Part shown: piece after piece, positions 1-64,000 of the stretch | Position numbering within the stretch: the stretch's first letter is position 1 | Layout of the letters: the number at the start of each line of letters is the position of its first letter | Assembly: GCA_977017575.1 (NCBI GenBank) | Contig: CDRNVI010000074.1 | Location: 59,753 to 123,752 of the forward strand | Direction of reading: 5' to 3' | From: Paramoeba atlantica | Taxonomy: Eukaryota > Protista > Discosea | Length of the DNA: 64,000 nt | Position numbers and translations under genes: made by a program | Notes under the pieces: model-generated | What the model was told of the DNA's origin: nothing | The model's input: the letters and a program-made list of their open reading frames with translations, nothing else | Database searches by the model: none

Positions 1-71
1 TGGAAAAATTCTTTCACCAGCGTTACTGTTGTGATGTCTTCACACGAGAAACGGGCGAGCAACTCGGTTTC

Positions 72-893
72 GTGAGTGTCGTCCTGTCCGTTTGTGAACC
101 GCTACACCGCACGCGGCTTCAAAAACTCATTGATCCCCCGAGCTACAATTGCATCAACTACCGTTGTCTCGTCCAGGACAGGGTGTTTTGGTGTCGAAGC
201 TCATGGCAGTTTGGTACTTTCCTGAAGAGTTGGTACCATTGTCGAATTCCCCGAGTCGTCTATGGGTTGCCGCTGTTTGACGCAGCCGTGGGAATCGACG
301 CCAAATTCAACGAAAAAGAGGAAAAATATGACCACTACGTAGCAAAGTGCGACGGACAGAATGGAGTCGGCAAGCTTGACCTGCAGATTTCGGACACAGG
401 CCAACGATTGCTTGATTCTCCCACTCTTGAGGGTTTTGACTGCAACGAGTCTAGCCTCTGCGCACTGGCGTTTCCCACAGAATACGTTACCCGAGGGGAG
501 GGGAACTGGGTGTATCGCCAAGCCGTCCAATGTGTGCCATTTCACCCGAATGTGGGAAAGCTTCAAGGAATACCTGAGTTGCCGTTCCTGACAGAACAAC
601 TTGAACTGGACCAGGCGGTGGATTTGAGCAACCCCCATAGTGTACTGCTACAACACACGGTTGAGGACGTGCAGGCGCTTACGCTGGAGAGTCATGTGGA
701 GGACGACAATGAGCCGAACAGTGCGTCGGCGGTTTCAGGCGTGGATGACCGTATCCAGCGCAGGGCCATGAATCGTAGTTTTCGTTTGCAAGGAGAGATT
801 CGGGAGAAGACGTATGACGAGATGGATAGCGTACAAAAGCACAGATTTCGCACACATAACTATGTCCCGTCCTCTCTGGGGCGTCCGTTTTAG
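72..893 (+). CDS. Hypothetical protein, possibly starting upstream of the window
   Basis: 273-codon ORF on the same strand as the gene cluster; no recognisable motif. Confidence 0.35.
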   Translation: MSVVLSVCEPLHRTRLQKLIDPPSYNCINYRCLVQDRVFWCRSSWQFGTFLKSWYHCRIPRVVYGLPLFDAAVGIDAKFNEKEEKYDHYVAKCDGQNGVGKLDLQISDTGQRLLDSPTLEGFDCNESSLCALAFPTEYVTRGEGNWVYRQAVQCVPFHPNVGKLQGIPELPFLTEQLELDQAVDLSNPHSVLLQHTVEDVQALTLESHVEDDNEPNSASAVSGVDDRIQRRAMNRSFRLQGEIREKTYDEMDSVQKHRFRTHNYVPSSLGRPF

Positions 894-1360
894 AGAGTCG
901 TGTCGGTGGTATTACGTCACTGATTGCAGCGAAGTTACGCCATCCCTTAATTCCAAGATTAAAGCTTACAGTTGTAAACAGCTGCATTTACCCTTATCAA
1001 GTCATATTACTATTCTGTTCGATTGAGGTAAGTTTTGTAGCGTACCATTTCGGCTATGTCTTGAACGTTCCGCTTGCGATGGAAGCAGAAAGGCGGAGCG
1101 GACCGTTTTCCCGAGACAGATCCTCCAATTTCATGAATGTTTGAGAACGCTTGTCTCCTTTAATACTTACACTTCAATACTTACACTTTCGTCAAGGATG
1201 CAGGAAATGTTGATATACAGATTAAAATTGCTTTATAGCTGACACTCATCATATTGAAGTTTCCTCTGAGAGTAAAAGAAGTGTAAAAAAAGAATCTACG
1301 CTCAAAAAAGAAAATACCCTCTTACTTTCGTCGTACCTCTACTATTTTCTCCTTTTTGCA

Positions 1361-3319
1361 ATGGTTTTTCCAAATACATTATCCCCGAGTAACCGTGTAT
1401 GGCTACATAAGACTCGAACCATAGCCGTCCGCGCCGCGAGAAAGGTTTATGGGGATGTTTTTTCATCGAACGATGCCACTCGCGGAGGACACATGCTACC
1501 ATGGGAAGTACTCAGAAGCACACAAAATCGAAATGAGGCGAAGCGAGAGATCACACATCCGGCCCCTATTTACGAAACGTTTGAGCAGTATCACGTTCCT
1601 AAAGCAATTCGTGTAATGCTTGAGAAAGAATTCGGGATTACCACCCCATCTCAAATACAAAAGCTTACCCTTCCTACTTTACTTCAGAGAACTAGCGTAC
1701 TCGTAGCGGCCGCCTCCGGAACTGGTAAGACGATGTCCTATCTTCTTCCTATGTACCTTTGCATGCAGAAGGATCGGGACATATACAAAGTTCCCACACG
1801 AGAGTGTCGTCCAAGAGCAATTATCTTGGTTCCCACACAAGAATTATGCAGACAGATTTCTCGGTGGTGTAAAGAATTTGACAACGCAACTGGGCTTAAA
1901 TCCGTAACGTTTATGGGAATGAAACGCTCTGGCCATCACTGGAATCGCCTACGTCAGTCCTCACATCGGCTTATGGATGTACTTATTACCACTCCTGCAA
2001 TATTGAGTACCCGGATAGAGAATCGTAGGCTGTTTCTCGATGACATTCGCCATGTCGTTGTGGACGAGGCAGATACCCTTATATCTTATGCCCATGACTA
2101 CACCGCACAACGGATTCTTAATCGAATTCGGGATAGAAACATCTATCAATGGCTCTGGGAAGTAAACACACAGATCGTGTTGGTAAGCTCAGTCGTCACA
2201 GAATCCCTGACTCGATTTCTCGACAAATCGTTTCCCAAAATGCCACGTCTTGTCTCATCGGACCTTCATCGCCCAGCAGCCAACACGCGTCACCGATTTA
2301 TCGAAATGAGACGCGAAAATTACAAATTGGATTGGCTGGCGTATATATTACGTCGGTGTGGTTACAGACCACAGCAACGTAATGCACCCATAAGTCAGCT
2401 CTCAAGCGTTCCCCAATCCAGCGAACAGAAATCATTAGCCCCTATTGGGAGCACGTCTCGAACAAGTAGCACGGGTACTGGCTCCAAAACAAGTGTCCAG
2501 GACACGAATAAAAAGAGAATCCTGATTTTTAGCAGCGACATCAAAACTACGATCGGTATCTTTTATAGGTTACAAGGCCGAGGCTATCCTGTGGCACAAT
2601 TTCATGCACGTTTACCACTAAAAGAACGTGCCGAAACGTATGAAAAATGGCTAAAAGGGGATGTAAATATTCTTTGTACGTCCGACATTATGTCTCGAGG
2701 CTTAGACGGGGGTGTGAATGTCGTTATAAACTACACGATGCCTAATCATAGCGCACTGTATTTACAACGCGCCGGACGCACTGGTCAATGTGGAAGACCT
2801 GCAGCGGTTATTTCTCTATTTACATCTCGGCAAAGAACGATCGTCGGCGCGCTAAAGAATCTCCTTTTTCGAAATTTGCCTCTTACAAATGTGAGCAACT
2901 GGTGGGGTTACTACAAACCCACCGTTAAGCAATGGATCAAAAAACGACGAAATAAGATGACGCGTAAGTTTGTTCGAATTATTCTTCGGAGAGCCGTAGC
3001 GCCCCATTTAGAGAAGACGTATCTCAAAACGAGCGGAACATTTGCTCCTCCGTTTCACCCAAGGACGGTAGAGTTTCACAAAGGTGTCCCGCCTCGTCAG
3101 ACGGAAAAGAAACAGGACCGAGAGGCGTATAGGGCCTGGGAGGCCCGACGTGGGCATCTTGCCGGAGTCAAGAAAGGGAGTGCGAAATTTGGCTGCGCGC
3201 GTCACGGACCATTCAATCGGAGCTTTAAACACATTGCCAATGGCACCGAAGGAGGCGACGTTGCCTTGATGCAGTCGCGACGAGAAGCGTACCGCCCATC
3301 TATCACGTCAAAATATTAA
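1361..3319 (+). CDS. DEAD-box RNA helicase, possibly mitochondrial
   Basis: Q-motif (PSQIQ), motif I AASGTGKT, Ia PTQEL, II DEAD, V SRGLD, VI QRAGRTG; basic N- and C-terminal extensions. Confidence 0.9.
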   Translation: MVFPNTLSPSNRVWLHKTRTIAVRAARKVYGDVFSSNDATRGGHMLPWEVLRSTQNRNEAKREITHPAPIYETFEQYHVPKAIRVMLEKEFGITTPSQIQKLTLPTLLQRTSVLVAAASGTGKTMSYLLPMYLCMQKDRDIYKVPTRECRPRAIILVPTQELCRQISRWCKEFDNATGLKSVTFMGMKRSGHHWNRLRQSSHRLMDVLITTPAILSTRIENRRLFLDDIRHVVVDEADTLISYAHDYTAQRILNRIRDRNIYQWLWEVNTQIVLVSSVVTESLTRFLDKSFPKMPRLVSSDLHRPAANTRHRFIEMRRENYKLDWLAYILRRCGYRPQQRNAPISQLSSVPQSSEQKSLAPIGSTSRTSSTGTGSKTSVQDTNKKRILIFSSDIKTTIGIFYRLQGRGYPVAQFHARLPLKERAETYEKWLKGDVNILCTSDIMSRGLDGGVNVVINYTMPNHSALYLQRAGRTGQCGRPAAVISLFTSRQRTIVGALKNLLFRNLPLTNVSNWWGYYKPTVKQWIKKRRNKMTRKFVRIILRRAVAPHLEKTYLKTSGTFAPPFHPRTVEFHKGVPPRQTEKKQDREAYRAWEARRGHLAGVKKGSAKFGCARHGPFNRSFKHIANGTEGGDVALMQSRREAYRPSITSKY

Positions 3320-4920
3320 TAGACGATGGTCAGTGTATCATACTATGGTGATATTGAGTACAAGTCGGACTTCTTTATATGAACTTCCTTTCTGGTAACC
3401 GGCACTATAAATGTAGGTTGAAATCCATTTTTTTCTGTTCAAAAAAACCTTTTCGTGACTCTTTAAAACGTTTCCACTCATACTCATGACGTTTCAACTT
3501 ATATTTCAATGATTGGAATACTCAATGGACCGCCCAGGATGTACTACATTGGTCTGCTTGGTATTGGTGGCGTACAAAAAGGATAAGGTGCGGCTCTCAG
3601 GCGCTCCCAGACACTCCCACCCAGTTTCTTAAGGAGCACATTCTTCATGTGCCGTATAACCCAAAGAAGCCAGGTAAAGGTAAGAAGAAGAAGGAGTTGT
3701 CTGAATAGAAATATGATCGTATTTAAGTTTAATAAGATAACTACACCATACGAGTAGATGTCGGCACGAATAAAATAACTACAGCTTACTACACCATACG
3801 AATAGATGTCGACACGAATATTTTTATTTTTCACATTTTTTAGCATTCTTTTTAGTACAATATTCCTTCTGTAGGATATGGACGCAGAGGACAACAAATC
3901 TTTAAAGAAAACGATCCTTCGTGAATTTGAAGACGACGAGGTGGCAGAAGATGATATCAATCAAACGACGAGCTCAATGATATCATCATATCATTGAGCT
4001 CGTCGTTAGCTCGACGAAAAAGGTTTTCACGAAACGCGTAACTGTGTTTGATAAGCCAGTCCTCCAGATTTCTCCTGAAGAGCTTGGTGAGAAGGTGACA
4101 AGCATCATGGAACGGGTAAACAGGGCCCTGTAATGTTTTTCAGTGGGAAAGAGGAGCATTGGTAATGTTCCTGTTGGCTCCTCTATCCTTCGTCGCACAG
4201 TTCTTTTCCTGTTACAGCACCGAGGACATCTCCTACTCGATGTGCGTCCACGTGAACTGTACTTTCTGGGTGAAGTTGCCCAAGACATGGAAAGCTACCT
4301 TGAGGAGCAACCATTATATGCTCCGCGACGAAAAGGCAAGGTGAGAGACTTTGTCGAGAACTTGTGGCGCTCGATCACGGGACAACGGTCTCGCGCTTGC
4401 GCAGTATGGCGCCAAAAAAGGATGAAAGCTTCCACTTCCCTCGAAGCAAGCGCTGAAAGCAGCCAAGTGGAAAGTGACCAAGTGGAAAGCCCTGCAAAGG
4501 GCCTATCGGGCAGGGTCTTTCGATTTACCGAGCTCGAGTAAAACGCTATGGGGCGAAAAAAGGAATACGAAGTGCGAAAGTGTAAAGTGGAGAAGATCAG
4601 CACTAAGTACAGTACTGTAACCCGCCTTTAATATACACTCCCCCCAAACCCCCCTATCATAGAGACAAAACGCATTATTCTACGTTAAAGGGGGTCACAG
4701 TATTTGAAATGTGTTCAACTTTTTTAATATTTGCGAATGAGTGCTGAAGATCAGTTTTGAAATGTATAGTACATTAATATTTTAATCTTTTTTATGCATG
4801 GAGATCACCGCGACATACTCCCAAACTTTGCCCCCCTCGAGTGCCTACTCTGTTTTCATTCATAGGTTATTTCAAATAAAAAATAGCTACTTATTTCCTT
4901 TTTGACTTACCTAGTGTTGA

Positions 4921-4968
4921 AACGCCGCGAAACAGCGTGAAACAGCGCGAAACACCGCGAAACAGCGC
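4921..4968. repeat. 10-bp tandem repeat (AACAGCGCGA-like), about 5 copies
   Basis: aacgccgcga aacagcgtga aacagcgcga aacaccgcga aacagcgc. Confidence 0.7.
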
Positions 4969-5245
4969 TTTACGTCATCCGCAGCCCCTCACATGAACCT
5001 TTGAACATGAAGGAACTTCATGAAAACTCAGTTACACATAACAATCCTTTGACAATATTAACACAGCACAAATTCATTTTTCGGAAAAATGATTACCTGT
5101 CAAATAAAATACTCTCCCTCTCTTAATTTTTATAAATTATAAATTATAACAAAAAGTTAGTTATAATTATAATTATAATTATTTTTTATTTTAACGATAA
5201 AGATACATTTATTTCCTCCTTTCCTTCACTACTACTTCTCCCCCC

Positions 5246-7615
5246 ATGTCAGAACTCCCGCTCAAGGGACTCTTGTTCTGCGCTTACTGTGGCTCGAAAT
5301 TCGAACCACTCTCCCCCACCCACCGGTTGTGCCCAGTCTGTTTATCCACAACCGGCACTGCGTCCCGTATCATTTGGGACAAACCTAGCACCCTTGGGCC
5401 CGTTAACAACGGACTCAGGCAGACATCCACCTCCCGAGAGGCCACATCCCCCACCTCTCCTGAGCACAGGCCGTGCACCTTCTGCGCGCAGCCATTCTCC
5501 CCCAAGCGATCCTTCCACCGCCTATGCCACGATTGCGTGGAACTCCGCGCGGAGCGTCAGAAATCCGGTCTACAAACCTCCACTCCTGGCGCAGCCTCCT
5601 CCAGCTCCGCCCCTCGCCGTGACGACCACCCAGTTCGCCGCTCGCGCTCCCTCCCCCGCAGGTCATCCCCCAGAAGCTCGTCTTCCCGCGCGAGGTCGAA
5701 CTCGAGACCGCCCCTTCAACGACAGTCCGAAGGACCTCGCACACGCTCGCGGTCTAGGGTATCTTTCGCCCCCAGGAACACTTCTTCACATGACTCCGAA
5801 TCATACGCCGACAAGGCCAAGTCCCTTTCACCCCCGATTCTTAGGAAAACAAGGTTAGGTACAGATCCCCCCCCTCAAACCCCCACACCCCTTGGCAGAG
5901 CCCCATCACACAAGGAACAGCTAGCTCTCATAGGTAAGATGAACCAGGATTCCCTGGGTACCTACATCAAACACCAGCGAGACGACGGAGTGCCCTTCGG
6001 GTTGAAGAGGGAAGTGACAGCCAACCGGCTGTCATGCGCCGTCCGAGAAATGGAGAGAGAGTACCTGGCGACAAGGGATGCCCTCTACACCGAGTGGCTA
6101 GACCTCCTCTGTCAGGACGCCCGTCAGGAATACAGACATCGCCAGCTTGTCATAGACAAAGCCCATCTGTGTCAGACCTGCGGACAGGTTTTTCGGGACC
6201 AGCGACGCTTGATCGAGCACAAAACCGTCCATGAAGTGGCCGCGGCCCGGGCGATGGTATCCCGTCTCTCATCAGAGCACCGCCAGGGAGCGATGATGAT
6301 TGCGGAACAACAGTGGGCCTCTGCTGCCGACCTCTTCGACCATCTCTACCAACAACTCCAAAACCTGTACGCACTCCCCCCCGGCCCCTCCCCCGACCCC
6401 ACGGAAACGCACAACTTGGAAGTGGACGACCCTCCCCCTCCCTTTGCCGCCAAACCTCCCGCCCTCACAATCACCCCAACCGACGCCCCTAGTGGCCCTT
6501 ACCCATCACCTCCCCACCAGCAAGGCGGACACCAACCCTCATCTTCGACGCAACCCTCCGAAGAATCGTGGACTAGGGTCAACCTGCACCTCGGACCCCA
6601 CTTGGCCGGACACATCCAGGTCCCCGTCCCTGCCAGACACCCCCTACAGAGTTTCATACAAGCGGTGGGCTTTACTCTGGGGGTCCCCCCCGACCGTATA
6701 AGCCTGACCAACGAGCCGGGAGGGCCATACCTGGTGACCGATGAGGACCTGGCAGAGGCTGAGTGCATATGGGCCTCTCTGCTCACTCCAAACCACGGCC
6801 CCTCCCACGGTCCCCACGTCAAAGTCTTCGACGGATCGGGAGCAGGAGCAAGCATAGAGACGCCGTCCGATCTCCCAGGCGAACATATCCCCTTTTTCCT
6901 ATGCCACGCCCTGGGTATAGCCCAGTGCTTTGCAGGAGCCTGGACCCCGTTCGCGTCGGAGGGCGGAACGGCGTGCTGGAGCTTCACGCCCACGGGGGGA
7001 CTGATAGCTGACTCGGGGTGGTCGGCCGAGTTAGTCCGGTGTAACCTCCGTAGAGGGTGCATCGAAGCCAACCCGGGACCACGCCGCGCAAAACGGAAGA
7101 ATACAACGCCCAAATCCTCCGACCCCGCGGACAGTAACCCCGTGAACGTAACGGGACAGACGAGCACACAAACCGAGGACACCCCTACCCCACTACCCGA
7201 CCCCCACATTACAGACCCCATTCCCACACCCCCGCATCAGGGGGGGGCCAAGCCGGATGCCAGCGAGGATTGCGCCGAGGCTGGCAGCCTCAGAGCGGGC
7301 CCGTATCCAAAATCCCATTGTAATGGGGGGCCCATCCCGACACCCAACAGCTTTTCATCGGGCCCTAAGTCCACAACCCCTGTTCTGGGGGGGCCATGCC
7401 GGATGCCAGCGAGGATTGCGCCGAGGCTGGCAGCCTCAGAGCGGGCCCGTATCCAAAATCCCATTGTAATGGGGGGCCCATCCCGACGCCCCACAGCTTT
7501 TCACCGGGCCCTAAGTCCACAACCCCTGTTCTGGGGGGGCCATGCCGGATGCCAGCGAGGATTGCGCCGAGGCTGGCAGCCTCAGAGCGGGCCCGTATCC
7601 AAAATCCCATTGTAA
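5246..7615 (+). CDS. N-terminal part of the CRE-like element polyprotein
   Basis: Two CxxC..CxxC motifs, C2H2 finger CQTCGQVFRDQRRLIEHKTVH, Ser/Arg-rich tract, 2A-like GCIEANPGP; the frame runs into the repeats. Confidence 0.75.
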   Translation: MSELPLKGLLFCAYCGSKFEPLSPTHRLCPVCLSTTGTASRIIWDKPSTLGPVNNGLRQTSTSREATSPTSPEHRPCTFCAQPFSPKRSFHRLCHDCVELRAERQKSGLQTSTPGAASSSSAPRRDDHPVRRSRSLPRRSSPRSSSSRARSNSRPPLQRQSEGPRTRSRSRVSFAPRNTSSHDSESYADKAKSLSPPILRKTRLGTDPPPQTPTPLGRAPSHKEQLALIGKMNQDSLGTYIKHQRDDGVPFGLKREVTANRLSCAVREMEREYLATRDALYTEWLDLLCQDARQEYRHRQLVIDKAHLCQTCGQVFRDQRRLIEHKTVHEVAAARAMVSRLSSEHRQGAMMIAEQQWASAADLFDHLYQQLQNLYALPPGPSPDPTETHNLEVDDPPPPFAAKPPALTITPTDAPSGPYPSPPHQQGGHQPSSSTQPSEESWTRVNLHLGPHLAGHIQVPVPARHPLQSFIQAVGFTLGVPPDRISLTNEPGGPYLVTDEDLAEAECIWASLLTPNHGPSHGPHVKVFDGSGAGASIETPSDLPGEHIPFFLCHALGIAQCFAGAWTPFASEGGTACWSFTPTGGLIADSGWSAELVRCNLRRGCIEANPGPRRAKRKNTTPKSSDPADSNPVNVTGQTSTQTEDTPTPLPDPHITDPIPTPPHQGGAKPDASEDCAEAGSLRAGPYPKSHCNGGPIPTPNSFSSGPKSTTPVLGGPCRMPARIAPRLAASERARIQNPIVMGGPSRRPTAFHRALSPQPLFWGGHAGCQRGLRRGWQPQSGPVSKIPL

Positions 7616-8510
7616 TGGGGGGCCCATCCCGACACCCCACAGCTTTTCATCGGGCCCTAAGTCCACAACCCCTGTTCTGCGGGGGGGGGCATGCCGGATG
7701 CCAGCGAGGATTGCGCCGAGGCTGGCAGCCTCAGAGCGGGCCCGTATCCAAAATCCCATTGTAATGGGGGGCCCATCCCGACACCCCACAGCTTTTCATC
7801 GGGCCCTAAGTCCACAACCCCTGTTCTGGGGGGGGCATGCCGGATGCCAGCGAGGATTGCGCCGGGGCTGGCAGCCTCAGAGCGGGCCCGTATCCAAAAT
7901 CCCATTGTAATGGGGGGCCCATCCCGACACCCAACAGCTTTTCACCGGGCCCTAAGTCCATAACCCCTGTTCTGGGGGGGGCATGCCGGATGCCAGCGAG
8001 GATTGCGCCGAGGCTGGCAGCCTCAGAGCGGGCCCGTATCCAAAATCCCATTGTAATGGGGGGCCCATCCCGACACCCCACAGCTTTTCATCGGGCCCTA
8101 AGTCCACAACCCCTGTTCTGGGGGGGGGCATGCCGGATGCCAGCGAGGATTGCGCCGAGGCTGGCAGCCTCAGAGCGGGCCCGTATCCAAAATCCCATTG
8201 TAATGGGGGGCCCATCCCGACACCCAACAGCTTTTCACCGGGCCCTAAGTCCACAACCCCTGTTCTGGGGGGGGCATGCCGGATGCCAGCGAGGATTGCG
8301 CCGAGGCTGGCAGCCTCAGAGCGGGCCCGTATCCAAAATCCCATTGTAATGGGGGGCCCATCCCGACACCCAACAGCTTTTCACCGGGCCCTAAGTCCAC
8401 AACCCCTGTTCTGGGGGGGGCCATGCCGGATGCCAGCGAGGATTGCGCCGAGGCTGGCAGCCTCAGAGCGGGCCCGTATCCAAAATCCCATTGTAATGGG
8501 GGGCCAACCC
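7242..8510 (+). repeat. About 9 tandem copies of a 146-149-bp GC-rich unit inside the CRE-like element
   Basis: Unit starts at 7396, 7542, 7691, 7837, 7983, ~8130, 8276, ~8423; length differences lie mainly in a G-run. Confidence 0.95.
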
Positions 8511-8604
8511 CGCACTCTCACGGGACCCTGATCGAGCACATCGCGGCGGCCGCCAATGTACCCAAAACTTCTCAGCGGACGACGGGACAGGGGGGACATC
8601 GGAG

Positions 8605-10581
8605 GTGGGGGGAGTGTCTTCCACCACACGAAACAAGCAATCCACCCCGACAACCCAGGGCGCTCCAGTTGAGGTGCGTGGACAAGCCCCTTCCCCCGAA
8701 AATTTAGCAGAGCTCCTTGGGAGGGGGTCCTTACGTAAACTGTACGCACTCCAATACCCGGCTTGGAAGGAATACACTGCCAGTGTATGCCACGATTTTA
8801 TTAATAAGTCGGTGGAGGGCAAGGTCGAGATAGCCTGGAACCTCCTCCTCGCCGTTAAACGTTTCCTTTTCCTCCCCGAGGACAAGTTGTCGCAACGCCA
8901 GCTAGCGCGCGAACTTAGAATGCGCGCCCATTTAGAGGGGTCGGAGACCTTGGCTCCATCCCCGAGTCAGGCCAACGGCCCCCCGTGGTCTGTCAAAAAA
9001 CGGGTCGAGGAATTGTGCAGGGCGGGTTGCTTCTCCAGGGCGGCCAAAACGATGGAGGCGCCCCTTAATCCTCCGGCCAACCCCACGGCGGCCCTAGAAC
9101 AGGCAAAACGTCTACACCCCACAGGCGGGCCCTACACTGCGGGGAAATTCAGGTACAACAGGGACCGACACGGAACCCTACCCTCCCCCGCCGATGTGGC
9201 CAGGAAGGCTCAAATCCTGGCCCCTATCCGCGCCCCCGGACCTACGGGATGGACCAAGGAACTGCTTGTCCCAGTCCTCATGGAAGATGGACCCCGCGAG
9301 TGTATCACGTGGATAATCCACGGGATAATGACCAACTCCCTCCCCCCCTCAATGAGGGAACTGCTCACGGGGGCGTCCTTAAAACTATTCACCAAACCGG
9401 ACTCCCCGGCGGGGCACCACTCTTCCTACAGGCCCATCGCCATGGGAGAGTGCATCCTCAAGGTGGCGGGGCTCCTTGCCCTGGAGAAAATCCGGGAACA
9501 TCTCCCCACTTACTTTCAGGGCATCCAGTTTGGAGCCCAATACGCGCAGGGGTGTGAGCACATAATTTATAATGTGCGACAGCACTTCAGGGACAGGCCG
9601 AAGGAGGTCATCGTGGCGGCAGACCTCGAGAACGCCTTTAATAGCATCTCACGGTCGGCAATTTTTAGGGCGGTAAGGGGGGATCCGAAACTTCTCCCCA
9701 TTGAGGGCATCACCCTTTTCAGCTACGGCCCCACCAGTACCCTTCACCTTGGGGAAGGCCAATGCATCACGAGCTCAAGGGGGGTCAAGCAGGGCGACCC
9801 CATGGCTCCCATCCTATTTGCCATAGGGATCCAGGGGGCAATCGCCAGAGTGGCGGCCAACTTCACAGGCACGCTGAAGGTCTGGGCGTACCTGGATGAC
9901 GTCACCTTTGCTGGTGAACCCAAGGTTTGCGCGGAAGCCCTAGAGGCCCTCCGCGAGGAGCTGAAACATCTTGGGCTACGGTTAAATACCGCTAAATGCA
10001 AAGTAGCTACCAGACGCGAGGACCTCTTCTCCGAGTTCTCCGGATCTCGCATGGTCCACTCCCCCGGGGGGGTCAAACTACTGGGGGCCTTCATCGGGGT
10101 GTCGGAGGCTAGGGAGGAAGAATGGGTGCTTTCCAAGGCCCCCAAGGTAATCTCCTTCCTGGGGAAACTCAAGGACATTAGCAGGCAATGCGCCTTGCCC
10201 CTTTTAAGACTCTGTGGGAGTCCTCGATGGAACTACATCGTAAGGACCCACGACCCCCCGGTCACTAAAGTGGCCAATACCCAGGTCGACAAAGCCGTCC
10301 TGGCATGTGCTGAGGCCTTGCTCGGGGGGATGGGCTCCTTGGGAAAAACGCCGTTCTCCAATAACCTTTTCACGGCAGATTTCCTGGGGACCATCCCCTT
10401 CGCGCACAAGGCGGAAGACATGCAGGCCAAGGCGAAGAACGCCCTACAGGCCGACCCCAAGGCATGTCAGCCAAGGAACAGCGGCGCAACCTCTGTGAGG
10501 CCGCGTTGGGGAAAGCCCCGACGGCCACCCAACTGGTCTGCATGCGACAGACCCAGAACATTCACTCCACTAAGTGGATGA
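8605..10581 (+). CDS. Reverse transcriptase region of the CRE-like element
   Basis: YRPIAMGE, IQFG, DLENAFNSISR, GVKQGDPMAPILF, AYLDDV, GLRLNTAKC. Confidence 0.9.
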   Translation: MGGVSSTTRNKQSTPTTQGAPVEVRGQAPSPENLAELLGRGSLRKLYALQYPAWKEYTASVCHDFINKSVEGKVEIAWNLLLAVKRFLFLPEDKLSQRQLARELRMRAHLEGSETLAPSPSQANGPPWSVKKRVEELCRAGCFSRAAKTMEAPLNPPANPTAALEQAKRLHPTGGPYTAGKFRYNRDRHGTLPSPADVARKAQILAPIRAPGPTGWTKELLVPVLMEDGPRECITWIIHGIMTNSLPPSMRELLTGASLKLFTKPDSPAGHHSSYRPIAMGECILKVAGLLALEKIREHLPTYFQGIQFGAQYAQGCEHIIYNVRQHFRDRPKEVIVAADLENAFNSISRSAIFRAVRGDPKLLPIEGITLFSYGPTSTLHLGEGQCITSSRGVKQGDPMAPILFAIGIQGAIARVAANFTGTLKVWAYLDDVTFAGEPKVCAEALEALREELKHLGLRLNTAKCKVATRREDLFSEFSGSRMVHSPGGVKLLGAFIGVSEAREEEWVLSKAPKVISFLGKLKDISRQCALPLLRLCGSPRWNYIVRTHDPPVTKVANTQVDKAVLACAEALLGGMGSLGKTPFSNNLFTADFLGTIPFAHKAEDMQAKAKNALQADPKACQPRNSGATSVRPRWGKPRRPPNWSACDRPRTFTPLSG

Positions 10582-11252
10582 ACGCATGGCCCAACAGGCC
10601 GGAGTATTACATGCGGGACCCGCAGTGGGAGACTGCGGCCCGTCTCCGGTACTTGGTCGCCCCCACCTCGGAACCTGAGCTCCAGTGCGTGTGCGGTGCA
10701 ACCCTCCGCAATGAGGAGTTTTGCGTACACGCACTGGATTGCAAAAAGGTTAAGGGGAAGACCCAGGCCTCCCGCCACAAGGAGGTCAAGGAAACCTTTC
10801 GAAACCTTCTTGTGCAGTATGGTTTCAAACCGGACCTACACGAACCGAGGTTCGACAATGGACGGGGGCCCGGCATATGCTTCCAGCTGGGACGGAAGAC
10901 TGCCCTAGTTGATGTCACCGTGGTGAACCCACTGGCCCCGTCCTACGTGGAGAAGGAGGCCGCAGAGCCCTCTCATACCCTGAGGATGGCAGAGGCCAAC
11001 AAGCGGCGCTCACACGATGAGATGGCGACCGCCCGAGGGATGGAATTTTACCCCTTGGCCTTCACCACGTATGGGATCCCGGGCCCAGAGACTTTGAACT
11101 TCCTAACCAAGGTGGCCCGGGCTCACTCATCCGACAAGAACGGATGCATGTCCCACCTTCTGATGGCCATAGGGGTGGCCATCCAGAAAGGTAATGCCCA
11201 GATTGTACAGGCGGCAGTACAAGACTGGTACCGCCGCGGGGTACGAGGCTAG
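10464..11252 (+). CDS. C-terminal restriction-like endonuclease of the CRE-like element, frameshifted from the RT near 10455-10465
   Basis: CVCG..HALDC zinc knuckle, SRHKEVK, RGPGI..VDVTVVNP, AEANKRRSH, FYPLAFTTYG. Confidence 0.8.
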   Translation: MSAKEQRRNLCEAALGKAPTATQLVCMRQTQNIHSTKWMNAWPNRPEYYMRDPQWETAARLRYLVAPTSEPELQCVCGATLRNEEFCVHALDCKKVKGKTQASRHKEVKETFRNLLVQYGFKPDLHEPRFDNGRGPGICFQLGRKTALVDVTVVNPLAPSYVEKEAAEPSHTLRMAEANKRRSHDEMATARGMEFYPLAFTTYGIPGPETLNFLTKVARAHSSDKNGCMSHLLMAIGVAIQKGNAQIVQAAVQDWYRRGVRG

Positions 11253-11578
11253 CTGGGCGATGGGATTAGGGAGGGAGGGGGTATAATTATAATTATAAAA
11301 ATTAATGATACCGTGTAAATGACCGCTATTCCAAAAGGTCGACGCTAGTACGATCTGTAAGATGGTAGTGCCAGGGAAGACCGCGAGTAGATCCCGGCCA
11401 TGCTTCCCCATGCAGATTTTTTTCAGCGAATCGCGTTTTACAAAAATCAGTATCTTCATCTCAGAAAGAAAATCCCCCCCAAAAAGATTGTCTTTTCCCC
11501 TACATGAGCATTTTTTCATGAATCAATATCTGAAGCTGAGAGTCAAATAAGCAAAAGAAATCACATAGAGGTAATGTA

Positions 11579-12572
11579 CTATAAACGAATATCAATACCT
11601 ATCTGAAGCTGTGAGTCAAGTTCTTCAGGCATAGTCAGAGCATCGTCATGCTCTGACTCATCTGCATCTTGCACCACATAGGAGAATAAATCACGTCGAC
11701 GAGTCTGGGCTTCGAAAGAATTAGTTGAATCTTTAAGAGTTTCGGTCGTGATTCCGCATTTGGCCCATGCAGATGTTGTTGCGTTTTTGAAAAGCGGATC
11801 ATCCATATCCTTGTACGCCTTCTCGACACATTCTAAGAGTTGCCCTTTCGCAATTTTAGCGCCCAAGGCCTTAGCAGTGCCTATGCGTTCTCCTTTTTGG
11901 CGTTGCTGTCTGCAATACTGCAGTATTGACATCGTGCGATGCATCACGATCTTTGGTTTCAGTCGATTAAAAAACCCAACATCACAAGGTTGATAAAGCG
12001 AAGTGCACCCCGCTGGAACATAAACCAATCGCAACCAAAAATACTTCCCCCCTGAGCAACACTGAGAAATTATCTGTTCGTTGGTCGTGCGAGAAACATG
12101 TACACTGCAGCAATCTAAGAGAAGAAATAAGGGTTTTCCGACAATTTTCAGCTCTTCAGTGACTTTAATGTAGTAAGGCTGAACAACACGATCAATATAT
12201 TCCAAAAGAGCATTGGTTGAAACGTAGTGGTTTTCTGTCTGGTACTGAACCCCTTGAGTGTTCCATAGAGGAGTTTAACTCAAAGTTTCCTTTGAGTGTT
12301 CTATAAAGTATTGGCCATGTATCCCCTCCATCATACTTTCTCAAAGTTTCCTTTGAGTGTTCTATAAAGCATTGGCCATGTATTCCCTCCATCATACTTT
12401 CTCCTGCACTAAACATGACAGCACGTGCTGAACGGAGATAGTCTTCCCATAAATTACTAAATAAAGTTTGTATTTTCTCACCATCCGCCTCCAGCATAGA
12501 AATCAACCATTTGCGCTTTTCTGTAAGAAATTTCTTCGAAGGGCGTCCATCCACGTTCACAAAATAATCCAT
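11579..12572 (-). pseudogene. pogo/Tc5-like DDE_1 transposase remnant, split into two frames
   Basis: LLLDCCSVH ... VPAGCTSLYQPCDVGFFNRLK fits the DDE_1 pattern; ~61-bp internal duplication at about 12281-12402. Confidence 0.7.
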
Positions 12573-12737
12573 CTTAAGTAGAATAAAAGAAACAATTCTT
12601 TGGTTTAGAAAAAAATTAAGAAATAGCGTTCAATTAATTTGTGATTTATAAAACTTAATGATCCCGCATAAACTAAATTTTTATAACTCGAAATCCATTT
12701 ATAAAAATTAATGAGAAAGGGAGTATATTGGCTCCAG

Positions 12738-13268
12738 TTTTTGACAGACCACGGGGGACCGCTGGCCTGACTCGGGGATGGAGCCAAGGTCTCCGAACCC
12801 TCTAGATGGGCACGCATTCTGAGTTCGCGCGCTAGCTGGCGTTGCGACAGCTTGTCCTCGGGGAGAAAAAGGAAACGTTTAACGGCGAGGTGGAGGTTCC
12901 AGGCCTTCTCGACCTTGCCCTCCACTGACTTGTTTATAAAATCATGGCATACACTGGCAGTGTATTCCTTCCAAGCCGGGTATTGGAGTGTATATCTCCA
13001 TATAGTTTACGTAAGGACCCCCTCCCAAGGAGCTCTGCTAAGTTTTCGGGGGAAGGGGCTTGTCCTCGCTCCTCAACTGGAGCGCCCTGGGTTGTCGTGG
13101 TGGATTGCTTGTTTCGTGTGATGGAAGACACCCTCCCACCTCCGATGCCCCCCCCTCTCCCGTCGTCCGCTGAGAAATTTTGGGAATATTGGCGGCCGCC
13201 GCGATGTGCTCGATCAGGGTCCCGCGAGAGAGCGGGGTGGGCCCCCCATTACAATGGGATTTTAGATG
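12738..13268 (-). mobile_element. Internal fragment of a second, diverged copy of the CRE-like element
   Basis: Reverse complement matches ~8480-9000 (last repeat remnant through GPPWSVK) with scattered substitutions. Confidence 0.9.
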
Positions 13269-13415
13269 CAGATTTTGGATAGGTTATTGTAAACAATAAC
13301 CTATTGTTATTAATAGACGGTTGTCAATAACAGATGAACCCCCCCTTTAGTTTTAATGCACAAAAATTTACGGAGACTCTAAATCAAAGACAGTATTTTT
13401 AAACACCTTTTCGCT

Positions 13416-14195
13416 TTGAAAAATACCTTCAGTGATCGCATGAAGGAGGAAAACAGTGATGAACAAACGACACAACTATCGGAAAATGAAGCTCTGTATA
13501 ACGAATTTAGCAAACGGGAACCTGTGGGCGATCTGCAATCGCTTGAATCACTAGAGATCGAATACACAAGTGAAAATTTCGTGAGCAAAAATGTAAAGAG
13601 TTTGAGAAACAGCTATGCAAAATGGCGGCCGATTCGTGGGGATGGAGATTGCTTTCCCCGATGTTTTGCTTTCGGCCTGGCAGAATATCAGATACTGAAT
13701 GCGCCCAAGTCAAAGAGTTTGGCCTTACATGTAGTTCAGAATATTGAAAATGTGCGAGATTCAATACTTGCAAGGCATGGCGAATATTTTCTCGACTTCT
13801 ATGAAGTGACTTATAATTTATTTAGTCGTATAGCACGTGAAGAAGAAAGCGTATCCACTCTTGAGCACTTTTTTCGATCTTCTGTAGGAAATTACATAGT
13901 ACAGTTTTTCAGATATCTGACATCAGATTATTTGTTGACCCACACTCAAAATTATGAAGTGTTCCTTCCGGAAGAAATTACAATGGACGTATTTTGCCAG
14001 AATGAAGTAAATATTCCGGGACGCGATTTTGATCATGTTCAAATACTTGCACTTTGCAAAAGCATCGGAGTCGGCATCCGTATTGTTTATGCAGACAATT
14101 CCCCCACACTTAACAGCTACGTTGTTCCTGAGGGCGTGCCAACGGTCCTCAATTTACTATATCGTCCTGGACATTACGATCTTCTGTACCCTTGA
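13416..14195 (+). CDS. Otubain-family (peptidase C65) deubiquitinase; first ATG at 13440
   Basis: WRPIRGDGDCF catalytic Cys box and LLYRPGHYDLLYP His box. Confidence 0.9.
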   Translation: MKNTFSDRMKEENSDEQTTQLSENEALYNEFSKREPVGDLQSLESLEIEYTSENFVSKNVKSLRNSYAKWRPIRGDGDCFPRCFAFGLAEYQILNAPKSKSLALHVVQNIENVRDSILARHGEYFLDFYEVTYNLFSRIAREEESVSTLEHFFRSSVGNYIVQFFRYLTSDYLLTHTQNYEVFLPEEITMDVFCQNEVNIPGRDFDHVQILALCKSIGVGIRIVYADNSPTLNSYVVPEGVPTVLNLLYRPGHYDLLYP

Positions 14196-14444
14196 ACCAA
14201 TTCTAACCAATAGGTCAGCAAAAAGAATCTCCCGCTTCAAAAAATTGATTTTCTCTTTACAGTAAAGACGTGCACTACGTATCGCAGTAAAACCGATATT
14301 CTTATATTTCTGAGAAAAAAATGATGAGTCTTTGTAAAATGCCATAAATGGGGATAATACAGTCATCGAAAGGATTATGGACGATCTTGTGTGCCTTTGT
14401 CATTGGTATAGTGTCATTTAGTTATTCTTTAGTTATTCATTTCC

Positions 14445-17033
14445 GTGGAAAATTGTGAAATGGGCTATGATCCAATATTTTCAGATCGAAACGTTTCTTC
14501 CTCGCGTTCGGATACGACGAACTTCGGCATTAAAACTGTTCTTGATGAAAGTGGACTGCTTACATCTCCGCGAACACATGCCTCCGTGATCACCCCACTG
14601 GTAGAAATTCAAAAACACATTAACGAAGACCCGTGCGTTGTGGGACTCATTTATAATCGTGCACGAGAAGTAGGCTTGGCGAAATGCTACACACGCACTA
14701 TGCATTTTGTCATCACACAGATGCTGGACGACTCCTCATTCTCAGGAACTCTGCAACAGCTGTCTGCATGCTCCGTGCAAGAAATTCTTATACCTTCGAC
14801 ATGCGTGGAGAGTTCTTTCTTGACCACTTTGAGAGTGTGGTTTCATGATGTCGAATTTGTTGCCGTGGCTAGAAAGTTATTTAGCGACTCGGACGGTCTG
14901 TGTTATCTCTCCCCTGAGAGCTCTGTGTATATCGATGCAAAGGACAAATATTTGTGCCTTGCTTCACTAGCCGCTGTGTTGCGCTATCTTACGGAGCTAC
15001 ACAAGATACGATTTATTCCGGGTACGTTGCGTGTTGAGTATCATCGGCGTGAGAAATACATGGAGCTTAGTCGCAGCACAATGCAAGCTCTGCAGTTATT
15101 ACCCCAACGTCGCACGAATATTGCAGAAACTTCGACTAGCAATCGTTCCGTTGGTCCGCGCTCTAAGCAGAACTTTTCGCAAAGCAATGAGCTTGCGGTA
15201 GATCCCGATGAGATATGTCTTGCGGATGCTATCGATCACACAAGAACACAGATGGGCAGGAGATTTTTGTATGCGTCGATTGTTCAACCTATAGTAGACA
15301 TTCGAACCTTAGAGCTGCGCACCGGAGCGGTGCAATATTTGATGCACACACAGGCTGTGCGAAACGAGGTCGTATCGATTCTGAATAATGTGCAAGATCT
15401 CGATCGCCTTGTTGCGTTCTTTACTTTACAACCAACGAATACAGACCGGAAGTATACATCACAGAGACTTGGCAGGACCAACGCAATTCGAAAGTCGATG
15501 ATGCTTGTAGAACGGGTTAGCAAAGTCTTACTTAGTGCTGTAGATGCGAATGAGCTTTTAAGCAATATACGACAAGCCTGCGATTCAACACATCTACGAG
15601 AATTTTCCCAAAAACTTGACGACTTTTTTGAACCTACATTATCTGAAACGGACAACGTGTTCTCTGAGGAAGGATCCGGCACGTTTCGATGCGCTCAAAA
15701 TTACTTCTGTTTACGTGAAAATTTGAATCCTGAATTGGATGACGCACGGCGTGAATTTTCTGTAGTGATGACTCGCATGCTTGAAGAGTGCTCTCGTTTA
15801 CAGGAAAAGTATTCAATACCAAGCCTACGAGTAGCGCACGCTCAAAATGATGGTTTTCATTGGTCTTTGGAAGTTTTAGATGCCGCAAGAGTGCCAGATC
15901 ACGTTTTTCTTCGACAGCACAGAAGGAAGAAAAGAATATCATGTACTACGAGAGAGATGATGTCGCACAATCTGTACAGTGACAATCTTACACGGAAAAT
16001 AGTGAATGCTGCAGATTTGATTGCTGAAGACATAAGCAAGGAAATACGAGCAAACAGCTCCATACTTTTTAAAGTGATAGACGCTCTTTCACTTCTCGAC
16101 TTTCTTTGTTCACTCGCTCAAGCTGCTGTTGGTTGGGGGACCCTTGTATGCCGTCCCCAATTTGAAAAACAAGAGCTTCGAATTCGCAAAGGAAAATCTC
16201 CCACAATGGTATCCCATATAGGCGCCATGAACAGAAGAGAGGTGCAATACAACGATGTGAATTTGTCTTTGGCCGACAAATCATTTTCATTAATTTGCGG
16301 AGCGAACATGTCAGGAAAGACATGTTACTTGCAGCAAGCAGGGCAGCTCTGTGTTCTCGCTTGTATTGGAAGCATGTTACCCGCGGAAGAGGCAGTTATT
16401 CCGAATTCAGACAGGATTTGCTCCCGCATGGGGTGTGATGATAGTATTGAAAACGATGCAAGCACATTTGCGCAAGAAATGATAGAGATTGCACATATCC
16501 TGCAGTGCAGCACACAATCTAGTTTAGTGCTTATTGATGAAGTGGGGCGCAGTACGAACCATCACGACGGTGGTGCCATAGCGTTCGCTATTGCATCCTA
16601 TCTTGCAGAACAGCGAGTTTTATCACTTATGACTACACATTACACCGAGCTCGTATCACTCGCCAATTTGTATTATCAAGTACAAGTACAACACTTCGTT
16701 GTACATGCAACCCCAAATGGATTACGGTTTACTCATGTACTCGTCGATGGATCATGCCCAAAATCACACTATGGACTTGATCTGGCAGCCACGCTAGGCT
16801 TTCCAGAAGAGGTTCTTACCGAAGCCAGAACTCTTCTAACACAGAAAGAAGAGCGTGATCTCCGTGGGGAACAAGCATCCTCTAACATTCCTCAGTCATG
16901 CGATTCTATGAAAGGAAGACCAGAAACAGTACAACGGGAAGTGTTGCAGGAAATCCATGGTGTACTTAATGGAAATCATGAAAGCAGTATAATTTTCGAT
17001 GCTCTGAGGAGCATCAGAGCGAAGTATTTTTAA
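14445..17033 (+). CDS. MSH4: Meiotic MutS homologue MSH4
   Basis: Walker A GANMSGKT, SRMGCDDSIENDASTFAQEM, IDEVGRST, N-terminal NRAREVGLA; no mismatch-binding domain I. Confidence 0.8.
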   Translation: MENCEMGYDPIFSDRNVSSSRSDTTNFGIKTVLDESGLLTSPRTHASVITPLVEIQKHINEDPCVVGLIYNRAREVGLAKCYTRTMHFVITQMLDDSSFSGTLQQLSACSVQEILIPSTCVESSFLTTLRVWFHDVEFVAVARKLFSDSDGLCYLSPESSVYIDAKDKYLCLASLAAVLRYLTELHKIRFIPGTLRVEYHRREKYMELSRSTMQALQLLPQRRTNIAETSTSNRSVGPRSKQNFSQSNELAVDPDEICLADAIDHTRTQMGRRFLYASIVQPIVDIRTLELRTGAVQYLMHTQAVRNEVVSILNNVQDLDRLVAFFTLQPTNTDRKYTSQRLGRTNAIRKSMMLVERVSKVLLSAVDANELLSNIRQACDSTHLREFSQKLDDFFEPTLSETDNVFSEEGSGTFRCAQNYFCLRENLNPELDDARREFSVVMTRMLEECSRLQEKYSIPSLRVAHAQNDGFHWSLEVLDAARVPDHVFLRQHRRKKRISCTTREMMSHNLYSDNLTRKIVNAADLIAEDISKEIRANSSILFKVIDALSLLDFLCSLAQAAVGWGTLVCRPQFEKQELRIRKGKSPTMVSHIGAMNRREVQYNDVNLSLADKSFSLICGANMSGKTCYLQQAGQLCVLACIGSMLPAEEAVIPNSDRICSRMGCDDSIENDASTFAQEMIEIAHILQCSTQSSLVLIDEVGRSTNHHDGGAIAFAIASYLAEQRVLSLMTTHYTELVSLANLYYQVQVQHFVVHATPNGLRFTHVLVDGSCPKSHYGLDLAATLGFPEEVLTEARTLLTQKEERDLRGEQASSNIPQSCDSMKGRPETVQREVLQEIHGVLNGNHESSIIFDALRSIRAKYF

Positions 17034-17417
17034 TACCAGATGGACACCCGCTTTCGAAGTGGAGGGTATTTGCTCGTGCAATAATTATGTTATTCAGTTC
17101 AAAAATCGATCACTATCTCTTGCTTGGATTCCAGTTAGCAACTATTTTTTACTTGCATATCTATGTCTTGCCATATCCTTGTAATTCAATGTTTGCATTG
17201 TTTACGTTTCAAAGTTTTCATTATTTACTTTCAACGTTTTCATTATTTATTAGTCGCAGACTATTGTTTTATGTTTGGTATGATTTATAGTGATTACCCG
17301 TTTATTCACGATTCATTTATTGTGAAACACCAGTACAACTACGAATACATTTTCATATTACGAAAAAGCATTTTTTTGATTGTAGTATTATCTTTACACA
17401 TTTAGATTCCTCGCAAC

Positions 17418-18905
17418 ATGCAGTACCAGGGCTCATCCGCGGGTACGTGTATGTTCTGTCGCCAAACAGGTCACACTCCCATCAACTGCCCCAATAAAAA
17501 GGCTGGTGTGAATCCCACCGCGTCAGGTGGAGACAGCATGAATATACAACCCATTGAATCACTTTCTCCCTACATTGGCGGCCGATGGGTCATCAAAGCT
17601 CGTGTCACAGATAAGTCCCCTGTCCGAACGTGGTCCAATGCCCGCAGCCAGGGAAAGCTCTTCTCCATGACCCTAGTCGACCAAAGTGGGCCGATACGTG
17701 CGACAGTGTTTCAAGAGGGTGTTGACAAGTTTTACGAAACCCTGGTGGAGGGCAATGTGTACACCTTTTCGAAAGGTCAAATTAAGACAGCAAACAAAAA
17801 ATTTTCCGCAGTCAATTGTGAGTACGAGCTCTCCTTTGACAAAGACACTGAAATCACCTCCGTCCGTGCGTCAGATGCACTCAACAAGGTTCTCCCCCTC
17901 AAAGTGTTCAACTTCGTCCCCATCGGCTCCTTGAAAGGCAAAGAAAAAGGCAGCACCCTTGACGTCATCGGTCTCATCACCGCGATTCAAAACCCCCAAA
18001 CCATTACCACCAAAATCGGCCAATCCCTGATCAAACGCAACATCTCCCTGGCGGACCAGACCGCTCAAATCGACGTCGTCGTCTGGGACATTCTCGCCAC
18101 CAACTGGGATCTCCCCGTCGGTGCGGTCATCGGGATCAAGTCCGCCCGGCTCTCGGAGTTCAACGGGGAGCTCACCCTCTCCCTCGGCCACAGCTCCACC
18201 CTCGAGCGCTCCCCCCCGGAGTCCCACATCCAGACCCTCCGGCAGTGGTTCCGCAGCTGTGACGGTGTCATCCAGGTCCCCAACCTGTCGCTCTCCGACG
18301 GCACCTCGAGCTCGCGTGGGCCGGTGCAGTACCGCAACACGCTCGAGGAGATCCCCCGGCTGGGGCTGGGGAGGGGGGAGAAGCCGGACTACATCCACGT
18401 GCGGGCCACGATTACGCACATTAAGGCGGATAGCTTAATGTACGACGCGTGCCCGACGTGTCACAAGAAGCTGATTCCGGTGGGGATGGAGACGGCACTG
18501 CGGTGTGAGAAGTGTGACAAGACGTACAGTGTCTCGGAGCCACGGTATTTGGTGGCGCTGATGATTAGTGATGGGACAAGTCAAAACTGGGTTACGGTGT
18601 TTGATGAGCACGCGAGTAAGATTTTTGGTATGAGTGCGGCGGAGATGAAGCGGCAGGCCATGGAGGATCCGAATTTCATATCGTATGTTTGTACGAGCCG
18701 GATGTATGCGCAGTTTGTGGCCGCGATACGGGTGAAGGAGGAGAGGTTTGGGGATGGCTTTGAGGAGCGGGTGAAGCTCAGTCTGGTGAACCCGTTTCGG
18801 TGGATTGGAAACCTTCCGCCGATGATTGGAGAGGATGGACCGCTGTCCACGTTTGCCTATGAGCTTCAAATCATGCTGCGCGAGATCGACCTCTTCTTTG
18901 CGTAA
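17418..18905 (+). CDS. RPA1: Replication protein A large subunit
   Basis: OB-fold motifs WVIKARVTDKS, GKLFSMTLVD, C4 finger YDACPTCHKK..CEKC, WVTVFDE; lacks RPA70N and has an N-terminal CCHC knuckle. Confidence 0.92.
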   Translation: MQYQGSSAGTCMFCRQTGHTPINCPNKKAGVNPTASGGDSMNIQPIESLSPYIGGRWVIKARVTDKSPVRTWSNARSQGKLFSMTLVDQSGPIRATVFQEGVDKFYETLVEGNVYTFSKGQIKTANKKFSAVNCEYELSFDKDTEITSVRASDALNKVLPLKVFNFVPIGSLKGKEKGSTLDVIGLITAIQNPQTITTKIGQSLIKRNISLADQTAQIDVVVWDILATNWDLPVGAVIGIKSARLSEFNGELTLSLGHSSTLERSPPESHIQTLRQWFRSCDGVIQVPNLSLSDGTSSSRGPVQYRNTLEEIPRLGLGRGEKPDYIHVRATITHIKADSLMYDACPTCHKKLIPVGMETALRCEKCDKTYSVSEPRYLVALMISDGTSQNWVTVFDEHASKIFGMSAAEMKRQAMEDPNFISYVCTSRMYAQFVAAIRVKEERFGDGFEERVKLSLVNPFRWIGNLPPMIGEDGPLSTFAYELQIMLREIDLFFA

Positions 18906-19309
18906 TGGAAAGTGCCGCTGGATACAACAAAAGCATGATATTTGTTTTTTCACAAGTATGTTCAATCGCACTTTGAGACGGTTAAAAGTGAAAAATATTT
19001 GCAAAATGTACACTGAGTTAGAATTTTGTTGTTTGTGATTCGTTGTGAAGGCTCATGACAGACCATTGCAATGCCATGACTATTTTCAATACACAATGAA
19101 ATTTGGCAAGTAGCATGATATGGAAAGTGGTTCAGAAATGAACGTCACATAGCAGGAAGACTTATTCGTAGGATGCAGATGCGCTGCCTTTTTACATTAC
19201 ATGACACTTTGAGTAATATTAGTCTCGAACGCGGACACTAAAATGAGTGATTATATTGTCCTGATATCTTGCACAACGATTCACTAAGTTTACCCATACA
19301 TGTATATGC

Positions 19310-20497
19310 ATGACGCAAAACCTGCAACTGTCGCCGATGTTAGAAATAGGTGAGTCTTTTTTATCGTCAGATCCTTCCACCTTTGACTGCGATGAATACG
19401 AAAAGACTCTAAGCGGACAGCCTATATCGTTGTGTCTGAGCTATACAAGTTGCATGCAACCTGAACACTGTTCGACCCACGTAAACTTGCTTGGAGACAG
19501 ACGTAAGTTGATGGAGAATGTTTTAGTTCTTGACATTGGGGGAAATCGATGGGGTCCGGATCAAGCGCGAGATATACTCCCCCAATGGTTGGCTTTACTT
19601 CCAAATTTGCGAGAGCTCGATATACGTGATAATAAGTTATTACCTAGGGGAGCTCGTATTTTATTTTCTATGCTAGCGCAACACTGCCGCAAATCTCTTC
19701 AAAAGTTGTCTCTGAACGAAAATATGATTGGCGACGAAGGACTCTTGGTCCTCGAGGAAAACATACTCCCTAATCTGGTGAGTCTTAACCTTGTTACAAA
19801 TTTTATAACCGCGAAAGGTCTCGTATCTTTGTCGAAAATTTTAAGAAGCATTCCGCAAACTATCGAAGAGCTCACTCTAGACTACAATCCGATTGGTAAT
19901 GAAGGCGTACGAATACTTTGTGAATGCTTGTCACGTCAATCAACGCCGCTACGCCTACTTAGTTTGGGTGACTGCCACTTTGGCAATGACGCTTGCGTAT
20001 CCCTTGCTGCATATTTGGGTTCACCCGCATGCCAACTTTCTGAATTAAACCTGAGTGTAAATCGTATTCAAGTATCAGGCATGACCGTTCTTGCAAAAGG
20101 GGTGTATCAGTGCTATTCCTTGCGCTCTCTTGACCTTGGAGGAAACGATCTTGGCGATCAAAGTATGCTTGAAATCATGGTACCGAATCTGCATTTCTTT
20201 TCTCATTTGCGTATATTGGACCTTAGTTGCATAGGAATGACTGATCCAATGGGGTATAAGCTTGCAGCGAAGATGAAGAAACTACAAATGCTAGAAAAAG
20301 GAACGATAATCCATATAAACGGAAATAATCTGTCAAATGATGTGTTTCAGAAGTTTTGCAGGACAGACAATTGTTCTCCGTTAAAATTCGTTCCGACGAA
20401 GCTAGTCAGAACGGATTCGCGAATTGCTCCGCGGATGGCTAATGACCGGAGCAACTATAACGTCCGCGTCGCGAAGATCATGTACGGATGTCATTGA
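19310..20497 (+). CDS. RNI-like leucine-rich-repeat protein
   Basis: Repeated LxxLxLxxNxIGxxG units (LQKLSLNENMIGDEG, IEELTLDYNPIGNEG, LRSLDLGGNDLGD). Confidence 0.85.
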   Translation: MTQNLQLSPMLEIGESFLSSDPSTFDCDEYEKTLSGQPISLCLSYTSCMQPEHCSTHVNLLGDRRKLMENVLVLDIGGNRWGPDQARDILPQWLALLPNLRELDIRDNKLLPRGARILFSMLAQHCRKSLQKLSLNENMIGDEGLLVLEENILPNLVSLNLVTNFITAKGLVSLSKILRSIPQTIEELTLDYNPIGNEGVRILCECLSRQSTPLRLLSLGDCHFGNDACVSLAAYLGSPACQLSELNLSVNRIQVSGMTVLAKGVYQCYSLRSLDLGGNDLGDQSMLEIMVPNLHFFSHLRILDLSCIGMTDPMGYKLAAKMKKLQMLEKGTIIHINGNNLSNDVFQKFCRTDNCSPLKFVPTKLVRTDSRIAPRMANDRSNYNVRVAKIMYGCH

Positions 20498-21192
20498 AGT
20501 ATCTTCCAGTTGAATCCCTCCTTTGGACCTATTTTGTGGAGTACAGCAATACATGTACAACATGTAAAAAGCATTGTGAGGATAAAGCCATATTAGAGCA
20601 AAGTAGATTTTATTTCTTCTTTGCTCACAATTTAAGATTTCATATTCTAATAATACGTGCATTAATAACAATGAATTCAAATTCCTTGCCAAATTCGTAT
20701 TCATCGGCATTTCCAGAAACATTCGTCGAAGTTTTTTCAGAAAAGCTGAAACACCTAAATATAATCAAGGATCCTTTTCTATCTCTGCTTCTGAGCGCGT
20801 TTGAAACAGAGATGTGTCTTTCCGTCCATAATTCGTTTGAAAATGTTTTCTACACACGGAACGGAGAAAAGATGGTACCATTGCTCTCCGGAGTAGCTGA
20901 GCGTAGAAAAGAGTATGCTGCAATATGCGGTGTAGTGCATAATTTTTCTGTATCTCAGCAGTTAAAATTTTGTCGTGACTTCGGGGAAATAGGCCTGATA
21001 TGGAAGAGAGATTCTGTTGATCAACAGAGCGAACACGTGACGAATATGCTCGAATTTACAGGTCTTCAGCCGATAAATACTTCGGTTGTGCTGCTGAGCG
21101 TAATTTCTCCACGCAACGAGGGCTACGTGCCTAGAGTGGCGATTGCTGAGCTGCCAATCGTAATCAGTAATATCGAATTATTCACAACATGA
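20488..21192 (+). CDS. Hypothetical protein; real start may be the ATG near 20671
   Basis: 234-codon ORF on the cluster strand; no motif recognised. Confidence 0.4.
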   Translation: MSLKYLPVESLLWTYFVEYSNTCTTCKKHCEDKAILEQSRFYFFFAHNLRFHILIIRALITMNSNSLPNSYSSAFPETFVEVFSEKLKHLNIIKDPFLSLLLSAFETEMCLSVHNSFENVFYTRNGEKMVPLLSGVAERRKEYAAICGVVHNFSVSQQLKFCRDFGEIGLIWKRDSVDQQSEHVTNMLEFTGLQPINTSVVLLSVISPRNEGYVPRVAIAELPIVISNIELFTT

Positions 21193-21245
21193 TCATTTGC
21201 AGTTGTAAAAATACACCCCGATAGGGCAACGATATGTACCCGTTA

Positions 21246-22784
21246 GGGCAGCGATATGTACCTCCCCCCTACAGGTCTTGTATTTTGTCCGATTTTGGAG
21301 ATATTTGGTATACCACCGTTTTTCGACCCAATCGTTCCGAATCCGAGGTCCTTTTCACTCGAGCGACCCCCTACCCCCCCTAGCCAGGTAGGGGCCAAAA
21401 TGTACGTGAACACGAATTTTGAGATAATTTTTTGGATATTTTTCGTAAAATTGAGACTTGAATACCACGTATAACGGATGGAAACAAACAGGAAGTTGAT
21501 CGTTAGTATTTCGTTAAGTGACCCTTCGCCTTCTTAACAGCCAAAAGACGCTTTCGATAGTTTCTAAAAATATTTTTGAGCAATTTTTCTGAATCACGTT
21601 GGAAGAAAGAAAAAGTTTCTCGGATTGATTCCCTGAGTTGGGTTTGATTTCTAGGTTTCAAAACGTCCTTAATGTACCGATCCATATTCGCCCACACGGT
21701 TTCGACCGGTTAAGATCGGGTGATAACGGGGGGAAGTCTAGACGGCGTCTTTCATACTTTTTCTTTACGGTAGAGTGGGTAGGGGCATTATCCATTTGAA
21801 GGATGGCACGACGATGAGTGCGAAAAAAATTAACGAAACCACTCTCCTCGTACGCCCCCAAGATGGCTGCAGCGTCAATTGATGCACCACCTGCACCATT
21901 GTACACATGGTAGAAGAGGCCATAGTTATAACTATAGCCCATCCACACCATGATACCCTTTCCACCGAAAGGCTTTCTGCGGCGGTCAGATTGCCTTAGG
22001 CGTGGAGCTTTTATGCGACCGACGTAAAAGTCGTTCGTTGAACTCACGGCGCAATTGAATAATTTTTCATCCGTAAAAACAATGTTCAGGTAATCGGCGT
22101 CGCTCCACATGAGCATGTTGTTTACATATTCAAGACGCAGTTGGATGTGGCGTCGAGTAAGACCAAGGTTTTTAGCCTTGCGCAGGCGTCCATGGCCCTC
22201 TAGAAAAAGGGCTCGTCGCATGGTTCTCAAAGATACACTGTGAGATTGAGACACCTGTCGGTGTATCTCCGTAAAGGTAGGACACCCCTCATCAGTGTCT
22301 TTTTCTATTAGCTTGCATGTAGCAACGCAAGCTTTACGGTATCTAATGGTAAGCTTAGGGTTTCTACTTTTTCTCGGAGGGGTTTCGACGTGACCTCTGT
22401 TTTCAAAGTGGGTAACCCAGTATCTTACCGTCCGTGGGCTAAGTTTATGTAGCCTAGCGACCGCTTTGTATGTCTTTAGACGCTGATAATCGACTATTAA
22501 AGCCGTGCGCATCTCACGACGTACGCGTTGTGAAGGAAGACACGCGGGACGATGTCGTTTCGTCATCTAAAAGCGAAAAAAAGAAAAAAAATGACCCAAT
22601 ATGGGTGTTCTGGAAAAATCATGTTTTTTTCCTCATTTTTTCGAGGTTTCGATATGAACCAGCTTTCCACGAGTGAAAAGGACCTCGGATTCGGAACGAT
22701 TGGGTCGAAAAACGGTGGTACACCAAATATCTCCAAAACCGGACAAAATACAAGACCTGTAGGGGGGGGTACATATCGTTGCCC
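21246..22784 (-). mobile_element. Tc1/mariner DNA transposon with ~115-bp terminal inverted repeats
   Basis: 21246-21361 is a near-perfect reverse complement of 22670-22784; encloses a transposase. Confidence 0.88.
21503..22566 (-). pseudogene. Frameshifted Tc1-like transposase
   Basis: HTH, IVFTDEKLF, LQMDNAPTH, PPLSPDLN; the C-terminus (VWANMD..VKKAKGHLTKY) is in another frame. Confidence 0.85.
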
Positions 22785-23253
22785 ATCACTGTATGGAGGG
22801 TGGTATTTGTCGGATATGGGGGCTACTCCGGAACTATTGAACCTCACCAGAAGCGGACGTGTGATCCCATAGCACATTAAAGCCTCTCCTTGGATGAGCG
22901 GAAAATCGTCGCAGCAACAGTCTATTACTTCCCTGGGCTGAATTTCGAAGAATAAACATTTGCAAAAAAGATGCCCCCTTCTAGAGTAGCGTCGAGGATC
23001 GGGTCTCGAACCCAAATATTGCAGAATATTTTTCCTATTATTTTTTCTATAATAAACCACATTCCCGGTTAACATACCTATACATTGGATAACATACCGG
23101 GGGGTATGTTCTTCTGGCCCGCAACACTTACAGTAACATACATCCCTCGTCCCACGGCTTTTTGTCCCATGGACTCTGTCGGTAGAGAGGTCCAGGCAAC
23201 TCGCCTCTCTTTATGGAGCCGGACGGGCGCACTGCAACCGACCGCTGCCTCGC

Positions 23254-23350
23254 GATAAGACGAGGCAGAGCCACACCCAGTGGTCCTCAAGGGGAAGTCT
23301 CAAGGTATACCCACCAGGTATACCACACAAGGGAAATGAGTCACTCTTCG
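23254..23350 (+). repeat. Partial dispersed copy of structured element X (X3)
   Basis: gataagacgaggcagagccacacccagtggtcctcaaggggaagtctcaagg closely matches the central block of X in the SL/5S array. Confidence 0.75.
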
Positions 23351-23627
23351 TACGTCGCAGAAGGATTGAATACACAAAGTTTTGAAAGGGACTGCGCAGT
23401 TAGGCTCTCTATTTTTCGAATGTACAAGAGGAAACGAGGGTATTATTCAGAAAACTGGTCCAAAGAAAGTATTTTGTCTGCACCCAAAATGTTTATATTT
23501 TGATCGCGCCCAACGACACCAACCCCCTAGTTATTTGTCATCTACCGAACGCCCCCCCCTAGTTTTTCGTCACACATCCAACCCCCCTAGTTATTTGCCC
23601 CTTTTCTCCAAAAAGCGGTGACAATTA

Positions 23628-25611
23628 AGAGGGTTGAAACCTGTTAATTTTTGCCGGGTTTTGCCAGGTTTTGCCAGGACACCTACTTTTGGGGGCGTCA
23701 TTTTGGGAGACGTGTCACGGCTTCAAGAAGGGGTATCTTGTGAAAACAACGTCGTAGAAAGCTAGTACACTGAGTCATCCGCCAGAACTCAGCGTGGTGT
23801 GGGCCTCATAGAAAATAAGAATTTTAGGTAAGAAGAATTTTAGGTTATAGAGTTTATCTTACACTATTACATTGTTTATCTTACACTGTTACATTTTGCA
23901 CTCTATATGAGGCCCACACCACGTTACGTAAGGAAACAAATTGCAGAGCTCTACGACAGCGGTGTGTCTATGAGGTCCATCTCTGATACTGTAAATTTAA
24001 GTATCTCAACAATTTCTATGATATTAAAGAAAGAAAGGCCTGATACTCTCAGGATGCAGGGTGGACGCCCTCGAAAGCTTTCCGAGCCGTGCACACGCCG
24101 TGTGCGACGACTTGTGTTCTCCGGAAATTCTGCGCGAGAGGTATCATCTCAGCTGCGCCGCAAGGGCGTTGCTGATGTTGTTCCTCAGTCTATCCGAGTT
24201 TCGATGCACCGCTTCGGACACAAAGGTAGAAAGCGTGTCCGCAAGCCCTACCTGTCCAAGCGCCATCGCAAGCTTCGGATGGACTTTGCCACGGCCCATG
24301 AGCACTGGACAGTGCACGACTGGGCTCCAGTTGTATGGTCGGACGAGACGAAGATCTCGCGCTTTGAAACGGGGGGAATTCTTTGGACATGGGGGACCCC
24401 GGGGGAGGAACTGGGTGAAAAAGGGGTAATTCCCACGGTAAAGTACGGAGGGGGGCACATCATGATTTGGGCGTGCATGTCCCGAAGCGGTGTGGGGCAT
24501 GTGCGTCTAGTTCAAGGGAACCTGAACGCCACACAGTACGTCGAGATTCTTGAAGAGAATCTTGCCCCCTCCATCGAAACTATGCGTCTAGACCCCCCAA
24601 TGGTCATCTTCCAACAAGATAATGACCCCAAGCACACAAGCCATTGTGCGCAACGGCACCTCCGGGGTACCGGGTTTGAAGTCATGCGGTGGCCCCCGCA
24701 GTCCCCTGACTTAAATCCAATCGAAAACGTTTGGGGGGAACTCAAGCGGCGCCTTGCAGCGCACGATGATCCACCAAGCGGGGTCCGAGAGTTGTGGGAG
24801 AGGGTAAAAATGGAATGGGCGAACATACCACCCTCAGTATGTGTGCCCAGGTGGACAGTATGCCTGCCCGTATGAAGGCAGTGCTGAAGGCTCGTGGGGG
24901 GAATACTAAATACTAATTTTAGGGGCATAATCTCTCTTGGGCGATTACGTTTCATCTATTTTTTGGGACAAGATTTTCTCTATAATAGGTAGCAAAAAAA
25001 CCTTTCGAATGCTAAACTTTTTTATATTCATTCTTATTTCTTTGGTAGAACGAACTGAGGTGAGCTATCTACGGGTACTATTAGGTGACACTCATGCCTA
25101 CACTACTAGCACACATTACCAGCGCAACGGTGATATTTAATCAATAGCTCTATACAAAAGAAATAAAAACGAAACATTCGAACGGTTTTTTTGCTGACTA
25201 TATATAAGTTTTTTTGCTGACTGTATAAGTCTCAAACTCTCAAACTACTACAAGTGATATGATTTTGAAAAACTGTTTTTTAAGCCAAGTTTTTCACCAA
25301 GTTGACTTTTTCAATTTTCTTTTCAGAAAAAACCGAACTTGGCGGCCCCGTCCTGTTGATACCAGGGGGAGTCGTCCCCGAGTACGCGGGTGGAAAATGT
25401 GCGCCAAGACCTCGGCTACCCTTTCTGGGGGTTTATTTAGAAAAATATTTTTTTCACAATTTTCATTTTTTGTGGCGCAAAAAATGTTTTGCAGCGCACG
25501 ATGAAGACCAAGTATGTTCTTCACTAATTTTGACAAAGTACTATCTTCGCCACCTCAATGAGGAATATGCGGGTTTTGCCAGCTTTTGCCTTTCATAGGT
25601 TTCAACCCTCT
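23628..25611 (+). mobile_element. Second Tc1-like transposon with short (15-bp) inverted ends
   Basis: agagggttgaaacct at 23628-23642 and its reverse complement at 25597-25611 flank a DD34E transposase. Confidence 0.7.
23907..24916 (+). CDS. Tc1 DD34E transposase, frameshift near 24845
   Basis: VVWSDETK, FQQDNDPKH, WPPQSPDLNPIENVWGELK; the canonical tail SMPARMKAVLKARGGNTKY* is in a shifted frame. Confidence 0.9.
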
Positions 25612-25808
25612 AAGTAGGGGGGGTATAGTACCTACATTGTATATCTTGATAACACACCGGGGGGGGGTATATAACTAACCGGAAATGTGGCTTACATAAA
25701 CAGAGTAAAGGAAACTTCATGCACTTGATGTCATCAGTATACCAGCATAAACGTATAGCATTAAAGTGCCTAGCACAACAAATTTATACTATATCTTTTT
25801 GTTAGATT

Positions 25809-28800
25809 ATGTCTAAATCACATACGCCTGCACCCAGAGCTGCGCTGCCAAACGATTTCCCTAAACTCTGGGCGGATGACTCAGTGAAAAATATTTCAGA
25901 AAAATCCCATGCACCCAAACTGGTCCCAGGTGCAGCAAATATTCCAGCTCACAACTCTTCCTTAAAATCCCGCAAGGAGACCTCAAGCATGGCGCAACCG
26001 CGTAATGTATTTTCCACTACGAATGTAAACCACCCCTGTCAACCTATCGTTTCATTCAAGCATCCTTATCCAACCAGCGAGGGAAAGAAAGACACTGCTT
26101 CCACTTATGAGTCAAGAAAGACTATAGCTCGAAAAGCAACCTACGAGAATACTGGCAGTGCATTATCAGCTGCACCTGTGATACATAACCCATCCAGGAA
26201 TACAAGGCTAATATCGACTACTGGACGGGATTCCTTTAATTCTGATATGCAGGAGACGGTCGGCAGCATAGATAAGAAACGAAATAGGGCGTCTGATATT
26301 TACTCGAAGAGCCCACAAGAAGATGAACTTGATCCCGTTGTGCCCCTGGTCCCTCGTGTCGGAGCCTTGTCTCCAGATCAAAATATCGTAGCAAAGCAGA
26401 TGTACCCAACTACAGAGAACAACGCAAGCCAAATAAGCAAACAGGACAAGGACTATCAGCATACTTCCCGCCCATCTAAAGACGTGATAGCTAAACCTGT
26501 TTCGCGAAATGCTTCAATTTATATCGGGGAGCGCTCAAGGAACAAAGAGCATCTACCCGACTTTCTTTTTTCAGTAATGAAAACCATAGAGCAATGGAAT
26601 GAACGACTCGCAAAACCCACAAAGATTCCTGTTGTTTCTAGAGAAGAAATCATCGACATGCTTCGGAATGTAAGGCCGGCATGGGGAAGCGAATGCTGTT
26701 CCAAAACACCACAACATGCTTACATAGTTCTTAGACTTTTGCGATCACTTCTTACCGCACCACACACAGGAATTCTTTTTGTTCGGCTGGGTAGCACGGA
26801 AATTTACCACTTGTTGGAGGCCTTGTTAAGCCTACCTCAATCTTTTTTAAATCAGCGTCGTTATCAAGAAACTCTAGTTTCCGTCGTTGTCGAGATCTTG
26901 TTACGAACCAATGAGCGTTCCTTGGAGATAACCTCGACTTTCTTTCGAAAATATATTCCGAACTATCTCGAAGGCGTATATCAACAGGCTTACCTGGATG
27001 CCCAAATTCGACGAACAAGCCTATTGTGCCTTAGGAACGAGCGTTTCGTGGAGGAGAGAAAATCAAGATTTGAGTTGATTAAAAATATTGTAGAAGAATC
27101 TATTGAAAGAGGCATTTTGATTTTGTGTCCTGCAGAAATGATCTCAATTTTATTAAAGCTCTTGCAGACCGAAAGCGCAGCAGCTTCAATAATTGACTGC
27201 TGCCTCCAAAAGCATGTGATTTGCGTCTCACACTTTCTGGAAATTGTACAAGCAACTCTTTCTTCGATTCGCTGCGCGATAAGTGAAACCTCGTTTTCTT
27301 CGTCTATCTCGATTGAAAGAGATACTGCGGACCACGATTCAGTGAAAAGTTGTATCCAAGAGCCTGGCGCAGAAATAAAGCGTACTCCAGCGGAATCGAA
27401 TAATATTTTCTACAGTGATTTCATCAAAGCCAATGTACAGTTGCTGGTTTCATTGTTTGAAAAGACGAGAACCTCAATATTTCAGCATAGGAGTTCTGAG
27501 TCAGTGTCCGATTCGACTAACCGTCAAAGTGCATGTTTGCTGGATTTTTTAGAATGGATTCATACCCATGAAGGGTATTGGTCAGTCTTGTTCTCTGAGA
27601 GCATATTAGCTTACACAGCTCCTCTTCTTGAAGAAATTTTCATGCTTGTATTACCTAGTGGTCATGGGAACTGTGAAACGTTTAGCTTATTATCTGGTGC
27701 AAAATTCGACAATTCGCCTCGCAACAATTTTTTTTTTTGCAGAGTCCTTCTCACATCACTGGTGCACATGCCGTCGGTCGAGGTTGTATGGAGAACCTCT
27801 AAATCCCTCTTTGATTGCTATCTGCACTGTTTTTTTCATGCGCATCAGTGGTGCTACATGCGATCCCTGACAGATGATGAAGAAATGCGAGCCACCATAC
27901 GGACAATTCTTCAGAGAGGCGAATCATGGAAAAACTCGGAGTTATCAAATGACGAGTCATGTATTCCCGTACTCTTGGGTTCATTCGCTACTTATGCAAG
28001 TATATGCATGCAATCGGAGCCGGAAAACTTTCCGGAGGATTCCACTGTTCCCTTAAACCATATTATGAAGCATCTTCAAATGTTTATTACTCACTCCGAC
28101 GGATATCGATTGTTTGACGCAGCTTGGTATTTTTGTGAGATTTTGCTCGCACGAGAAAAACCATTTTATGGAAAATCTCCGCACAAACGTATACGATCAG
28201 GGGAAAATGCGAGCACATGCTCTAATTTCGCATTAGATATGATCAATTTCTTGCTTTCTTTGTGCGAAATCGAAAAATCGACAGCAGACGAGAATAATTG
28301 GATGGTAATTCAAGGGATAAGAGTGAGTACATGTATTACTCTAAAGCAAAAAAAGGATGTCTCACGAATTCTTAATTTTTGTTTTGAGCATCCCAGAAGG
28401 AATATTAGATTCCTAGTGAGTGCCCTTCGCCATAAATTACTTTCGACCGACGCATTTACGAAATGGTACAAAATTCAAGTTGTCGATGTGAAAGTGGATT
28501 TCCTCCAAAGTTTGGTGCAATGTGTAGGATGCCCGACGTGTTCAATAAATTTCTTTACCACTGATGGAAGTAAGGCTGCCGAGGACGCTCAGTTGAATAC
28601 CTGCAGAAAAGCAACTGAATATTCATCGATCAGTATGAGCTATGGGGAGTCAGAAGAGCATGATTGTAACTTGGCGAGATTTTTTATTTCAATTGCGAGT
28701 GAAATAGAGTACGAAGACTTAACTATAATAGAGTGTTTCTTAAACTTTGCGAAACGTTTGTACAGGAAGTGGGGTAGTAAGTTTTGGTCATCGTACGCAT

Positions 28801-31800
28801 CTGTATTCCCGTTCCTGAAGCACGCTGATAAAAAAATTCGTGACGCAGCAGTATCGTGTATTATGTGCATGGAATCACATGATATAGACTTTGAAAATGT
28901 GTTGGAAGACATTTTTTCTGTTGCTGGGCAATGCGAAGAACGAAGCTTTTTATTCCCATTGCTAGTCAAATGTGCAGCTGGACAGAGCAGGAGATCTACT
29001 TCCTCAGTTATAGATTATTTCATTCGTCTTGCTGCTCGCACATGCGGGGTGCCGCGGTTTAAGAGCTTCGAGGCGCTCCGTTCGATTGCTGAACAGCACA
29101 AATCTTCAATATTTCACTTATGCATGCGGTCTCCGCAAGGTTTATTGTCGCTTTTACGTGATTCGTGGAAAGACAAGCAGTCTACGGATGTAGAATACGT
29201 TTTAGAGACAGTTTTAGAGAAAGACTTACCAGAGTTGCTTGCTGAGTCCGCCCATGCTTTGATTCCGATATTAATTTCACAAAGGGACGTAGAGTTGCTG
29301 GATTACTTTTGCAAGCGCATAAACATTCCTGTATCAGAAATTTGCGAAAAAGAGTTCGCTGCGATAGCTGCTGCTCTGCTGGTAAGTGAATTTTCTGATT
29401 ATGCCAAAAATGCGAGCATGCTCGCGTTTTTTGTTGAAGACATTCTGAAAGGTAGAACAGGTTCACATTATTTTGAGAGAAACGAGAAACAGATCACCCA
29501 AAAAATTCTTATGTCATCTTCGGAAATACATGATCAAGAACTTAAGACTACACTGCGCACTACTACACTTAGTATTGCAAAGCTGCTCAAACTCAAGACA
29601 TGTGACATGAACATAAAACGTTTGGAATCTCGATGGAATCCTATCGGGGATACAGAGACCGTTTCTCTCTCAATTCGTGAATTCGTCGCAAGTCATATTT
29701 TCGGTTTGCTCGACATTGTTTGTGGGAGGCTTCAGGTCGGTAAAGAAAATACAGAAGTTCTTCGCGAAGGACATAGTACATATGATTTAAGAAGCGGGAT
29801 CAATGCTCTTCGAATATTAATACATATACTAGGAGAGCGAATCGTTATTGTTGCACAAAAGATTCGCCTTTTGAATCCTTCCGAATTCTTGGAAAGTTTT
29901 TATCCTGAGCTTGTTGTATTTTGGAGAGATTTCATGCGAACTCTACCCGAAAGCTACATGAAAATACATTGGCGCGAACTTTTGGTGGAGACGTTCGAAT
30001 TTGCTGGAGCCAGAACATGTTTAGAAGACGCGCCCTATAGAAAAAATCTACTTGAGATCCTCCAATCCATTTTGTCGGAAAGGAATGCAGATATTTTGCG
30101 CGAAACAGAGGACTTTTTTCCTGAATACGATGCTTTTCGCAAGACAAATTTACATGAGAAAAAAAGTTCACCTGAATCACTTGACCCGGTGAGCCTTCAG
30201 CGACGATTTAGATTCTGCACAGAAGCACTCAAAAGCGATTCACTCAAATGCCGTTTTCTGTACATCAAAAAAATGAGGTTGTTTTTATCTATGCACATTG
30301 GTGCGATACGAAAAATTTCTCCTTCAAAATTAGAAGGCTTTCAGCGAGAGCTTCTCGTGGCTGTCCGGGATCACACGTCCATAGCACAGCACGCTGCCGC
30401 GTGTCTTGGATATATTGGAGCCATCGCTCCCAGCCTTTTGTCCCCGCATTTAGGGGAAGAGAAAGCGACTATCATAGAAAATTTATTGAGCTGGAAAGTG
30501 TTCGCTGCCTATACGATCGAACATTTTTTGATTTGCTCGCTACATACAGTTTCAGATACGAAAATGCACGATAGGGCTGCCTTTGCGATTCAAACATTAA
30601 TTCGTACGTGCTGCGAGGATCGAAAAATACTTTTGAAGGATCTTCACGAGGGCAAGAGCGCCTGGTGGAACACGTTGCCGACTCATGTAAAGGAAGTAAT
30701 ACAGGGTTTTGTACACACCAGCTATGAGGTTAAGGTCATGCTAATTCGAGACCGCAAAGTTCCGGAATATACTAGGGATATGAGCTACAGTAATTGGGTA
30801 AGATTATGGTACACGAACATCAGTTCGAGAGCTGAAAATCTTCAGGCGGGTGTGTTTCAAGCCTTAAGAAACGTGGCCAAACGCGACGTAAAATTAAGCG
30901 CTTTTGCTATTCCATATGTCGTTCATTGCCTCCTTTTATTGGGAACTGATGAAGACAGATCAGGAATAGCAACTGAGATACTTGCCATTTTGGAAAATTC
31001 GAGGATTGCTGCGGAGCATACACAATTTGTTTTTTCATTGCTAGATGGACTCGATAAGTGGTGTGATCAGCAGCGCGGATACATTAGAGCAGAATCTCGT
31101 CGTAGTAAGGGTCCGGAAGACTCCGCCACTACTAATACAACAAATGTGCATCTGAGACGTGTGTCAGATTTTAGAAAATGTATCCCAATGAAACTTTGCA
31201 TCAAAGCTGCATATACTGTGGGAGCTTTTGCCCGCTCCCTCCGGTATGCCGAATTGCACACAAGAAACGAGGTTTCGAAACCTTTAGCTTTGGATAATAC
31301 TTCTTTATTTCCCATATTCGGCAGTGGCGTGTGTGCACCGGAAGACTTGGTTCTGCTGCAAAGTATATACGCAGAATTGTCGGAGCCCGACAGTGCTTCG
31401 GGAGTGACAGTACTGAAGGAGTTGATTTACGAAAAAGATAACATTTTAGACAATGAGACGCAGGGTCTTTGGAATGAATCCTTACGAAATAGCGAACTTT
31501 GCTTGCAACAGGATCCTACTAACCCCGAATATCAACTATCAGTATTAAAAAGTCTGAAGAACTTGGGCCAATTACAGATCATGAGATCACTTGCAGAATC
31601 ATTTTCTCGATCTTCTCACGATTCAAGAAACAATACTTTAATTAAAGATTATTCGGTGCAAGGAGCTTGGAGGCTTTCACAATGGGAGTGTATTCCCATC
31701 GATAATTCTGCGCATACGTATGACATTGGAGTAGGGAAAGTCTTATCATCCATGCACCTCTCCCTTCGATCTCAACAAACGCAAGAAAAACAATGTTTTC

Positions 31801-34361
31801 TAAATTCTGTGCACTCGGAAGTTAATAGAACTCGGAAAGAGCTGATACCGTCCCTAGCTGCTGCATCAAACGAATCCTATGAAAGAAGCTATCCCCTACT
31901 TCTACAGTTACATTCTCTTGGTGATTTGGAATTCGTTGCTCACGAAATAAAGGAAGCCTCTTTAGGCAAAAGAGATGTAAGAAGTGATATTTTGATTAAT
32001 TATTTTGCTATTGGGAGAAACACCGTAGACCCGACACCCCCTTCTCTAGAAGTTGTGTCTTCGCTTCATCGCACTATATGTAACATGTTGGCGCGATACG
32101 AGGATGCTGCGGACACGTGGGCTGAGTATTCGCAAGTCCTAAGAAAATTCGATATGTGCCCATCCGCATTGGCTGCGATAATGCAGGCAGAATTTTCCTC
32201 ACTAAAAAACAAAGAACGATTTTCTCTATTGCACGCCAAAATACTATTTCACCAAGGTGAGCAGCTGAGAGCCCTTTCCCTCCTAGAAAATACAACAAGG
32301 AAGCATTCACCGGACCCAAACGTCTCATCTGAATTAAAATCTAAGTGGATGTTAAAAACTCTTCAATGGAACATTTTGACTAATCAAAAGACACCTTCTG
32401 AAATTCAATCTCTTTTCGACAACTTGATCGAACATAGCGCCACTGAGAAGTCATACGCCGAATTGGGAGACTTTCTTGAGAATATATACGCGAATGCACG
32501 CGCACAGCTTGAAGCCAAGCACAGTGTTTCTGGAGCATCAATAGAGGAAGTTGAAAAGAGTCATCTTCTCCTCATAGAAAAATTTCTACCTCGGATTTTA
32601 TCTGTATACGGTCAGGCTCTCGGCTGTGGACATTCCACAGTGTATCGCACACTGCCAAAATTTTTGTCAAGGTGGCTAGATGCGACGTCATTACTAGACA
32701 TGCACGTTTCCCGCCTTGGAACGAACCAAAAGAGGAACGCTGCCTTAGCTGAGAAAATCTTGCTCGTGTTACATAAAGAAGTAGACGCTATCATAGCCAG
32801 CGTCCCGCCCTACGTCTTTATGACTGCCATTTCGCAACTTGTTTCGCGAGTTGGTCATCGAAATGCGGACTCTGTGCTTCGAATAAAACAAATTTTAATG
32901 CATTGCTTGATGGCATATCCGAGACCCTCCTTGTGGTATATTTATTTTGTCACGAACTCTACCAATGGCTCCGAGGGACTTAAGCGCGCGAAAGTTGTGC
33001 GAGAGGTCCTTGATGAAGTATCCAGAAAAAGTATTGCTTTGAAGGGACTTATAGGAAAAATGGGTGAACTTGTGCGAGGGCTCATATCAATAGCTTCACA
33101 GCCTATTTCCGGTCGCGCTGAGCGGACGGTTCCGCTTCGGAAGATATCAGGCTTCAATGTAAAATTCCCAACTGAGGTACTCCTTCCCACACAAGAAATG
33201 TTGAGTATAAGATTACCAACAACTATTACTGACTTTGGCACTCCGTCTAGAAATTCATATTCTTCATATGACCGGAAACAGCAGGTACAAGAAAACATTA
33301 CCTGCATAGAATGTTTTCCGCAGGAAGTGACGATACAAGGAATATGCGAAGATATTCAAGTAATAATGTCTCTACAAAAGCCGAAGCGAATTGCTTTGAA
33401 GGGGAGCAATGGGTATACATATCATTTTCTATGTAAGGCTCGAGATGAAACCCGAAAAGATTCTAGAATGATGGAGTACAGCAGCATGATAAATAGGTTG
33501 ACAAAAAAGAATGCTCAATTACGTCGCCGACGAATTCACGTACGTACGTTCGCAGTTTTACCTGTGAGCGACGATTGTGGTATTATAGAGTGGGTGAATA
33601 AGCTTGTTACCCTCCGTGCTGCTGCGGATGCCATGTATCAAAGAGAGGGGTTAGGACTCTCGACAAACCAGTTAAAGGCTCTTAAAGATAGAGCGGAATC
33701 TGCATCCCGTTCCGTGTATCGATTATACACGGAGGACGTTCTACCAAACTTTCCGCCCTTATTACACAAGTGGTTTATGCTGACTTTTTTGGACCCTGGT
33801 CACTGGTTCTCTGCTCGACTTGCGTTTACACGATGCGCAGCCACGTTTTCGATGGTTGGTCATATTGTGGGACTGGGCGACCGACATGGTGAGAATTTGA
33901 TGCTTGATCAGGTAACAGGGGAATGTTTGCATGTTGACTTTGCATGCCTGTTCGACAAAGGTGAGACGCTGGAGGTGCCGGAGAGAGTGCGATTTCGACT
34001 CACTCCCAATATGGTAGACGCGATGGGAATCACAGGTGTCGAGGGCGTGTTTAGGAGATCATGTGAACTCACATTGCGGTTGCAGCAGGACAATCGAGAT
34101 ACTCTTATGGGCATCCTGGAGTCCTTCATACACGACCCTCTTGTAGAGTGGTCTCGAGCAGTGAAACATTCACACGATCGAATGGATTCACGTCATATGT
34201 TGCGTCGTGTCGACAGAAGGTTTATGGGCTATCCAGATCTGTATGGTGAAGCATGTACTCACTCACTCAATGTTGAAGGGGTCGTTCAAAAGTTGATAGG
34301 AAGTTCATGCAATGTTGATAATCTCTCCAAAATGTATTTTTGGTGGATGCCATGGCTATAG
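25809..34361 (+). CDS. ATR: ATR/Mec1-type PI3K-like kinase (2850 aa, intron-less)
   Basis: FAT region, SLQKPKRI, FLCKARDETRKDSRMME, HIVGLGDRHGENLM..HVDFACLF, FIHDPLVEW, FATC MYFWWMPWL. Confidence 0.9.
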   Translation: MSKSHTPAPRAALPNDFPKLWADDSVKNISEKSHAPKLVPGAANIPAHNSSLKSRKETSSMAQPRNVFSTTNVNHPCQPIVSFKHPYPTSEGKKDTASTYESRKTIARKATYENTGSALSAAPVIHNPSRNTRLISTTGRDSFNSDMQETVGSIDKKRNRASDIYSKSPQEDELDPVVPLVPRVGALSPDQNIVAKQMYPTTENNASQISKQDKDYQHTSRPSKDVIAKPVSRNASIYIGERSRNKEHLPDFLFSVMKTIEQWNERLAKPTKIPVVSREEIIDMLRNVRPAWGSECCSKTPQHAYIVLRLLRSLLTAPHTGILFVRLGSTEIYHLLEALLSLPQSFLNQRRYQETLVSVVVEILLRTNERSLEITSTFFRKYIPNYLEGVYQQAYLDAQIRRTSLLCLRNERFVEERKSRFELIKNIVEESIERGILILCPAEMISILLKLLQTESAAASIIDCCLQKHVICVSHFLEIVQATLSSIRCAISETSFSSSISIERDTADHDSVKSCIQEPGAEIKRTPAESNNIFYSDFIKANVQLLVSLFEKTRTSIFQHRSSESVSDSTNRQSACLLDFLEWIHTHEGYWSVLFSESILAYTAPLLEEIFMLVLPSGHGNCETFSLLSGAKFDNSPRNNFFFCRVLLTSLVHMPSVEVVWRTSKSLFDCYLHCFFHAHQWCYMRSLTDDEEMRATIRTILQRGESWKNSELSNDESCIPVLLGSFATYASICMQSEPENFPEDSTVPLNHIMKHLQMFITHSDGYRLFDAAWYFCEILLAREKPFYGKSPHKRIRSGENASTCSNFALDMINFLLSLCEIEKSTADENNWMVIQGIRVSTCITLKQKKDVSRILNFCFEHPRRNIRFLVSALRHKLLSTDAFTKWYKIQVVDVKVDFLQSLVQCVGCPTCSINFFTTDGSKAAEDAQLNTCRKATEYSSISMSYGESEEHDCNLARFFISIASEIEYEDLTIIECFLNFAKRLYRKWGSKFWSSYASVFPFLKHADKKIRDAAVSCIMCMESHDIDFENVLEDIFSVAGQCEERSFLFPLLVKCAAGQSRRSTSSVIDYFIRLAARTCGVPRFKSFEALRSIAEQHKSSIFHLCMRSPQGLLSLLRDSWKDKQSTDVEYVLETVLEKDLPELLAESAHALIPILISQRDVELLDYFCKRINIPVSEICEKEFAAIAAALLVSEFSDYAKNASMLAFFVEDILKGRTGSHYFERNEKQITQKILMSSSEIHDQELKTTLRTTTLSIAKLLKLKTCDMNIKRLESRWNPIGDTETVSLSIREFVASHIFGLLDIVCGRLQVGKENTEVLREGHSTYDLRSGINALRILIHILGERIVIVAQKIRLLNPSEFLESFYPELVVFWRDFMRTLPESYMKIHWRELLVETFEFAGARTCLEDAPYRKNLLEILQSILSERNADILRETEDFFPEYDAFRKTNLHEKKSSPESLDPVSLQRRFRFCTEALKSDSLKCRFLYIKKMRLFLSMHIGAIRKISPSKLEGFQRELLVAVRDHTSIAQHAAACLGYIGAIAPSLLSPHLGEEKATIIENLLSWKVFAAYTIEHFLICSLHTVSDTKMHDRAAFAIQTLIRTCCEDRKILLKDLHEGKSAWWNTLPTHVKEVIQGFVHTSYEVKVMLIRDRKVPEYTRDMSYSNWVRLWYTNISSRAENLQAGVFQALRNVAKRDVKLSAFAIPYVVHCLLLLGTDEDRSGIATEILAILENSRIAAEHTQFVFSLLDGLDKWCDQQRGYIRAESRRSKGPEDSATTNTTNVHLRRVSDFRKCIPMKLCIKAAYTVGAFARSLRYAELHTRNEVSKPLALDNTSLFPIFGSGVCAPEDLVLLQSIYAELSEPDSASGVTVLKELIYEKDNILDNETQGLWNESLRNSELCLQQDPTNPEYQLSVLKSLKNLGQLQIMRSLAESFSRSSHDSRNNTLIKDYSVQGAWRLSQWECIPIDNSAHTYDIGVGKVLSSMHLSLRSQQTQEKQCFLNSVHSEVNRTRKELIPSLAAASNESYERSYPLLLQLHSLGDLEFVAHEIKEASLGKRDVRSDILINYFAIGRNTVDPTPPSLEVVSSLHRTICNMLARYEDAADTWAEYSQVLRKFDMCPSALAAIMQAEFSSLKNKERFSLLHAKILFHQGEQLRALSLLENTTRKHSPDPNVSSELKSKWMLKTLQWNILTNQKTPSEIQSLFDNLIEHSATEKSYAELGDFLENIYANARAQLEAKHSVSGASIEEVEKSHLLLIEKFLPRILSVYGQALGCGHSTVYRTLPKFLSRWLDATSLLDMHVSRLGTNQKRNAALAEKILLVLHKEVDAIIASVPPYVFMTAISQLVSRVGHRNADSVLRIKQILMHCLMAYPRPSLWYIYFVTNSTNGSEGLKRAKVVREVLDEVSRKSIALKGLIGKMGELVRGLISIASQPISGRAERTVPLRKISGFNVKFPTEVLLPTQEMLSIRLPTTITDFGTPSRNSYSSYDRKQQVQENITCIECFPQEVTIQGICEDIQVIMSLQKPKRIALKGSNGYTYHFLCKARDETRKDSRMMEYSSMINRLTKKNAQLRRRRIHVRTFAVLPVSDDCGIIEWVNKLVTLRAAADAMYQREGLGLSTNQLKALKDRAESASRSVYRLYTEDVLPNFPPLLHKWFMLTFLDPGHWFSARLAFTRCAATFSMVGHIVGLGDRHGENLMLDQVTGECLHVDFACLFDKGETLEVPERVRFRLTPNMVDAMGITGVEGVFRRSCELTLRLQQDNRDTLMGILESFIHDPLVEWSRAVKHSHDRMDSRHMLRRVDRRFMGYPDLYGEACTHSLNVEGVVQKLIGSSCNVDNLSKMYFWWMPWL

Positions 34362-34809
34362 TGGTAAAAATGCAGGTTGCGAATGGTGAACTATGGGTTT
34401 TCGAATAATGTATTGCCAATAATTTGTTATCATTGTGGTCTTAGAACCACCCTCCAAAGACATACTATAGATTCTTTAGATTCTATATCTTTAGATTCTA
34501 TAGCTTAGAACCGACCTCCAAAGATGAATCCCTCGGAAAGTTCGCGAATCGCTTGCGTGGACTTTGGCCCCCAAATAGTTTCCAGTTCTATCTAAAGCAA
34601 TTAAAAATATCTCTTATTCCCTCGAAAAATTAACATTAGGCAGTAAGGAAAGTAAGTGGAAAGATTTGGAGTATGATAGCTTGTGCATTGTACGGGTAGT
34701 ATAGTCCATGCCATGTATTATGCTATAGTATTTTATCATGGCATGATAACAACATGCCCTGATCGATTCTTTTAGTAGGCTCTACGACATTTTCTACGAT
34801 TTTCTTACA

Positions 34810-36264
34810 ATGTGCGATCATAGGCACACGTTTCGAAAGTTAGCGGGCTTAATTTTCTGGTTTAATTTTCTCGGTGCTCTTTCGGACATCAAAGCAGTTA
34901 GTGCGAATAGTCACTTTTACAAGACATTCGAGCGACTATCCCAACGACATACTGATTTATCTGCTTCAGCGATTCATGTCCAAGATAAAGGTGGAACGGT
35001 GTGGGAATATACATGCTCAACTGGATCCATACCAGAACATGAAAACATTGAACTCAGCATTGATCATGCACTCCGAGTTAATTCTATATCAGAGATATTA
35101 GTTTGTACTGTAGCTTGCCGCCTGCATGCTGAAGGACATCTTAATATAACTGGATCCCTCGATCCGAAATACGTTCCACGGAGATGCAACGAGCTAAGTG
35201 CAATATCCGCTCAACATCTGATGCAACACACATCGGGATTCATTGAACATGAGTCATTTGATCAAGCAGCATGGATAGGCAAGGCTAATCAGTCTGAATC
35301 ATTGCACGTGAATTTTTACGACTTTATGACCAGTTATTTATTCAAGTCATGGTGGAGCAAATCTTTGAAGAACGAGATCTGGAATCCAGATTATCGAGGA
35401 ATGTACCACCGCGCAAGAATAAACACTGCGCTATTAGCCTACTACCTGGATCAATTCATTCGTGAGAAATCCAAAACGTATAACTTCGGTATAACTGATC
35501 CTGGATTAAAAGGTTATGTACAGCACATCGTTCTTGATTCTATGGGGATGAAAGAAACATTTTTTGTAGCTCCTAGCGGAGAATTTGCGAAGGAATGGGC
35601 GTACACTACACGTAGAGTACGCGATGTAGCTTTTGACGGCACAGAAATATCTCCTGTACATCCTGCGATATTTGCAGAGGGTATGCTGTTTTCTTCAGTT
35701 CTAGACTTATCGCGACTGGTGAGGGGACTTTTCGTTGACGACACGTCGCATATTTTTACTGACGGCCTCCGGATGCGCCATCCCGTAGAAACATATAGTA
35801 CGCACGAAGCCTTCTCTGCCATTGGACAAAATGCTCAGGGACTAGGGATTGTATACTATTCCCCAAAGGAGCTGTGCAAGCTTGCTTATGAGCAAGATCT
35901 CATTGAACAGTGTCCATTCCTACCTGAGACAGTTATATGGGGTTATACAGCTTCGAGTAATATGACCTCCGCGAGCTTCCTGTGCACATACACTGATCTC
36001 CAAAACACTGTTTGCATTACAACTGCTGTGCTGTTCAAACCGCGCTTGGAACACCGAAGCGACGCTCTAGATTTCGGAATGGCTACCTCTGCTTTCGAGC
36101 AAATATTCGGGGAGTTAAATATCCATGAATGGAAGGAAATTAATGCTGAGCACACGATTATAGTACCCAGCATAGTACTCAGCGTGGGATGCATCCTCAT
36201 ATTTACTTTGCTAGCAGCGTACGGCACTGAACGTGTGATATCTAATGTCCAGCTTACAGGGTAG
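34810..36264 (+). CDS. Beta-lactamase/PBP-fold protein with N-terminal hydrophobic segment and C-terminal TM helix
   Basis: RVNSISE (SxxK position), HLMQHTSGF, AEGMLFSSVLDLSRL; hydrophobic termini. Confidence 0.7.
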   Translation: MCDHRHTFRKLAGLIFWFNFLGALSDIKAVSANSHFYKTFERLSQRHTDLSASAIHVQDKGGTVWEYTCSTGSIPEHENIELSIDHALRVNSISEILVCTVACRLHAEGHLNITGSLDPKYVPRRCNELSAISAQHLMQHTSGFIEHESFDQAAWIGKANQSESLHVNFYDFMTSYLFKSWWSKSLKNEIWNPDYRGMYHRARINTALLAYYLDQFIREKSKTYNFGITDPGLKGYVQHIVLDSMGMKETFFVAPSGEFAKEWAYTTRRVRDVAFDGTEISPVHPAIFAEGMLFSSVLDLSRLVRGLFVDDTSHIFTDGLRMRHPVETYSTHEAFSAIGQNAQGLGIVYYSPKELCKLAYEQDLIEQCPFLPETVIWGYTASSNMTSASFLCTYTDLQNTVCITTAVLFKPRLEHRSDALDFGMATSAFEQIFGELNIHEWKEINAEHTIIVPSIVLSVGCILIFTLLAAYGTERVISNVQLTG

Positions 36265-37861
36265 CATCAAACATCGTGCATGCGTCAGAAAAAGCACACA
36301 ACTATCACATTTAACAAGAAACGGAACGACTCTTAATATTGTTTTACTACAAAACGCTAAATCGGGCAGAATAAGAGCAAGAAAGTTGGGAATGTTTGCC
36401 CACAACTTGATTTTCGTGTTTTAACACCTGATGCGGGTGTACAGTCCAGCTCTTGGCCCCCCAGGCTCCAGAGCACACCGTGTGAGCTTTTGACCTAATT
36501 CCTTCGAAATTCAACAGATCTAGAAGAACTACACAGTTTTTCGCAAACAAAAGTCGCTCTCACTTCCTGAAGGAAACGTTTCTTTATCCTGCAGTTCTTT
36601 TTATTGTGCATGTGATTTTTGTCTCCACTACAAATCACCCCCTTTCAACAATTTCATCAAAAGAAACAGGCTCCGCGAAGCGGTGCCAATTTTGTTTTCG
36701 TTTTTTTCGTAAAAATAGAGTCATTTTCTCATCCTTAGCACTCCCCCCTTTAATACGGACAGTCCAAAAATCTGTCCGTATTGAAGGGTGTTCACAGTAC
36801 GCGCTATTTTTCTTTCATTTTTTCTATTTTTCAAAATAGAGCGCAGGGAAGTGCTAGAAAACCGAGTGCAAAAACAAGACGTATTGTTACGAAAGAGGTG
36901 GAAACGTGGGGCACAAGAGCACGGATGTGGTATGTCCCGCTAATAAGAAACAGCAGAAAACGGTAACATTCTAAAAATTATATGACCTCAATTGGAGGAT
37001 ATGTACTTACAGAGCTACATGTATTATAAAGGGGAGTATTGTAAAGGGGAGCTATTATAAAGGTAACTTTCATCTGCGGCGGTGCTAAAATTCGTAAAAA
37101 GTCTTCAGAGGACTTCCCGTGGCGTTTTGAGCGCGCGGTCCTACTCTGCACCAAGGAAGACGAAGGAAACCCACAGAAGATAAGAGAATGGATGAGGTCG
37201 CAAAGTTTGTTGTTGCAACGGATTGCTCGCCAGCGAAAACCTCAGTAATCAACGGATACAGCAGTTCTTTGGAGGCGCGTAATATAATTAAACGAATTTG
37301 AAATCTGAAGATGCTATATGGTTTTTCATTGGATCTCTGGTGGATCAAAATACCTGGAGATCAAACCTGGAGATCAAAATGCAGCAGATCCTCTGTCAAG
37401 GCAGTAACCCTTGGAGGACATTCGAAATATAAAAACATGTGAGATTTTGTAAACTGTATCTCCCTTATGGCATGGGAACATACAGGCGCATACAGAGGTG
37501 TAGATGCCGTTTTTCCTGTGGGAAACTGCCGCACATGTACTACTGGTATCTCCCTCGTCCACTTTAGCCTGGGTTTCGAGGATGATAATTTCCTATTTGA
37601 ATTTATGAATATGATACCACAAAAATTCAATTAAAATTATGAAAAAAAATTGCCTCTTCGCAGGATTCATTCTCTTCAAAAGCAACGCTAATAGGGTGGG
37701 GGCTACCGGGGCAACGGTAGGATAGGGGGGGTATTATACAAATTCCTTCCTATGGCTACAAATTCCTCTGTGGCCTGGGGGAAAACCAATATCTAGACTG
37801 TAATAAGTCAGCATTTCCTTAATTTTACGAATTGCTTTAAGACATCGTATTTATTTTTTGC

Positions 37862-38179
37862 ATGGTCGTTGCAGAGGGGGCTCTGTCATGTAAGGTACAG
37901 ACTTCATTATGCTTCACAGATGTACAGCTTTTAGGGTGTTCCCCAGTAGCCTTGTGGGAATGGTGCAATGAATACGAAGAATGCTGCATATGCAAGACTG
38001 AGATTTATGAGCTTTGTCCAATTTGTAAACCGAATATAGACTTCACCTCGCGCTGCGTGCCAGCGTGGGGAAAATGTAACCACGTTTTCCATGCGCATTG
38101 TATAAATCGTTGGTTATCCTCGAGTAACAGGTGCCCATTAGATCAAGGAATATGGGAATTGCTTCATCATGGAATTTAG
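37862..38179 (+). CDS. RBX1: RING-H2 protein, RBX1/ROC1-like
   Basis: VALWEW..CCICK..CPIC..CVPAWGKCNHVFHAHCINRWL..CPLD..WE. Confidence 0.75.
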   Translation: MVVAEGALSCKVQTSLCFTDVQLLGCSPVALWEWCNEYEECCICKTEIYELCPICKPNIDFTSRCVPAWGKCNHVFHAHCINRWLSSSNRCPLDQGIWELLHHGI

Positions 38180-39181
38180 AATAATAACAGACCGCTCAAT
38201 ACTCCCCCTGTCATTAATAATGATAATGATAATCCTCAAGATTGATATTTTTTTTGAGATTGTTGTTATCATTATCATTATTAATGACCTAGTGTAGCTT
38301 CTGTCTACCGCAGTCCAGCATTCCTTTCCGAGAGTGACCATCCATCCTGTGACGACTGAGATCGCGCTTGTGATCGAAGTTTTACCATTGCTTTGTTTTG
38401 TAGGGGGAGAAAAAACAATAAAACTATGCTTCAAGACGTATTATTAAGTTCAATTCTCTATCTTTGTAATGGAGCAATAATAAAGGCTTAACGACTCAAT
38501 TACACTTCTTAGAGTCAGCACAAACTGCGTACCATGCATAACTTGGGTTTATACATGATTGTATTGAAAGAACGAATTGTAGCCCGCTGATATGGAATTA
38601 AATCACATATTTTGGATCAAATTAAGAAATACTTAAGAATAGCAGAAAGCGTCAAATCCAATAGATAATTGATTGTCTAAATCTTCTGGAATGTTTTCAA
38701 AAGTTTCTTCGTCTTCGGAATCTTCTTTCTTGTCTTCCGCAAAATGAGAAAACAGTTCTCGGCGACGTGCCCATGCCTCGTGCGGGTTATTGACAGAAGG
38801 GGGGGCGACGAGCAGAATCTTCACGGAGTTAAACGTGACCCTCATGCGCCTTCAGGCCCGCATGATGGTTAAACGCCTTCTCCCTTGTTTTCTTGCTTGG
38901 GGGAGTAAACGAGTTTCCTGACCGGACGGCAGTCAGCACAGACCCACGTTTGCGCCCTCATAGATGGCTGGCCTGGATGCTGGTCGATGCCGACAGGGTC
39001 TATGCTCACGCCTAGCCCTCACGGGCTAGGTACTCCAAGTGAGGTAGGACATGGGTCGGGAACTAAAACTTCCTCCCCGTCGGCCAGCACCCTGTTTCGC
39101 GACCGTGCCGCTGTCGGCACAAGCCCGCGCCTGCGCCCTCCCATATAACAAGGGAAGGGTTCACAAGTCAGGCCGAGGAGT

Positions 39182-39806
39182 GGTCGAAAGACCCGGTCCG
39201 GAACGCGCGAATGAATTGGGCATAAATTGCTTCTTTTTATTATTATTGTTATCAAAATCATAAATAACTTAAGGCAGGTTGAATTACTAGTTTTGGGCTA
39301 CAACATGTGAAATTGCTAATTTGATTGCTTGTTTACAAATCATATACCCCCCCCAATGGACCTACTTGGTTCGTCTACTGGGTAAAAATATAGAGGCAAT
39401 GCCGCGTTTTATACTTCTCCACCCCTATTTATTGGAAAAAAAAAGTTTTAGTGGAGGTGAATTTGAGCAGGATATTGTCCAGGAACCAGTGTTCGGGTAT
39501 GTATGACGTGTGAGCGGGTTGGTGGCTGCGGGGCATGGAAGGGTATACCCCTTTCACTTTGTACTTTCTACATTATACAACATTATATTATCCGGATTTA
39601 TTGAAGGCCTATTTCATATTATTGTGGTACGTTTAAAAAAAACTTATTATTTGTGACGTATTCGTAACTACTACGAGTTCAACAGTGAACAAATAATTCA
39701 AAAAAAAAAAGGAGAGGTCGAAAGAAAAAGGAGAGGTCGAAAGACCCGGTCCGGAACGCGCGAATGGATTGGGTCTGGATTGCTTGTTTTTATTATTATT
39801 GTTATT
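39182..39806. repeat. Dispersed ~70-bp direct repeat at 39182-39252 and 39736-39806
   Basis: ggtcgaaagacccggtccggaacgcgcgaatg..ttattattattgttat occurs twice. Confidence 0.8.
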
Positions 39807-40136
39807 ACCGTGAAAGTACTTATTAGCAATAATAATAATTAACGGAATATTTTTTTGGGAAGGAAATATTCCGTTAATTATTATTCCAATGATTTTTACG
39901 AAATTCGTAAAAATTCGTTTACGTATGTTTACATGAGGGAAAAACAAGGCCAACCTTAAGAATGAGCGGAAAAAACCCAAGTAAACATGATATGAAAACA
40001 TACTCAACGTTCTTAAAGATATCAAAAAAAAACAGGGGAATCCTACGCGGGGTACGGCTCAGGCCCGCTCACGCGGGCCCTCGCCGTTTCGCGGCCGCGC
40101 GCACCCCCGCTCACGCGGGGGTCTCCGCGCGGCCAA

Positions 40137-40248
40137 AATGGGTACTAAAATTTGTTATCAAGGTAGTTGGGCTTCGCAAATTGCTTCCCACGAATGGGTA
40201 CTAGAATTTGTTATCAAGGTAGTTGGGCTTCGCAAATTGCTTCCCACG
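40137..40248. repeat. 56-bp tandem duplication containing a motif shared with the SL/5S array spacer
   Basis: aatgggtact..gggcttcgcaaattgcttcccacg twice. Confidence 0.9.
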
Positions 40249-40369
40249 TATCTAGAGAGAAGCACACGTACAATAATTGCACGATTTTTGCTTCCGTTTG
40301 TAAGTCAAGGACTTGCACAAGTCAAGGACTTTTGCACAAGTCAAGGACTTTTGTGGAACACCCAAGATT

Positions 40370-42345
40370 TTTTTTTGATTTTCATTTTCCATGCGCCAAG
40401 CAAGCCCGGTCCGTGAGCTAACGGACCCGCTCACCAGGTCCCTGTACACTAGAGATTTTCACTCCGGATAGTCCTCGCAAAGATCAGGATCTTGTTCCGA
40501 AAGAGATTTTCCTACTCAAGCTGTTTGTGGTGGGTTCCAGGTGGGGTTCTGTCGCATAGTATATAGCCTAAATGAAGCCTGAAGTGCAGTAAGGGCAAAG
40601 TTTTCACGCATTTTGCGAACGTGGTGTTTATGATCTTTTGGGAATACCCAGGAAAGATCGAGCGTACTATCGCTAAGTTTGCCCCGAGCTCCGACCTCAA
40701 ATGTTATGAGGCTCGTGCGTACGTTTGTTGCCTGTCGGTAGCGCAAAATCTCCTCGTACTTTGCGCGCTTTCGTTCGCGGGCTTGATCAAAATTTTCTTC
40801 CCACGGGGAGGTGAGTTCAATGATGTATTCTGAGCCATCTTCTAGGAGAATCCACCCATCTGGTCGTAGTGTGCTAAAGTTTGCTAGCCATGATGGTGGG
40901 TGCTCCTCGGAGGGGTTGCCAGGTAGATCAAAAGACATTGCTCGTATGTGACCACAACTTCGAAGCGTGTCTAGTAGGACCTTCAAAATCATATTGTGTC
41001 GGTATGTATAACGGCCTTGTAAGAGAGATGTTGTACAGCTGGTTAGGACATGTCGTAAGGTTTGCTTCCTTTCACGACAGATCGGACAGATGACGTGTCC
41101 ATCAGCCTTCCCCCATGCACGTGAGTTAGATAGGCTCGGCGGGGCGTAACTGGTCATGACCATCGAGGTAAACCGAGAGAGTTCTTTTCCATGTATATTG
41201 TGCAGAGCTCGCGCAAAATCCTCAGCTAACTCAGCATCTGTCTCCTCACTAAACCATTTAGCTGCGACGGGAGCGCGGCGACGATACTCAGCTATCAGCT
41301 CGTTTTCGGTGTATCGGCGGACCCAAGCTCTGGTGCTCTGTTTGTCATGAAGTCGGTCGGCTGCGAGGATAGCGGGTCTGTGGTGGTGTGCGGAGTCAAG
41401 AGTTTTCTCCCATTCCATGCGCCCTTCTAATACGTGTTGTGTGACTATATCCGAAGAAGACTGGAGAGTCGCAAGACAGGAGACGGTGCATTCGCGCCAG
41501 AGTTGGGTCATTGATGTTAGTCCCCATCCCCCATTTTTGATGTAGAGCTGGTCGGGCTGTGCGTATGCTGCAAGGTTGACCCATTTTCGCAGGAAGCGGC
41601 TGCACGTTTTCTGTAGTCTTTTGATGAGATTGAGTGTAAGCCCGTCATGTACAGTGAGAAGATAGCGCATTCTGGATAACACCGCATTTTCGTACATCCA
41701 CATACGTGCATGTATCGCGTGCTTGCTCTGGTCGATGCGGGTCATCATTGTACGTAACCTTTTCCGCATTTCATCAAAGACCACTCGGGGTGTGCTTCTT
41801 CCGGTTGACAATATCATACCCAAGAACTTCGTACCCTTGTGAGCTATATGCGGGATCTCCTCGCTACGAAGGACAAGCTTAGGAGAGAGCGTAGTGAATC
41901 CACGGTGTGTGCTTTGTCCCAAGCAGTAGACGCGACATTTTGAGGTGTTAGGCTTCATAAGTAGGGAAGAGAGCGCAGTTTCGAAGATTTCAGAGACTTC
42001 TTGTGCTTGCGTCGGAGTTTGCGTAAGGAAAGTCACGTCGTCGGCAAACGCTTTGCAGAAATGAGAGTCCTGGCCGTCATGGTACCCGAAAGTGGGGCGT
42101 GCCTTGCGAACGTAACGTATTATGGTTTCCATCACAAGGTTAAATAAAATTGGTGAAAGCGTGTCGCCCTGGAGTACTCCAATATGTACGTTGATTGGTT
42201 CTGTAAGTCCGGATTCCAGCTTGAGCTGTATTTCTGCATTCTCATAGAGCTTTCGGAGGTAATGGATAATAACTGGGTCGATATGAGCCCTTTTTAGTAC
42301 TGCGATAATTATTTCATGTGGGACGGAACCGAAGGCGTTTGCCAG
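40370..42345 (-). mobile_element. 5'-truncated R2-superfamily (HERO-like) non-LTR retrotransposon
   Basis: Frame open from LANAFGSVPH (42345) through GVLQGDTLSPILF, FADD, CPIC..TLRHVLTSC, QGRYTYRHN, LRPDG..IIELTSPWEE, RERKRAKY to stop at 40516; A-run near 40370. Confidence 0.85.
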
Positions 42346-42392
42346 GGGCCGAAGGCTCGGAATATTTCACCGATGCGTACGACCGCCCACTC

Positions 42393-42539
42393 GCACCCTT
42401 ATCTGTCATAAATGCACCCTTATCTGTCATAATGCACCCTTATCTGTCATACTGCACCCTTATCTGTCATACTGCACCCTTATCTGTCATATAAGCCGCA
42501 CCCTTATCTGTCATATAAGCCGCACCCTTATCTGTCATA
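42393..42539 (-). repeat. 20-bp minisatellite block in inverted orientation at the array edge
   Basis: (gcacccttatctgtcata(a/c)t)n is the reverse complement of the array minisatellite. Confidence 0.95.
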
Positions 42540-43120
42540 AACCGATTAAAAAAAGTCGACCCCTTAAAAAAAATTTCAAGGCCTAAAAATGATTTCAACC
42601 CCTAAAAAAAAATTCAACCCCTTCCAAAAATTTACAATTTTGCTACACAGTTAACGTAAAAAATAGGTAGCCTCAATTGTGGTCCCGGTGAGGCCCCGGA
42701 GTTGCGAGAGGCCTCCATACCCCACAACTACCACCTTCCCCCCCTATTTAGCTGCGGTCGCGCGAGCGACCCCTGATAAATGGGGGGAAGGTGGTAGTTG
42801 TTTTGGGGGAAATGAGAGGCCGAACGCACGGAGGGGCCGGCCGGGCCAATGAGTCACGTCAAAGTGTGACGCTGAGTTCGTGGGAAGCAATTTGCGAAGC
42901 CCTAGGTGATGCTCAGTTGTATTGGGCGACACCGAGACAAACCACGGAAATCCCAGATACGACAAGGTCTAGATATCATAAAGAGAGAAAAAACCGGAGC
43001 TGTAGACGCGAAAAAGAATGACAGAGATATAACAATGCGATATGCGACCGATGAGTTGAGTCGATGCGTGTGCTGACTCTACCTTCCACCGTCATTCACA
43101 GAAAATTAACAAAAAATGTA

Positions 43121-43289
43121 TTATGACAGATAAGGGTGCAGTATGACAGATAAGGGTGCGGCTTATATGACAGATAAGGGTGCAGTATGACAGATAAGGG
43201 TGCATTATGACAGATAAGGGTGCAGTATGACAGATAAGGGTGCATTATGACAGATAAGGGTGCGAGTTTCTATGACAGATAAGGGTGCG
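43121..43289 (+). repeat. 20-bp minisatellite TATGACAGATAAGGGTGCAG; also ~45807-46015, 53141-53309, 60453-60621, 62960-63148
   Basis: Exact 20-nt periodicity; copy number varies between units. Confidence 0.97.
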
Positions 43290-43896
43290 GGTGCCCCGGC
43301 TTCGAATACGCGGAACGCTTCTGACCACACCTTTGTCTGCGGGGGAAAACCTCCGAATGCGTTGTGGGTCGATCAGTAAACGGAAATCTTCCTTAGATGG
43401 GAGCTTACGTGTGTTAGGCTATCTGTTCGATACACCGCAGCAGCAAGGTGACACCTCTCGATGCCAGAGGATTCCGCTTCCTTGGTATGCAGACGTTACA
43501 TCCATCCCACCACCTGCTCCAGTAGCGTGGCACCGCACTTCCTGACGGGGAGTATGGGGATGTAAAGGCACCTATGCCATATCGATACTCCACAGAGTAT
43601 CGACCGTTCAGCGACCAGGCACTTTCCTCCAAGTTTCCCTGCTTTCTCAGGGGAGGCGACATCATTGAACAAGGGTAACCGCCTATTTTACATACATTCA
43701 TACATACAAAGACATCTATGCGCCCTGTATTATAAAGCCGTACGTAAAAATCACAGCGTCCCGAGGAGTCAATGCCGATTCGAAACGCAACTAGGCCCTT
43801 GAGGTGAGAGAGGCAAAGACGACATTGAAGAAAATCTCGTGAAACGTCGTGAAAGGTCGTCGAAACCTCACCACCTGATTCCTCTTGCATTTAAAA

Positions 43897-44015
43897 AGAG
43901 TACAACACTCAGGGTTCCCGAGCGATCGCTCACCTCAGTACTAACTGAGCCTGACGGTGCTTAACTTCACAAAGCGAACGGGATGTGGTGTTTTCACCGT
44001 AGTATGGTCGTACCC
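43897..44015 (-). rRNA. 5S rRNA
   Basis: 119 nt, GGGTACGACCATAC..ATCCCGTTCG..GAAGTTAAGC..GTTAGTACT..GTGTTGTACTCT ending in a T5 terminator; kinetoplastid-type ends. Confidence 0.97.
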
Positions 44016-44164
44016 GGCGTAACTTGTGAAATCCCCACTATGAAAGAAATATTTTCCACGACAATCTGCCTCATCCTGAGTGTCCCACAGAGGCGCTACT
44101 CACCATGTTTACGCTAGCGCAGTGGCTTCCGGGGTTTTTATCATTCGAAAAGGTCACACGGGCT

Positions 44165-44305
44165 GAGGATCGAACCTCCGTGCAAGTGTTTTGACATTCA
44201 GCACATGGCTACAGTTTGCCACGTGTTGCGAAAATTGACGGGGCGGGAATCGAACCAGGAGTTTGGTTCGTCAGTCTCAGAAAAGCACGCCCTGCCACTA
44301 GACAA
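44165..44305 (-). promoter_or_regulatory. tRNA-like Pol III A/B boxes between the divergent 5S and SL genes (present in each unit)
   Basis: Minus strand: TTGTCTAGTGG (44295-44305, A-box-like), GGTTCGATTCCC (44245-44256, B box), GGTTCGATCCTC (44165-44176, second B box); no acceptor stem. Confidence 0.6.
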
Positions 44306-44404
44306 GTTTCCAGGTTGCATTTTGGGCTAAGACTCGTGGAACAACAAGTTCATCAGTTTGACAAAAGCGAACAATGAGCTCTGGTGGTTGGTAAAGCCCT
44401 TGTT

Positions 44405-44510
44405 AACTTTAACGATAAAGATACAGTTTCTGTACCTTGTTGGTATGAGAAGCTTCGAACTCTAAGTTCGCTTGAAGGCCCTGGTTCCCGAGAAGGGAAC
44501 TGGGGCTTAT
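44405..44510 (+). ncRNA. Spliced-leader (mini-exon) RNA
   Basis: AACTTTAACGATAAAGATACAGTTTCTGTACCTTGTTG|GTATGAGAAGC: conserved ACAGTTTCTGTAC core and TG|GTATG donor, then hairpins CGAAC/GTTCG and CCCYGGTTCCC/GGGAACTGGGG. Confidence 0.92.
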
Positions 44511-44802
44511 TTGCGTTACAATAACTCTGTCACCAGGCAGTCTGACTCGCAAAATCGGACTCCACCGATAAATAGGCAGGATGGCATGTTCATTAACGTC
44601 TGAAAATCTGCGGCACCGCAATTTAAATCTGCACCCATCCTAACACATCACACAATATATCAACCAATCTTCTCGGTCATCCGCAATCCCGGTCAATGCC
44701 TCCTACAAAGATCTCAACGACACCTATAATCAGGCCAGCAATCGTGGAAAATTTGTGCAAATCCAATATATGCATGAACACCCTCACGGGTGGACCTTGT
44801 TT

Positions 44803-45333
<531 letters not shown>

Positions 45334-46619
45334 TACGGAACGTAAAAAATAGGTAGCCTCAATTGTGGTCCCGGTGAGGCCCCGGAGTTGCGAGAAGCCT
45401 CCATACCCCACAACTACCACCTTCCCCCCCTATTTAGCGGGGGTCGCGCAAGCGACCCCTGATAAATGGGGGGAAGGTGGTAGTTGTTTTGGGGGAAATG
45501 AGAGGCCGAACGCACGGAGGGGCCGGCCGGGCCATTGAGTCACGTCAAAGTGTGACGCTGAGTTCGTGGGAAGCAATTTGCGAAGCCCTAGGTGATGCTC
45601 AGTTGTATTGGGCGACACCGAGACAAACCACGGAAATCCCAGATACGACAAGGTCTAGATATCATAAAGAGAGAAAAAACCGGAGCTGTAGACGCGAAAA
45701 AGAATGACAGAGATATAACAATGCGATATGCGACCGATGAGTTGAGTCGATGCGTGTGCTGACTCTACCTTCCACCGTCATTCACAGAAAATTAACAAAA
45801 AATGTATTATGACAGATAAGGGTGCAGTATGACAGATAAGGGTGCGGCTTATATGACAGATAAGGGTGCAGTATGACAGATAAGGGTGCATTATGACAGA
45901 TAAGGGTGCAGTATGACAGATAAGGGTGCATTATGACAGATAAGGGTGCAGTATGACAGATAAGGGTGCATTATGACAGATAAGGGTGCGAGTTTCTATG
46001 ACAGATAAAGGTGCGGGTGCCCCGGCTTCGAATACGCGGAACGCTTCTGACCACACCTTTGTCTGCGGGGGAAAACCTCCGAATGCGTGGGTCGATCAGT
46101 AAACGGAAATCTTCCTTAGATTGGAGCTTACGTGTGTTAGGCTATCTGTTCGATACACCGCAGCAGCAAGGTGACACCTCTCGATGCCAGAGGATTCCGC
46201 TTCCTTGGTATGCAGACGTTACATCCATCCCACCACCTGCTCCAGTAGCGTGGCACCGCACTTCCTGACGGGGAGTATGGGGATGTAAAGGCACCTATGC
46301 CATATCGATACTCCACAGAGTATCGACCGTTCAGCGACCAGGCACTTTCCTCCAAGTTTCCCTGCTTTCTCAGGGGAGGCGACATCATTGAACAAGGGTA
46401 ACCGCCTGTTTTACATACATTCATACATACAAAGGCATCTATGCGCCCTGTATTATAAAGCCGTACGTAAAAATCACAGCGTCCCGAGGACTCAATGCCG
46501 ATTCGAAACGCAACTAGGCCCTTGAGGTGAGAGAGGCAAAGACGACACTGAAGAAAATCTCGTGAAACGTCGTGAAAGGTCGTCGAAACCTCACCACCTG
46601 ATTCCTCTTGCATTTAAAA

Positions 46620-46738
46620 AGAGTACAACACTCAGGGTTCCCGAGCGATCGCTCACCTCAGTACTAACTGAGCCTGACGGTGCTTAACTTCACAAAGCGA
46701 ACGGGATGTGGTGTTTTCACCGTAGTATGGTCGTACCC
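46620..46738 (-). rRNA. 5S rRNA
   Basis: Same as the copy at 43897-44015. Confidence 0.97.
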
Positions 46739-47127
46739 GGCGTAACTTGTGAAATCCCCACTATGAAAGAAATATTTTCCACGACAATCTGCCTCATCCT
46801 GAGTGTCCCACAGAGGCGCTACTCACCATGTTTACGCTATCGCAGTGGCTTCCGGGGTTTTTATCATTCGAAAAGGTCACACGGGCTGAGGATCGAACCT
46901 CCGTGCAAGTGTTTTGACATTCAGCACATGGCTACAGTTTGCCACGTGTTGCGAAAATTGACGGGGCGGGAATCGAACCAGGAGTTTGGTTCGTCAGTCT
47001 CAGAAAAGCACGCCCTGCCACTAGACAAGTTTCCAGGTTGCATTTTGGGCTAAGACTCGTGGAACAACAAGTTCATCAGTTTGACAAAAGCGAACAATGA
47101 GCTCTGGTGGTTGGTAAAGCCCTTGTT

Positions 47128-47233
47128 AACTTTAACGATAAAGATACAGTTTCTGTACCTTGTTGGTATGAGAAGCTTCGAACTCTAAGTTCGCTTGAAG
47201 GCCCCGGTTCCCGAGAAGGGAACTGGGGCTTAT
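47128..47233 (+). ncRNA. Spliced-leader RNA
   Basis: Same exon and donor as 44405. Confidence 0.92.
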
Positions 47234-47531
47234 TTGCGTTACAATAACTCTGTCACCAGGCAGTCTGACTCGCAAAATCGGACTCCACCGATAAATAGGC
47301 AGGATGGCATGTTCATTAACGTCTGAAAATCTGCGGCACCGCAATTTAAATCTGCACCCATCCTAACACATCACACAATATATCAACCAATCTTCTCGGT
47401 CATCCGCAATCCCGGTCAATGCCTCCTACAAAGATCTCAACGACACCTATAATCAGGCCAGCAATCGTGGAAAATTTGTGCAAATCCAATATATGCATGA
47501 ACCTTGTTGATTAAATAGGGGAATACCCCAA

Positions 47532-50500
47532 ATGAAACCATGTCGTCGTAAGCACAAGCGAGGAGGCAGAAGCCGGAAACGTCGAAAAGAGCGAGCTACC
47601 TTCTACGGCCGACAACGAAAGAGTCGTCGAAGGAATACAAACAATAGAGCTCCCATAAAATCCAAAAGTCCGCGTACCGATGATCCCGCGACTACCGAAA
47701 CTGAGAAAATATCACAGACCCCTGACAAGATTACGAGGCAAAGCAGAATCACCGTACACAAACGGCAAGCGCCAGCCAAAAAGAATGCACTTAAGAAAAC
47801 ATCGATCCGTCGTAAAAAAGGAAGAAAAGGTACTAGTCGAGCCGCCAGCCGACCAAGGAAAAAGAGTCGACCTCGAGGATTCACCGCCGGAACATATAAC
47901 GTGAGGACATGGAATGCAAAGCAACGTGACCCACAGGGAACCTGGATGGAGGGAGCTATATCAACCATTCGTATGGCGTCAATCGCTGGAATCGACCTCC
48001 TAGCCGTCCAGGAGTGCCGAATACCAGGAGTCGACAAAGTCGAAATCCCAGTTCAAAAAGGTGAAACATGGACGCTCATACACAGCGGTTGCAAGACTGG
48101 GAAACTCCAGAGAGGAGTTGGTTTCTTACTTAGTCCTAAGGCAAGTAAGGCGCTGATAAGCTTTGAAGGCGTATCAGATAGAATATTAACTGCAAGCTTT
48201 AAAATTGCCAACACCCGCAACATGTATGCAATCTCCGCATATGCGCCCACTGAAGATTCCCTATCCTGCGAAAAGAACGGTTTCTACGCAGATCTGGAGG
48301 ACGCCATGGCCAATAGACCCAACCAAGAAATTCCCCACATTTTCGGGGACTTCAACGCAGTAATAAAGAGCACCCCGCTACTGTTTCCCAACGTCGGATC
48401 AAACGCAACAGGAATCAAGACAAGTGACAACGGCCGCAGATTGGCCGAATTCTCAAAGATACATAGACTCATTTTGTCTAACACCTCACTGGAGCAGTCA
48501 AACGAAAATAGTCTCGGAGACCAAGCTTGGACCTGGAGACACCCTGCAGGGCTGACTCAGAACCAAATAGACTATATCTTAATACCTCTACATGTTCTAG
48601 GAGAAAACACAACAGTAATTTCGGAATTACCGTATGAGAGTGACCATCGCATAGTGTGTACAACACTGAGCTATCGACCGTCAACAAAGAAAAAGAACTC
48701 CCGCACTATAAATTGCATTGAACCACTGCGCGCAAACCCCTCAAAGCAGCAATTGTACCAGGAGCTAATGGGCGTAAAATTACAGCATCACTCACTGAGT
48801 GAGGATATAGAATCAGAATGGAGTGACCTAAAAATCGCTCTCTTAGAAACATCCAAGCAAGCATGCGCTAACACTTGTATCCAAACCAACCTCCCATGGA
48901 TGAATGACGAACTCTTACGAAAGATAGCAGAAAAACAAGACTCTCTATTGCGATACAAGTCGCATCATTCAACTTCTAAGGAAAAAGAGAAGGCACACCT
49001 TAATTATCGCTGCAAACGTCGAATAGCCTTTCGTTCTTTCAGGTTAGCAAAGCGTACCTACTTCGCCCAAAAGGTAAAGCAGATTGAGACTGTCAGGGCT
49101 GAGGGAAATCACCACAAGCTATTTAAACTAACAAAAGAATTGACAAAACTAACCTACCCACCAAATAACGATAAACCTGCAATTCGAAACAAAGATGAAA
49201 TGGTCTCTGACCCAGAGGCCAAAGCGCAAGCACTGGCCACTTCCTTTTCTAGGATATTTAACACACCAAACCCCCTATTTAATTTATCCAGAGTACAACA
49301 AGACCTAGAAGAACTAAAGTACCCTGCCATAGAGGACGATGTCCTTCGCATGGAAAAAGAAGAAAATAGTTATCCTCCAAACGAACTGGAAGTAGAACGC
49401 GCACTGTCTACACTAAAAAATAGGAAAGCACAAGGCCCAGACGGAATTTTCCCCGAACATCTCAAATATGCAGGAAAAGCCGCAATTATTTGGATGACAT
49501 GGATATTGAAACTTTGCTGGCAAAACTCCAAGGTTCCCAAAGAGTGGACGCACTCCCACATCATACCAATCTACAAAGGCGCAGCAAAAGGCAAAGCCTG
49601 CGATCCCGGATCCTACCGCCCAATTTCAATAATGAGCCCTGCAGCGAAAGCCCTATCTGGCATACTCACACATCGTATTGCAGCGCGCGTCGATGCTAGA
49701 CTTCTAGAAGCCCAAAATGGCTTCCGACATAATAGAGGTATAGACGATGCGATCTTCATACTCAGAAGAATCACGGAGGAAGTCAGGAGACACAAATCAC
49801 CGTTATATCTTGCCTACCTGGATCTCGAGAAGGCTTATGATACCTTACCACGAGAGGCAGTCTGGGCCACCCTTCAGAGTTTGAAAATTGAAGGACCATT
49901 ATTGGAACTAATTCGCGCACTATATAACACAACAACTGCAAGCGTCATGTTAAACGACGGCACGAAGAGTGAAAGCTTCGAAATACCTGGCGGCTTAAAA
50001 CAAGGCTGTCCAATGAGCTGCCTGCTATTCAAGGGTTATGATCATACGCTCGTGGCGCAGAGATGCGTCTCTCTGTGTGACGGCCGATACCATCGGCGCA
50101 TGACCCGCATACGACGGGTGTCACACAGAGAGTGGAGTGCGAGGTAGGAGACGAGACGCCCATCGGTCATGCTACAGCACGTATAGCCATGGTTCATGCT
50201 GCAACACGATCAAGCCGTGGGTTCATGCTGTCAGATGGTCTATCGTGGATCATGATGCATCATGGGGAGGTCCGTTACCGCCGCACTCGCTACAGCATGT
50301 AGGGAGAGAGGGGTGCAAGTTCGCATCCCCTATACACTCATACAACGTGTCCTCCCGCTGTAGCACGCCCAGTGGTCCTCAAGGGAGGCCACCATGGCGC
50401 ATAGCTCCCGGGAGAAGAAAGCACGAGAAGGAGAGAGCCGGGGAGGGAAGAAAGCTCACTCGAAGAGAGCGAGCCGGGGAGGGGTGAAGAGTGCGAAGTG

Positions 50501-51646
50501 CGTCCCCTACTTCCGCGACAAAGAGGGACAGTTTCAGCTAGCCGTCAGCCGGAAACGGGCATTTAAAAGTAAGAATACGCCCGTTTCCGGGAAAAGAAAG
50601 GAAGGGCTAGCAAAATGTACCAACAAGGTACAGAAAACAACATTTGATGCTGTACTCCGGAAAGCACTACAGATTAAAACTGCAGGCATCCGTGTCGAAT
50701 GGAGGATCCCAAAAGGAAGAGCTCAACGAGGCGATAAAGTAACCGGTACAGATGTTTTCGGACTCATAGCGTATGCGGATGACCTTGTTCTTTGGTCGGA
50801 CGAACAAACGGAACTGCAAAATACCTTAAACGCAGTAGTAGGGGTTATGAACCGATGGGGAATAAGGATAAACACAAGGAAAACTAAAACACAGGTAATT
50901 CAACCTTGCAAAGAGAAGAAACTATTGAACAAGTACGGAACTTCTCATACCTTGGAACAGTCATCAGTGAAGATGCTTCATTGGAAGAAGAAATAGAAAA
51001 CAGAATAAGAAGAGCTTGCGCAGGTATGAGAAAATTTAGAGACTTGTGGAAAGACAAGGCTATCACAAGGAAAACGAAAAGACTCATCCTGGAAGTCTGT
51101 ATAGTACCAATTCTACTATATGCGAGCTCAACGTGGGCGCTTACACCAACCCAGCATCTGAAACTCAACCGCGCCTATATAAGATACATCAAAACATCTT
51201 TCGGCATACCATGGGTCAAGAACGACAATAGCGCCTACAATGATAAACAGCACCAAGAATCTGCGAAGGATGCAATAAGATATACCTCCCAGAAGGAATG
51301 CCTATCGATCGCAGGAATGGACCCACTCCAGCCACAAATAGATGCCCGAAGTTTACTGTTTGCTGGACACGTCGCAAGAATGGGTCCAGATAGATTCCCG
51401 AACAGAGTGTTATTCGGCAAATATCGATCAACTCAAAATAGAGGAAATACATATAAACGAAGCCTGCCATGCTATAGTAGAAGCCTTGTAGCTGCACTGG
51501 AAAGAGTTGGGATAACAACAGATTGCTCATGGAAACTGAAAGCCCAGAATAAAAAAAGTTGGATAAAGATAATAGATGAATATAGAAAGAGCACGAAAAC
51601 CCAAACGTTAAACAAAGGTAATAAAAAATCATTCTCAAGGAACTAA
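47532..51646 (+). pseudogene. APE-RT ORF of LINE copy 1, interrupted and frameshifted
   Basis: APE: TYNVRT, LAVQEC, GVGFLL, SAYAPT, GDFNA, NQIDYIL, SDH. RT: SYRPISI, QNGFR, YLDLEKAYD, GLKQGCPMS, YADD, FAGHVARM. Confidence 0.85.
50031..50633. other. 603-bp structured insertion (X2) splitting RT copy 1
   Basis: Lies between codons TTC and AAA; four in-frame stops; homologous to X1; ends antisense to SL. Confidence 0.85.
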
Positions 51647-52529
51647 AACTGTGTGAACGCTAGACCCTGTAATGGATAGGCCTGAAATGCACCCTGAAGA
51701 TGAGCCCCTAAGGGGAACTTCATACCGCTTTTCGGGTTGGGTACCGCTCATCTGCGGCTTGCAACTGACCCATTAAAACGGGGTTAGGGTCAGAATTCGG
51801 AGAGATAGGAGCTCTTTGAAGCCGAAGTTTAGCCCGTTGAAGCTGAGGAGCCAAGGCCACTCGGGGGTATAACACCCTAGAAGACTTGGTCCATTGAAGC
51901 TGAGGAGTCTAAACTGTTGAAGCTGAGACTCAACGCTCCCGAACTATGCCAGCAAGCAGTAGTGGGCGGCTACTCCGGGGGAGGCCACTCTCGGTCCTGC
52001 GGAACATACTTATGTAGTCCTTGGATTTGCATGCTGTCCTTGGATTTGAATGTCTCAACCTGAAAGGGTTAAGATAGTTCAGCGGACAAGGTGGATGAAA
52101 ATCCACCTTTGAGTGATAGCCTCCCCCAAAGCTACCTCGGCTTACTCCGGGGAGGCAACATCCCCAATGGGATAGAAAGCCTAACAACATTCACATTCAA
52201 CATATGCATGAACACCCTCACGGGTGGACCTTGTTTATCATACGCTCATTGGCGCAGAGATATTCCCCTTAATGCGACGGTCGATATCATCGGCACATGA
52301 TCCGCCCACAACGGATGTCGCACCAAGGGGCATTTGGAACGATAACACGAGGCAGAGTCACGCACAGCGGTACTCAAGGGGAAGTCTCAAGGGAAAAAAG
52401 CTCACTCAAAGAGTGAGCCGGGGAGGGGTAATGGGAAGCGCGTCCCCTGCTTCACCGAAGAAAGAGGGGCAGTTTCGCCCTTACTGCCGGCCGGCAACGG
52501 GCATGTAACAGTAAGACTCTTCCCGGTGC

Positions 52530-52667
<138 letters not shown>

Positions 52668-53913
52668 TACGGAACGTAAAAAATAGGTAGCCTCAATTGT
52701 GGTCCCGGTGAGGCCCCGGAGTTGCGAGAAGCCTCCATACCCCACAACTACCACCTTCCCCCCCTATTTAGCGGGGGTCGCGCAAGCGACCCCTGATAAA
52801 TGGGGGGAAGGTGGTAGTTGTTTTGGGGGAAATGAGAGGCCGAACGCACGGAGGGGCCGGCCGGGCCATTGAGTCACGTCAAAGTGTGACGCTGAGTTCG
52901 TGGGAAGCAATTTGCGAAGCCCTAGGTGATGCTCAGTTGTATTGGGCGACACCGAGACAAACCACGGAAATCCCAGATACGACAAGGTCTAGATATCATA
53001 AAGAGAGAAAAAACCGGAGCTGTAGACGCGAAAAAGAATGACAGAGATATAACAATGCGATATGCGACCGATGAGTTGAGTCGATGCGTGTGCTGACTCT
53101 ACCTTCCACCGTCATTCACAGAAAATTAACAAAAAATGTATTATGACAGATAAGGGTGCAGTATGACAGATAAGGGTGCGGCTTATATGACAGATAAGGG
53201 TGCAGTATGACAGATAAGGGTGCATTATGACAGATAAGGGTGCAGTATGACAGATAAGGGTGCATTATGACAGATAAGGGTGCGAGTTTCTATGACAGAT
53301 AAGGGTGCGGGTGCCCCGGCTTCGAATACGCGGAACGCTTCTGACCACACCTTTGTCTGCGGGGGAAAACCTCCGAATGCGTGGGTCGATCAGTAAACGG
53401 AAATCTTCCTTAGATGGGAGCTTACGTGTGTTAGGCTATCTGTTCGATACACCGCAGCAGCAAGGTGACACCTCTCGATGCCAGAGGATTCCGCTTCCTT
53501 GGTATGCAGACGTTACATCCATCCCACCACCTGCTCCAGTAGCGTGGCACCGCACTTCCTGACGGGGAGTATGGGGATGTAAAGGCACCTATGCCATATC
53601 GATACTCCACAGAGTATCGACCGTTCAGCGACCAGGCACTTTCCTCCAAGTTTCCCTGCTTTCTCAGGGGAGGCGACATCATTGAACAAGGGTAACCGCC
53701 TGTTTTACATACATTCATACATACAAAGGCATCTATGCGCCCTGTATTATAAAGCCGTACGTAAAAATCACAGCGTCCCGAGGACTCAATGCCGATTCGA
53801 AACGCAACTAGGCCCTTGAGGTGAGAGAGGCAAAGACGACACTGAAGAAAATCTCGTGAAACGTCGTGAAAGGTCGTCGAAACCTCACCACCTGATTCCT
53901 CTTGCATTTAAAA

Positions 53914-54032
53914 AGAGTACAACACTCAGGGTTCCCGAGCGATCGCTCACCTCAGTACTAACTGAGCCTGACGGTGCTTAACTTCACAAAGCGAACGGGA
54001 TGTGGTGTTTTCACCGTAGTATGGTCGTACCC
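53914..54032 (-). rRNA. 5S rRNA
   Basis: Array copy. Confidence 0.97.
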
Positions 54033-54421
54033 GGCGTAACTTGTGAAATCCCCACTATGAAAGAAATATTTTCCACGACAATCTGCCTCATCCTGAGTGT
54101 CCCACAGAGGCGCTACTCACCATGTTTACGCTATCGCAGTGGCTTCCGGGGTTTTTATCATTCGAAAAGGTCACACGGGCTGAGGATCGAACCTCCGTGC
54201 AAGTGTTTTGACATTCAGCACATGGCTACAGTTTGCCACGTGTTGCGAAAATTGACGGGGCGGGAATCGAACCAGGAGTTTGGTTCGTCAGTCTCAGAAA
54301 AGCACGCCCTGCCACTAGACAAGTTTCCAGGTTGCATTTTGGGCTAAGACTCGTGGAACAACAAGTTCATCAGTTTGACAAAAGCGAACAATGAGCTCTG
54401 GTGGTTGGTAAAGCCCTTGTT

Positions 54422-54527
54422 AACTTTAACGATAAAGATACAGTTTCTGTACCTTGTTGGTATGAGAAGCTTCGAACTCTAAGTTCGCTTGAAGGCCCCG
54501 GTTCCCGAGAAGGGAACTGGGGCTTAT
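54422..54527 (+). ncRNA. Spliced-leader RNA
   Basis: Array copy. Confidence 0.92.
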
Positions 54528-54796
54528 TTGCGTTACAATAACTCTGTCACCAGGCAGTCTGACTCGCAAAATCGGACTCCACCGATAAATAGGCAGGATG
54601 GCATGTTCATTAACGTCTGAAAATCTGCGGCACCGCAATTTAAATCTGCACCCATCCTAACACATCACACAATATATCAACCAATCTTCTCGGTCATCCG
54701 CAATCCCGGTCAATGCCTCCTACAAAGATCTCAACGACACCTATAATCAGGCCAGCAATCGTGGAAAATTTGTGCAAATCCAATATATGCATGAAC

Positions 54797-57700
54797 CTTG
54801 TTGATTAAATAGGGGAATACCCCAAATGAAACCATGTCGTCGTAAGCACAAGCGAGGAGGCAGAAGCCGGAAACGTCGAAAAGAGCGAGCTACCTTCTAC
54901 GGCCGACAACGAAAGAGTCGTCGAAGGAATACAAACAATAGAGCTCCCATAAAATCCAAAAGTCCGCGTACCGATGATCCCGCGACTACCGAAACTGAGA
55001 AAATATCACAGACCCCTGACAAGATTACGAGGCAAAGCAGAATCACCGTACACAAACGGCAAGCGCCAGCCAAAAAGAATGCACTTAAGAAAACATCGAT
55101 CCGTCGTAAAAAAGGAAGAAAAGGTACTAGTCGAGCCGCCAGCCGACCAAGGAAAAAGAGTCGACCTCGAGGATTCACCGCCGGAACATATAACGTGAGG
55201 ACATGGAATGCAAAGCAACGTGACCCACAGGGAACCTGGATGGAGGGAGCTATATCAACCATTCGTATGGCGTCAATCGCTGGAATCGACCTCCTAGCCG
55301 TCCAGGAGTGCCGAATACCAGGAGTCGACAAAGTCGAAATCCCAGTTCAAAAAGGTGAAACATGGACGCTCATACACAGCGGTTGCAAGACTGGGAAACT
55401 CCAGAGAGGAGTTGGTTTCTTACTTAGTCCTAAGGCAAGTAAGGCGCTGATAAGCTTTGAAGGCGTATCAGATAGAATATTAACTGCAAGCTTTAAAATT
55501 GCCAACACCCGCAACATGTATGCAATCTCCGCATATGCGCCCACTGAAGATTCCCTATCCTGCGAAAAGAACGGTTTCTACGCAGATCTGGAGGACGCCA
55601 TGGCCAATAGACCCAACCAAGAAATTCCCCACATTTTCGGGGACTTCAACGCAGTAATAAAGAGCACCCCGCTACTGTTTCCCAACGTCGGATCAAACGC
55701 AACAGGAATCAAGACAAGTGACAACGGCCGCAGATTGGCCGAATTCTCAAAGATACATAGACTCATTTTGTCTAACACCTCACTGGAGCAGTCAAACGAA
55801 AATAGTCTCGGAGACCAAGCTTGGACCTGGAGACACCCTGCAGGGCTGACTCAGAACCAAATAGACTATATCTTAATACCTCTACATGTTCTAGGAGAAA
55901 ACACAACAGTAATTTCGGAATTACCGTATGAGAGTGACCATCGCATAGTGTGTACAACACTGAGCTATCGACCGTCAACAAAGAAAAAGAACTCCCGCAC
56001 TATAAATTGCATTGAACCACTGCGCGCAAACCCCTCAAAGCAGCAATTGTACCAGGAGCTAATGGGCGTAAAATTACAGCATCACTCACTGAGTGAGGAT
56101 ATAGAATCAGAATGGAGTGACCTAAAAATCGCTCTCTTAGAAACATCCAAGCAAGCATGCGCTAACACTTGTATCCAAACCAACCTCCCATGGATGAATG
56201 ACGAACTCTTACGAAAGATAGCAGAAAAACAAGACTCTCTATTGCGATACAAGTCGCATCATTCAACTTCTAAGGAAAAAGAGAAGGCACACCTTAATTA
56301 TCGCTGCAAACGTCGAATAGCCTTTCGTTCTTTCAGGTTAGCAAAGCGTACCTACTTCGCCCAAAAGGTAAAGCAGATTGAGACTGTCAGGGCTGAGGGA
56401 AATCACCACAAGCTATTTAAACTAACAAAAGAATTGACAAAACTAACCTACCCACCAAATAACGATAAACCTGCAATTCGAAACAAAGATGAAATGGTCT
56501 CTGACCCAGAGGCCAAAGCGCAAGCACTGGCCACTTCCTTTTCTAGGATATTTAACACACCAAACCCCCTATTTAATTTATCCAGAGTACAACAAGACCT
56601 AGAAGAACTAAAGTACCCTGCCATAGAGGACGATGTCCTTCGCATGGAAAAAGAAGAAAATAGTTATCCTCCAAACGAACTGGAAGTAGAACGCGCACTG
56701 TCTACACTAAAAAATAGGAAAGCACAAGGCCCAGACGGAATTTTCCCCGAACATCTCAAATATGCAGGAAAAGCCGCAATTATTTGGATGACATGGATAT
56801 TGAAACTTTGCTGGCAAAACTCCAAGGTTCCCAAAGAGTGGACGCACTCCCACATCATACCAATCTACAAAGGCGCAGCAAAAGGCAAAGCCTGCGATCC
56901 CGGATCCTACCGCCCAATTTCAATAATGAGCCCTGCAGCGAAAGCCCTATCTGGCATACTCACACATCGTATTGCAGCGCGCGTCGATGCTAGACTTCTA
57001 GAAGCCCAAAATGGCTTCCGACATAATAGAGGTATAGACGATGCGATCTTCATACTCAGAAGAATCACGGAGGAAGTCAGGAGACACAAATCACCGTTAT
57101 ATCTTGCCTACCTGGATCTCGAGAAGGCTTATGATACCTTACCACGAGAGGCAGTCTGGGCCACCCTTCAGAGTTTGAAAATTGAAGGACCATTATTGGA
57201 ACTAATTCGCGCACTATATAACACAACAACTGCAAGCGTCATGTTAAACGACGGCACGAAGAGTGAAAGCTTCGAAATACCTGGCGGCTTAAAACAAGGC
57301 TGTCCAATGAGCTGCCTGCTATTCAAGGGTTATGATCATACGCTCGTGGCGCAGAGATGCGTCTCTCTGTGTGACGGCCGATACCATCGGCGCATGACCC
57401 GCATACGACGGGTGTCACACAGAGAGTGGAGTGCGAGGTAGGAGACGAGACGCCCATCGGTCATGCTACAGCACGTATAGCCATGGTTCATGCTGCAACA
57501 CGATCAAGCCGTGGGTTCATGCTGTCAGATGGTCTATCGTGGATCATGATGCATCATGGGGAGGTCCGTTACCGCCGCACTCGCTACAGCATGTAGGGAG
57601 AGAGGGGTGCAAGTTCGCATCCCCTATACACTCATACAACGTGTCCTCCCGCTGTAGCACGCCCAGTGGTCCTCAAGGGAGGCCACCATGGCGCATAGCT

Positions 57701-59529
57701 CCCGGGAGAAGAAAGCACGAGAAGGAGAGAGCCGGGGAGGGAAGAAAGCTCACTCGAAGAGAGCGAGCCGGGGAGGGGTGAAGAGTGCGAAGTGCGTCCC
57801 CTACTTCCGCGACAAAGAGGGACAGTTTCAGCTAGCCGTCAGCCGGAAACGGGCATTTAAAAGTAAGAATACGCCCGTTTCCGGGAAAAGAAAGGAAGGG
57901 CTAGCAAAATGTACCAACAAGGTACAGAAAACAACATTTGATGCTGTACTCCGGAAAGCACTACAGATTAAAACTGCAGGCATCCGTGTCGAATGGAGGA
58001 TCCCAAAAGGAAGAGCTCAACGAGGCGATAAAGTAACCGGTACAGATGTTTTCGGACTCATAGCGTATGCGGATGACCTTGTTCTTTGGTCGGACGAACA
58101 AACGGAACTGCAAAATACCTTAAACGCAGTAGTAGGGGTTATGAACCGATGGGGAATAAGGATAAACACAAGGAAAACTAAAACACAGGTAATTCAACCT
58201 TGCAAAGCAGAAAAGTATTACACATCCGAGATAAAAGCACAAGAAGAAACTATTGAACAAGTACGGAACTTCTCATACCTTGGAACAGTCATCAGTGAAG
58301 ATGCTTCATTGGAAGAAGAAATAGAAAACAGAATAAGAAGAGCTTGCGCAGGTATGAGAAAATTTAGAGACTTGTGGAAAGACAAGGCTATCACAAGGAA
58401 AACGAAAAGACTCATCCTGGAAGTCTGTATAGTACCAATTCTACTATATGCGAGCTCAACGTGGGCGCTTACACCAACCCAGCATCTGAAACTCAACCGC
58501 GCCTATATAAGATACATCAAAACATCTTTCGGCATACCATGGGTCAAGAACGACAATAGCGCCTACAATGATAAACAGCACCAAGAATCTGCGAAGGATG
58601 CAATAAGATATACCTCCCAGAAGGAATGCCTATCGATCGCAGGAATGGACCCACTCCAGCCACAAATAGATGCCCGAAGTTTACTGTTTGCTGGACACGT
58701 CGCAAGAATGGGTCCAGATAGATTCCCGAACAGAGTGTTATTCGGCAAATATCGATCAACTCAAAATAGAGGAAATACATATAAACGAAGCCTGCCATGC
58801 TATAGTAGAAGCCTTGTAGCTGCACTGGAAAGAGTTGGGATAACAACAGATTGCTCATGGAAACTGAAAGCCCAGAATAAAAAAAGTTGGATAAAGATAA
58901 TAGATGAATATAGAAAGAGCACGAAAACCCAAACGTTAAACAAAGGTAATAAAAAATCATTCTCAAGGAACTAAAACTGTGTGAACGCTAGACCCTGTAA
59001 TGGATAGGCCTGAAATGCACCCTGAAGATGAGCCCCTAAGGGGAACTTCATACCGCTTTTCGGGTTGGGTACCGCTCATCTGCGGCTTGCAACTGACCCA
59101 TTAAAACGGGGTTAGGGTCAGAATTCGGAGAGATAGGAGCTCTTTGAAGCCGAAGTTTAGCCCGTTGAAGCTGAGGAGCCAAGGCCACTCGGGGGTATAA
59201 CACCCTAGAAGACTTGGTCCATTGAAGCTGAGGAGTCTAAACTGTTGAAGCTGAGACTCAACGCTCCCGAACTATGCCAGCAAGCAGTAGTGGGCGGCTA
59301 CTCCGGGGGAGGCCACTCTCGGTCCTGCGGAACATACTTATGTAGTCCTTGGATTTGCATGCTGTCCTTGGATTTGAATGTCTCAACCTGAAAGGGTTAA
59401 GATAGTTCAGCGGACAAGGTGGATGAAAATCCACCTTTGAGTGATAGCCTCCCCCAAAGCTACCTCGGCTTACTCCGGGGAGGCAACATCCCCAATGGGA
59501 TAGAAAGCCTAACAACATTCACATTCAAC
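54797..59529 (+). mobile_element. RTE-like APE-RT retrotransposon, copy 2 (intact apart from the 603-bp insert)
   Basis: TSD at 54785-54796 and 59530-59541; ORF halves 54826-57324 and 57928-58974 share one frame. Confidence 0.93.
57325..57927. other. 603-bp structured insertion (X2) splitting RT copy 2
   Basis: Appears identical to 50031-50633. Confidence 0.85.
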
Positions 59530-59857
59530 ATATGCATGAACACCCTCACGGGTGGACCTTGTTTATCATACGCTCATTGGCGCAGAGATATTCCCCTTAA
59601 TGCGACGGTCGATATCATCGGCACATGATCCGCCCACAACGGATGTCGCACCAAGGGGCATTTGGAACGATAACACGAGGCAGAGTCACGCACAGCGGTA
59701 CTCAAGGGGAAGTCTCAAGGGAAAAAAGCTCACTCAAAGAGTGAGCCGGGGAGGGGTAATGGGAAGCGCGTCCCCTGCTTCACCGAAGAAAGAGGGGCAG
59801 TTTCGCCCTTACTGCCGGCCGGCAACGGGCATGTAACAGTAAGACTCTTCCCGGTGC

Positions 59858-59979
<122 letters not shown>

Positions 59980-61225
59980 TACGGAACGTAAAAAATAGGT
60001 AGCCTCAATTGTGGTCCCGGTGAGGCCCCGGAGTTGCGAGAAGCCTCCATACCCCACAACTACCACCTTCCCCCCCTATTTAGCGGGGGTCGCGCAAGCG
60101 ACCCCTGATAAATGGGGGGAAGGTGGTAGTTGTTTTGGGGGAAATGAGAGGCCGAACGCACGGAGGGGCCGGCCGGGCCATTGAGTCACGTCAAAGTGTG
60201 ACGCTGAGTTCGTGGGAAGCAATTTGCGAAGCCCTAGGTGATGCTCAGTTGTATTGGGCGACACCGAGACAAACCACGGAAATCCCAGATACGACAAGGT
60301 CTAGATATCATAAAGAGAGAAAAAACCGGAGCTGTAGACGCGAAAAAGAATGACAGAGATATAACAATGCGATATGCGACCGATGAGTTGAGTCGATGCG
60401 TGTGCTGACTCTACCTTCCACCGTCATTCACAGAAAATTAACAAAAAATGTATTATGACAGATAAGGGTGCAGTATGACAGATAAGGGTGCGGCTTATAT
60501 GACAGATAAGGGTGCAGTATGACAGATAAGGGTGCATTATGACAGATAAGGGTGCAGTATGACAGATAAGGGTGCATTATGACAGATAAGGGTGCGAGTT
60601 TCTATGACAGATAAGGGTGCGGGTGCCCCGGCTTCGAATACGCGGAACGCTTCTGACCACACCTTTGTCTGCGGGGGAAAACCTCCGAATGCGTGGGTCG
60701 ATCAGTAAACGGAAATCTTCCTTAGATGGGAGCTTACGTGTGTTAGGCTATCTGTTCGATACACCGCAGCAGCAAGGTGACACCTCTCGATGCCAGAGGA
60801 TTCCGCTTCCTTGGTATGCAGACGTTACATCCATCCCACCACCTGCTCCAGTAGCGTGGCACCGCACTTCCTGACGGGGAGTATGGGGATGTAAAGGCAC
60901 CTATGCCATATCGATACTCCACAGAGTATCGACCGTTCAGCGACCAGGCACTTTCCTCCAAGTTTCCCTGCTTTCTCAGGGGAGGCGACATCATTGAACA
61001 AGGGTAACCGCCTGTTTTACATACATTCATACATACAAAGGCATCTATGCGCCCTGTATTATAAAGCCGTACGTAAAAATCACAGCGTCCCGAGGACTCA
61101 ATGCCGATTCGAAACGCAACTAGGCCCTTGAGGTGAGAGAGGCAAAGACGACACTGAAGAAAATCTCGTGAAACGTCGTGAAAGGTCGTCGAAACCTCAC
61201 CACCTGATTCCTCTTGCATTTAAAA

Positions 61226-61344
61226 AGAGTACAACACTCAGGGTTCCCGAGCGATCGCTCACCTCAGTACTAACTGAGCCTGACGATGCTTAACTTCACA
61301 AAGCGAACGGGATGTGGTGTTTTCACCGTAGTATGGTCGTACCC
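61226..61344 (-). rRNA. 5S rRNA (single-substitution variant, gacgAtgc versus gacgGtgc on +)
   Basis: Array copy. Confidence 0.96.
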
Positions 61345-61733
61345 GGCGTAACTTGTGAAATCCCCACTATGAAAGAAATATTTTCCACGACAATCTGCCT
61401 CATCCTGAGTGTCCCACAGAGGCGCTACTCACCATGTTTACGCTATCGCAGTGGCTTCCGGGGTTTTTATCATTCGAAAAGGTCACACGGGCTGAGGATC
61501 GAACCTCCGTGCAAGTGTTTTGACATTCAGCACATGGCTACAGTTTGCCACGTGTTGCGAAAATTGACGGGGCGGGAATCGAACCAGGAGTTTGGTTCGT
61601 CAGTCTCAGAAAAGCACGCCCTGCCACTAGACAAGTTTCCAGGTTGCATTTTGGGCTAAGACTCGTGGAACAACAAGTTCATCAGTTTGACAAAAGCGAA
61701 CAATGAGCTCTGGTGGTTGGTAAAGCCCTTGTT

Positions 61734-61839
61734 AACTTTAACGATAAAGATACAGTTTCTGTACCTTGTTGGTATGAGAAGCTTCGAACTCTAAGTTCGC
61801 TTGAAGGCCCCGGTTCCCGAGAAGGGAACTGGGGCTTAT
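61734..61839 (+). ncRNA. Spliced-leader RNA
   Basis: Array copy, followed by an empty LINE site at 62097-62108. Confidence 0.92.
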
Positions 61840-62424
61840 TTGCGTTACAATAACTCTGTCACCAGGCAGTCTGACTCGCAAAATCGGACTCCACCGATAA
61901 ATAGGCAGGATGGCATGTTCATTAACGTCTGAAAATCTGCGGCACCGCAATTTAAATCTGCACCCATCCTAACACATCACACAATATATCAACCAATCTT
62001 CTCGGTCATCCGCAATCCCGGTCAATGCCTCCTACAAAGATCTCAACGACACCTATAATCAGGCCAGCAATCGTGGAAAATTTGTGCAAATCCAATATAT
62101 GCATGAACACCCTCACGGGTGGACCTTGTTTATCATACGCTCATTGGCGCAGAGATATTCCCCTTAATGCGACGGTCGATATCATCGGCACATGATCCGC
62201 CCACAACGGATGTCGCACCAAGGGGCATTTGGAACGATAACACGAGGCAGAGTCACGCACAGCGGTACTCAAGGGGAAGTCTCAAGGGAAAAAAGCTCAC
62301 TCAAAGAGTGAGCCGGGGAGGGGTAATGGGAAGCGCGTCCCCTGCTTCACCGAAGAAAGAGGGGCAGTTTCGCCCTTACTGCCGGCCGGCAACGGGCATG
62401 TAACAGTAAGACTCTTCCCGGTGC

Positions 62425-62486
<62 letters not shown>

Positions 62487-63757
62487 TACGGAACGTAAAA
62501 AATAGGTAGCCTCAATTGTGGTCCCGGTGAGGCCCCGGAGTTGCGAGAAGCCTCCATACCCCACAACTACCACCTTCCCCCCCTATTTAGCGGGGGTCGC
62601 GCAAGCGACCTCTGATAAATGGGGGGAAGGTGGTAGTTGTTTTGGGGGAAATGAGAGGCCGAACGCACGGAGGGGCCGGCCGGGCCATTGAGTCACGTCA
62701 AAGTGTGACGCTGAGTTCGTGGGAAGCAATTTGCGAAGCCCTAGGTGATGCTCAGTTGTATTGGGCGACACCGAGACAAACCACGGAAATCCCAGATACG
62801 ACAAGGTCTAGATATCATAAAGAGAGAAAAAACCGGAGCTGTAGACGCGAAAAAGAATGACAGAGATATAACAATGCGATATGCGACCGATGAGTTGAGT
62901 CGATGCGTGTGCTGACTCTACCTTCCACCGTCATTCACAGAAAATTAACAAAAAATGTATTATGACAGATAAGGGTGCAGTATGACAGATAAGGGTGCGG
63001 CTTATATGACAGATAAGGGTGCAGTATGACAGATAAGGGTGCATTATGACAGATAAGGGTGCAGTATGACAGATAAGGGTGCAGTATGACAGATAAGGGT
63101 GCAGTATGACAGATAAGGGTGCGAGTTTCTATGACAGATAAGGGTGCGGGTGCCCCGGCTTCGAATACGCGGAACGCTTCTGACCACACCTTTGTCTGCG
63201 GGGAAAACCTCCGAATGCGTTGTGGGTCGATCAGTAAACGGAAAATCTTCCTTAGATGGGAGCTTACGTGTGTTAGGCTATCTGTTCGATACACCGCAGC
63301 AGCAAGGTGACACCTCTCGATGCCAGAGGATTCCGCTTCCTTGGTTTGCAGACGTTACATCCATCCCACCACCTGCTCCAGTAGCGTGGCACCGCACTTC
63401 CTGACGGGGAGTATGGGGATGTAAAGGCACCTATGCCATATCGATACTCCACAGAGTATCGACCGTTCAGCGACCAGGCACTTTTCCTCCAAGTTTCCCT
63501 GCTTTCTCAGGGGAGGCGACATCATTGAACAAGGGTAACCGCCTGTTTTACATACATTCATACATACAAAAGGCATCTATGCGCCCTGTATTATAAAGCC
63601 GTACGTAAAAATCACAGCGTCCCGAGGACTCAATGCCGATTCGAAACGCAACTAGGCCCTTGAGGTGAGAGAGGCAAAGACGACACTGAAGAAAATCTCG
63701 TGAAACGTCGTGAAAGGTCGTCGAAACCTCACCACCTGATTCCTCTTGCATTTAAAA

Positions 63758-63872
63758 AGAGTACAACACTCAGGGTCCCGAGCGATCGCTCACCTCAGTA
63801 CTAACTGAGCCTGACGATGCTTACTTCACAAAGCGAACGGGATGTGGTGTTTCACCGTAGTATGGTCGTACC
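63758..63872 (-). rRNA. 5S rRNA with several single-base deletions, likely low-quality sequence
   Basis: Same gene; homopolymer indels are scattered through this last unit. Confidence 0.85.
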
Positions 63873-64000
63873 GGCGTAACTTGTGAAATCCCCACTATGA
63901 AAGAAATATTTTCCACGACAATCTGCCTCATCCTGAGTGTCCCACAGAGGCGCTACTCACCATGTTACGCTATCGCAGTGGCTTCCGGGGTTTTTATCAT

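Follow-up and report, generated by a model that had tools for sequence, protein, structure and literature searches.

We found that the bases CTTGTTG at 47503-47509, with which a LINE begins inside an array of spliced leader (SL) RNA genes, represent the 3' terminus of the host spliced leader, left in the DNA as a relic. As the best explanation for the data as a whole we favour a trans-spliced RNA ancestor of the element, with a probability of about 0.8. The original prediction, made from the window (the whole stretch of 64,000 nucleotides that was analysed), held that this 5' CTTGTTG is an SL relic and that the LINE family passed through SL-bearing RNA; this core claim is upheld by the stacks of SL pieces found at the heads of two other copies of the family, L036 and L037.

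The tandem array occupies the window from 42.5 to 64 kb, each unit holding a 5S rRNA gene (minus strand) and a kinetoplastid-type SL RNA gene (plus strand), and measures 2.7 kb per unit when empty and 7.3 kb with the LINE. The SL exon is AACTTTAACGATAAAGATACAGTTTCTGTACCTTGTTG, 38 nt, followed by GTATGAG (44405-44442; 47128-47165). Contigs of four public runs (X1-X4) part from the reference sequence precisely at positions 47128 and 47165, which supports these exon ends and fits a 38-nt exon joined to many other sequences elsewhere. By the exon-intron pattern 38 SL genes were found in the genome, all of them intact. The 5' boundary of the LINE was fixed to the base by aligning both junctions of both copies with the LINE-free unit. 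The features of the region are:

44405-44442, 54422-54459 and 61734-61771: other SL exons of the window, seen as 9-mer matches
44768-44779, plus strand: empty target site ATATGCATGAAC in the LINE-free unit, then directly ACCCTCACGG
47128-47165, plus strand: SL exon (38 nt) in the unit of LINE copy 1, its ends where the contigs of runs X1-X4 diverge
47491-47502, plus strand: 5' target site duplication (TSD) of copy 1, 12 bp, ATATGCATGAAC; it ends in AC, bases that double as SL nt 30-31
47503-47509, plus strand: SL relic CTTGTTG (SL nt 32-38), first bases of the insert, copy 1
47510-47531, plus strand: 22-nt 5' UTR ATTAAATAGGGGAATACCCCAA, starting ATTAAATAGGGG; junction identical in L036 and L037
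47532, plus strand: ATG of copy 1
47503-52202, plus strand: LINE copy 1, 4700 bp, with an (AACATTC)n-type tail at its end
52203-52214, plus strand: 3' TSD of copy 1
54785-54796, plus strand: 5' TSD of copy 2
54797-59529, plus strand: LINE copy 2, 4733 bp (relic 54797-54803; ATG 54826)
59530-59541, plus strand: 3' TSD of copy 2

Compared with the empty unit, in which the target site runs straight into ACCCTCACGG, as does the 3' TSD in either LINE copy, the coordinates of the original prediction were all right, and its reading of an AC microhomology and of an absent AG acceptor was likewise correct. When the AC of the TSD is included, the match to the leader grows to 9 nt (SL nt 30-38), reading ACCTTGTTG at 47501-47509 and 54795-54803; the chance of the 7-nt match alone at one fixed position is about 6e-5. 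The window holds ACCTTGTTG 9 times versus 0.43 expected, these sites being four SL exons, the heads of both LINE copies, the heads of both nested repeats, and one site at 17882 that is a probable chance match. Copy 1 lies 337 bp downstream of the SL gene and in the same orientation. Within the 22-nt UTR lie a GGGG/CCCC hairpin and, at 47517-47518, the sole AG of the vicinity.

The element behaves as an ordinary LINE moving by target-primed reverse transcription, as argued by the variable TSDs of the family (9-13 bp, of unrelated sequences), its many 5'-truncated copies (truncations at element positions 1693-4419) and its (AACATTC)n repeat tails of variable length. Intact copies elsewhere have one ORF of 1180/1181 aa with a complete RVT_1 domain (match 2e-31, residues 692-954 of the intact 1181-aa ORF), and the best matches among solved structures were L1 ORF2p (2e-25) and R2 (1e-17). 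Exo_endo_phos gave a weak match at residues 151-372 (E=0.005-0.009, below Pfam's cut-off), and the Atlas look-alikes were all clusters of RVT_1 with Exo_endo_phos. A sister family, 80% identical, is represented by L020 and L021. The targets of the other copies are dispersed and unrelated (contigs C3, C40, C16, C80, C39 and elsewhere), so that the family is not specific to the SL array. Within the window, the coding part of copy 1 is interrupted as follows:

47532-50147, plus strand: truncated LINE ORF, 871 aa, with the weak endonuclease match and the N-terminal half of the reverse transcriptase
50033-50637, minus strand: nested non-coding retroposon, 605 bp, in copy 1 (equivalent in copy 2 at 57327-57931)

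Read on its own strand, the nested retroposon starts with TTTCTGTACCTTGTTG (SL nt 23-38) and continues with GTACATTTTG; it is missing from all copies outside the window, which have TG at that place. Both window copies are dead, their reverse transcriptase being split by this SL-tagged repeat, and the dependence on read-through from the SL unit that had been proposed for them is thereby moot. The two copies are 99.97% identical, copy 1 having an extra 33-bp deletion and a frameshift relative to copy 2, and they have the junction, the TSD and the nested insert in common. Of the distances between SL genes in the arrays seen, those of the two window units alone are large enough for the LINE. These shared features, together with there being only two spacings large enough, indicate one insertion that was duplicated with the array unit, and not two separate site-specific insertions.

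We then turned to copies elsewhere in the 45.7-Mb genome, of which, with those of the window, only five reach the 5' end, representing four independent insertions. In L036 (contig C40; TSD ACAAGGCTTTCAG) the insert reads TACC|TTTCTGTACCTTGTTG|TACCTTGTTG|TACCTTGTTG|ATTAAAT, and in L037 (contig C3; TSD in an (AT)n tract) it reads C|TCTGTACCTTGTTG|TTCTGTACCTTGTTG|TACCTTGTTG|ATTAAAT. Both copies are intact and carry, inside their own TSDs, 40-nt stacks of 3-4 tandem SL 3' pieces of 10-16 nt that end at the common ATTAAAT junction; the complete exon end ...CTTGTTG stands at every inner junction, except at the first join of L036 (TACC|TTTCTG). The GTATG before the L037 stack was considered as SL intron and is more simply taken as part of an imperfect (AT)n...GTCC TSD. 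L005/L038 (TSD CATGTGACACAAT) has an insert starting ATCCTC, then AAATAGGGG, without SL. SL pieces were thus present in 3 of the 4 independent 5'-complete insertions versus 0 of the 7 5'-truncated insertions with readable junctions (Fisher p=0.024), and in the SL-bearing copies they always abut the same element base. SL sequence of variable length, inside TSDs and on 5'-complete copies only, excludes both chance and an origin from the target. Variable SL lengths in other copies had been predicted beforehand and are what L036 and L037 show; the upstream AG|ATTAAAT acceptor predicted alongside them is present in no copy of the assembly. Nor does any copy in the assembly have CTTGTTG within a longer non-SL UTR, the arrangement named at the outset as the one contrary to an SL relic.

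SL relics are not confined to this LINE. At 554 places in the genome at least 20 nt of SL stand without the following intron (ACAGTTTCTGTACCTTGTTG and then a base other than G) versus 0 in the control, compared with the 38 SL genes; tandem relics (CCTTGTTG-N(0-30)-CCTTGTTG) number 143 versus 3 in the control. Across 30 such loci, at least 15 different ORF-bearing repeats have relics at their heads, with UTRs of 18-52 nt before the ATG, and several relics extend to SL nt 1. The inner pieces fall into discrete classes: the commonest, 10 nt, begins after U27-G28 (CTG|TACC; 44 places), the 3-nt class begins after U34-G35 (TTG; 23 places, some of which are possibly element bodies that start TTG), and the 16-nt class begins after A21-G22 (CAG; at least 10 among the first 100 matches listed). 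Inner pieces of 7, 8, 9, 13 and 15 nt are rare, and some junctions have 2-9 extra bases. The outermost relics start at widely scattered positions, SL nt 1 to 31, and show no stop at nt 29. The same T>C change stands in two outer relics of L049/L054, which shows that relics can be copied from relics. Discrete inner and ragged outer boundaries fit re-splicing at (U/A)G sites of the relic, for which non-AG acceptors would be needed, and they also fit jumps onto the ...UUG terminus of the exon, guided by microhomology. Within the window, a CRE-like element (~5190) is headed by SL nt 4-21.

On its left side nearly every junction has the precise end of the exon, which is defined only by splicing chemistry, either as ligated exon or as free-exon intermediate, and for this reason a trans-spliced ancestor is favoured; the exact SL-ATTAAATAGGGG junction is the signature of SL trans-splicing. 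We infer trans-splicing as the maker of this junction, a joining mediated by AC, and an order of events as follows. At least once, and probably repeatedly, a LINE RNA would have had ATTAAATAGGGG preceded by the SL, the two meeting precisely at the end of the exon. Target-primed reverse transcription would have run through the element and its 22-nt UTR into the final 7-9 nt of the leader or of a relic, and the end of the cDNA would have been joined to the upstream target end ...GAAC (its AC being SL nt 30-31), leaving the 12-bp TSD. An SL-tagged non-coding retroposon would then have entered the reverse transcriptase of that single insertion, and finally the 7.3-kb unit would have been duplicated within the array. 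The template had originally been taken to be SL-capped mRNA from which the SL itself was copied; the SL origin stands, and for the window copy the source may have been either a true leader or a genomic relic of the parent. The window relic of 7-9 nt may thus have been inherited from a relic-bearing parent without an SL-capped template of its own.

Some of the data speak against trans-splicing. Inner relics most often begin at CTG|TACC, which is no AG acceptor, and no copy in the assembly offers an AG|ATTAAAT acceptor as the source of a trans-spliced template. A joint of the SL exon to 47510 (ATTAAAT) was not listed among the contigs of runs X1-X4 (1,501-nt query), in which two contigs (X1 record 8 and X3 record 21) depart from the window at 47501, and a search for contigs encoding the 871-aa or the 1181-aa ORF has nothing on record. 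Loose ends of the polyA|SL type in the run contigs may represent genomic head-to-tail retrocopies and hence are no proof of cDNA.

The alternative that survives best, although we consider it unlikely, is that the reverse transcriptase, having reached the 5' end of the LINE RNA or paused in a relic, jumped to the ...CUUGUUG-3'OH end of a free SL exon or to another RNA bearing the SL, and that out-of-register switches made the stacks. Such a jump would have parallels in U6/L1 chimeras and in retroviral strong-stop transfer. Consistent with such a template switch, the main stack classes begin after a G able to pair like the terminal (U)UG of the exon, the rare classes (7, 8, 9 and 13 nt) and the junctions with 2-9 additional bases seem imprecise, a 7-nt slippage duplicate stands at the 5' junction of L039, a truncated copy, and the shared T>C change of L049/L054 points to copying from relics. 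However, the SL exon in its free form exists transiently, as an intermediate of the spliceosome, and truncated LINE copies are without SL, whereas switching of the U6/L1 type joins variable LINE positions. The class offering the longer TGT microhomology (7 nt) was seen once among the first 100 matches listed, against 44 places genome-wide for the class offering 2-nt TG, and the broad outermost ends (nt 1-31) lack a stop at nt 29.

A master copy seated at the exon-intron boundary of an SL RNA gene, its RNA driven by the SL promoter, as in SLACS/CZAR/CRE at SL nt 11/12, and so headed by the whole exon without splicing, we regard as very improbable. The CRE-like element with SL nt 4-21 makes embedded masters plausible here, and the window LINE does lie in the SL array, oriented like the SL gene; but ATTAAATAGGGGAATACCCC occurs at four places, all accounted for, and at none of these is it preceded by the complete exon of an SL gene. 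The LINE targets are, moreover, dispersed and unrelated, the same exon-end junction on at least 15 unrelated heads is explained by splicing and not by site choice, and stacks are not predicted from such a master. That CTTGTTG is by chance the element's own first bases or is spacer DNA, for which one could cite the ACCTTGTTT of the empty spacer (44796-44804), located 16 nt downstream from where the LINE inserted, and the one unrelated 9-mer match at 17882, is effectively refuted already, since the relic stands between TSD and element with the downstream spacer intact after the 3' TSD, and since a 7-nt match at about 6e-5 is extended in other copies to 10-16 nt and repeated. The spacer ACCTTGTTT was also considered as the SL tag of a spacer-resident repeat and rejected, the repeat being on the other strand with the motif at its 3' side; the motif may be a chance one.

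The preferred reading, a trans-spliced ancestor, has its closest counterpart in dinoflagellates, where Slamovits and Keeling reportedly observed (in 2008) relict spliced leaders on retrogenes. The arrangement that identifies a relict SL is present here: a stretch of SL in the DNA that stops precisely at the 3' end of the exon, lies within the TSD and abuts the transcript body. As in dinoflagellates, the SL is found in DNA at the 5' end of the retrocopy with an exact SL 3' end junction, and 5'-truncated relics occur in tandem stacks. The 16-nt class, right after the internal AG of the SL, matches the dinoflagellate recycling model; the dominant 10-nt class follows CTG instead of an AG and is therefore not fully explained by the dinoflagellate mechanism. 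The host here, unlike dinoflagellates, is euglenozoan with a 38-nt kinetoplastid-type SL, and the relics here sit on autonomous LINEs and further retroelements, whereas in dinoflagellates they sit on cellular genes. On dinoflagellate retrogenes, relict SLs are well documented (PMC6050394, PMC5585692).

The window LINE resembles SLACS/CZAR/CRE in being a non-LTR element associated with SL arrays. SLACS, CZAR and CRE1/2 of trypanosomatids are SL-gene-specific non-LTR elements whose RNA has SL sequence at the 5' end; they insert in the exon (nt 11/12) by a restriction-like endonuclease and obtain the 5' part of the SL by co-transcription. The LINE described here, unlike these, has a putative APE-type endonuclease (the weak match above) and dispersed targets, and carries the 3' end of the SL. 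In place of the fixed insertion inside the SL exon that is the hallmark of SLACS/CZAR/CRE, the insert lies 337 bp downstream of the exon, and the Pfam scan of the intact 1181-aa ORF reported no restriction-enzyme-like endonuclease domain. SLACS is named in PMC10161547. The ingi/L1Tc elements, which have a Pr77 internal promoter and unspliced transcripts (PMC1874656, PMC8190864), are kinetoplastid LINEs and resemble the present family in having APE (here the weak match) and reverse transcriptase, TSDs and 5'-truncated copies. Unlike them, the LINE here has a 22-nt UTR and an SL relic, with no 5' region of Pr77 length seen.

In U6/LINE-1 chimeras, U6 is joined at variable, truncated L1 positions. 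The join here, unlike that, is always at the full-length 5' end of the LINE and never on truncated copies. The chimeric insertions are ascribed to template switching by the reverse transcriptase (bioRxiv 10.1101/2025.02.02.635956), and they show the same fusion of a small-RNA 3' end to a LINE inside one TSD as is seen here. For Euglenozoa we found no equivalent of SL relics on retrocopies in the literature searched; in a prokinetoplastid, about 80 genomic contigs with partial SL were left uninterpreted (PMC7859406).

A leader 3' end at the head of LINE copies bears on how such elements obtain their transcripts. Kinetoplastid LINEs are thought to be transcribed by themselves from an internal promoter, or to ride the SL gene promoter (SLACS/CRE). 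The present copies point to a third strategy, in which a capped 5' end would be obtained via trans-splicing or from the SL exon. As in dinoflagellates, the relics provide a built-in marker of retroposition events and a count of generations, and they raise a testable question, namely how the leader is regained once the AG acceptor is lost on integration. We tentatively suggest, as a possibility that we rate below even odds, that these LINEs, and more than 500 other retrocopies, lack a promoter and renew the full capped leader in each generation from the relic encoded in their DNA. This could take place by either of two routes: the pyrimidine-rich relic with its terminal UG would serve as a non-AG trans-splice acceptor, or it would serve as a homology pad from which the reverse transcriptase jumps to the SL exon. 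Under such renewal, the 10-, 3- and 16-nt stacks would result from errors of register at the remaining (U/A)G positions within the leader.

Three other sources of the stacks or of their boundaries were considered and rejected. A variant SL leader as stack source was set aside, as the genome has no SL gene with a 10-nt duplicated exon end. A stop of the reverse transcriptase at the SL hairpin UACAG/CUGUA (nt 18-30) is opposed by the weakness of the fold (-6 kcal/mol, z=-1.4) and further by the spread of outermost ends over nt 1-31. As for an A supplied by the flank that would make an AG at G28, AGTACCTTGTTG was not enriched over C/G (15/45, near background). The L036 junction (TTTCAG|TACC) does fit a flank-supplied A.

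Across the assembly searched (G000), the 3' end of the SL, over at least 20 nt and without an intron after it, was found at 554 places, compared with 38 SL genes; tandem relics were present at 143 places. At least 15 different element heads among the loci fetched from this assembly (L048–L077) carried relics, some of which began at SL nt 1. Each relic class of 10, 16 and 3 nt was immediately preceded by a G. The SL at the element head directly abutted a preceding poly(A) run in L048, L053, L056, L062 and L068, and the same junction was seen in public-run contigs, among the loose ends at the SL exon start (47128). These abutments point to head-to-tail retrocopies or to insertion into A-tails. 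In two SL-headed element ORFs, L068 and L076, the N-terminal part matched the LsmAD domain (5e-7 and 3e-4, respectively), which is unusual in retroelement proteins; an RNase H domain was found in L067.

Up to five relics were present in a single element family (L049/L054, L074). The outer relics of this family had a T>C change (TTGCTG) in common while the inner relics were perfect, an order that is the reverse of that predicted by simple generation-by-generation stacking.

The features observed within the window were as follows.

About 5186–5205: TTTTAACGATAAAGATACA, SL nt 4–21, upstream of another retroelement's pyrimidine-rich UTR and ATG.
43120–43300 and repeats: array of 20-nt repeats (TATGACAGATAAGGGTGCAG), in each SL/5S unit.
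44796–44804, recurring behind both LINE copies (one instance at about 52231): ACCTTGTTT, matching 8/9 nt of the SL end.
44803–45098, minus-strand sense: relative of the nested repeat residing in the spacer, 77% identical.
45090–45500, 52530–52660 and repeats: long (GA)n tract, in each SL/5S unit.
50033–50637 and 57327–57931, minus strand: nested 605-bp non-coding retroposon, its head SL nt 23–38 followed by GTACATTTTG.

The nested retroposon lacks a TSD and took the place of 2 bp (TG) in the LINE. Because the element at about 5186 is headed by the 5' part of the SL, not the 3' part, its composition suggests that the tag was acquired by a different route, namely co-transcription from within an SL gene. 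The spacer motif ACCTTGTTT lies 16 nt downstream of the LINE insertion point and adjoins the 3' side of the nested-repeat relative; no function was found for it, and its likeness to the SL end may be due to chance. Copy number varied between SL/5S units for the (GA)n tract and the 20-nt repeats alike.

Among the other LINE copies, the 5'-truncated L039 (G000 C16, about 75.6 kb) showed a template-slippage footprint: its 5' junction contained 7 additional bases (CTGCGAA) that duplicate element sequence located 13 nt downstream. The full-length copy without SL, L038/L005 (G000 C40:85.9–95.2 kb), was interrupted by another two nested insertions, one of about 4.7 kb and the other of about 0.43 kb, and was arranged head-to-head with the intact copy L036, 4 kb apart.

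Follow-up and report, generated by a model that had tools for sequence, protein, structure and literature searches.

The window, by which we mean the whole stretch of 64,000 nucleotides from Paramoeba atlantica analysed here, contains a tandem array whose units carry genes for the spliced leader (SL) RNA and 5S rRNA. Two copies of a LINE lie in this array, and both are interrupted by the same block within the reverse transcriptase (RT) coding region. The features needed for the following are:

47503-52201, plus strand: LINE copy 1, delimited by comparison with copy 2
50033-50637, minus strand: inserted block in copy 1, 100% identical to the block in copy 2
53914-54032, minus strand: 5S rRNA gene of the array unit holding LINE copy 2 (Rfam scan)
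54422-54459, plus strand: exon of the SL RNA gene of the same unit, source of the 19-nt match described below
54797-59529, plus strand: LINE copy 2, with APE endonuclease and RT in one long ORF (domain matches, target-site duplication)
54826-57324, plus strand: left ORF piece of 833 codons, with the APE endonuclease and RT domains as far as ...GLKQGCPMSCLLF
57327-57931, minus strand: inserted block in copy 2, with 605 nt replacing TG, delimited by comparison with an insert-free contig
57928-58974, plus strand: right ORF piece of 348 codons and a stop, with the rest of the RT (YADD) and the C-terminal region

The host LINE and the interruption of its reverse transcriptase

The host LINE has the organisation of an APE-type non-LTR retrotransposon, i.e. 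an endonuclease upstream of the RT, a single ORF and target-site duplications, with the reservation that the Exo_endo_phos match at residues 151-372 is weak (E = 0.005, below the Pfam cut-off). Copy 2 is bracketed by a 12-bp target-site duplication, ATATGCATGAAC, at 54785-54796 and 59530-59541, and its first seven nucleotides, CTTGTTG, are also the last seven of the SL exon. The LINE-free junction is present in DNA contigs as well, as loose ends at 54796. The element is specific to the SL/5S array, where a filled unit together with its LINE measures 7.3 kb, and this copy is very young. A protein search with the RT part gave only three distant matches and no full-length product of this organism; the nearest homologue is the Ixodes sequence P0001, which reads ...PTLFNIYINN.

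The left and right ORF pieces share one frame, and the 833 codons of the left piece are free of stops. Since the Pfam profile RVT_1 is split across both pieces (residues 692-833 of the left piece reach profile position 130 of 205, and the right piece takes the match up again at position 149 of 205), the break falls inside the RT domain. The initial annotation had described this break as a 603-bp insert in both LINE copies, and we found it at the same coordinates, 50031-50633 and 57325-57927, with 100% identity that extends into the flanks. The block has no coding capacity: the four stops in the LINE frame listed by the annotation were all recovered (57439, 57478, 57547 and 57655 in copy 2, corresponding to 50145, 50184, 50253 and 50361 in copy 1), and Pfam gives no match to the ORFs within the block. 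It is also correct that removal of the insert joins 833 and 348 amino acids in frame in copy 2, that the flanks of this copy are otherwise intact, that the junction shows an AA ambiguity and a CAAGG repeat, and that GT-AG is absent from the ends of the insert. The only difference between the two LINE copies is a deletion of 34 bp in copy 1 after 50913 (58208-58241 in copy 2 coordinates), which adds a frameshift to copy 1.

An insert-free LINE and the empty site

Public assemblies of the same organism were searched as Logan contigs, and the runs are named here X1, X3, X4 and X5. The insert-free LINE copies that the initial annotation had proposed to look for in the genome exist in the DNA assemblies X1 and X3, and they define the empty site. 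The X1 contig, 2,827 nt in length, follows the window from 54795 to 57326, continues with TG and then follows 57932-58155, with one other differing letter; the insert-free and the filled LINE differ by one base in about 2,750. X1 is a DNA run, since its longest contig reaches 228 kb, and the same joint with the same TG was found in X3.

The empty site reads TTCAATGCAACA, and the filled site reads TTCAA, 605 nt, CAACA, so that TG was lost and nothing was duplicated. The insertion event is therefore the replacement of TG by 605 nt (57327-57931). The borders given initially, 57325-57927, refer to this block as well, with its ends displaced within the AA ambiguity, whereas neither of the two joins proposed at that time (TTC-AAA, or the alternative via CAAGG) corresponds to the ancestral sequence with its TG. 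In the insert-free copy the joint is TTC AAT GCA ACA, which is translated as LLF-NA-TFD (LLFNATFD), and the Asn following LF matches the Asn in Ixodes P0001. The spacing in homologues was no guide to the position of the junction, since RT domains 4 and 5 are separated by a loop of variable length (30 residues in P0001 and 38 here); it was the DNA contig that placed it. The net gain of 603 nt leaves the LINE frame intact, which is a one-in-three coincidence.

The block as a member of a repeat family

Near-identical contigs of the block have a k-mer depth 4-9 times that of the LINE, for instance 1247 for a contig covering 57335-57631 with three differences and 1518 for one covering 57542-57687 with one difference, compared to 136-304 for the LINE flanks; Logan contig depths are a rough guide to abundance only. 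Other copies of the family leave the window sequence at 57329 (X5) or 57333 (X4) and continue into different flanks, as is expected of a SINE. The contigs of the family differ from the block by about 1%. Judged by these identities (99-99.96%), the LINE and the structured repeat family both appear to have been active very recently. The depth is higher on the SL-proximal half of the block, whereas a minus-strand RNA subject to simple 5' truncation would be expected to give the reverse.

The ends of the element and its relatives in the array are as follows:

57912-57930, minus strand: head of the element, a 19-nt exact match to nt 23-38 of the SL exon plus GTA, the first three bases of the intron
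57329-57365, minus strand: 3' end of the element, with ATCTC, a small stem-loop and then TGATCATAAC
44803-45098, plus strand: shorter paralogue of the block in an array spacer, covering insert nt 11-96 and 414-560 with about 77% identity
52237-52532, 59565-59860 and 62132-62427: further spacer paralogues of the block

A spacer paralogue, followed by (GA)n, is present in every array spacer and starts about 22 bp downstream of the LINE target site. In the stems that it shares with the block there are 4 + 4 compensatory base-pair changes, and the block is predicted to fold far more stably than shuffled sequence (z = -6.5). With one G-U pair in favour of each strand, the evidence from wobble pairs as to the strand is split. 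No LINE sharing the 3' end of the block was found in the window, where both the CRE-like element (5187-11310) and the host LINE end differently. A tRNA-derived SINE was rejected, as ARAGORN finds no tRNA in 40-64 kb.

Origin of the block

We consider it highly probable that the block represents an abundant, structured non-coding repeat nested in a young LINE, and that its insertion was followed by duplication within the array. The insert-free LINE, the repeat family and the identical filled copies together support the first of the two options in the initial annotation, namely a non-autonomous element that hit the LINE before the array duplication. Since both filled copies are identical, the insertion predates the duplication. 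In the proposed course of events, one copy of the repeat family would have landed in the RT coding region of a young LINE of the SL/5S array. This element would be a retroposon on the minus strand, antisense to the LINE, whose head, owing to 5' truncation, corresponds to nt 23-38 of the spliced leader, its 3' part, and whose tail is a small conserved hairpin. A partner LINE probably supplied the reverse transcriptase that copied its SL-carrying RNA, and the copy was probably joined at a break in the host LINE with loss of two target bases. Array turnover would then have duplicated the filled 7.3-kb unit, and one of the copies would later have lost 34 bp. The insertion probably inactivates both LINE copies and does not regulate them.

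It is less certain what kind of element the block represents. We tentatively suggest a recently active SINE-like family headed by the spliced leader, which may have acquired its 5' end from SL RNA by trans-splicing or by copying of unspliced RNA, and which may be recognised via its covarying structure and not via poly(A); as a reading of the family's nature this is somewhat short of an even chance.

An arrival at the DNA level, either by capture of an SL-adjacent piece of the repeat at a double-strand break or by ectopic gene conversion, appears unlikely to us. It would fit the comparison of empty and filled site, which shows no target-site duplication of the block and two replaced target bases, as well as the absence of a poly(A) tail. 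The block also carries flanking sequence of the SL gene including the three intron bases GTA, and one contig (X4) places the family beside more antisense SL, continuing beyond 57930 with CTGTATCTTTA. However, a head inside the SL combined with a conserved, structured 3' end has the look of a 5'-truncated retrocopy, the LINE of the same array also begins with the end of the SL, and the family is abundant and young.

The second option of the initial annotation was a removable non-canonical intron or ribozyme that gates expression of the RT; the block, as such an intron or as a self-cleaving or self-splicing RNA, would be cut from the LINE RNA, and the insert-free DNA would represent retrocopies of the processed RNA. 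We regard this as very improbable. The length gained is divisible by three, the flanks of copy 2 are intact, the RNA of the block is predicted to be strongly structured, and cryptic in-frame GT...AG pairs exist, e.g. one that combines the donor 57329 with an acceptor at 57898 or 57904. Moreover, the RNA data are thin: the sole RNA-labelled run, X5, holds one contig of 153 nt from another copy of the repeat and has zero coverage of the LINE. Against it, the empty site reads TG at the position of AA in the filled copy, and the empty copy is therefore no processed product of the filled one. In addition, the block has a paralogue in the spacers and belongs to a family dispersed in many copies with other flanks. 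Of the two findings that the initial annotation named as jointly refuting this option, insert-free genomic copies and the absence of spliced RNA, the first applies here.

The individual types of intron fare no better. A spliceosomal intron was rejected because the borders (GG..AG, GT..GG or AA..AG are the exact options) are not GT/GC-AG and the ancestral TG is unobtainable by any cut. The cryptic in-frame GT-AG pairs would leave extra residues after removal, and in-frame GT/GC...AG combinations are common by chance, with 370 of them near the borders in a wide scan range. No polypyrimidine tract precedes any AG, and the last 60 nt are purine-rich on the plus strand (GGGAAAAGAAAGGAAGGG...). Group I and group II introns and small self-cleaving ribozymes were rejected for lack of a covariance match to a conserved core: the Rfam scan of the whole window at gathering thresholds gave only 5S rRNA, and a scan of 57200-58050 on both strands with Rfam 15 and E-values up to 10 yielded nothing beyond miRNA and sRNA hits at the level of weak noise, and no intron or ribozyme model. 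A nonconventional intron of the euglenid type was rejected as well, because the predicted folds show no pairing between the two ends of the block; in both the minimum-energy and the centroid fold the 5' end pairs internally or is unpaired and the 3' end forms local hairpins.

It is equally hard to believe that the filled LINE copies arose as an artefact in assembling the repeat-rich array. Only the window's own assembly shows the filled form, none of the public-run contigs listed bridges the filled junction, and the insert variants at 57450, 57503 and 57632 are absent from these contigs. However, the block is found at an identical site in two units distinguished by the 34-bp indel, the runs contain about 0.8 of the words that make up the stretch, and contigs built from short words lose rare variants and break at repeats, so that their failure to bridge says little.

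Significance and comparison with known systems

In itself the result is modest: one transposon has disabled two copies of another, and array turnover has multiplied the dead copy. Gating of a retrotransposon RT by an intron or ribozyme was an attractive idea that we now hold to be most probably wrong. The by-products are an exact pair of empty and filled sites and an SL-headed retrocopy that can serve as a dated example. The SL-headed, structured element family is the part of most further interest; if our reading of it is true, SL-headed retroposons would constitute a class of non-autonomous element in a kinetoplastid-like protist.

Nonconventional introns of euglenids have borders other than GT-AG, short repeats at the borders that blur the cut, and strongly structured RNA whose ends pair. 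The block has the non-GT-AG borders, the ambiguous cut due to short repeats and the structured RNA in common with these introns, which are cited in PMC10161547 (its reference 43). However, the ends of the block are unpaired with each other, the SL and RPA1 found here are of the kinetoplastid type, and the empty site indicates an insertion with changed letters and not a precise excision.

CRE, SLACS and CZAR are SL-gene-specific elements of trypanosomatids with a restriction-like endonuclease. Mutsu of zebrafish is a 5S rDNA-specific LINE whose copies share an identical 26-nt gap (PMC5340908), and SLACS-like genes are mentioned for Diplonema (PMC10161547). The host LINE resembles Mutsu and CRE/SLACS/CZAR in being inserted, with a target-site duplication of 12 bp, at a constant position in a tandem SL/5S unit, and it resembles Mutsu in that defective copies were multiplied through array turnover (PMC5340908). 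In contrast to all of these, it sits in the spacer and not in the 5S or SL gene, and its endonuclease is of the APE type (by a weak match) and not restriction-like as in CRE/SLACS.

SINEs nested in LINEs and composite SINEs with a small-RNA head and a LINE-recognised tail are described in PMC4494074 and PMC5786205. The block is likewise short, non-coding and located inside another transposon, it outnumbers the LINE, occurs with other flanks and shows 5' truncation, and its 3' end is structured and lacks poly(A). It differs from these SINEs in that its head is a piece of the spliced leader and not a tRNA, 7SL, 5S or snRNA gene with an internal Pol III promoter, that this copy has no target-site duplication and that the partner LINE is only presumed. 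Retroposed genes of dinoflagellates carry SL relics at their 5' end (PMC5585692, PMC12014239), and there a DNA-encoded 5' SL marks the origin from an SL-carrying RNA; SL sequence is likewise present here in both the block and the LINE. The cargo in the present case is a repeated non-coding element and not an mRNA, and the organism looks kinetoplastid. The GTA that follows the SL sequence in the block indicates that unspliced SL RNA, and not trans-splicing, may be the source of its head.

The host LINE in the SL/5S array

The tandem array at 40-64 kb of the window consists of units of ~2.5-2.7 kb, with two exceptions of 7.3 kb that each carry a 4.7-kb LINE. The features are as follows.

Each array unit, minus strand: one 5S rRNA gene
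Each array unit, plus strand: one spliced-leader (SL) RNA gene, exon 3' end ...CAGTTTCTGTACCTTGTTG, then GTATGAG
47503-52201: LINE copy 1
54797-59529: LINE copy 2
57325-57927 (57327-57931 against the empty site): insert in copy 2
Every array unit, ~22 bp downstream of the LINE target site (e.g. 44803-45098, with the empty target at 44768-44779): spacer paralogue, a shorter relative of the insert, matching its nt 11-96 and 414-560 with ~77% identity
45098-45330, and correspondingly in every unit: (GA)n tract of ~230 bp following the paralogue

The array SL is of the kinetoplastid/diplonemid type, and the best named relatives of the RPA1 gene in the window are from Perkinsela (53%) and trypanosomes (~43%). 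Judged by these sequences, the organism is most likely a non-trypanosomatid kinetoplastid.

The LINE occupies one fixed spacer site and has a 12-bp target-site duplication; in Pfam, its RT match is clear and its APE-type endonuclease match weak. Both copies are identical across 4.7 kb apart from a 34-bp deletion in copy 1. The LINE opens, directly after the target-site duplication (54785-54803, 47491-47509), with the 7 nt that end the SL exon (CTTGTTG), which suggests that its RNA carried a trans-spliced SL before reverse transcription. In the public sequencing run X1 of the same organism, contig depth is ~2.2 times higher over the 3' half (58157-59237; 304) than over the 5' half (54861-57114; 136), which fits a family with many 5'-truncated copies. 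From 59047 on, in the 3' UTR region, depth is higher still and variants are many, indicating that part of the 3' UTR is common to other repeats. A further ORF (40519-42135, minus strand) at the array edge matches RVT_1 positions 134-204, the C-terminal half of an RT domain.

The insert and its empty site

Direct comparison confirmed that both LINE copies contain an identical non-coding insert of 603 bp. As described in the initial annotation, it has four in-frame stops, each where it had been located, its removal joins 833 + 348 codons in frame, and it splits the RT, the Pfam model stopping at profile position 130 on the left and resuming at 149 on the right. It had been read either as a non-autonomous element that disrupted the LINE before array duplication or as a removable non-canonical intron or ribozyme.

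Window 54700-59500 was compared with contigs (Logan) from four public runs of this organism, two of which contain LINE copies lacking the insert. A 2,827-nt contig of run X1, which is genomic DNA since its longest contig measures 228 kb, tracks the LINE over 54795-57326, continues with TG and resumes at 57932, with one other difference in total. Run X3 contains the identical joint with the identical TG. The empty site reads TTC AAT GCA ACA (LLF-NA-TFD), so that neither of the joins first proposed, LLFKTTFD and LLFKVQKTTFD, is the original sequence. A tick LINE protein, the closest among the homologues found, likewise has the Asn after LF (...PTLFNIYINN). The CAAGG repeat at the borders is accounted for by chance together with the CCTTG that ends the insert and derives from the SL.

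Since the bases inside the filled borders are GG and AA, no excision from the filled copy can yield TG, which argues that the empty form is ancestral and not a processed product. The insertion exchanged TG for 605 nt (57327-57931), and the comparison of empty and filled sites reveals no target-site duplication of the insert. The net gain of 603 nt preserves the frame, which is a one-in-three coincidence.

An assembly artefact would agree with the filled form being known from the window's assembly, on which it rests because no public contig among the matches listed bridges the filled junction, but the presence of the insert in two array units differing by an indel argues against it. Removal from the LINE RNA as an intron or ribozyme is not supported, given the TG at the empty joint, an Rfam search of both strands with no intron or ribozyme match up to E = 10, insert ends that do not pair with each other in the fold, and a purine-rich plus-strand 3' part without a polypyrimidine tract. 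In-frame GT/GC-AG pairs near the borders, considered as splice sites, are so common by chance (370 in an over-wide scan) that they carry no weight. The reading as a non-autonomous element is supported by the empty-site DNA, the identical filled copies and the repeat family described below.

A probable SL-headed repeat family

The insert is one of a family of repeats. Contigs that cover it and are nearly identical to it reach k-mer depths of ~900-1,500 and more, against 136-304 for the LINE flanks in the same runs; such depth is a rough measure, the contrast is nevertheless large. Contigs of runs X4 and X5 depart from the window sequence at 57333 and 57329, respectively, into unrelated flanks. 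Coverage is deeper over the SL-proximal half; simple 5' truncation does not predict this, and modules common to several subfamilies could explain it. The sole RNA-labelled run, X5, has zero LINE coverage and one 153-nt contig of the family, from another locus (covering 57329-57462, with another flank before 57329); family members may be transcribed, with DNA carry-over as the alternative.

On the minus strand, the final 19 nt of the insert region match SL exon nt 23-38 plus GTA (19/19), and an X4 contig runs past 57930 into antisense SL for 11 further bases. Because the 5' end is the only place that an SL can occupy in an RNA, the element is read on the minus strand, in the order truncated SL head, pyrimidine-rich stretch, structured body and 3' end, the latter comprising ATCTC, a small hairpin and TGATCATAAC without poly(A). 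The evidence from wobble pairs on the strand is split. GTA equals the first three bases of the intron, so the head may stem from unspliced SL RNA instead of trans-splicing.

The ATCTC-hairpin-TGA signature is present in both the insert and the spacer paralogue. On the minus strand, the (GA)n tract places a long run of pyrimidines upstream of the spacer element, in the position taken in the insert by the SL head and a short pyrimidine stretch. The insert folds far better than shuffled sequence (z = -6.5), and the stems shared with the paralogue keep their pairing through four double changes per module, which is suggestive of a structured RNA, though as a comparison of two sequences only it is not statistical. 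At 57700-57790, an imperfect internal duplication of the GAGCCGGGGAGGG motif places one copy on either side of a hairpin (GCTCACTC...GAG(C/T)GAGC) that pairs perfectly on the minus strand only.

Elsewhere in the window, a CRE-like retrotransposon (5187-11310; RT 8605-10581) within a (TTATAA)n microsatellite has SL exon nt 4-21 (TTTAACGATAAAGATACA) at its start, and its 3' end is unlike that of the insert.

Origin of the insertion and comparison with known elements

Filled and empty LINE differ at one base in ~2,750, and the insert differs by ~1% from the dominant family contigs. This near-identity indicates that a recently active repeat landed in a LINE copy that had itself inserted recently. 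Duplication of the filled unit inside the array followed, and one filled copy lost 34 bp.

Nested insertions of SINE-like elements in LINEs, of which this is one, are common; unusual is the context of the insertion, not the insertion itself. The SL-headed repeat family, more than this one insertion, is worth a separate study. CRE/SLACS elements are SL-gene-specific, and the host LINE with its fixed site in the SL/5S array resembles them in principle, as it does the 5S-specific Mutsu elements (PMC5340908). In contrast to classical SINEs, whose heads come from small-RNA genes (PMC4494074), the head of the insert is SL-derived, and in this it is paralleled by dinoflagellate retrogenes, which carry SL relics at their 5' end (PMC5585692, PMC12014239).

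What the first reader, a model, noticed from the sequence alone, without database searches (positions are those of the whole stretch)
50618..50636. The insert ends in 19 nt exactly antisense to the SL exon-intron junction
Seen: TACCAACAAGGTACAGAAA (50618-50636; 57912-57930) is the reverse complement of SL nt 23-41 (TTTCTGTACCTTGTTG|GTA). Two further G-U pairs are possible with unspliced SL RNA. The last AAA doubles as the RT Lys codon. Inference, with alternatives: on + the RNA could base-pair over the SL donor site (guide, decoy or recruiter of SL RNP, or a panhandle with its own trans-spliced leader). Alternatively, on - the insert begins with SL target sequence followed by a pyrimidine leader, like the CRE-like element at 5190, making X a CRE-mobilised SINE from an SL gene. 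Caveat: this SL segment is itself a near-palindromic hairpin, but the loop also matches only in antisense.
Basis: partly seen in the sequence, partly recalled or inferred. Interest (0 to 1): 0.85.

Follow-up and report, generated by a model that had tools for sequence, protein, structure and literature searches.

The report
Leftover spliced leader on a retroposon
The 19 bases antisense to the spliced leader are real, but they are the shortened leader tag at the front of a small mobile element lying on the opposite strand, and nothing here supports an RNA that pairs with the leader's splice site.

Summary
The 19-mer is present as described. It occurs twice only because a 7.3-kb SL/5S unit carrying a LINE was duplicated.

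Assembled reads hold the same LINE without the insert. That fixes insert X at 50033-50637: 605 nt replacing TG. So the whole 19-mer belongs to X, and the "AAA Lys codon" is not LINE sequence.

Ten more full-length X copies (95-99% identical, unrelated flanks) and one diverged copy were fetched from the same assembly.
- On the minus strand, 11 of 12 copies begin with a piece of the SL exon. It always ends at exon nt 38 and starts at nt 10-25.
- The exon is fused to X at one of two sites 14 nt apart, the second directly after an AG.
- The "GTA" is therefore the start of X's body at the upstream junction. Three copies lack it.

Best reading (0.8): X is a non-coding retroposon whose minus-strand RNA is trans-spliced and then reverse-transcribed. 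The 19-mer is a 5'-truncated relict leader.

The antisense guide or decoy idea is not supported.

Other first-stage notes flagged SL-headed retroposons elsewhere in this genome. The partner reverse transcriptase and the source gene were not found.

The parts
50618..50636 (-). Relict spliced leader: SL exon nt 23-38 (16 nt) plus GTA, the first three bases of X's body at junction 1
   Evidence: Comparison with 11 other copies.
50033..50637 (-). Retroposon X, copy 1. 605 nt, non-coding, sense strand is the window's minus strand, inserted antisense in the RT domain of the LINE
   Evidence: Empty-site joint 50032->50638 with TG between. RVT_1 profile split 6-130 | 149-194. 95-99% identical copies at 10 other loci.
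57327..57931 (-). Retroposon X, copy 2. Same insertion, duplicated with the 7.3-kb unit; its 19-mer is at 57912-57930
47503..52191 (+). Non-LTR retrotransposon (LINE) copy 1 in the SL/5S spacer. 12-bp target duplication ATATGCATGAAC. Its 5' end CTTGTTG matches the last bases of the SL exon. RT broken by X.
54797..59519 (+). LINE copy 2, same site and same duplication. Carries 34 nt that copy 1 lacks after 50913.
44405..44445 (+). Canonical SL gene: exon nt 1-38 plus GTA. Further copies have nt 23 at 47150, 54444 and 61756.
   Evidence: 5S rRNA genes on the minus strand of each unit.
44790..45082 (-). Diverged, internally shorter X-like copy fixed in every SL/5S spacer (also about 52237-52516, 59565-59844, 62132-62411). 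Its minus-strand 5' end is replaced by a (CT)n tract, so no SL is visible.
5190..11279 (+). CRE-like retrotransposon with SL nt 4-21 at its 5' end (5190-5207). It carries a different kind of SL piece and shares no sequence with X.

Best explanation
X is a roughly 590-nt non-coding, structured retroposon whose sense strand is the window's minus strand.

Proposed mechanism:
1. X RNA is transcribed and receives the 38-nt spliced leader by trans-splicing, at either of two acceptors 14 nt apart.
2. It is copied into DNA starting from a structured 3' module without a poly(A) tail.
3. cDNA synthesis often stops inside the leader, mostly at nt 10-13 and sometimes later.
4. The copy integrates without a target duplication.

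The window's copy stopped at leader nt 23 and landed antisense in the RT domain of a LINE in the SL/5S spacer. That unit was later duplicated. Read on the + strand, its 5' tag (leader nt 23-38 plus X's first bases GTA) is the 19-mer.

Shown: the family, its ends, the two junctions and the empty site.
Inferred: trans-splicing as the source of the leader, and the reverse transcriptase involved.
For: 1. Empty LINE allele in read contigs (joint 50032->50638 with TG between). The target holds no SL sequence, so the SL came in with X.
2. X depth in the contigs is 10-30 times that of the LINE.
3. Ten further full-length copies, 95-99% identical, have unrelated flanks and private substitutions.
4. On the minus strand, 11 of 12 copies start with an SL exon suffix that always ends at G38. 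It starts at nt 10, 11, 11, 11, 11, 12, 13, 19, 20, 23 and 25. One copy is truncated past the SL.
5. There are two junctions: SL|GTACATTTTGCTAG|CCC in 8 copies and SL|CCC, directly after that AG, in 3. The second type occurs in both 3'-end subfamilies, so it is not one inherited deletion.
6. The diverged copy L005b has a body 83% identical to X but an SL part identical to the canonical SL at 28 of 28 positions. That suggests the leader is added afresh.
7. The LINE in the same window also begins with the last bases of the SL exon fused to unrelated sequence.
8. G-U pairs in the conserved 3' stem of L005b and the spacer copy exist only on the minus strand.
9. A loose contig end after 50636 continues into SL nt 12-22, as in the longer-tagged copies.
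10. Relict leaders are an accepted hallmark of retroposed trans-spliced RNA in dinoflagellates (PMC5585692).
Against: - No source locus with an unspliced acceptor upstream of GTACATTTTG was found.
- There is no poly(A) tail and no target duplication, unlike a typical processed mRNA copy. The one site with a known empty allele shows a 2-bp deletion.
- No partner element sharing the 3' module was found in the window or the fetched loci.
- There is no stranded RNA evidence. The single RNA-run contig covers only 50035-50168 and has no direction.
- The first three bases after the exon (GTA) equal the intron's first three. Under this reading that is a 1-in-64 coincidence. GTACA also completes a 6-bp hairpin with the exon's TGTAC.
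- Only 12 copies of a high-copy family were sampled, and they were picked through ORF calls.
Confidence: 0.8

Rival explanations
1. X is an SL-RNA-derived SINE. Its head would be a retained piece of an SL RNA gene (the exon plus the first intron bases, now GTACA) fused long ago to an unrelated body. Copies with the SL|CCC junction would come from later trans-splicing at the downstream AG.
For: - GTA after the exon equals the intron start.
- GTACA differs from the intron's GTATG by two transitions that keep the hairpin with the exon's TGTAC.
- Other first-stage notes in this genome propose SL-RNA-headed SINEs (unchecked).
Against: - There is no similarity to the SL intron beyond 3-5 nt.
- No copy starts at SL nt 1-9.
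- This reading still needs trans-splicing to explain the second junction, so it uses two mechanisms where one is enough.
- L005b's SL is 28/28 identical to the canonical SL although its body is 17% diverged, which argues against an old inherited head.
- With many SL-headed families in this genome, one followed by GTA is not surprising.
Confidence: 0.12
2. On the + strand, X or the LINE+X transcript uses the 19-mer to pair with SL RNA over the donor site, as a guide, decoy or recruiter, or forms a panhandle with its own leader.
For: A 19-nt perfect complement exists and would pair if both RNAs met. Six other full-length copies and L005b also contain the exact 19-mer.
Against: - The SL-complementary piece varies from 0 to 29 nt between copies.
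- Its donor-site part is absent in L001, L007 and L008, and the whole piece is absent in L006.
- In 7 of 9 loci with Pfam-supported neighbours, X's minus strand runs in the neighbours' direction. Host transcripts there would carry the SL sense sequence, not the antisense.
- The insert breaks the RT and is a dead end for the LINE.
- There is no evidence of + strand transcription.
Confidence: 0.03
3. The SL piece is a target-site remnant. X would be a SINE moved by the SL-specific CRE-like element and carried out of an SL gene cut near nt 21-23.
For: The CRE-like element at 5190 carries SL nt 4-21, and the window's X starts at nt 23, which looks complementary. The 2-bp target deletion resembles what I recall for restriction-like-endonuclease elements such as R2 (own knowledge).
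Against: - Other copies start at nt 10-25, not at one cut site.
- The SL piece always ends at the exon's last base rather than running on into the canonical intron.
- The known empty site has no SL.
- X shares no 3'-end sequence with the CRE-like element.
Confidence: 0.03

Closest known systems
Relict spliced leaders of retroposed trans-spliced mRNAs in dinoflagellates (Slamovits and Keeling 2008, as cited in Song et al. 2017, PMC5585692)
   Same: Leader sequence is encoded in the DNA at the 5' end of a retrocopy, is often truncated, and sometimes occurs as several partial leaders in a row. It is read as a tag of a mature trans-spliced RNA that was reverse-transcribed.
   Different: - Here the tagged RNA is a high-copy non-coding repeat, not a protein-coding gene.
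- The organism carries a kinetoplastid/diplonemid-type SL.
- Copies lack poly(A).
- Leader starts cluster at nt 10-13 rather than at an internal AG.
SINE-like non-autonomous retroposons of trypanosomatids (RIME, NARTc, SIDER; SIRE with VIPER)
   Same: Short, non-coding, dispersed elements that depend on another element's enzymes. X has conserved end modules and a variable centre.
   Different: Trypanosomatid retroposons share the Pr77 5' signature, which gives unspliced transcripts (PMC8190864 abstract). X instead carries the spliced leader itself. No partner was identified, and no poly(A) or target duplication was seen.
SL-gene-specific retrotransposons (CRE1/CRE2, SLACS, CZAR)
   Same: They are associated with SL sequence. 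A CRE-like copy in this window carries SL nt 4-21 at its 5' end.
   Different: By my recollection those elements sit inside SL genes at a fixed exon position, so their SL flank is target or promoter-proximal sequence. X sits at many non-SL sites, and its SL piece ends at the exon's 3' end.

Membership tests
Retrocopy of a trans-spliced RNA (relict SL) | DNA-encoded SL ends exactly at the exon's last base and is fused to non-SL sequence | tested here: met
   11 of 12 copies end at G38. There are two fusion points, one directly after an AG.
Retrocopy of a trans-spliced RNA (relict SL) | Dispersed copies with independent flanks and variable 5' truncation | tested here: met
   Flanks are unrelated. 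SL starts range from nt 10 to nt 25, and one copy is truncated past the SL.
Retrocopy of a trans-spliced RNA (relict SL) | The SL came with the insert and not from the target | tested here: met
   The empty LINE allele has no SL sequence at the site.
Retrocopy of a trans-spliced RNA (relict SL) | Poly(A) tail and target-site duplication of a processed mRNA copy | tested here: not met
   3' ends are ...GTATGATCATRACC or ...GTATGATATCATRT with no A-run. The one known empty site shows a 2-bp deletion.
Retrocopy of a trans-spliced RNA (relict SL) | Source gene with an unspliced acceptor, and SL-bearing transcripts | not testable with these tools
   No genome-wide DNA search of this assembly was available. 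The only RNA run gave one undirected contig.
SINE (non-autonomous non-LTR retroposon) | Short, non-coding, repeated | tested here: met
   About 590-605 nt, stops in all six frames, depth 10-30 times the LINE, 12 copies sampled.
SINE (non-autonomous non-LTR retroposon) | Head derived from tRNA, 7SL or 5S RNA with an internal Pol III promoter | tested here: not met
   No Rfam match above noise and no tRNA-like structure.
SINE (non-autonomous non-LTR retroposon) | 3' tail shared with a partner LINE | tested here: inconclusive
   Not shared with the LINE or the CRE-like element of this window. Other elements of the genome could not be searched.
Target remnant of an SL-specific (CRE/SLACS-type) insertion | SL flank begins at one fixed cut site and continues as the SL gene | tested here: not met
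   SL starts vary from nt 10 to nt 25. The sequence after the exon is X's body, not the canonical intron.
Antisense regulatory or guide RNA against the SL donor site | The antisense segment is conserved in extent among copies | tested here: not met
   Its length runs from 0 to 29 nt. The donor-site part is absent in 3 copies and the whole segment in 1.
Antisense regulatory or guide RNA against the SL donor site | Transcribed on the + strand and bound to SL RNA | not testable with these tools
   No stranded RNA data were available.

The most novel reading that the evidence does not exclude
X's head is a true piece of an SL RNA gene: the exon, the GU donor held in its native hairpin, and an AUUUUG just behind it. 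That would make X the first SL-RNA-derived SINE, and its transcripts might still engage the trans-splicing machinery. A more modest version is that X amplifies only through trans-spliced intermediates, and that the cluster of cDNA stops at SL nt 10-13 marks a block in the leader such as a modification.
Probability: 0.1. Interest if true: 0.7.

Novelty: new variant of a known kind. Interest (0 to 1): 0.35.

Why it matters
The proposal of an RNA that pairs with the spliced-leader donor site loses its basis. The match is a passive by-product of retroposition.

What remains is a young, high-copy, non-coding retroposon family that records its own trans-splicing in DNA, in a genome with a kinetoplastid/diplonemid-type leader. 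Such copies offer three things without RNA data:
- a map of trans-splice acceptor use;
- evidence that retroelement RNAs here are leader-capped;
- a reproducible stop of reverse transcription at leader nt 10-13 that could be followed up.

Comparable relict leaders are documented for dinoflagellate genes. My four full-text paper searches did not turn up a repeat family of this kind in Euglenozoa. Other first-stage notes of this scan describe similar elements elsewhere in the same genome.

Tried and rejected
1. Spliceosomal intron. X starts near a GT and ends in CAG, but the GT..AG removal I tested (50035-50633) leaves a frameshift and a stop. The true empty allele differs by TG, which splicing cannot produce.
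2. A 5-bp CAAGG target duplication, which would have put 13 nt of the 19-mer in the LINE. The empty-site joint refutes it.
3. SL-like ACCTTGTT next to the spacer copy (44794-44801) as a + strand leader tag. On the minus strand it is X's 3' end plus flank, so it is best read as chance.
4. Rfam at a permissive threshold on X and on the spacer gave only noise. ARAGORN found nothing.
5. Exact look-up of an X ORF found nothing. Homology searches with two X ORFs did give the ten extra loci.
6. A metagenome scan with the 3'-module motif returned six GC-rich contigs with only about 22-27 nt matches. These are chance hits.
7. A full-text search for the SL sequence gave no paper, so the organism was not identified.
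8. 3'-end comparison and folding of X, the LINE and the CRE-like element showed no shared sequence. Generic hairpins alone are not evidence.
9. L001's Utp14 neighbour is not the window's 539-aa ORF, so no second empty allele was obtained.

Full report
**Context**

The right-hand third of the window is a tandem array of a 2723-bp unit.
- Each unit has a spliced-leader (SL) gene on the + strand. SL nt 23 lies at 44427, 47150, 54444 and 61756.
- Each unit has a 5S rRNA gene on the minus strand.
- Two neighbouring units are 7.3 kb long because each holds a 4.7-kb non-LTR retrotransposon (47503-52191 and 54797-59519).
- Both LINE copies sit at the same spacer position with the same 12-bp duplication, ATATGCATGAAC.
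- The two copies are 99.97% identical over the first 3.4 kb and identical over the last 1.3 kb, apart from one 34-nt indel.

One insertion was therefore duplicated with its unit. The two 19-mers (50618 and 57912) count as one event.

**The observation**

The 19-mer is present exactly as described. It is the reverse complement of the SL gene from nt 23 to three bases into the intron. No match is expected by chance.

**Limits of the insert**

Contigs of two public runs laid on 47400-52300 hold the LINE without the insert. They join 50032 to 50638 with TG between.
- X is therefore 50033-50637: 605 nt in place of TG.
- The empty LINE encodes F-N-A-T-F-D at that point, within the RT domain.
- Pfam RVT_1 matches profile positions 6-130 just before X and 149-194 just after it.
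- The whole 19-mer belongs to X. The terminal AAA is not a LINE codon.
- The target contains no SL sequence.
- Contig depth over X is 10-30 times that over the LINE, so X is a high-copy family.

**Other copies**

Two open frames inside X were used as protein queries. They returned ten proteins from one ENA assembly. The encoding contigs gave ten loci, L001-L010.
- Each locus holds a full-length X, 95-99% identical to the window's copy, with private substitutions.
- The flanks are unrelated to each other.
- L005 also holds a diverged copy, L005b, which is 83% identical over the part that aligns and has a different centre. It lies head-to-tail with the X copy.

**What the ends show**

The minus strand is informative.
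- Eleven of twelve copies begin with a suffix of the SL exon that always ends at the exon's last base, G38.
- The suffix starts at nt 23 in the window. In the other copies it starts at nt 10, 11, 11, 11, 11, 12, 13, 19, 20 and 25.
- L006 is truncated further in and has no SL.
- After G38 there are two kinds of junction. Eight copies continue GTACATTTTGCTAG and then CCCTTCC. Three copies (L001, L007, L008) continue directly with CCCTTCC, which is the base after the AG of that 14-mer.
- The family has two 3'-end subtypes...GTATGATCATRACC, and ...GTATGATATCATRT in L003, L006, L008 and L010. The short junction occurs in both subtypes, so it is not one inherited deletion.

An exon-end junction at two alternative AG-type sites is what trans-splicing produces. 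A variable 5' start is what incomplete reverse transcription produces. The 19-mer of the window is therefore SL nt 23-38 plus the first three bases of X's body.

**Further support**

- L005b's body has diverged by 17%, yet its 28-nt SL part is identical to the canonical SL. If the SL part had drifted with the body, about five differences would be expected. This suggests the leader is added afresh to each RNA.
- The LINE of this window also begins with the last 7-9 bases of the SL exon joined to unrelated sequence.
- The conserved 3' module of X folds into a 13-bp stem carrying two hairpins (z = -4.5).
- In L005b and in the spacer copy that stem has a different sequence but keeps its pairing. 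It contains one and two G-U pairs respectively on the minus strand. On the + strand these would be A-C mismatches. The functional RNA strand therefore agrees with the SL orientation.
- A contig end after 50636 runs on into SL nt 12-22, as in the copies with longer tags.

**What does not fit a plain processed-mRNA copy**

- There is no poly(A).
- There is no target duplication. The one site with a known empty allele shows a 2-bp deletion.
- Several 3' flanks begin with TT(G/T). This suggests either a few more bases on the RNA's 3' end or priming by microhomology.
- Reverse transcription probably starts at the structured 3' module, as in elements that recognise a specific 3' end.
- The enzyme's source is unknown. 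X shares nothing with the 3' ends of the LINE or of the CRE-like element of the window.

**The GTA**

Under the trans-splicing reading, the identity of X's first three bases with the intron's first three is a 1-in-64 coincidence.
- GTACA also pairs perfectly with the exon's TGTAC. It differs from the intron's GTATG by two transitions that keep that hairpin.
- This leaves room for an origin of X's head from an SL RNA gene.
- Against that origin: there is no similarity beyond these bases, no copy starts at SL nt 1-9, the second junction needs trans-splicing anyway, and L005b's SL is pristine.
- This genome holds many SL-headed families according to other first-stage notes. One followed by GTA is therefore expected by chance.
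- I put the SL-gene origin at about 0.12.

A + strand guide, decoy or panhandle would require a conserved antisense segment.
- The segment's length runs from 0 to 29 nt.
- Its donor-site part is missing in three copies.
- In 7 of 9 loci with Pfam-supported neighbouring genes, X's minus strand points the same way as the neighbours. Host transcripts there would carry sense SL, not antisense.
- Pairing of a LINE+X transcript with SL RNA is physically possible, but it would be an accident of one dead LINE copy.

The alternative, a minus-strand element beginning with SL, has the orientation right. But the SL is not a target remnant and there is no link to the CRE-like element.

**Comparison with known systems**

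- Relict leaders upstream of retroposed genes are well documented in dinoflagellates, including tandem partial leaders (PMC5585692).
- Trypanosomatid retroposons share the Pr77 5' signature and give unspliced transcripts (abstract of PMC8190864).
- A high-copy non-coding repeat tagged by the leader itself, in an organism with a kinetoplastid/diplonemid-type SL, is a new variant of a known kind. The similarity to kinetoplastid and diplonemid leaders is from my own knowledge. The linkage of SL and 5S genes agrees with the description in PMC10161547.
- The organism was not identified.

**Limits**

- Twelve copies of a much larger family were sampled, and they were found through ORF calls.
- No stranded RNA data were available.
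- No genome-wide DNA search of the assembly was possible.

Noticed in passing
L003:2940-3010; L010:2240-2262; L005:2100-2140 (minus strand): SL tags start at nt 10-13 in 7 of 11 copies. Three copies carry extra stuttered partial SL pieces upstream (for example ATAAAGATACAGTTTCT, then ATAAGATACAGTAC, then the tag). This suggests a block to reverse transcription near SL nt 10, with template jumping.
   Followed up: partly
L005:931-2125: A diverged X-like copy (L005b) and a young X copy lie head-to-tail on the minus strand. L005b's 3' end abuts SL nt 13 of the next copy. This could be a chimeric retrocopy made by template switching, or nested insertion.
   Followed up: no
window 50913/50914 versus 58208-58241: LINE copy 1 lacks 34 nt that are present in copy 2 and in the read contigs of three runs. 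Copy 1 therefore carries a private deletion in the RT region.
   Followed up: partly
L010:728-3306: In L010, X sits between called genes with RVT_1 and RNase_H hits, in their orientation. Counting the window, 2 of 11 sampled copies lie inside retroelement pol genes.
   Followed up: no
L001-L010 and window: X's sense strand runs in the direction of Pfam-supported neighbouring genes in 7 of 9 loci. It is opposite at the REH2-like helicase locus L002 and in the window's LINE. The sample is small and not significant.
   Followed up: partly
window 44794-44801: ACCTTGTT, identical to SL nt 30-37, lies next to the spacer X-like copy on the + strand. On the minus strand it is X's 3' end plus flank, so it is probably chance.
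   Followed up: partly
window 47503-47509: The LINE's 5' end CTTGTTG matches the last bases of the SL exon (nt 32-38, or 30-38 counting AC of the duplication) and is joined to the element's leader. This is a second relict SL in the window.
   Followed up: partly
window 5163-5189 and 11282-11298: The CRE-like element is flanked on both sides by TATAATTATAATTATAA-type repeats. This is a possible target duplication in a microsatellite, outside any SL gene.
   Followed up: no
window 50035-50168: One contig of a probable RNA run covers X's minus-strand 3' end and joins it to a different flank. A copy of X elsewhere may therefore be transcribed with its flank, or the run may contain DNA.
   Followed up: no
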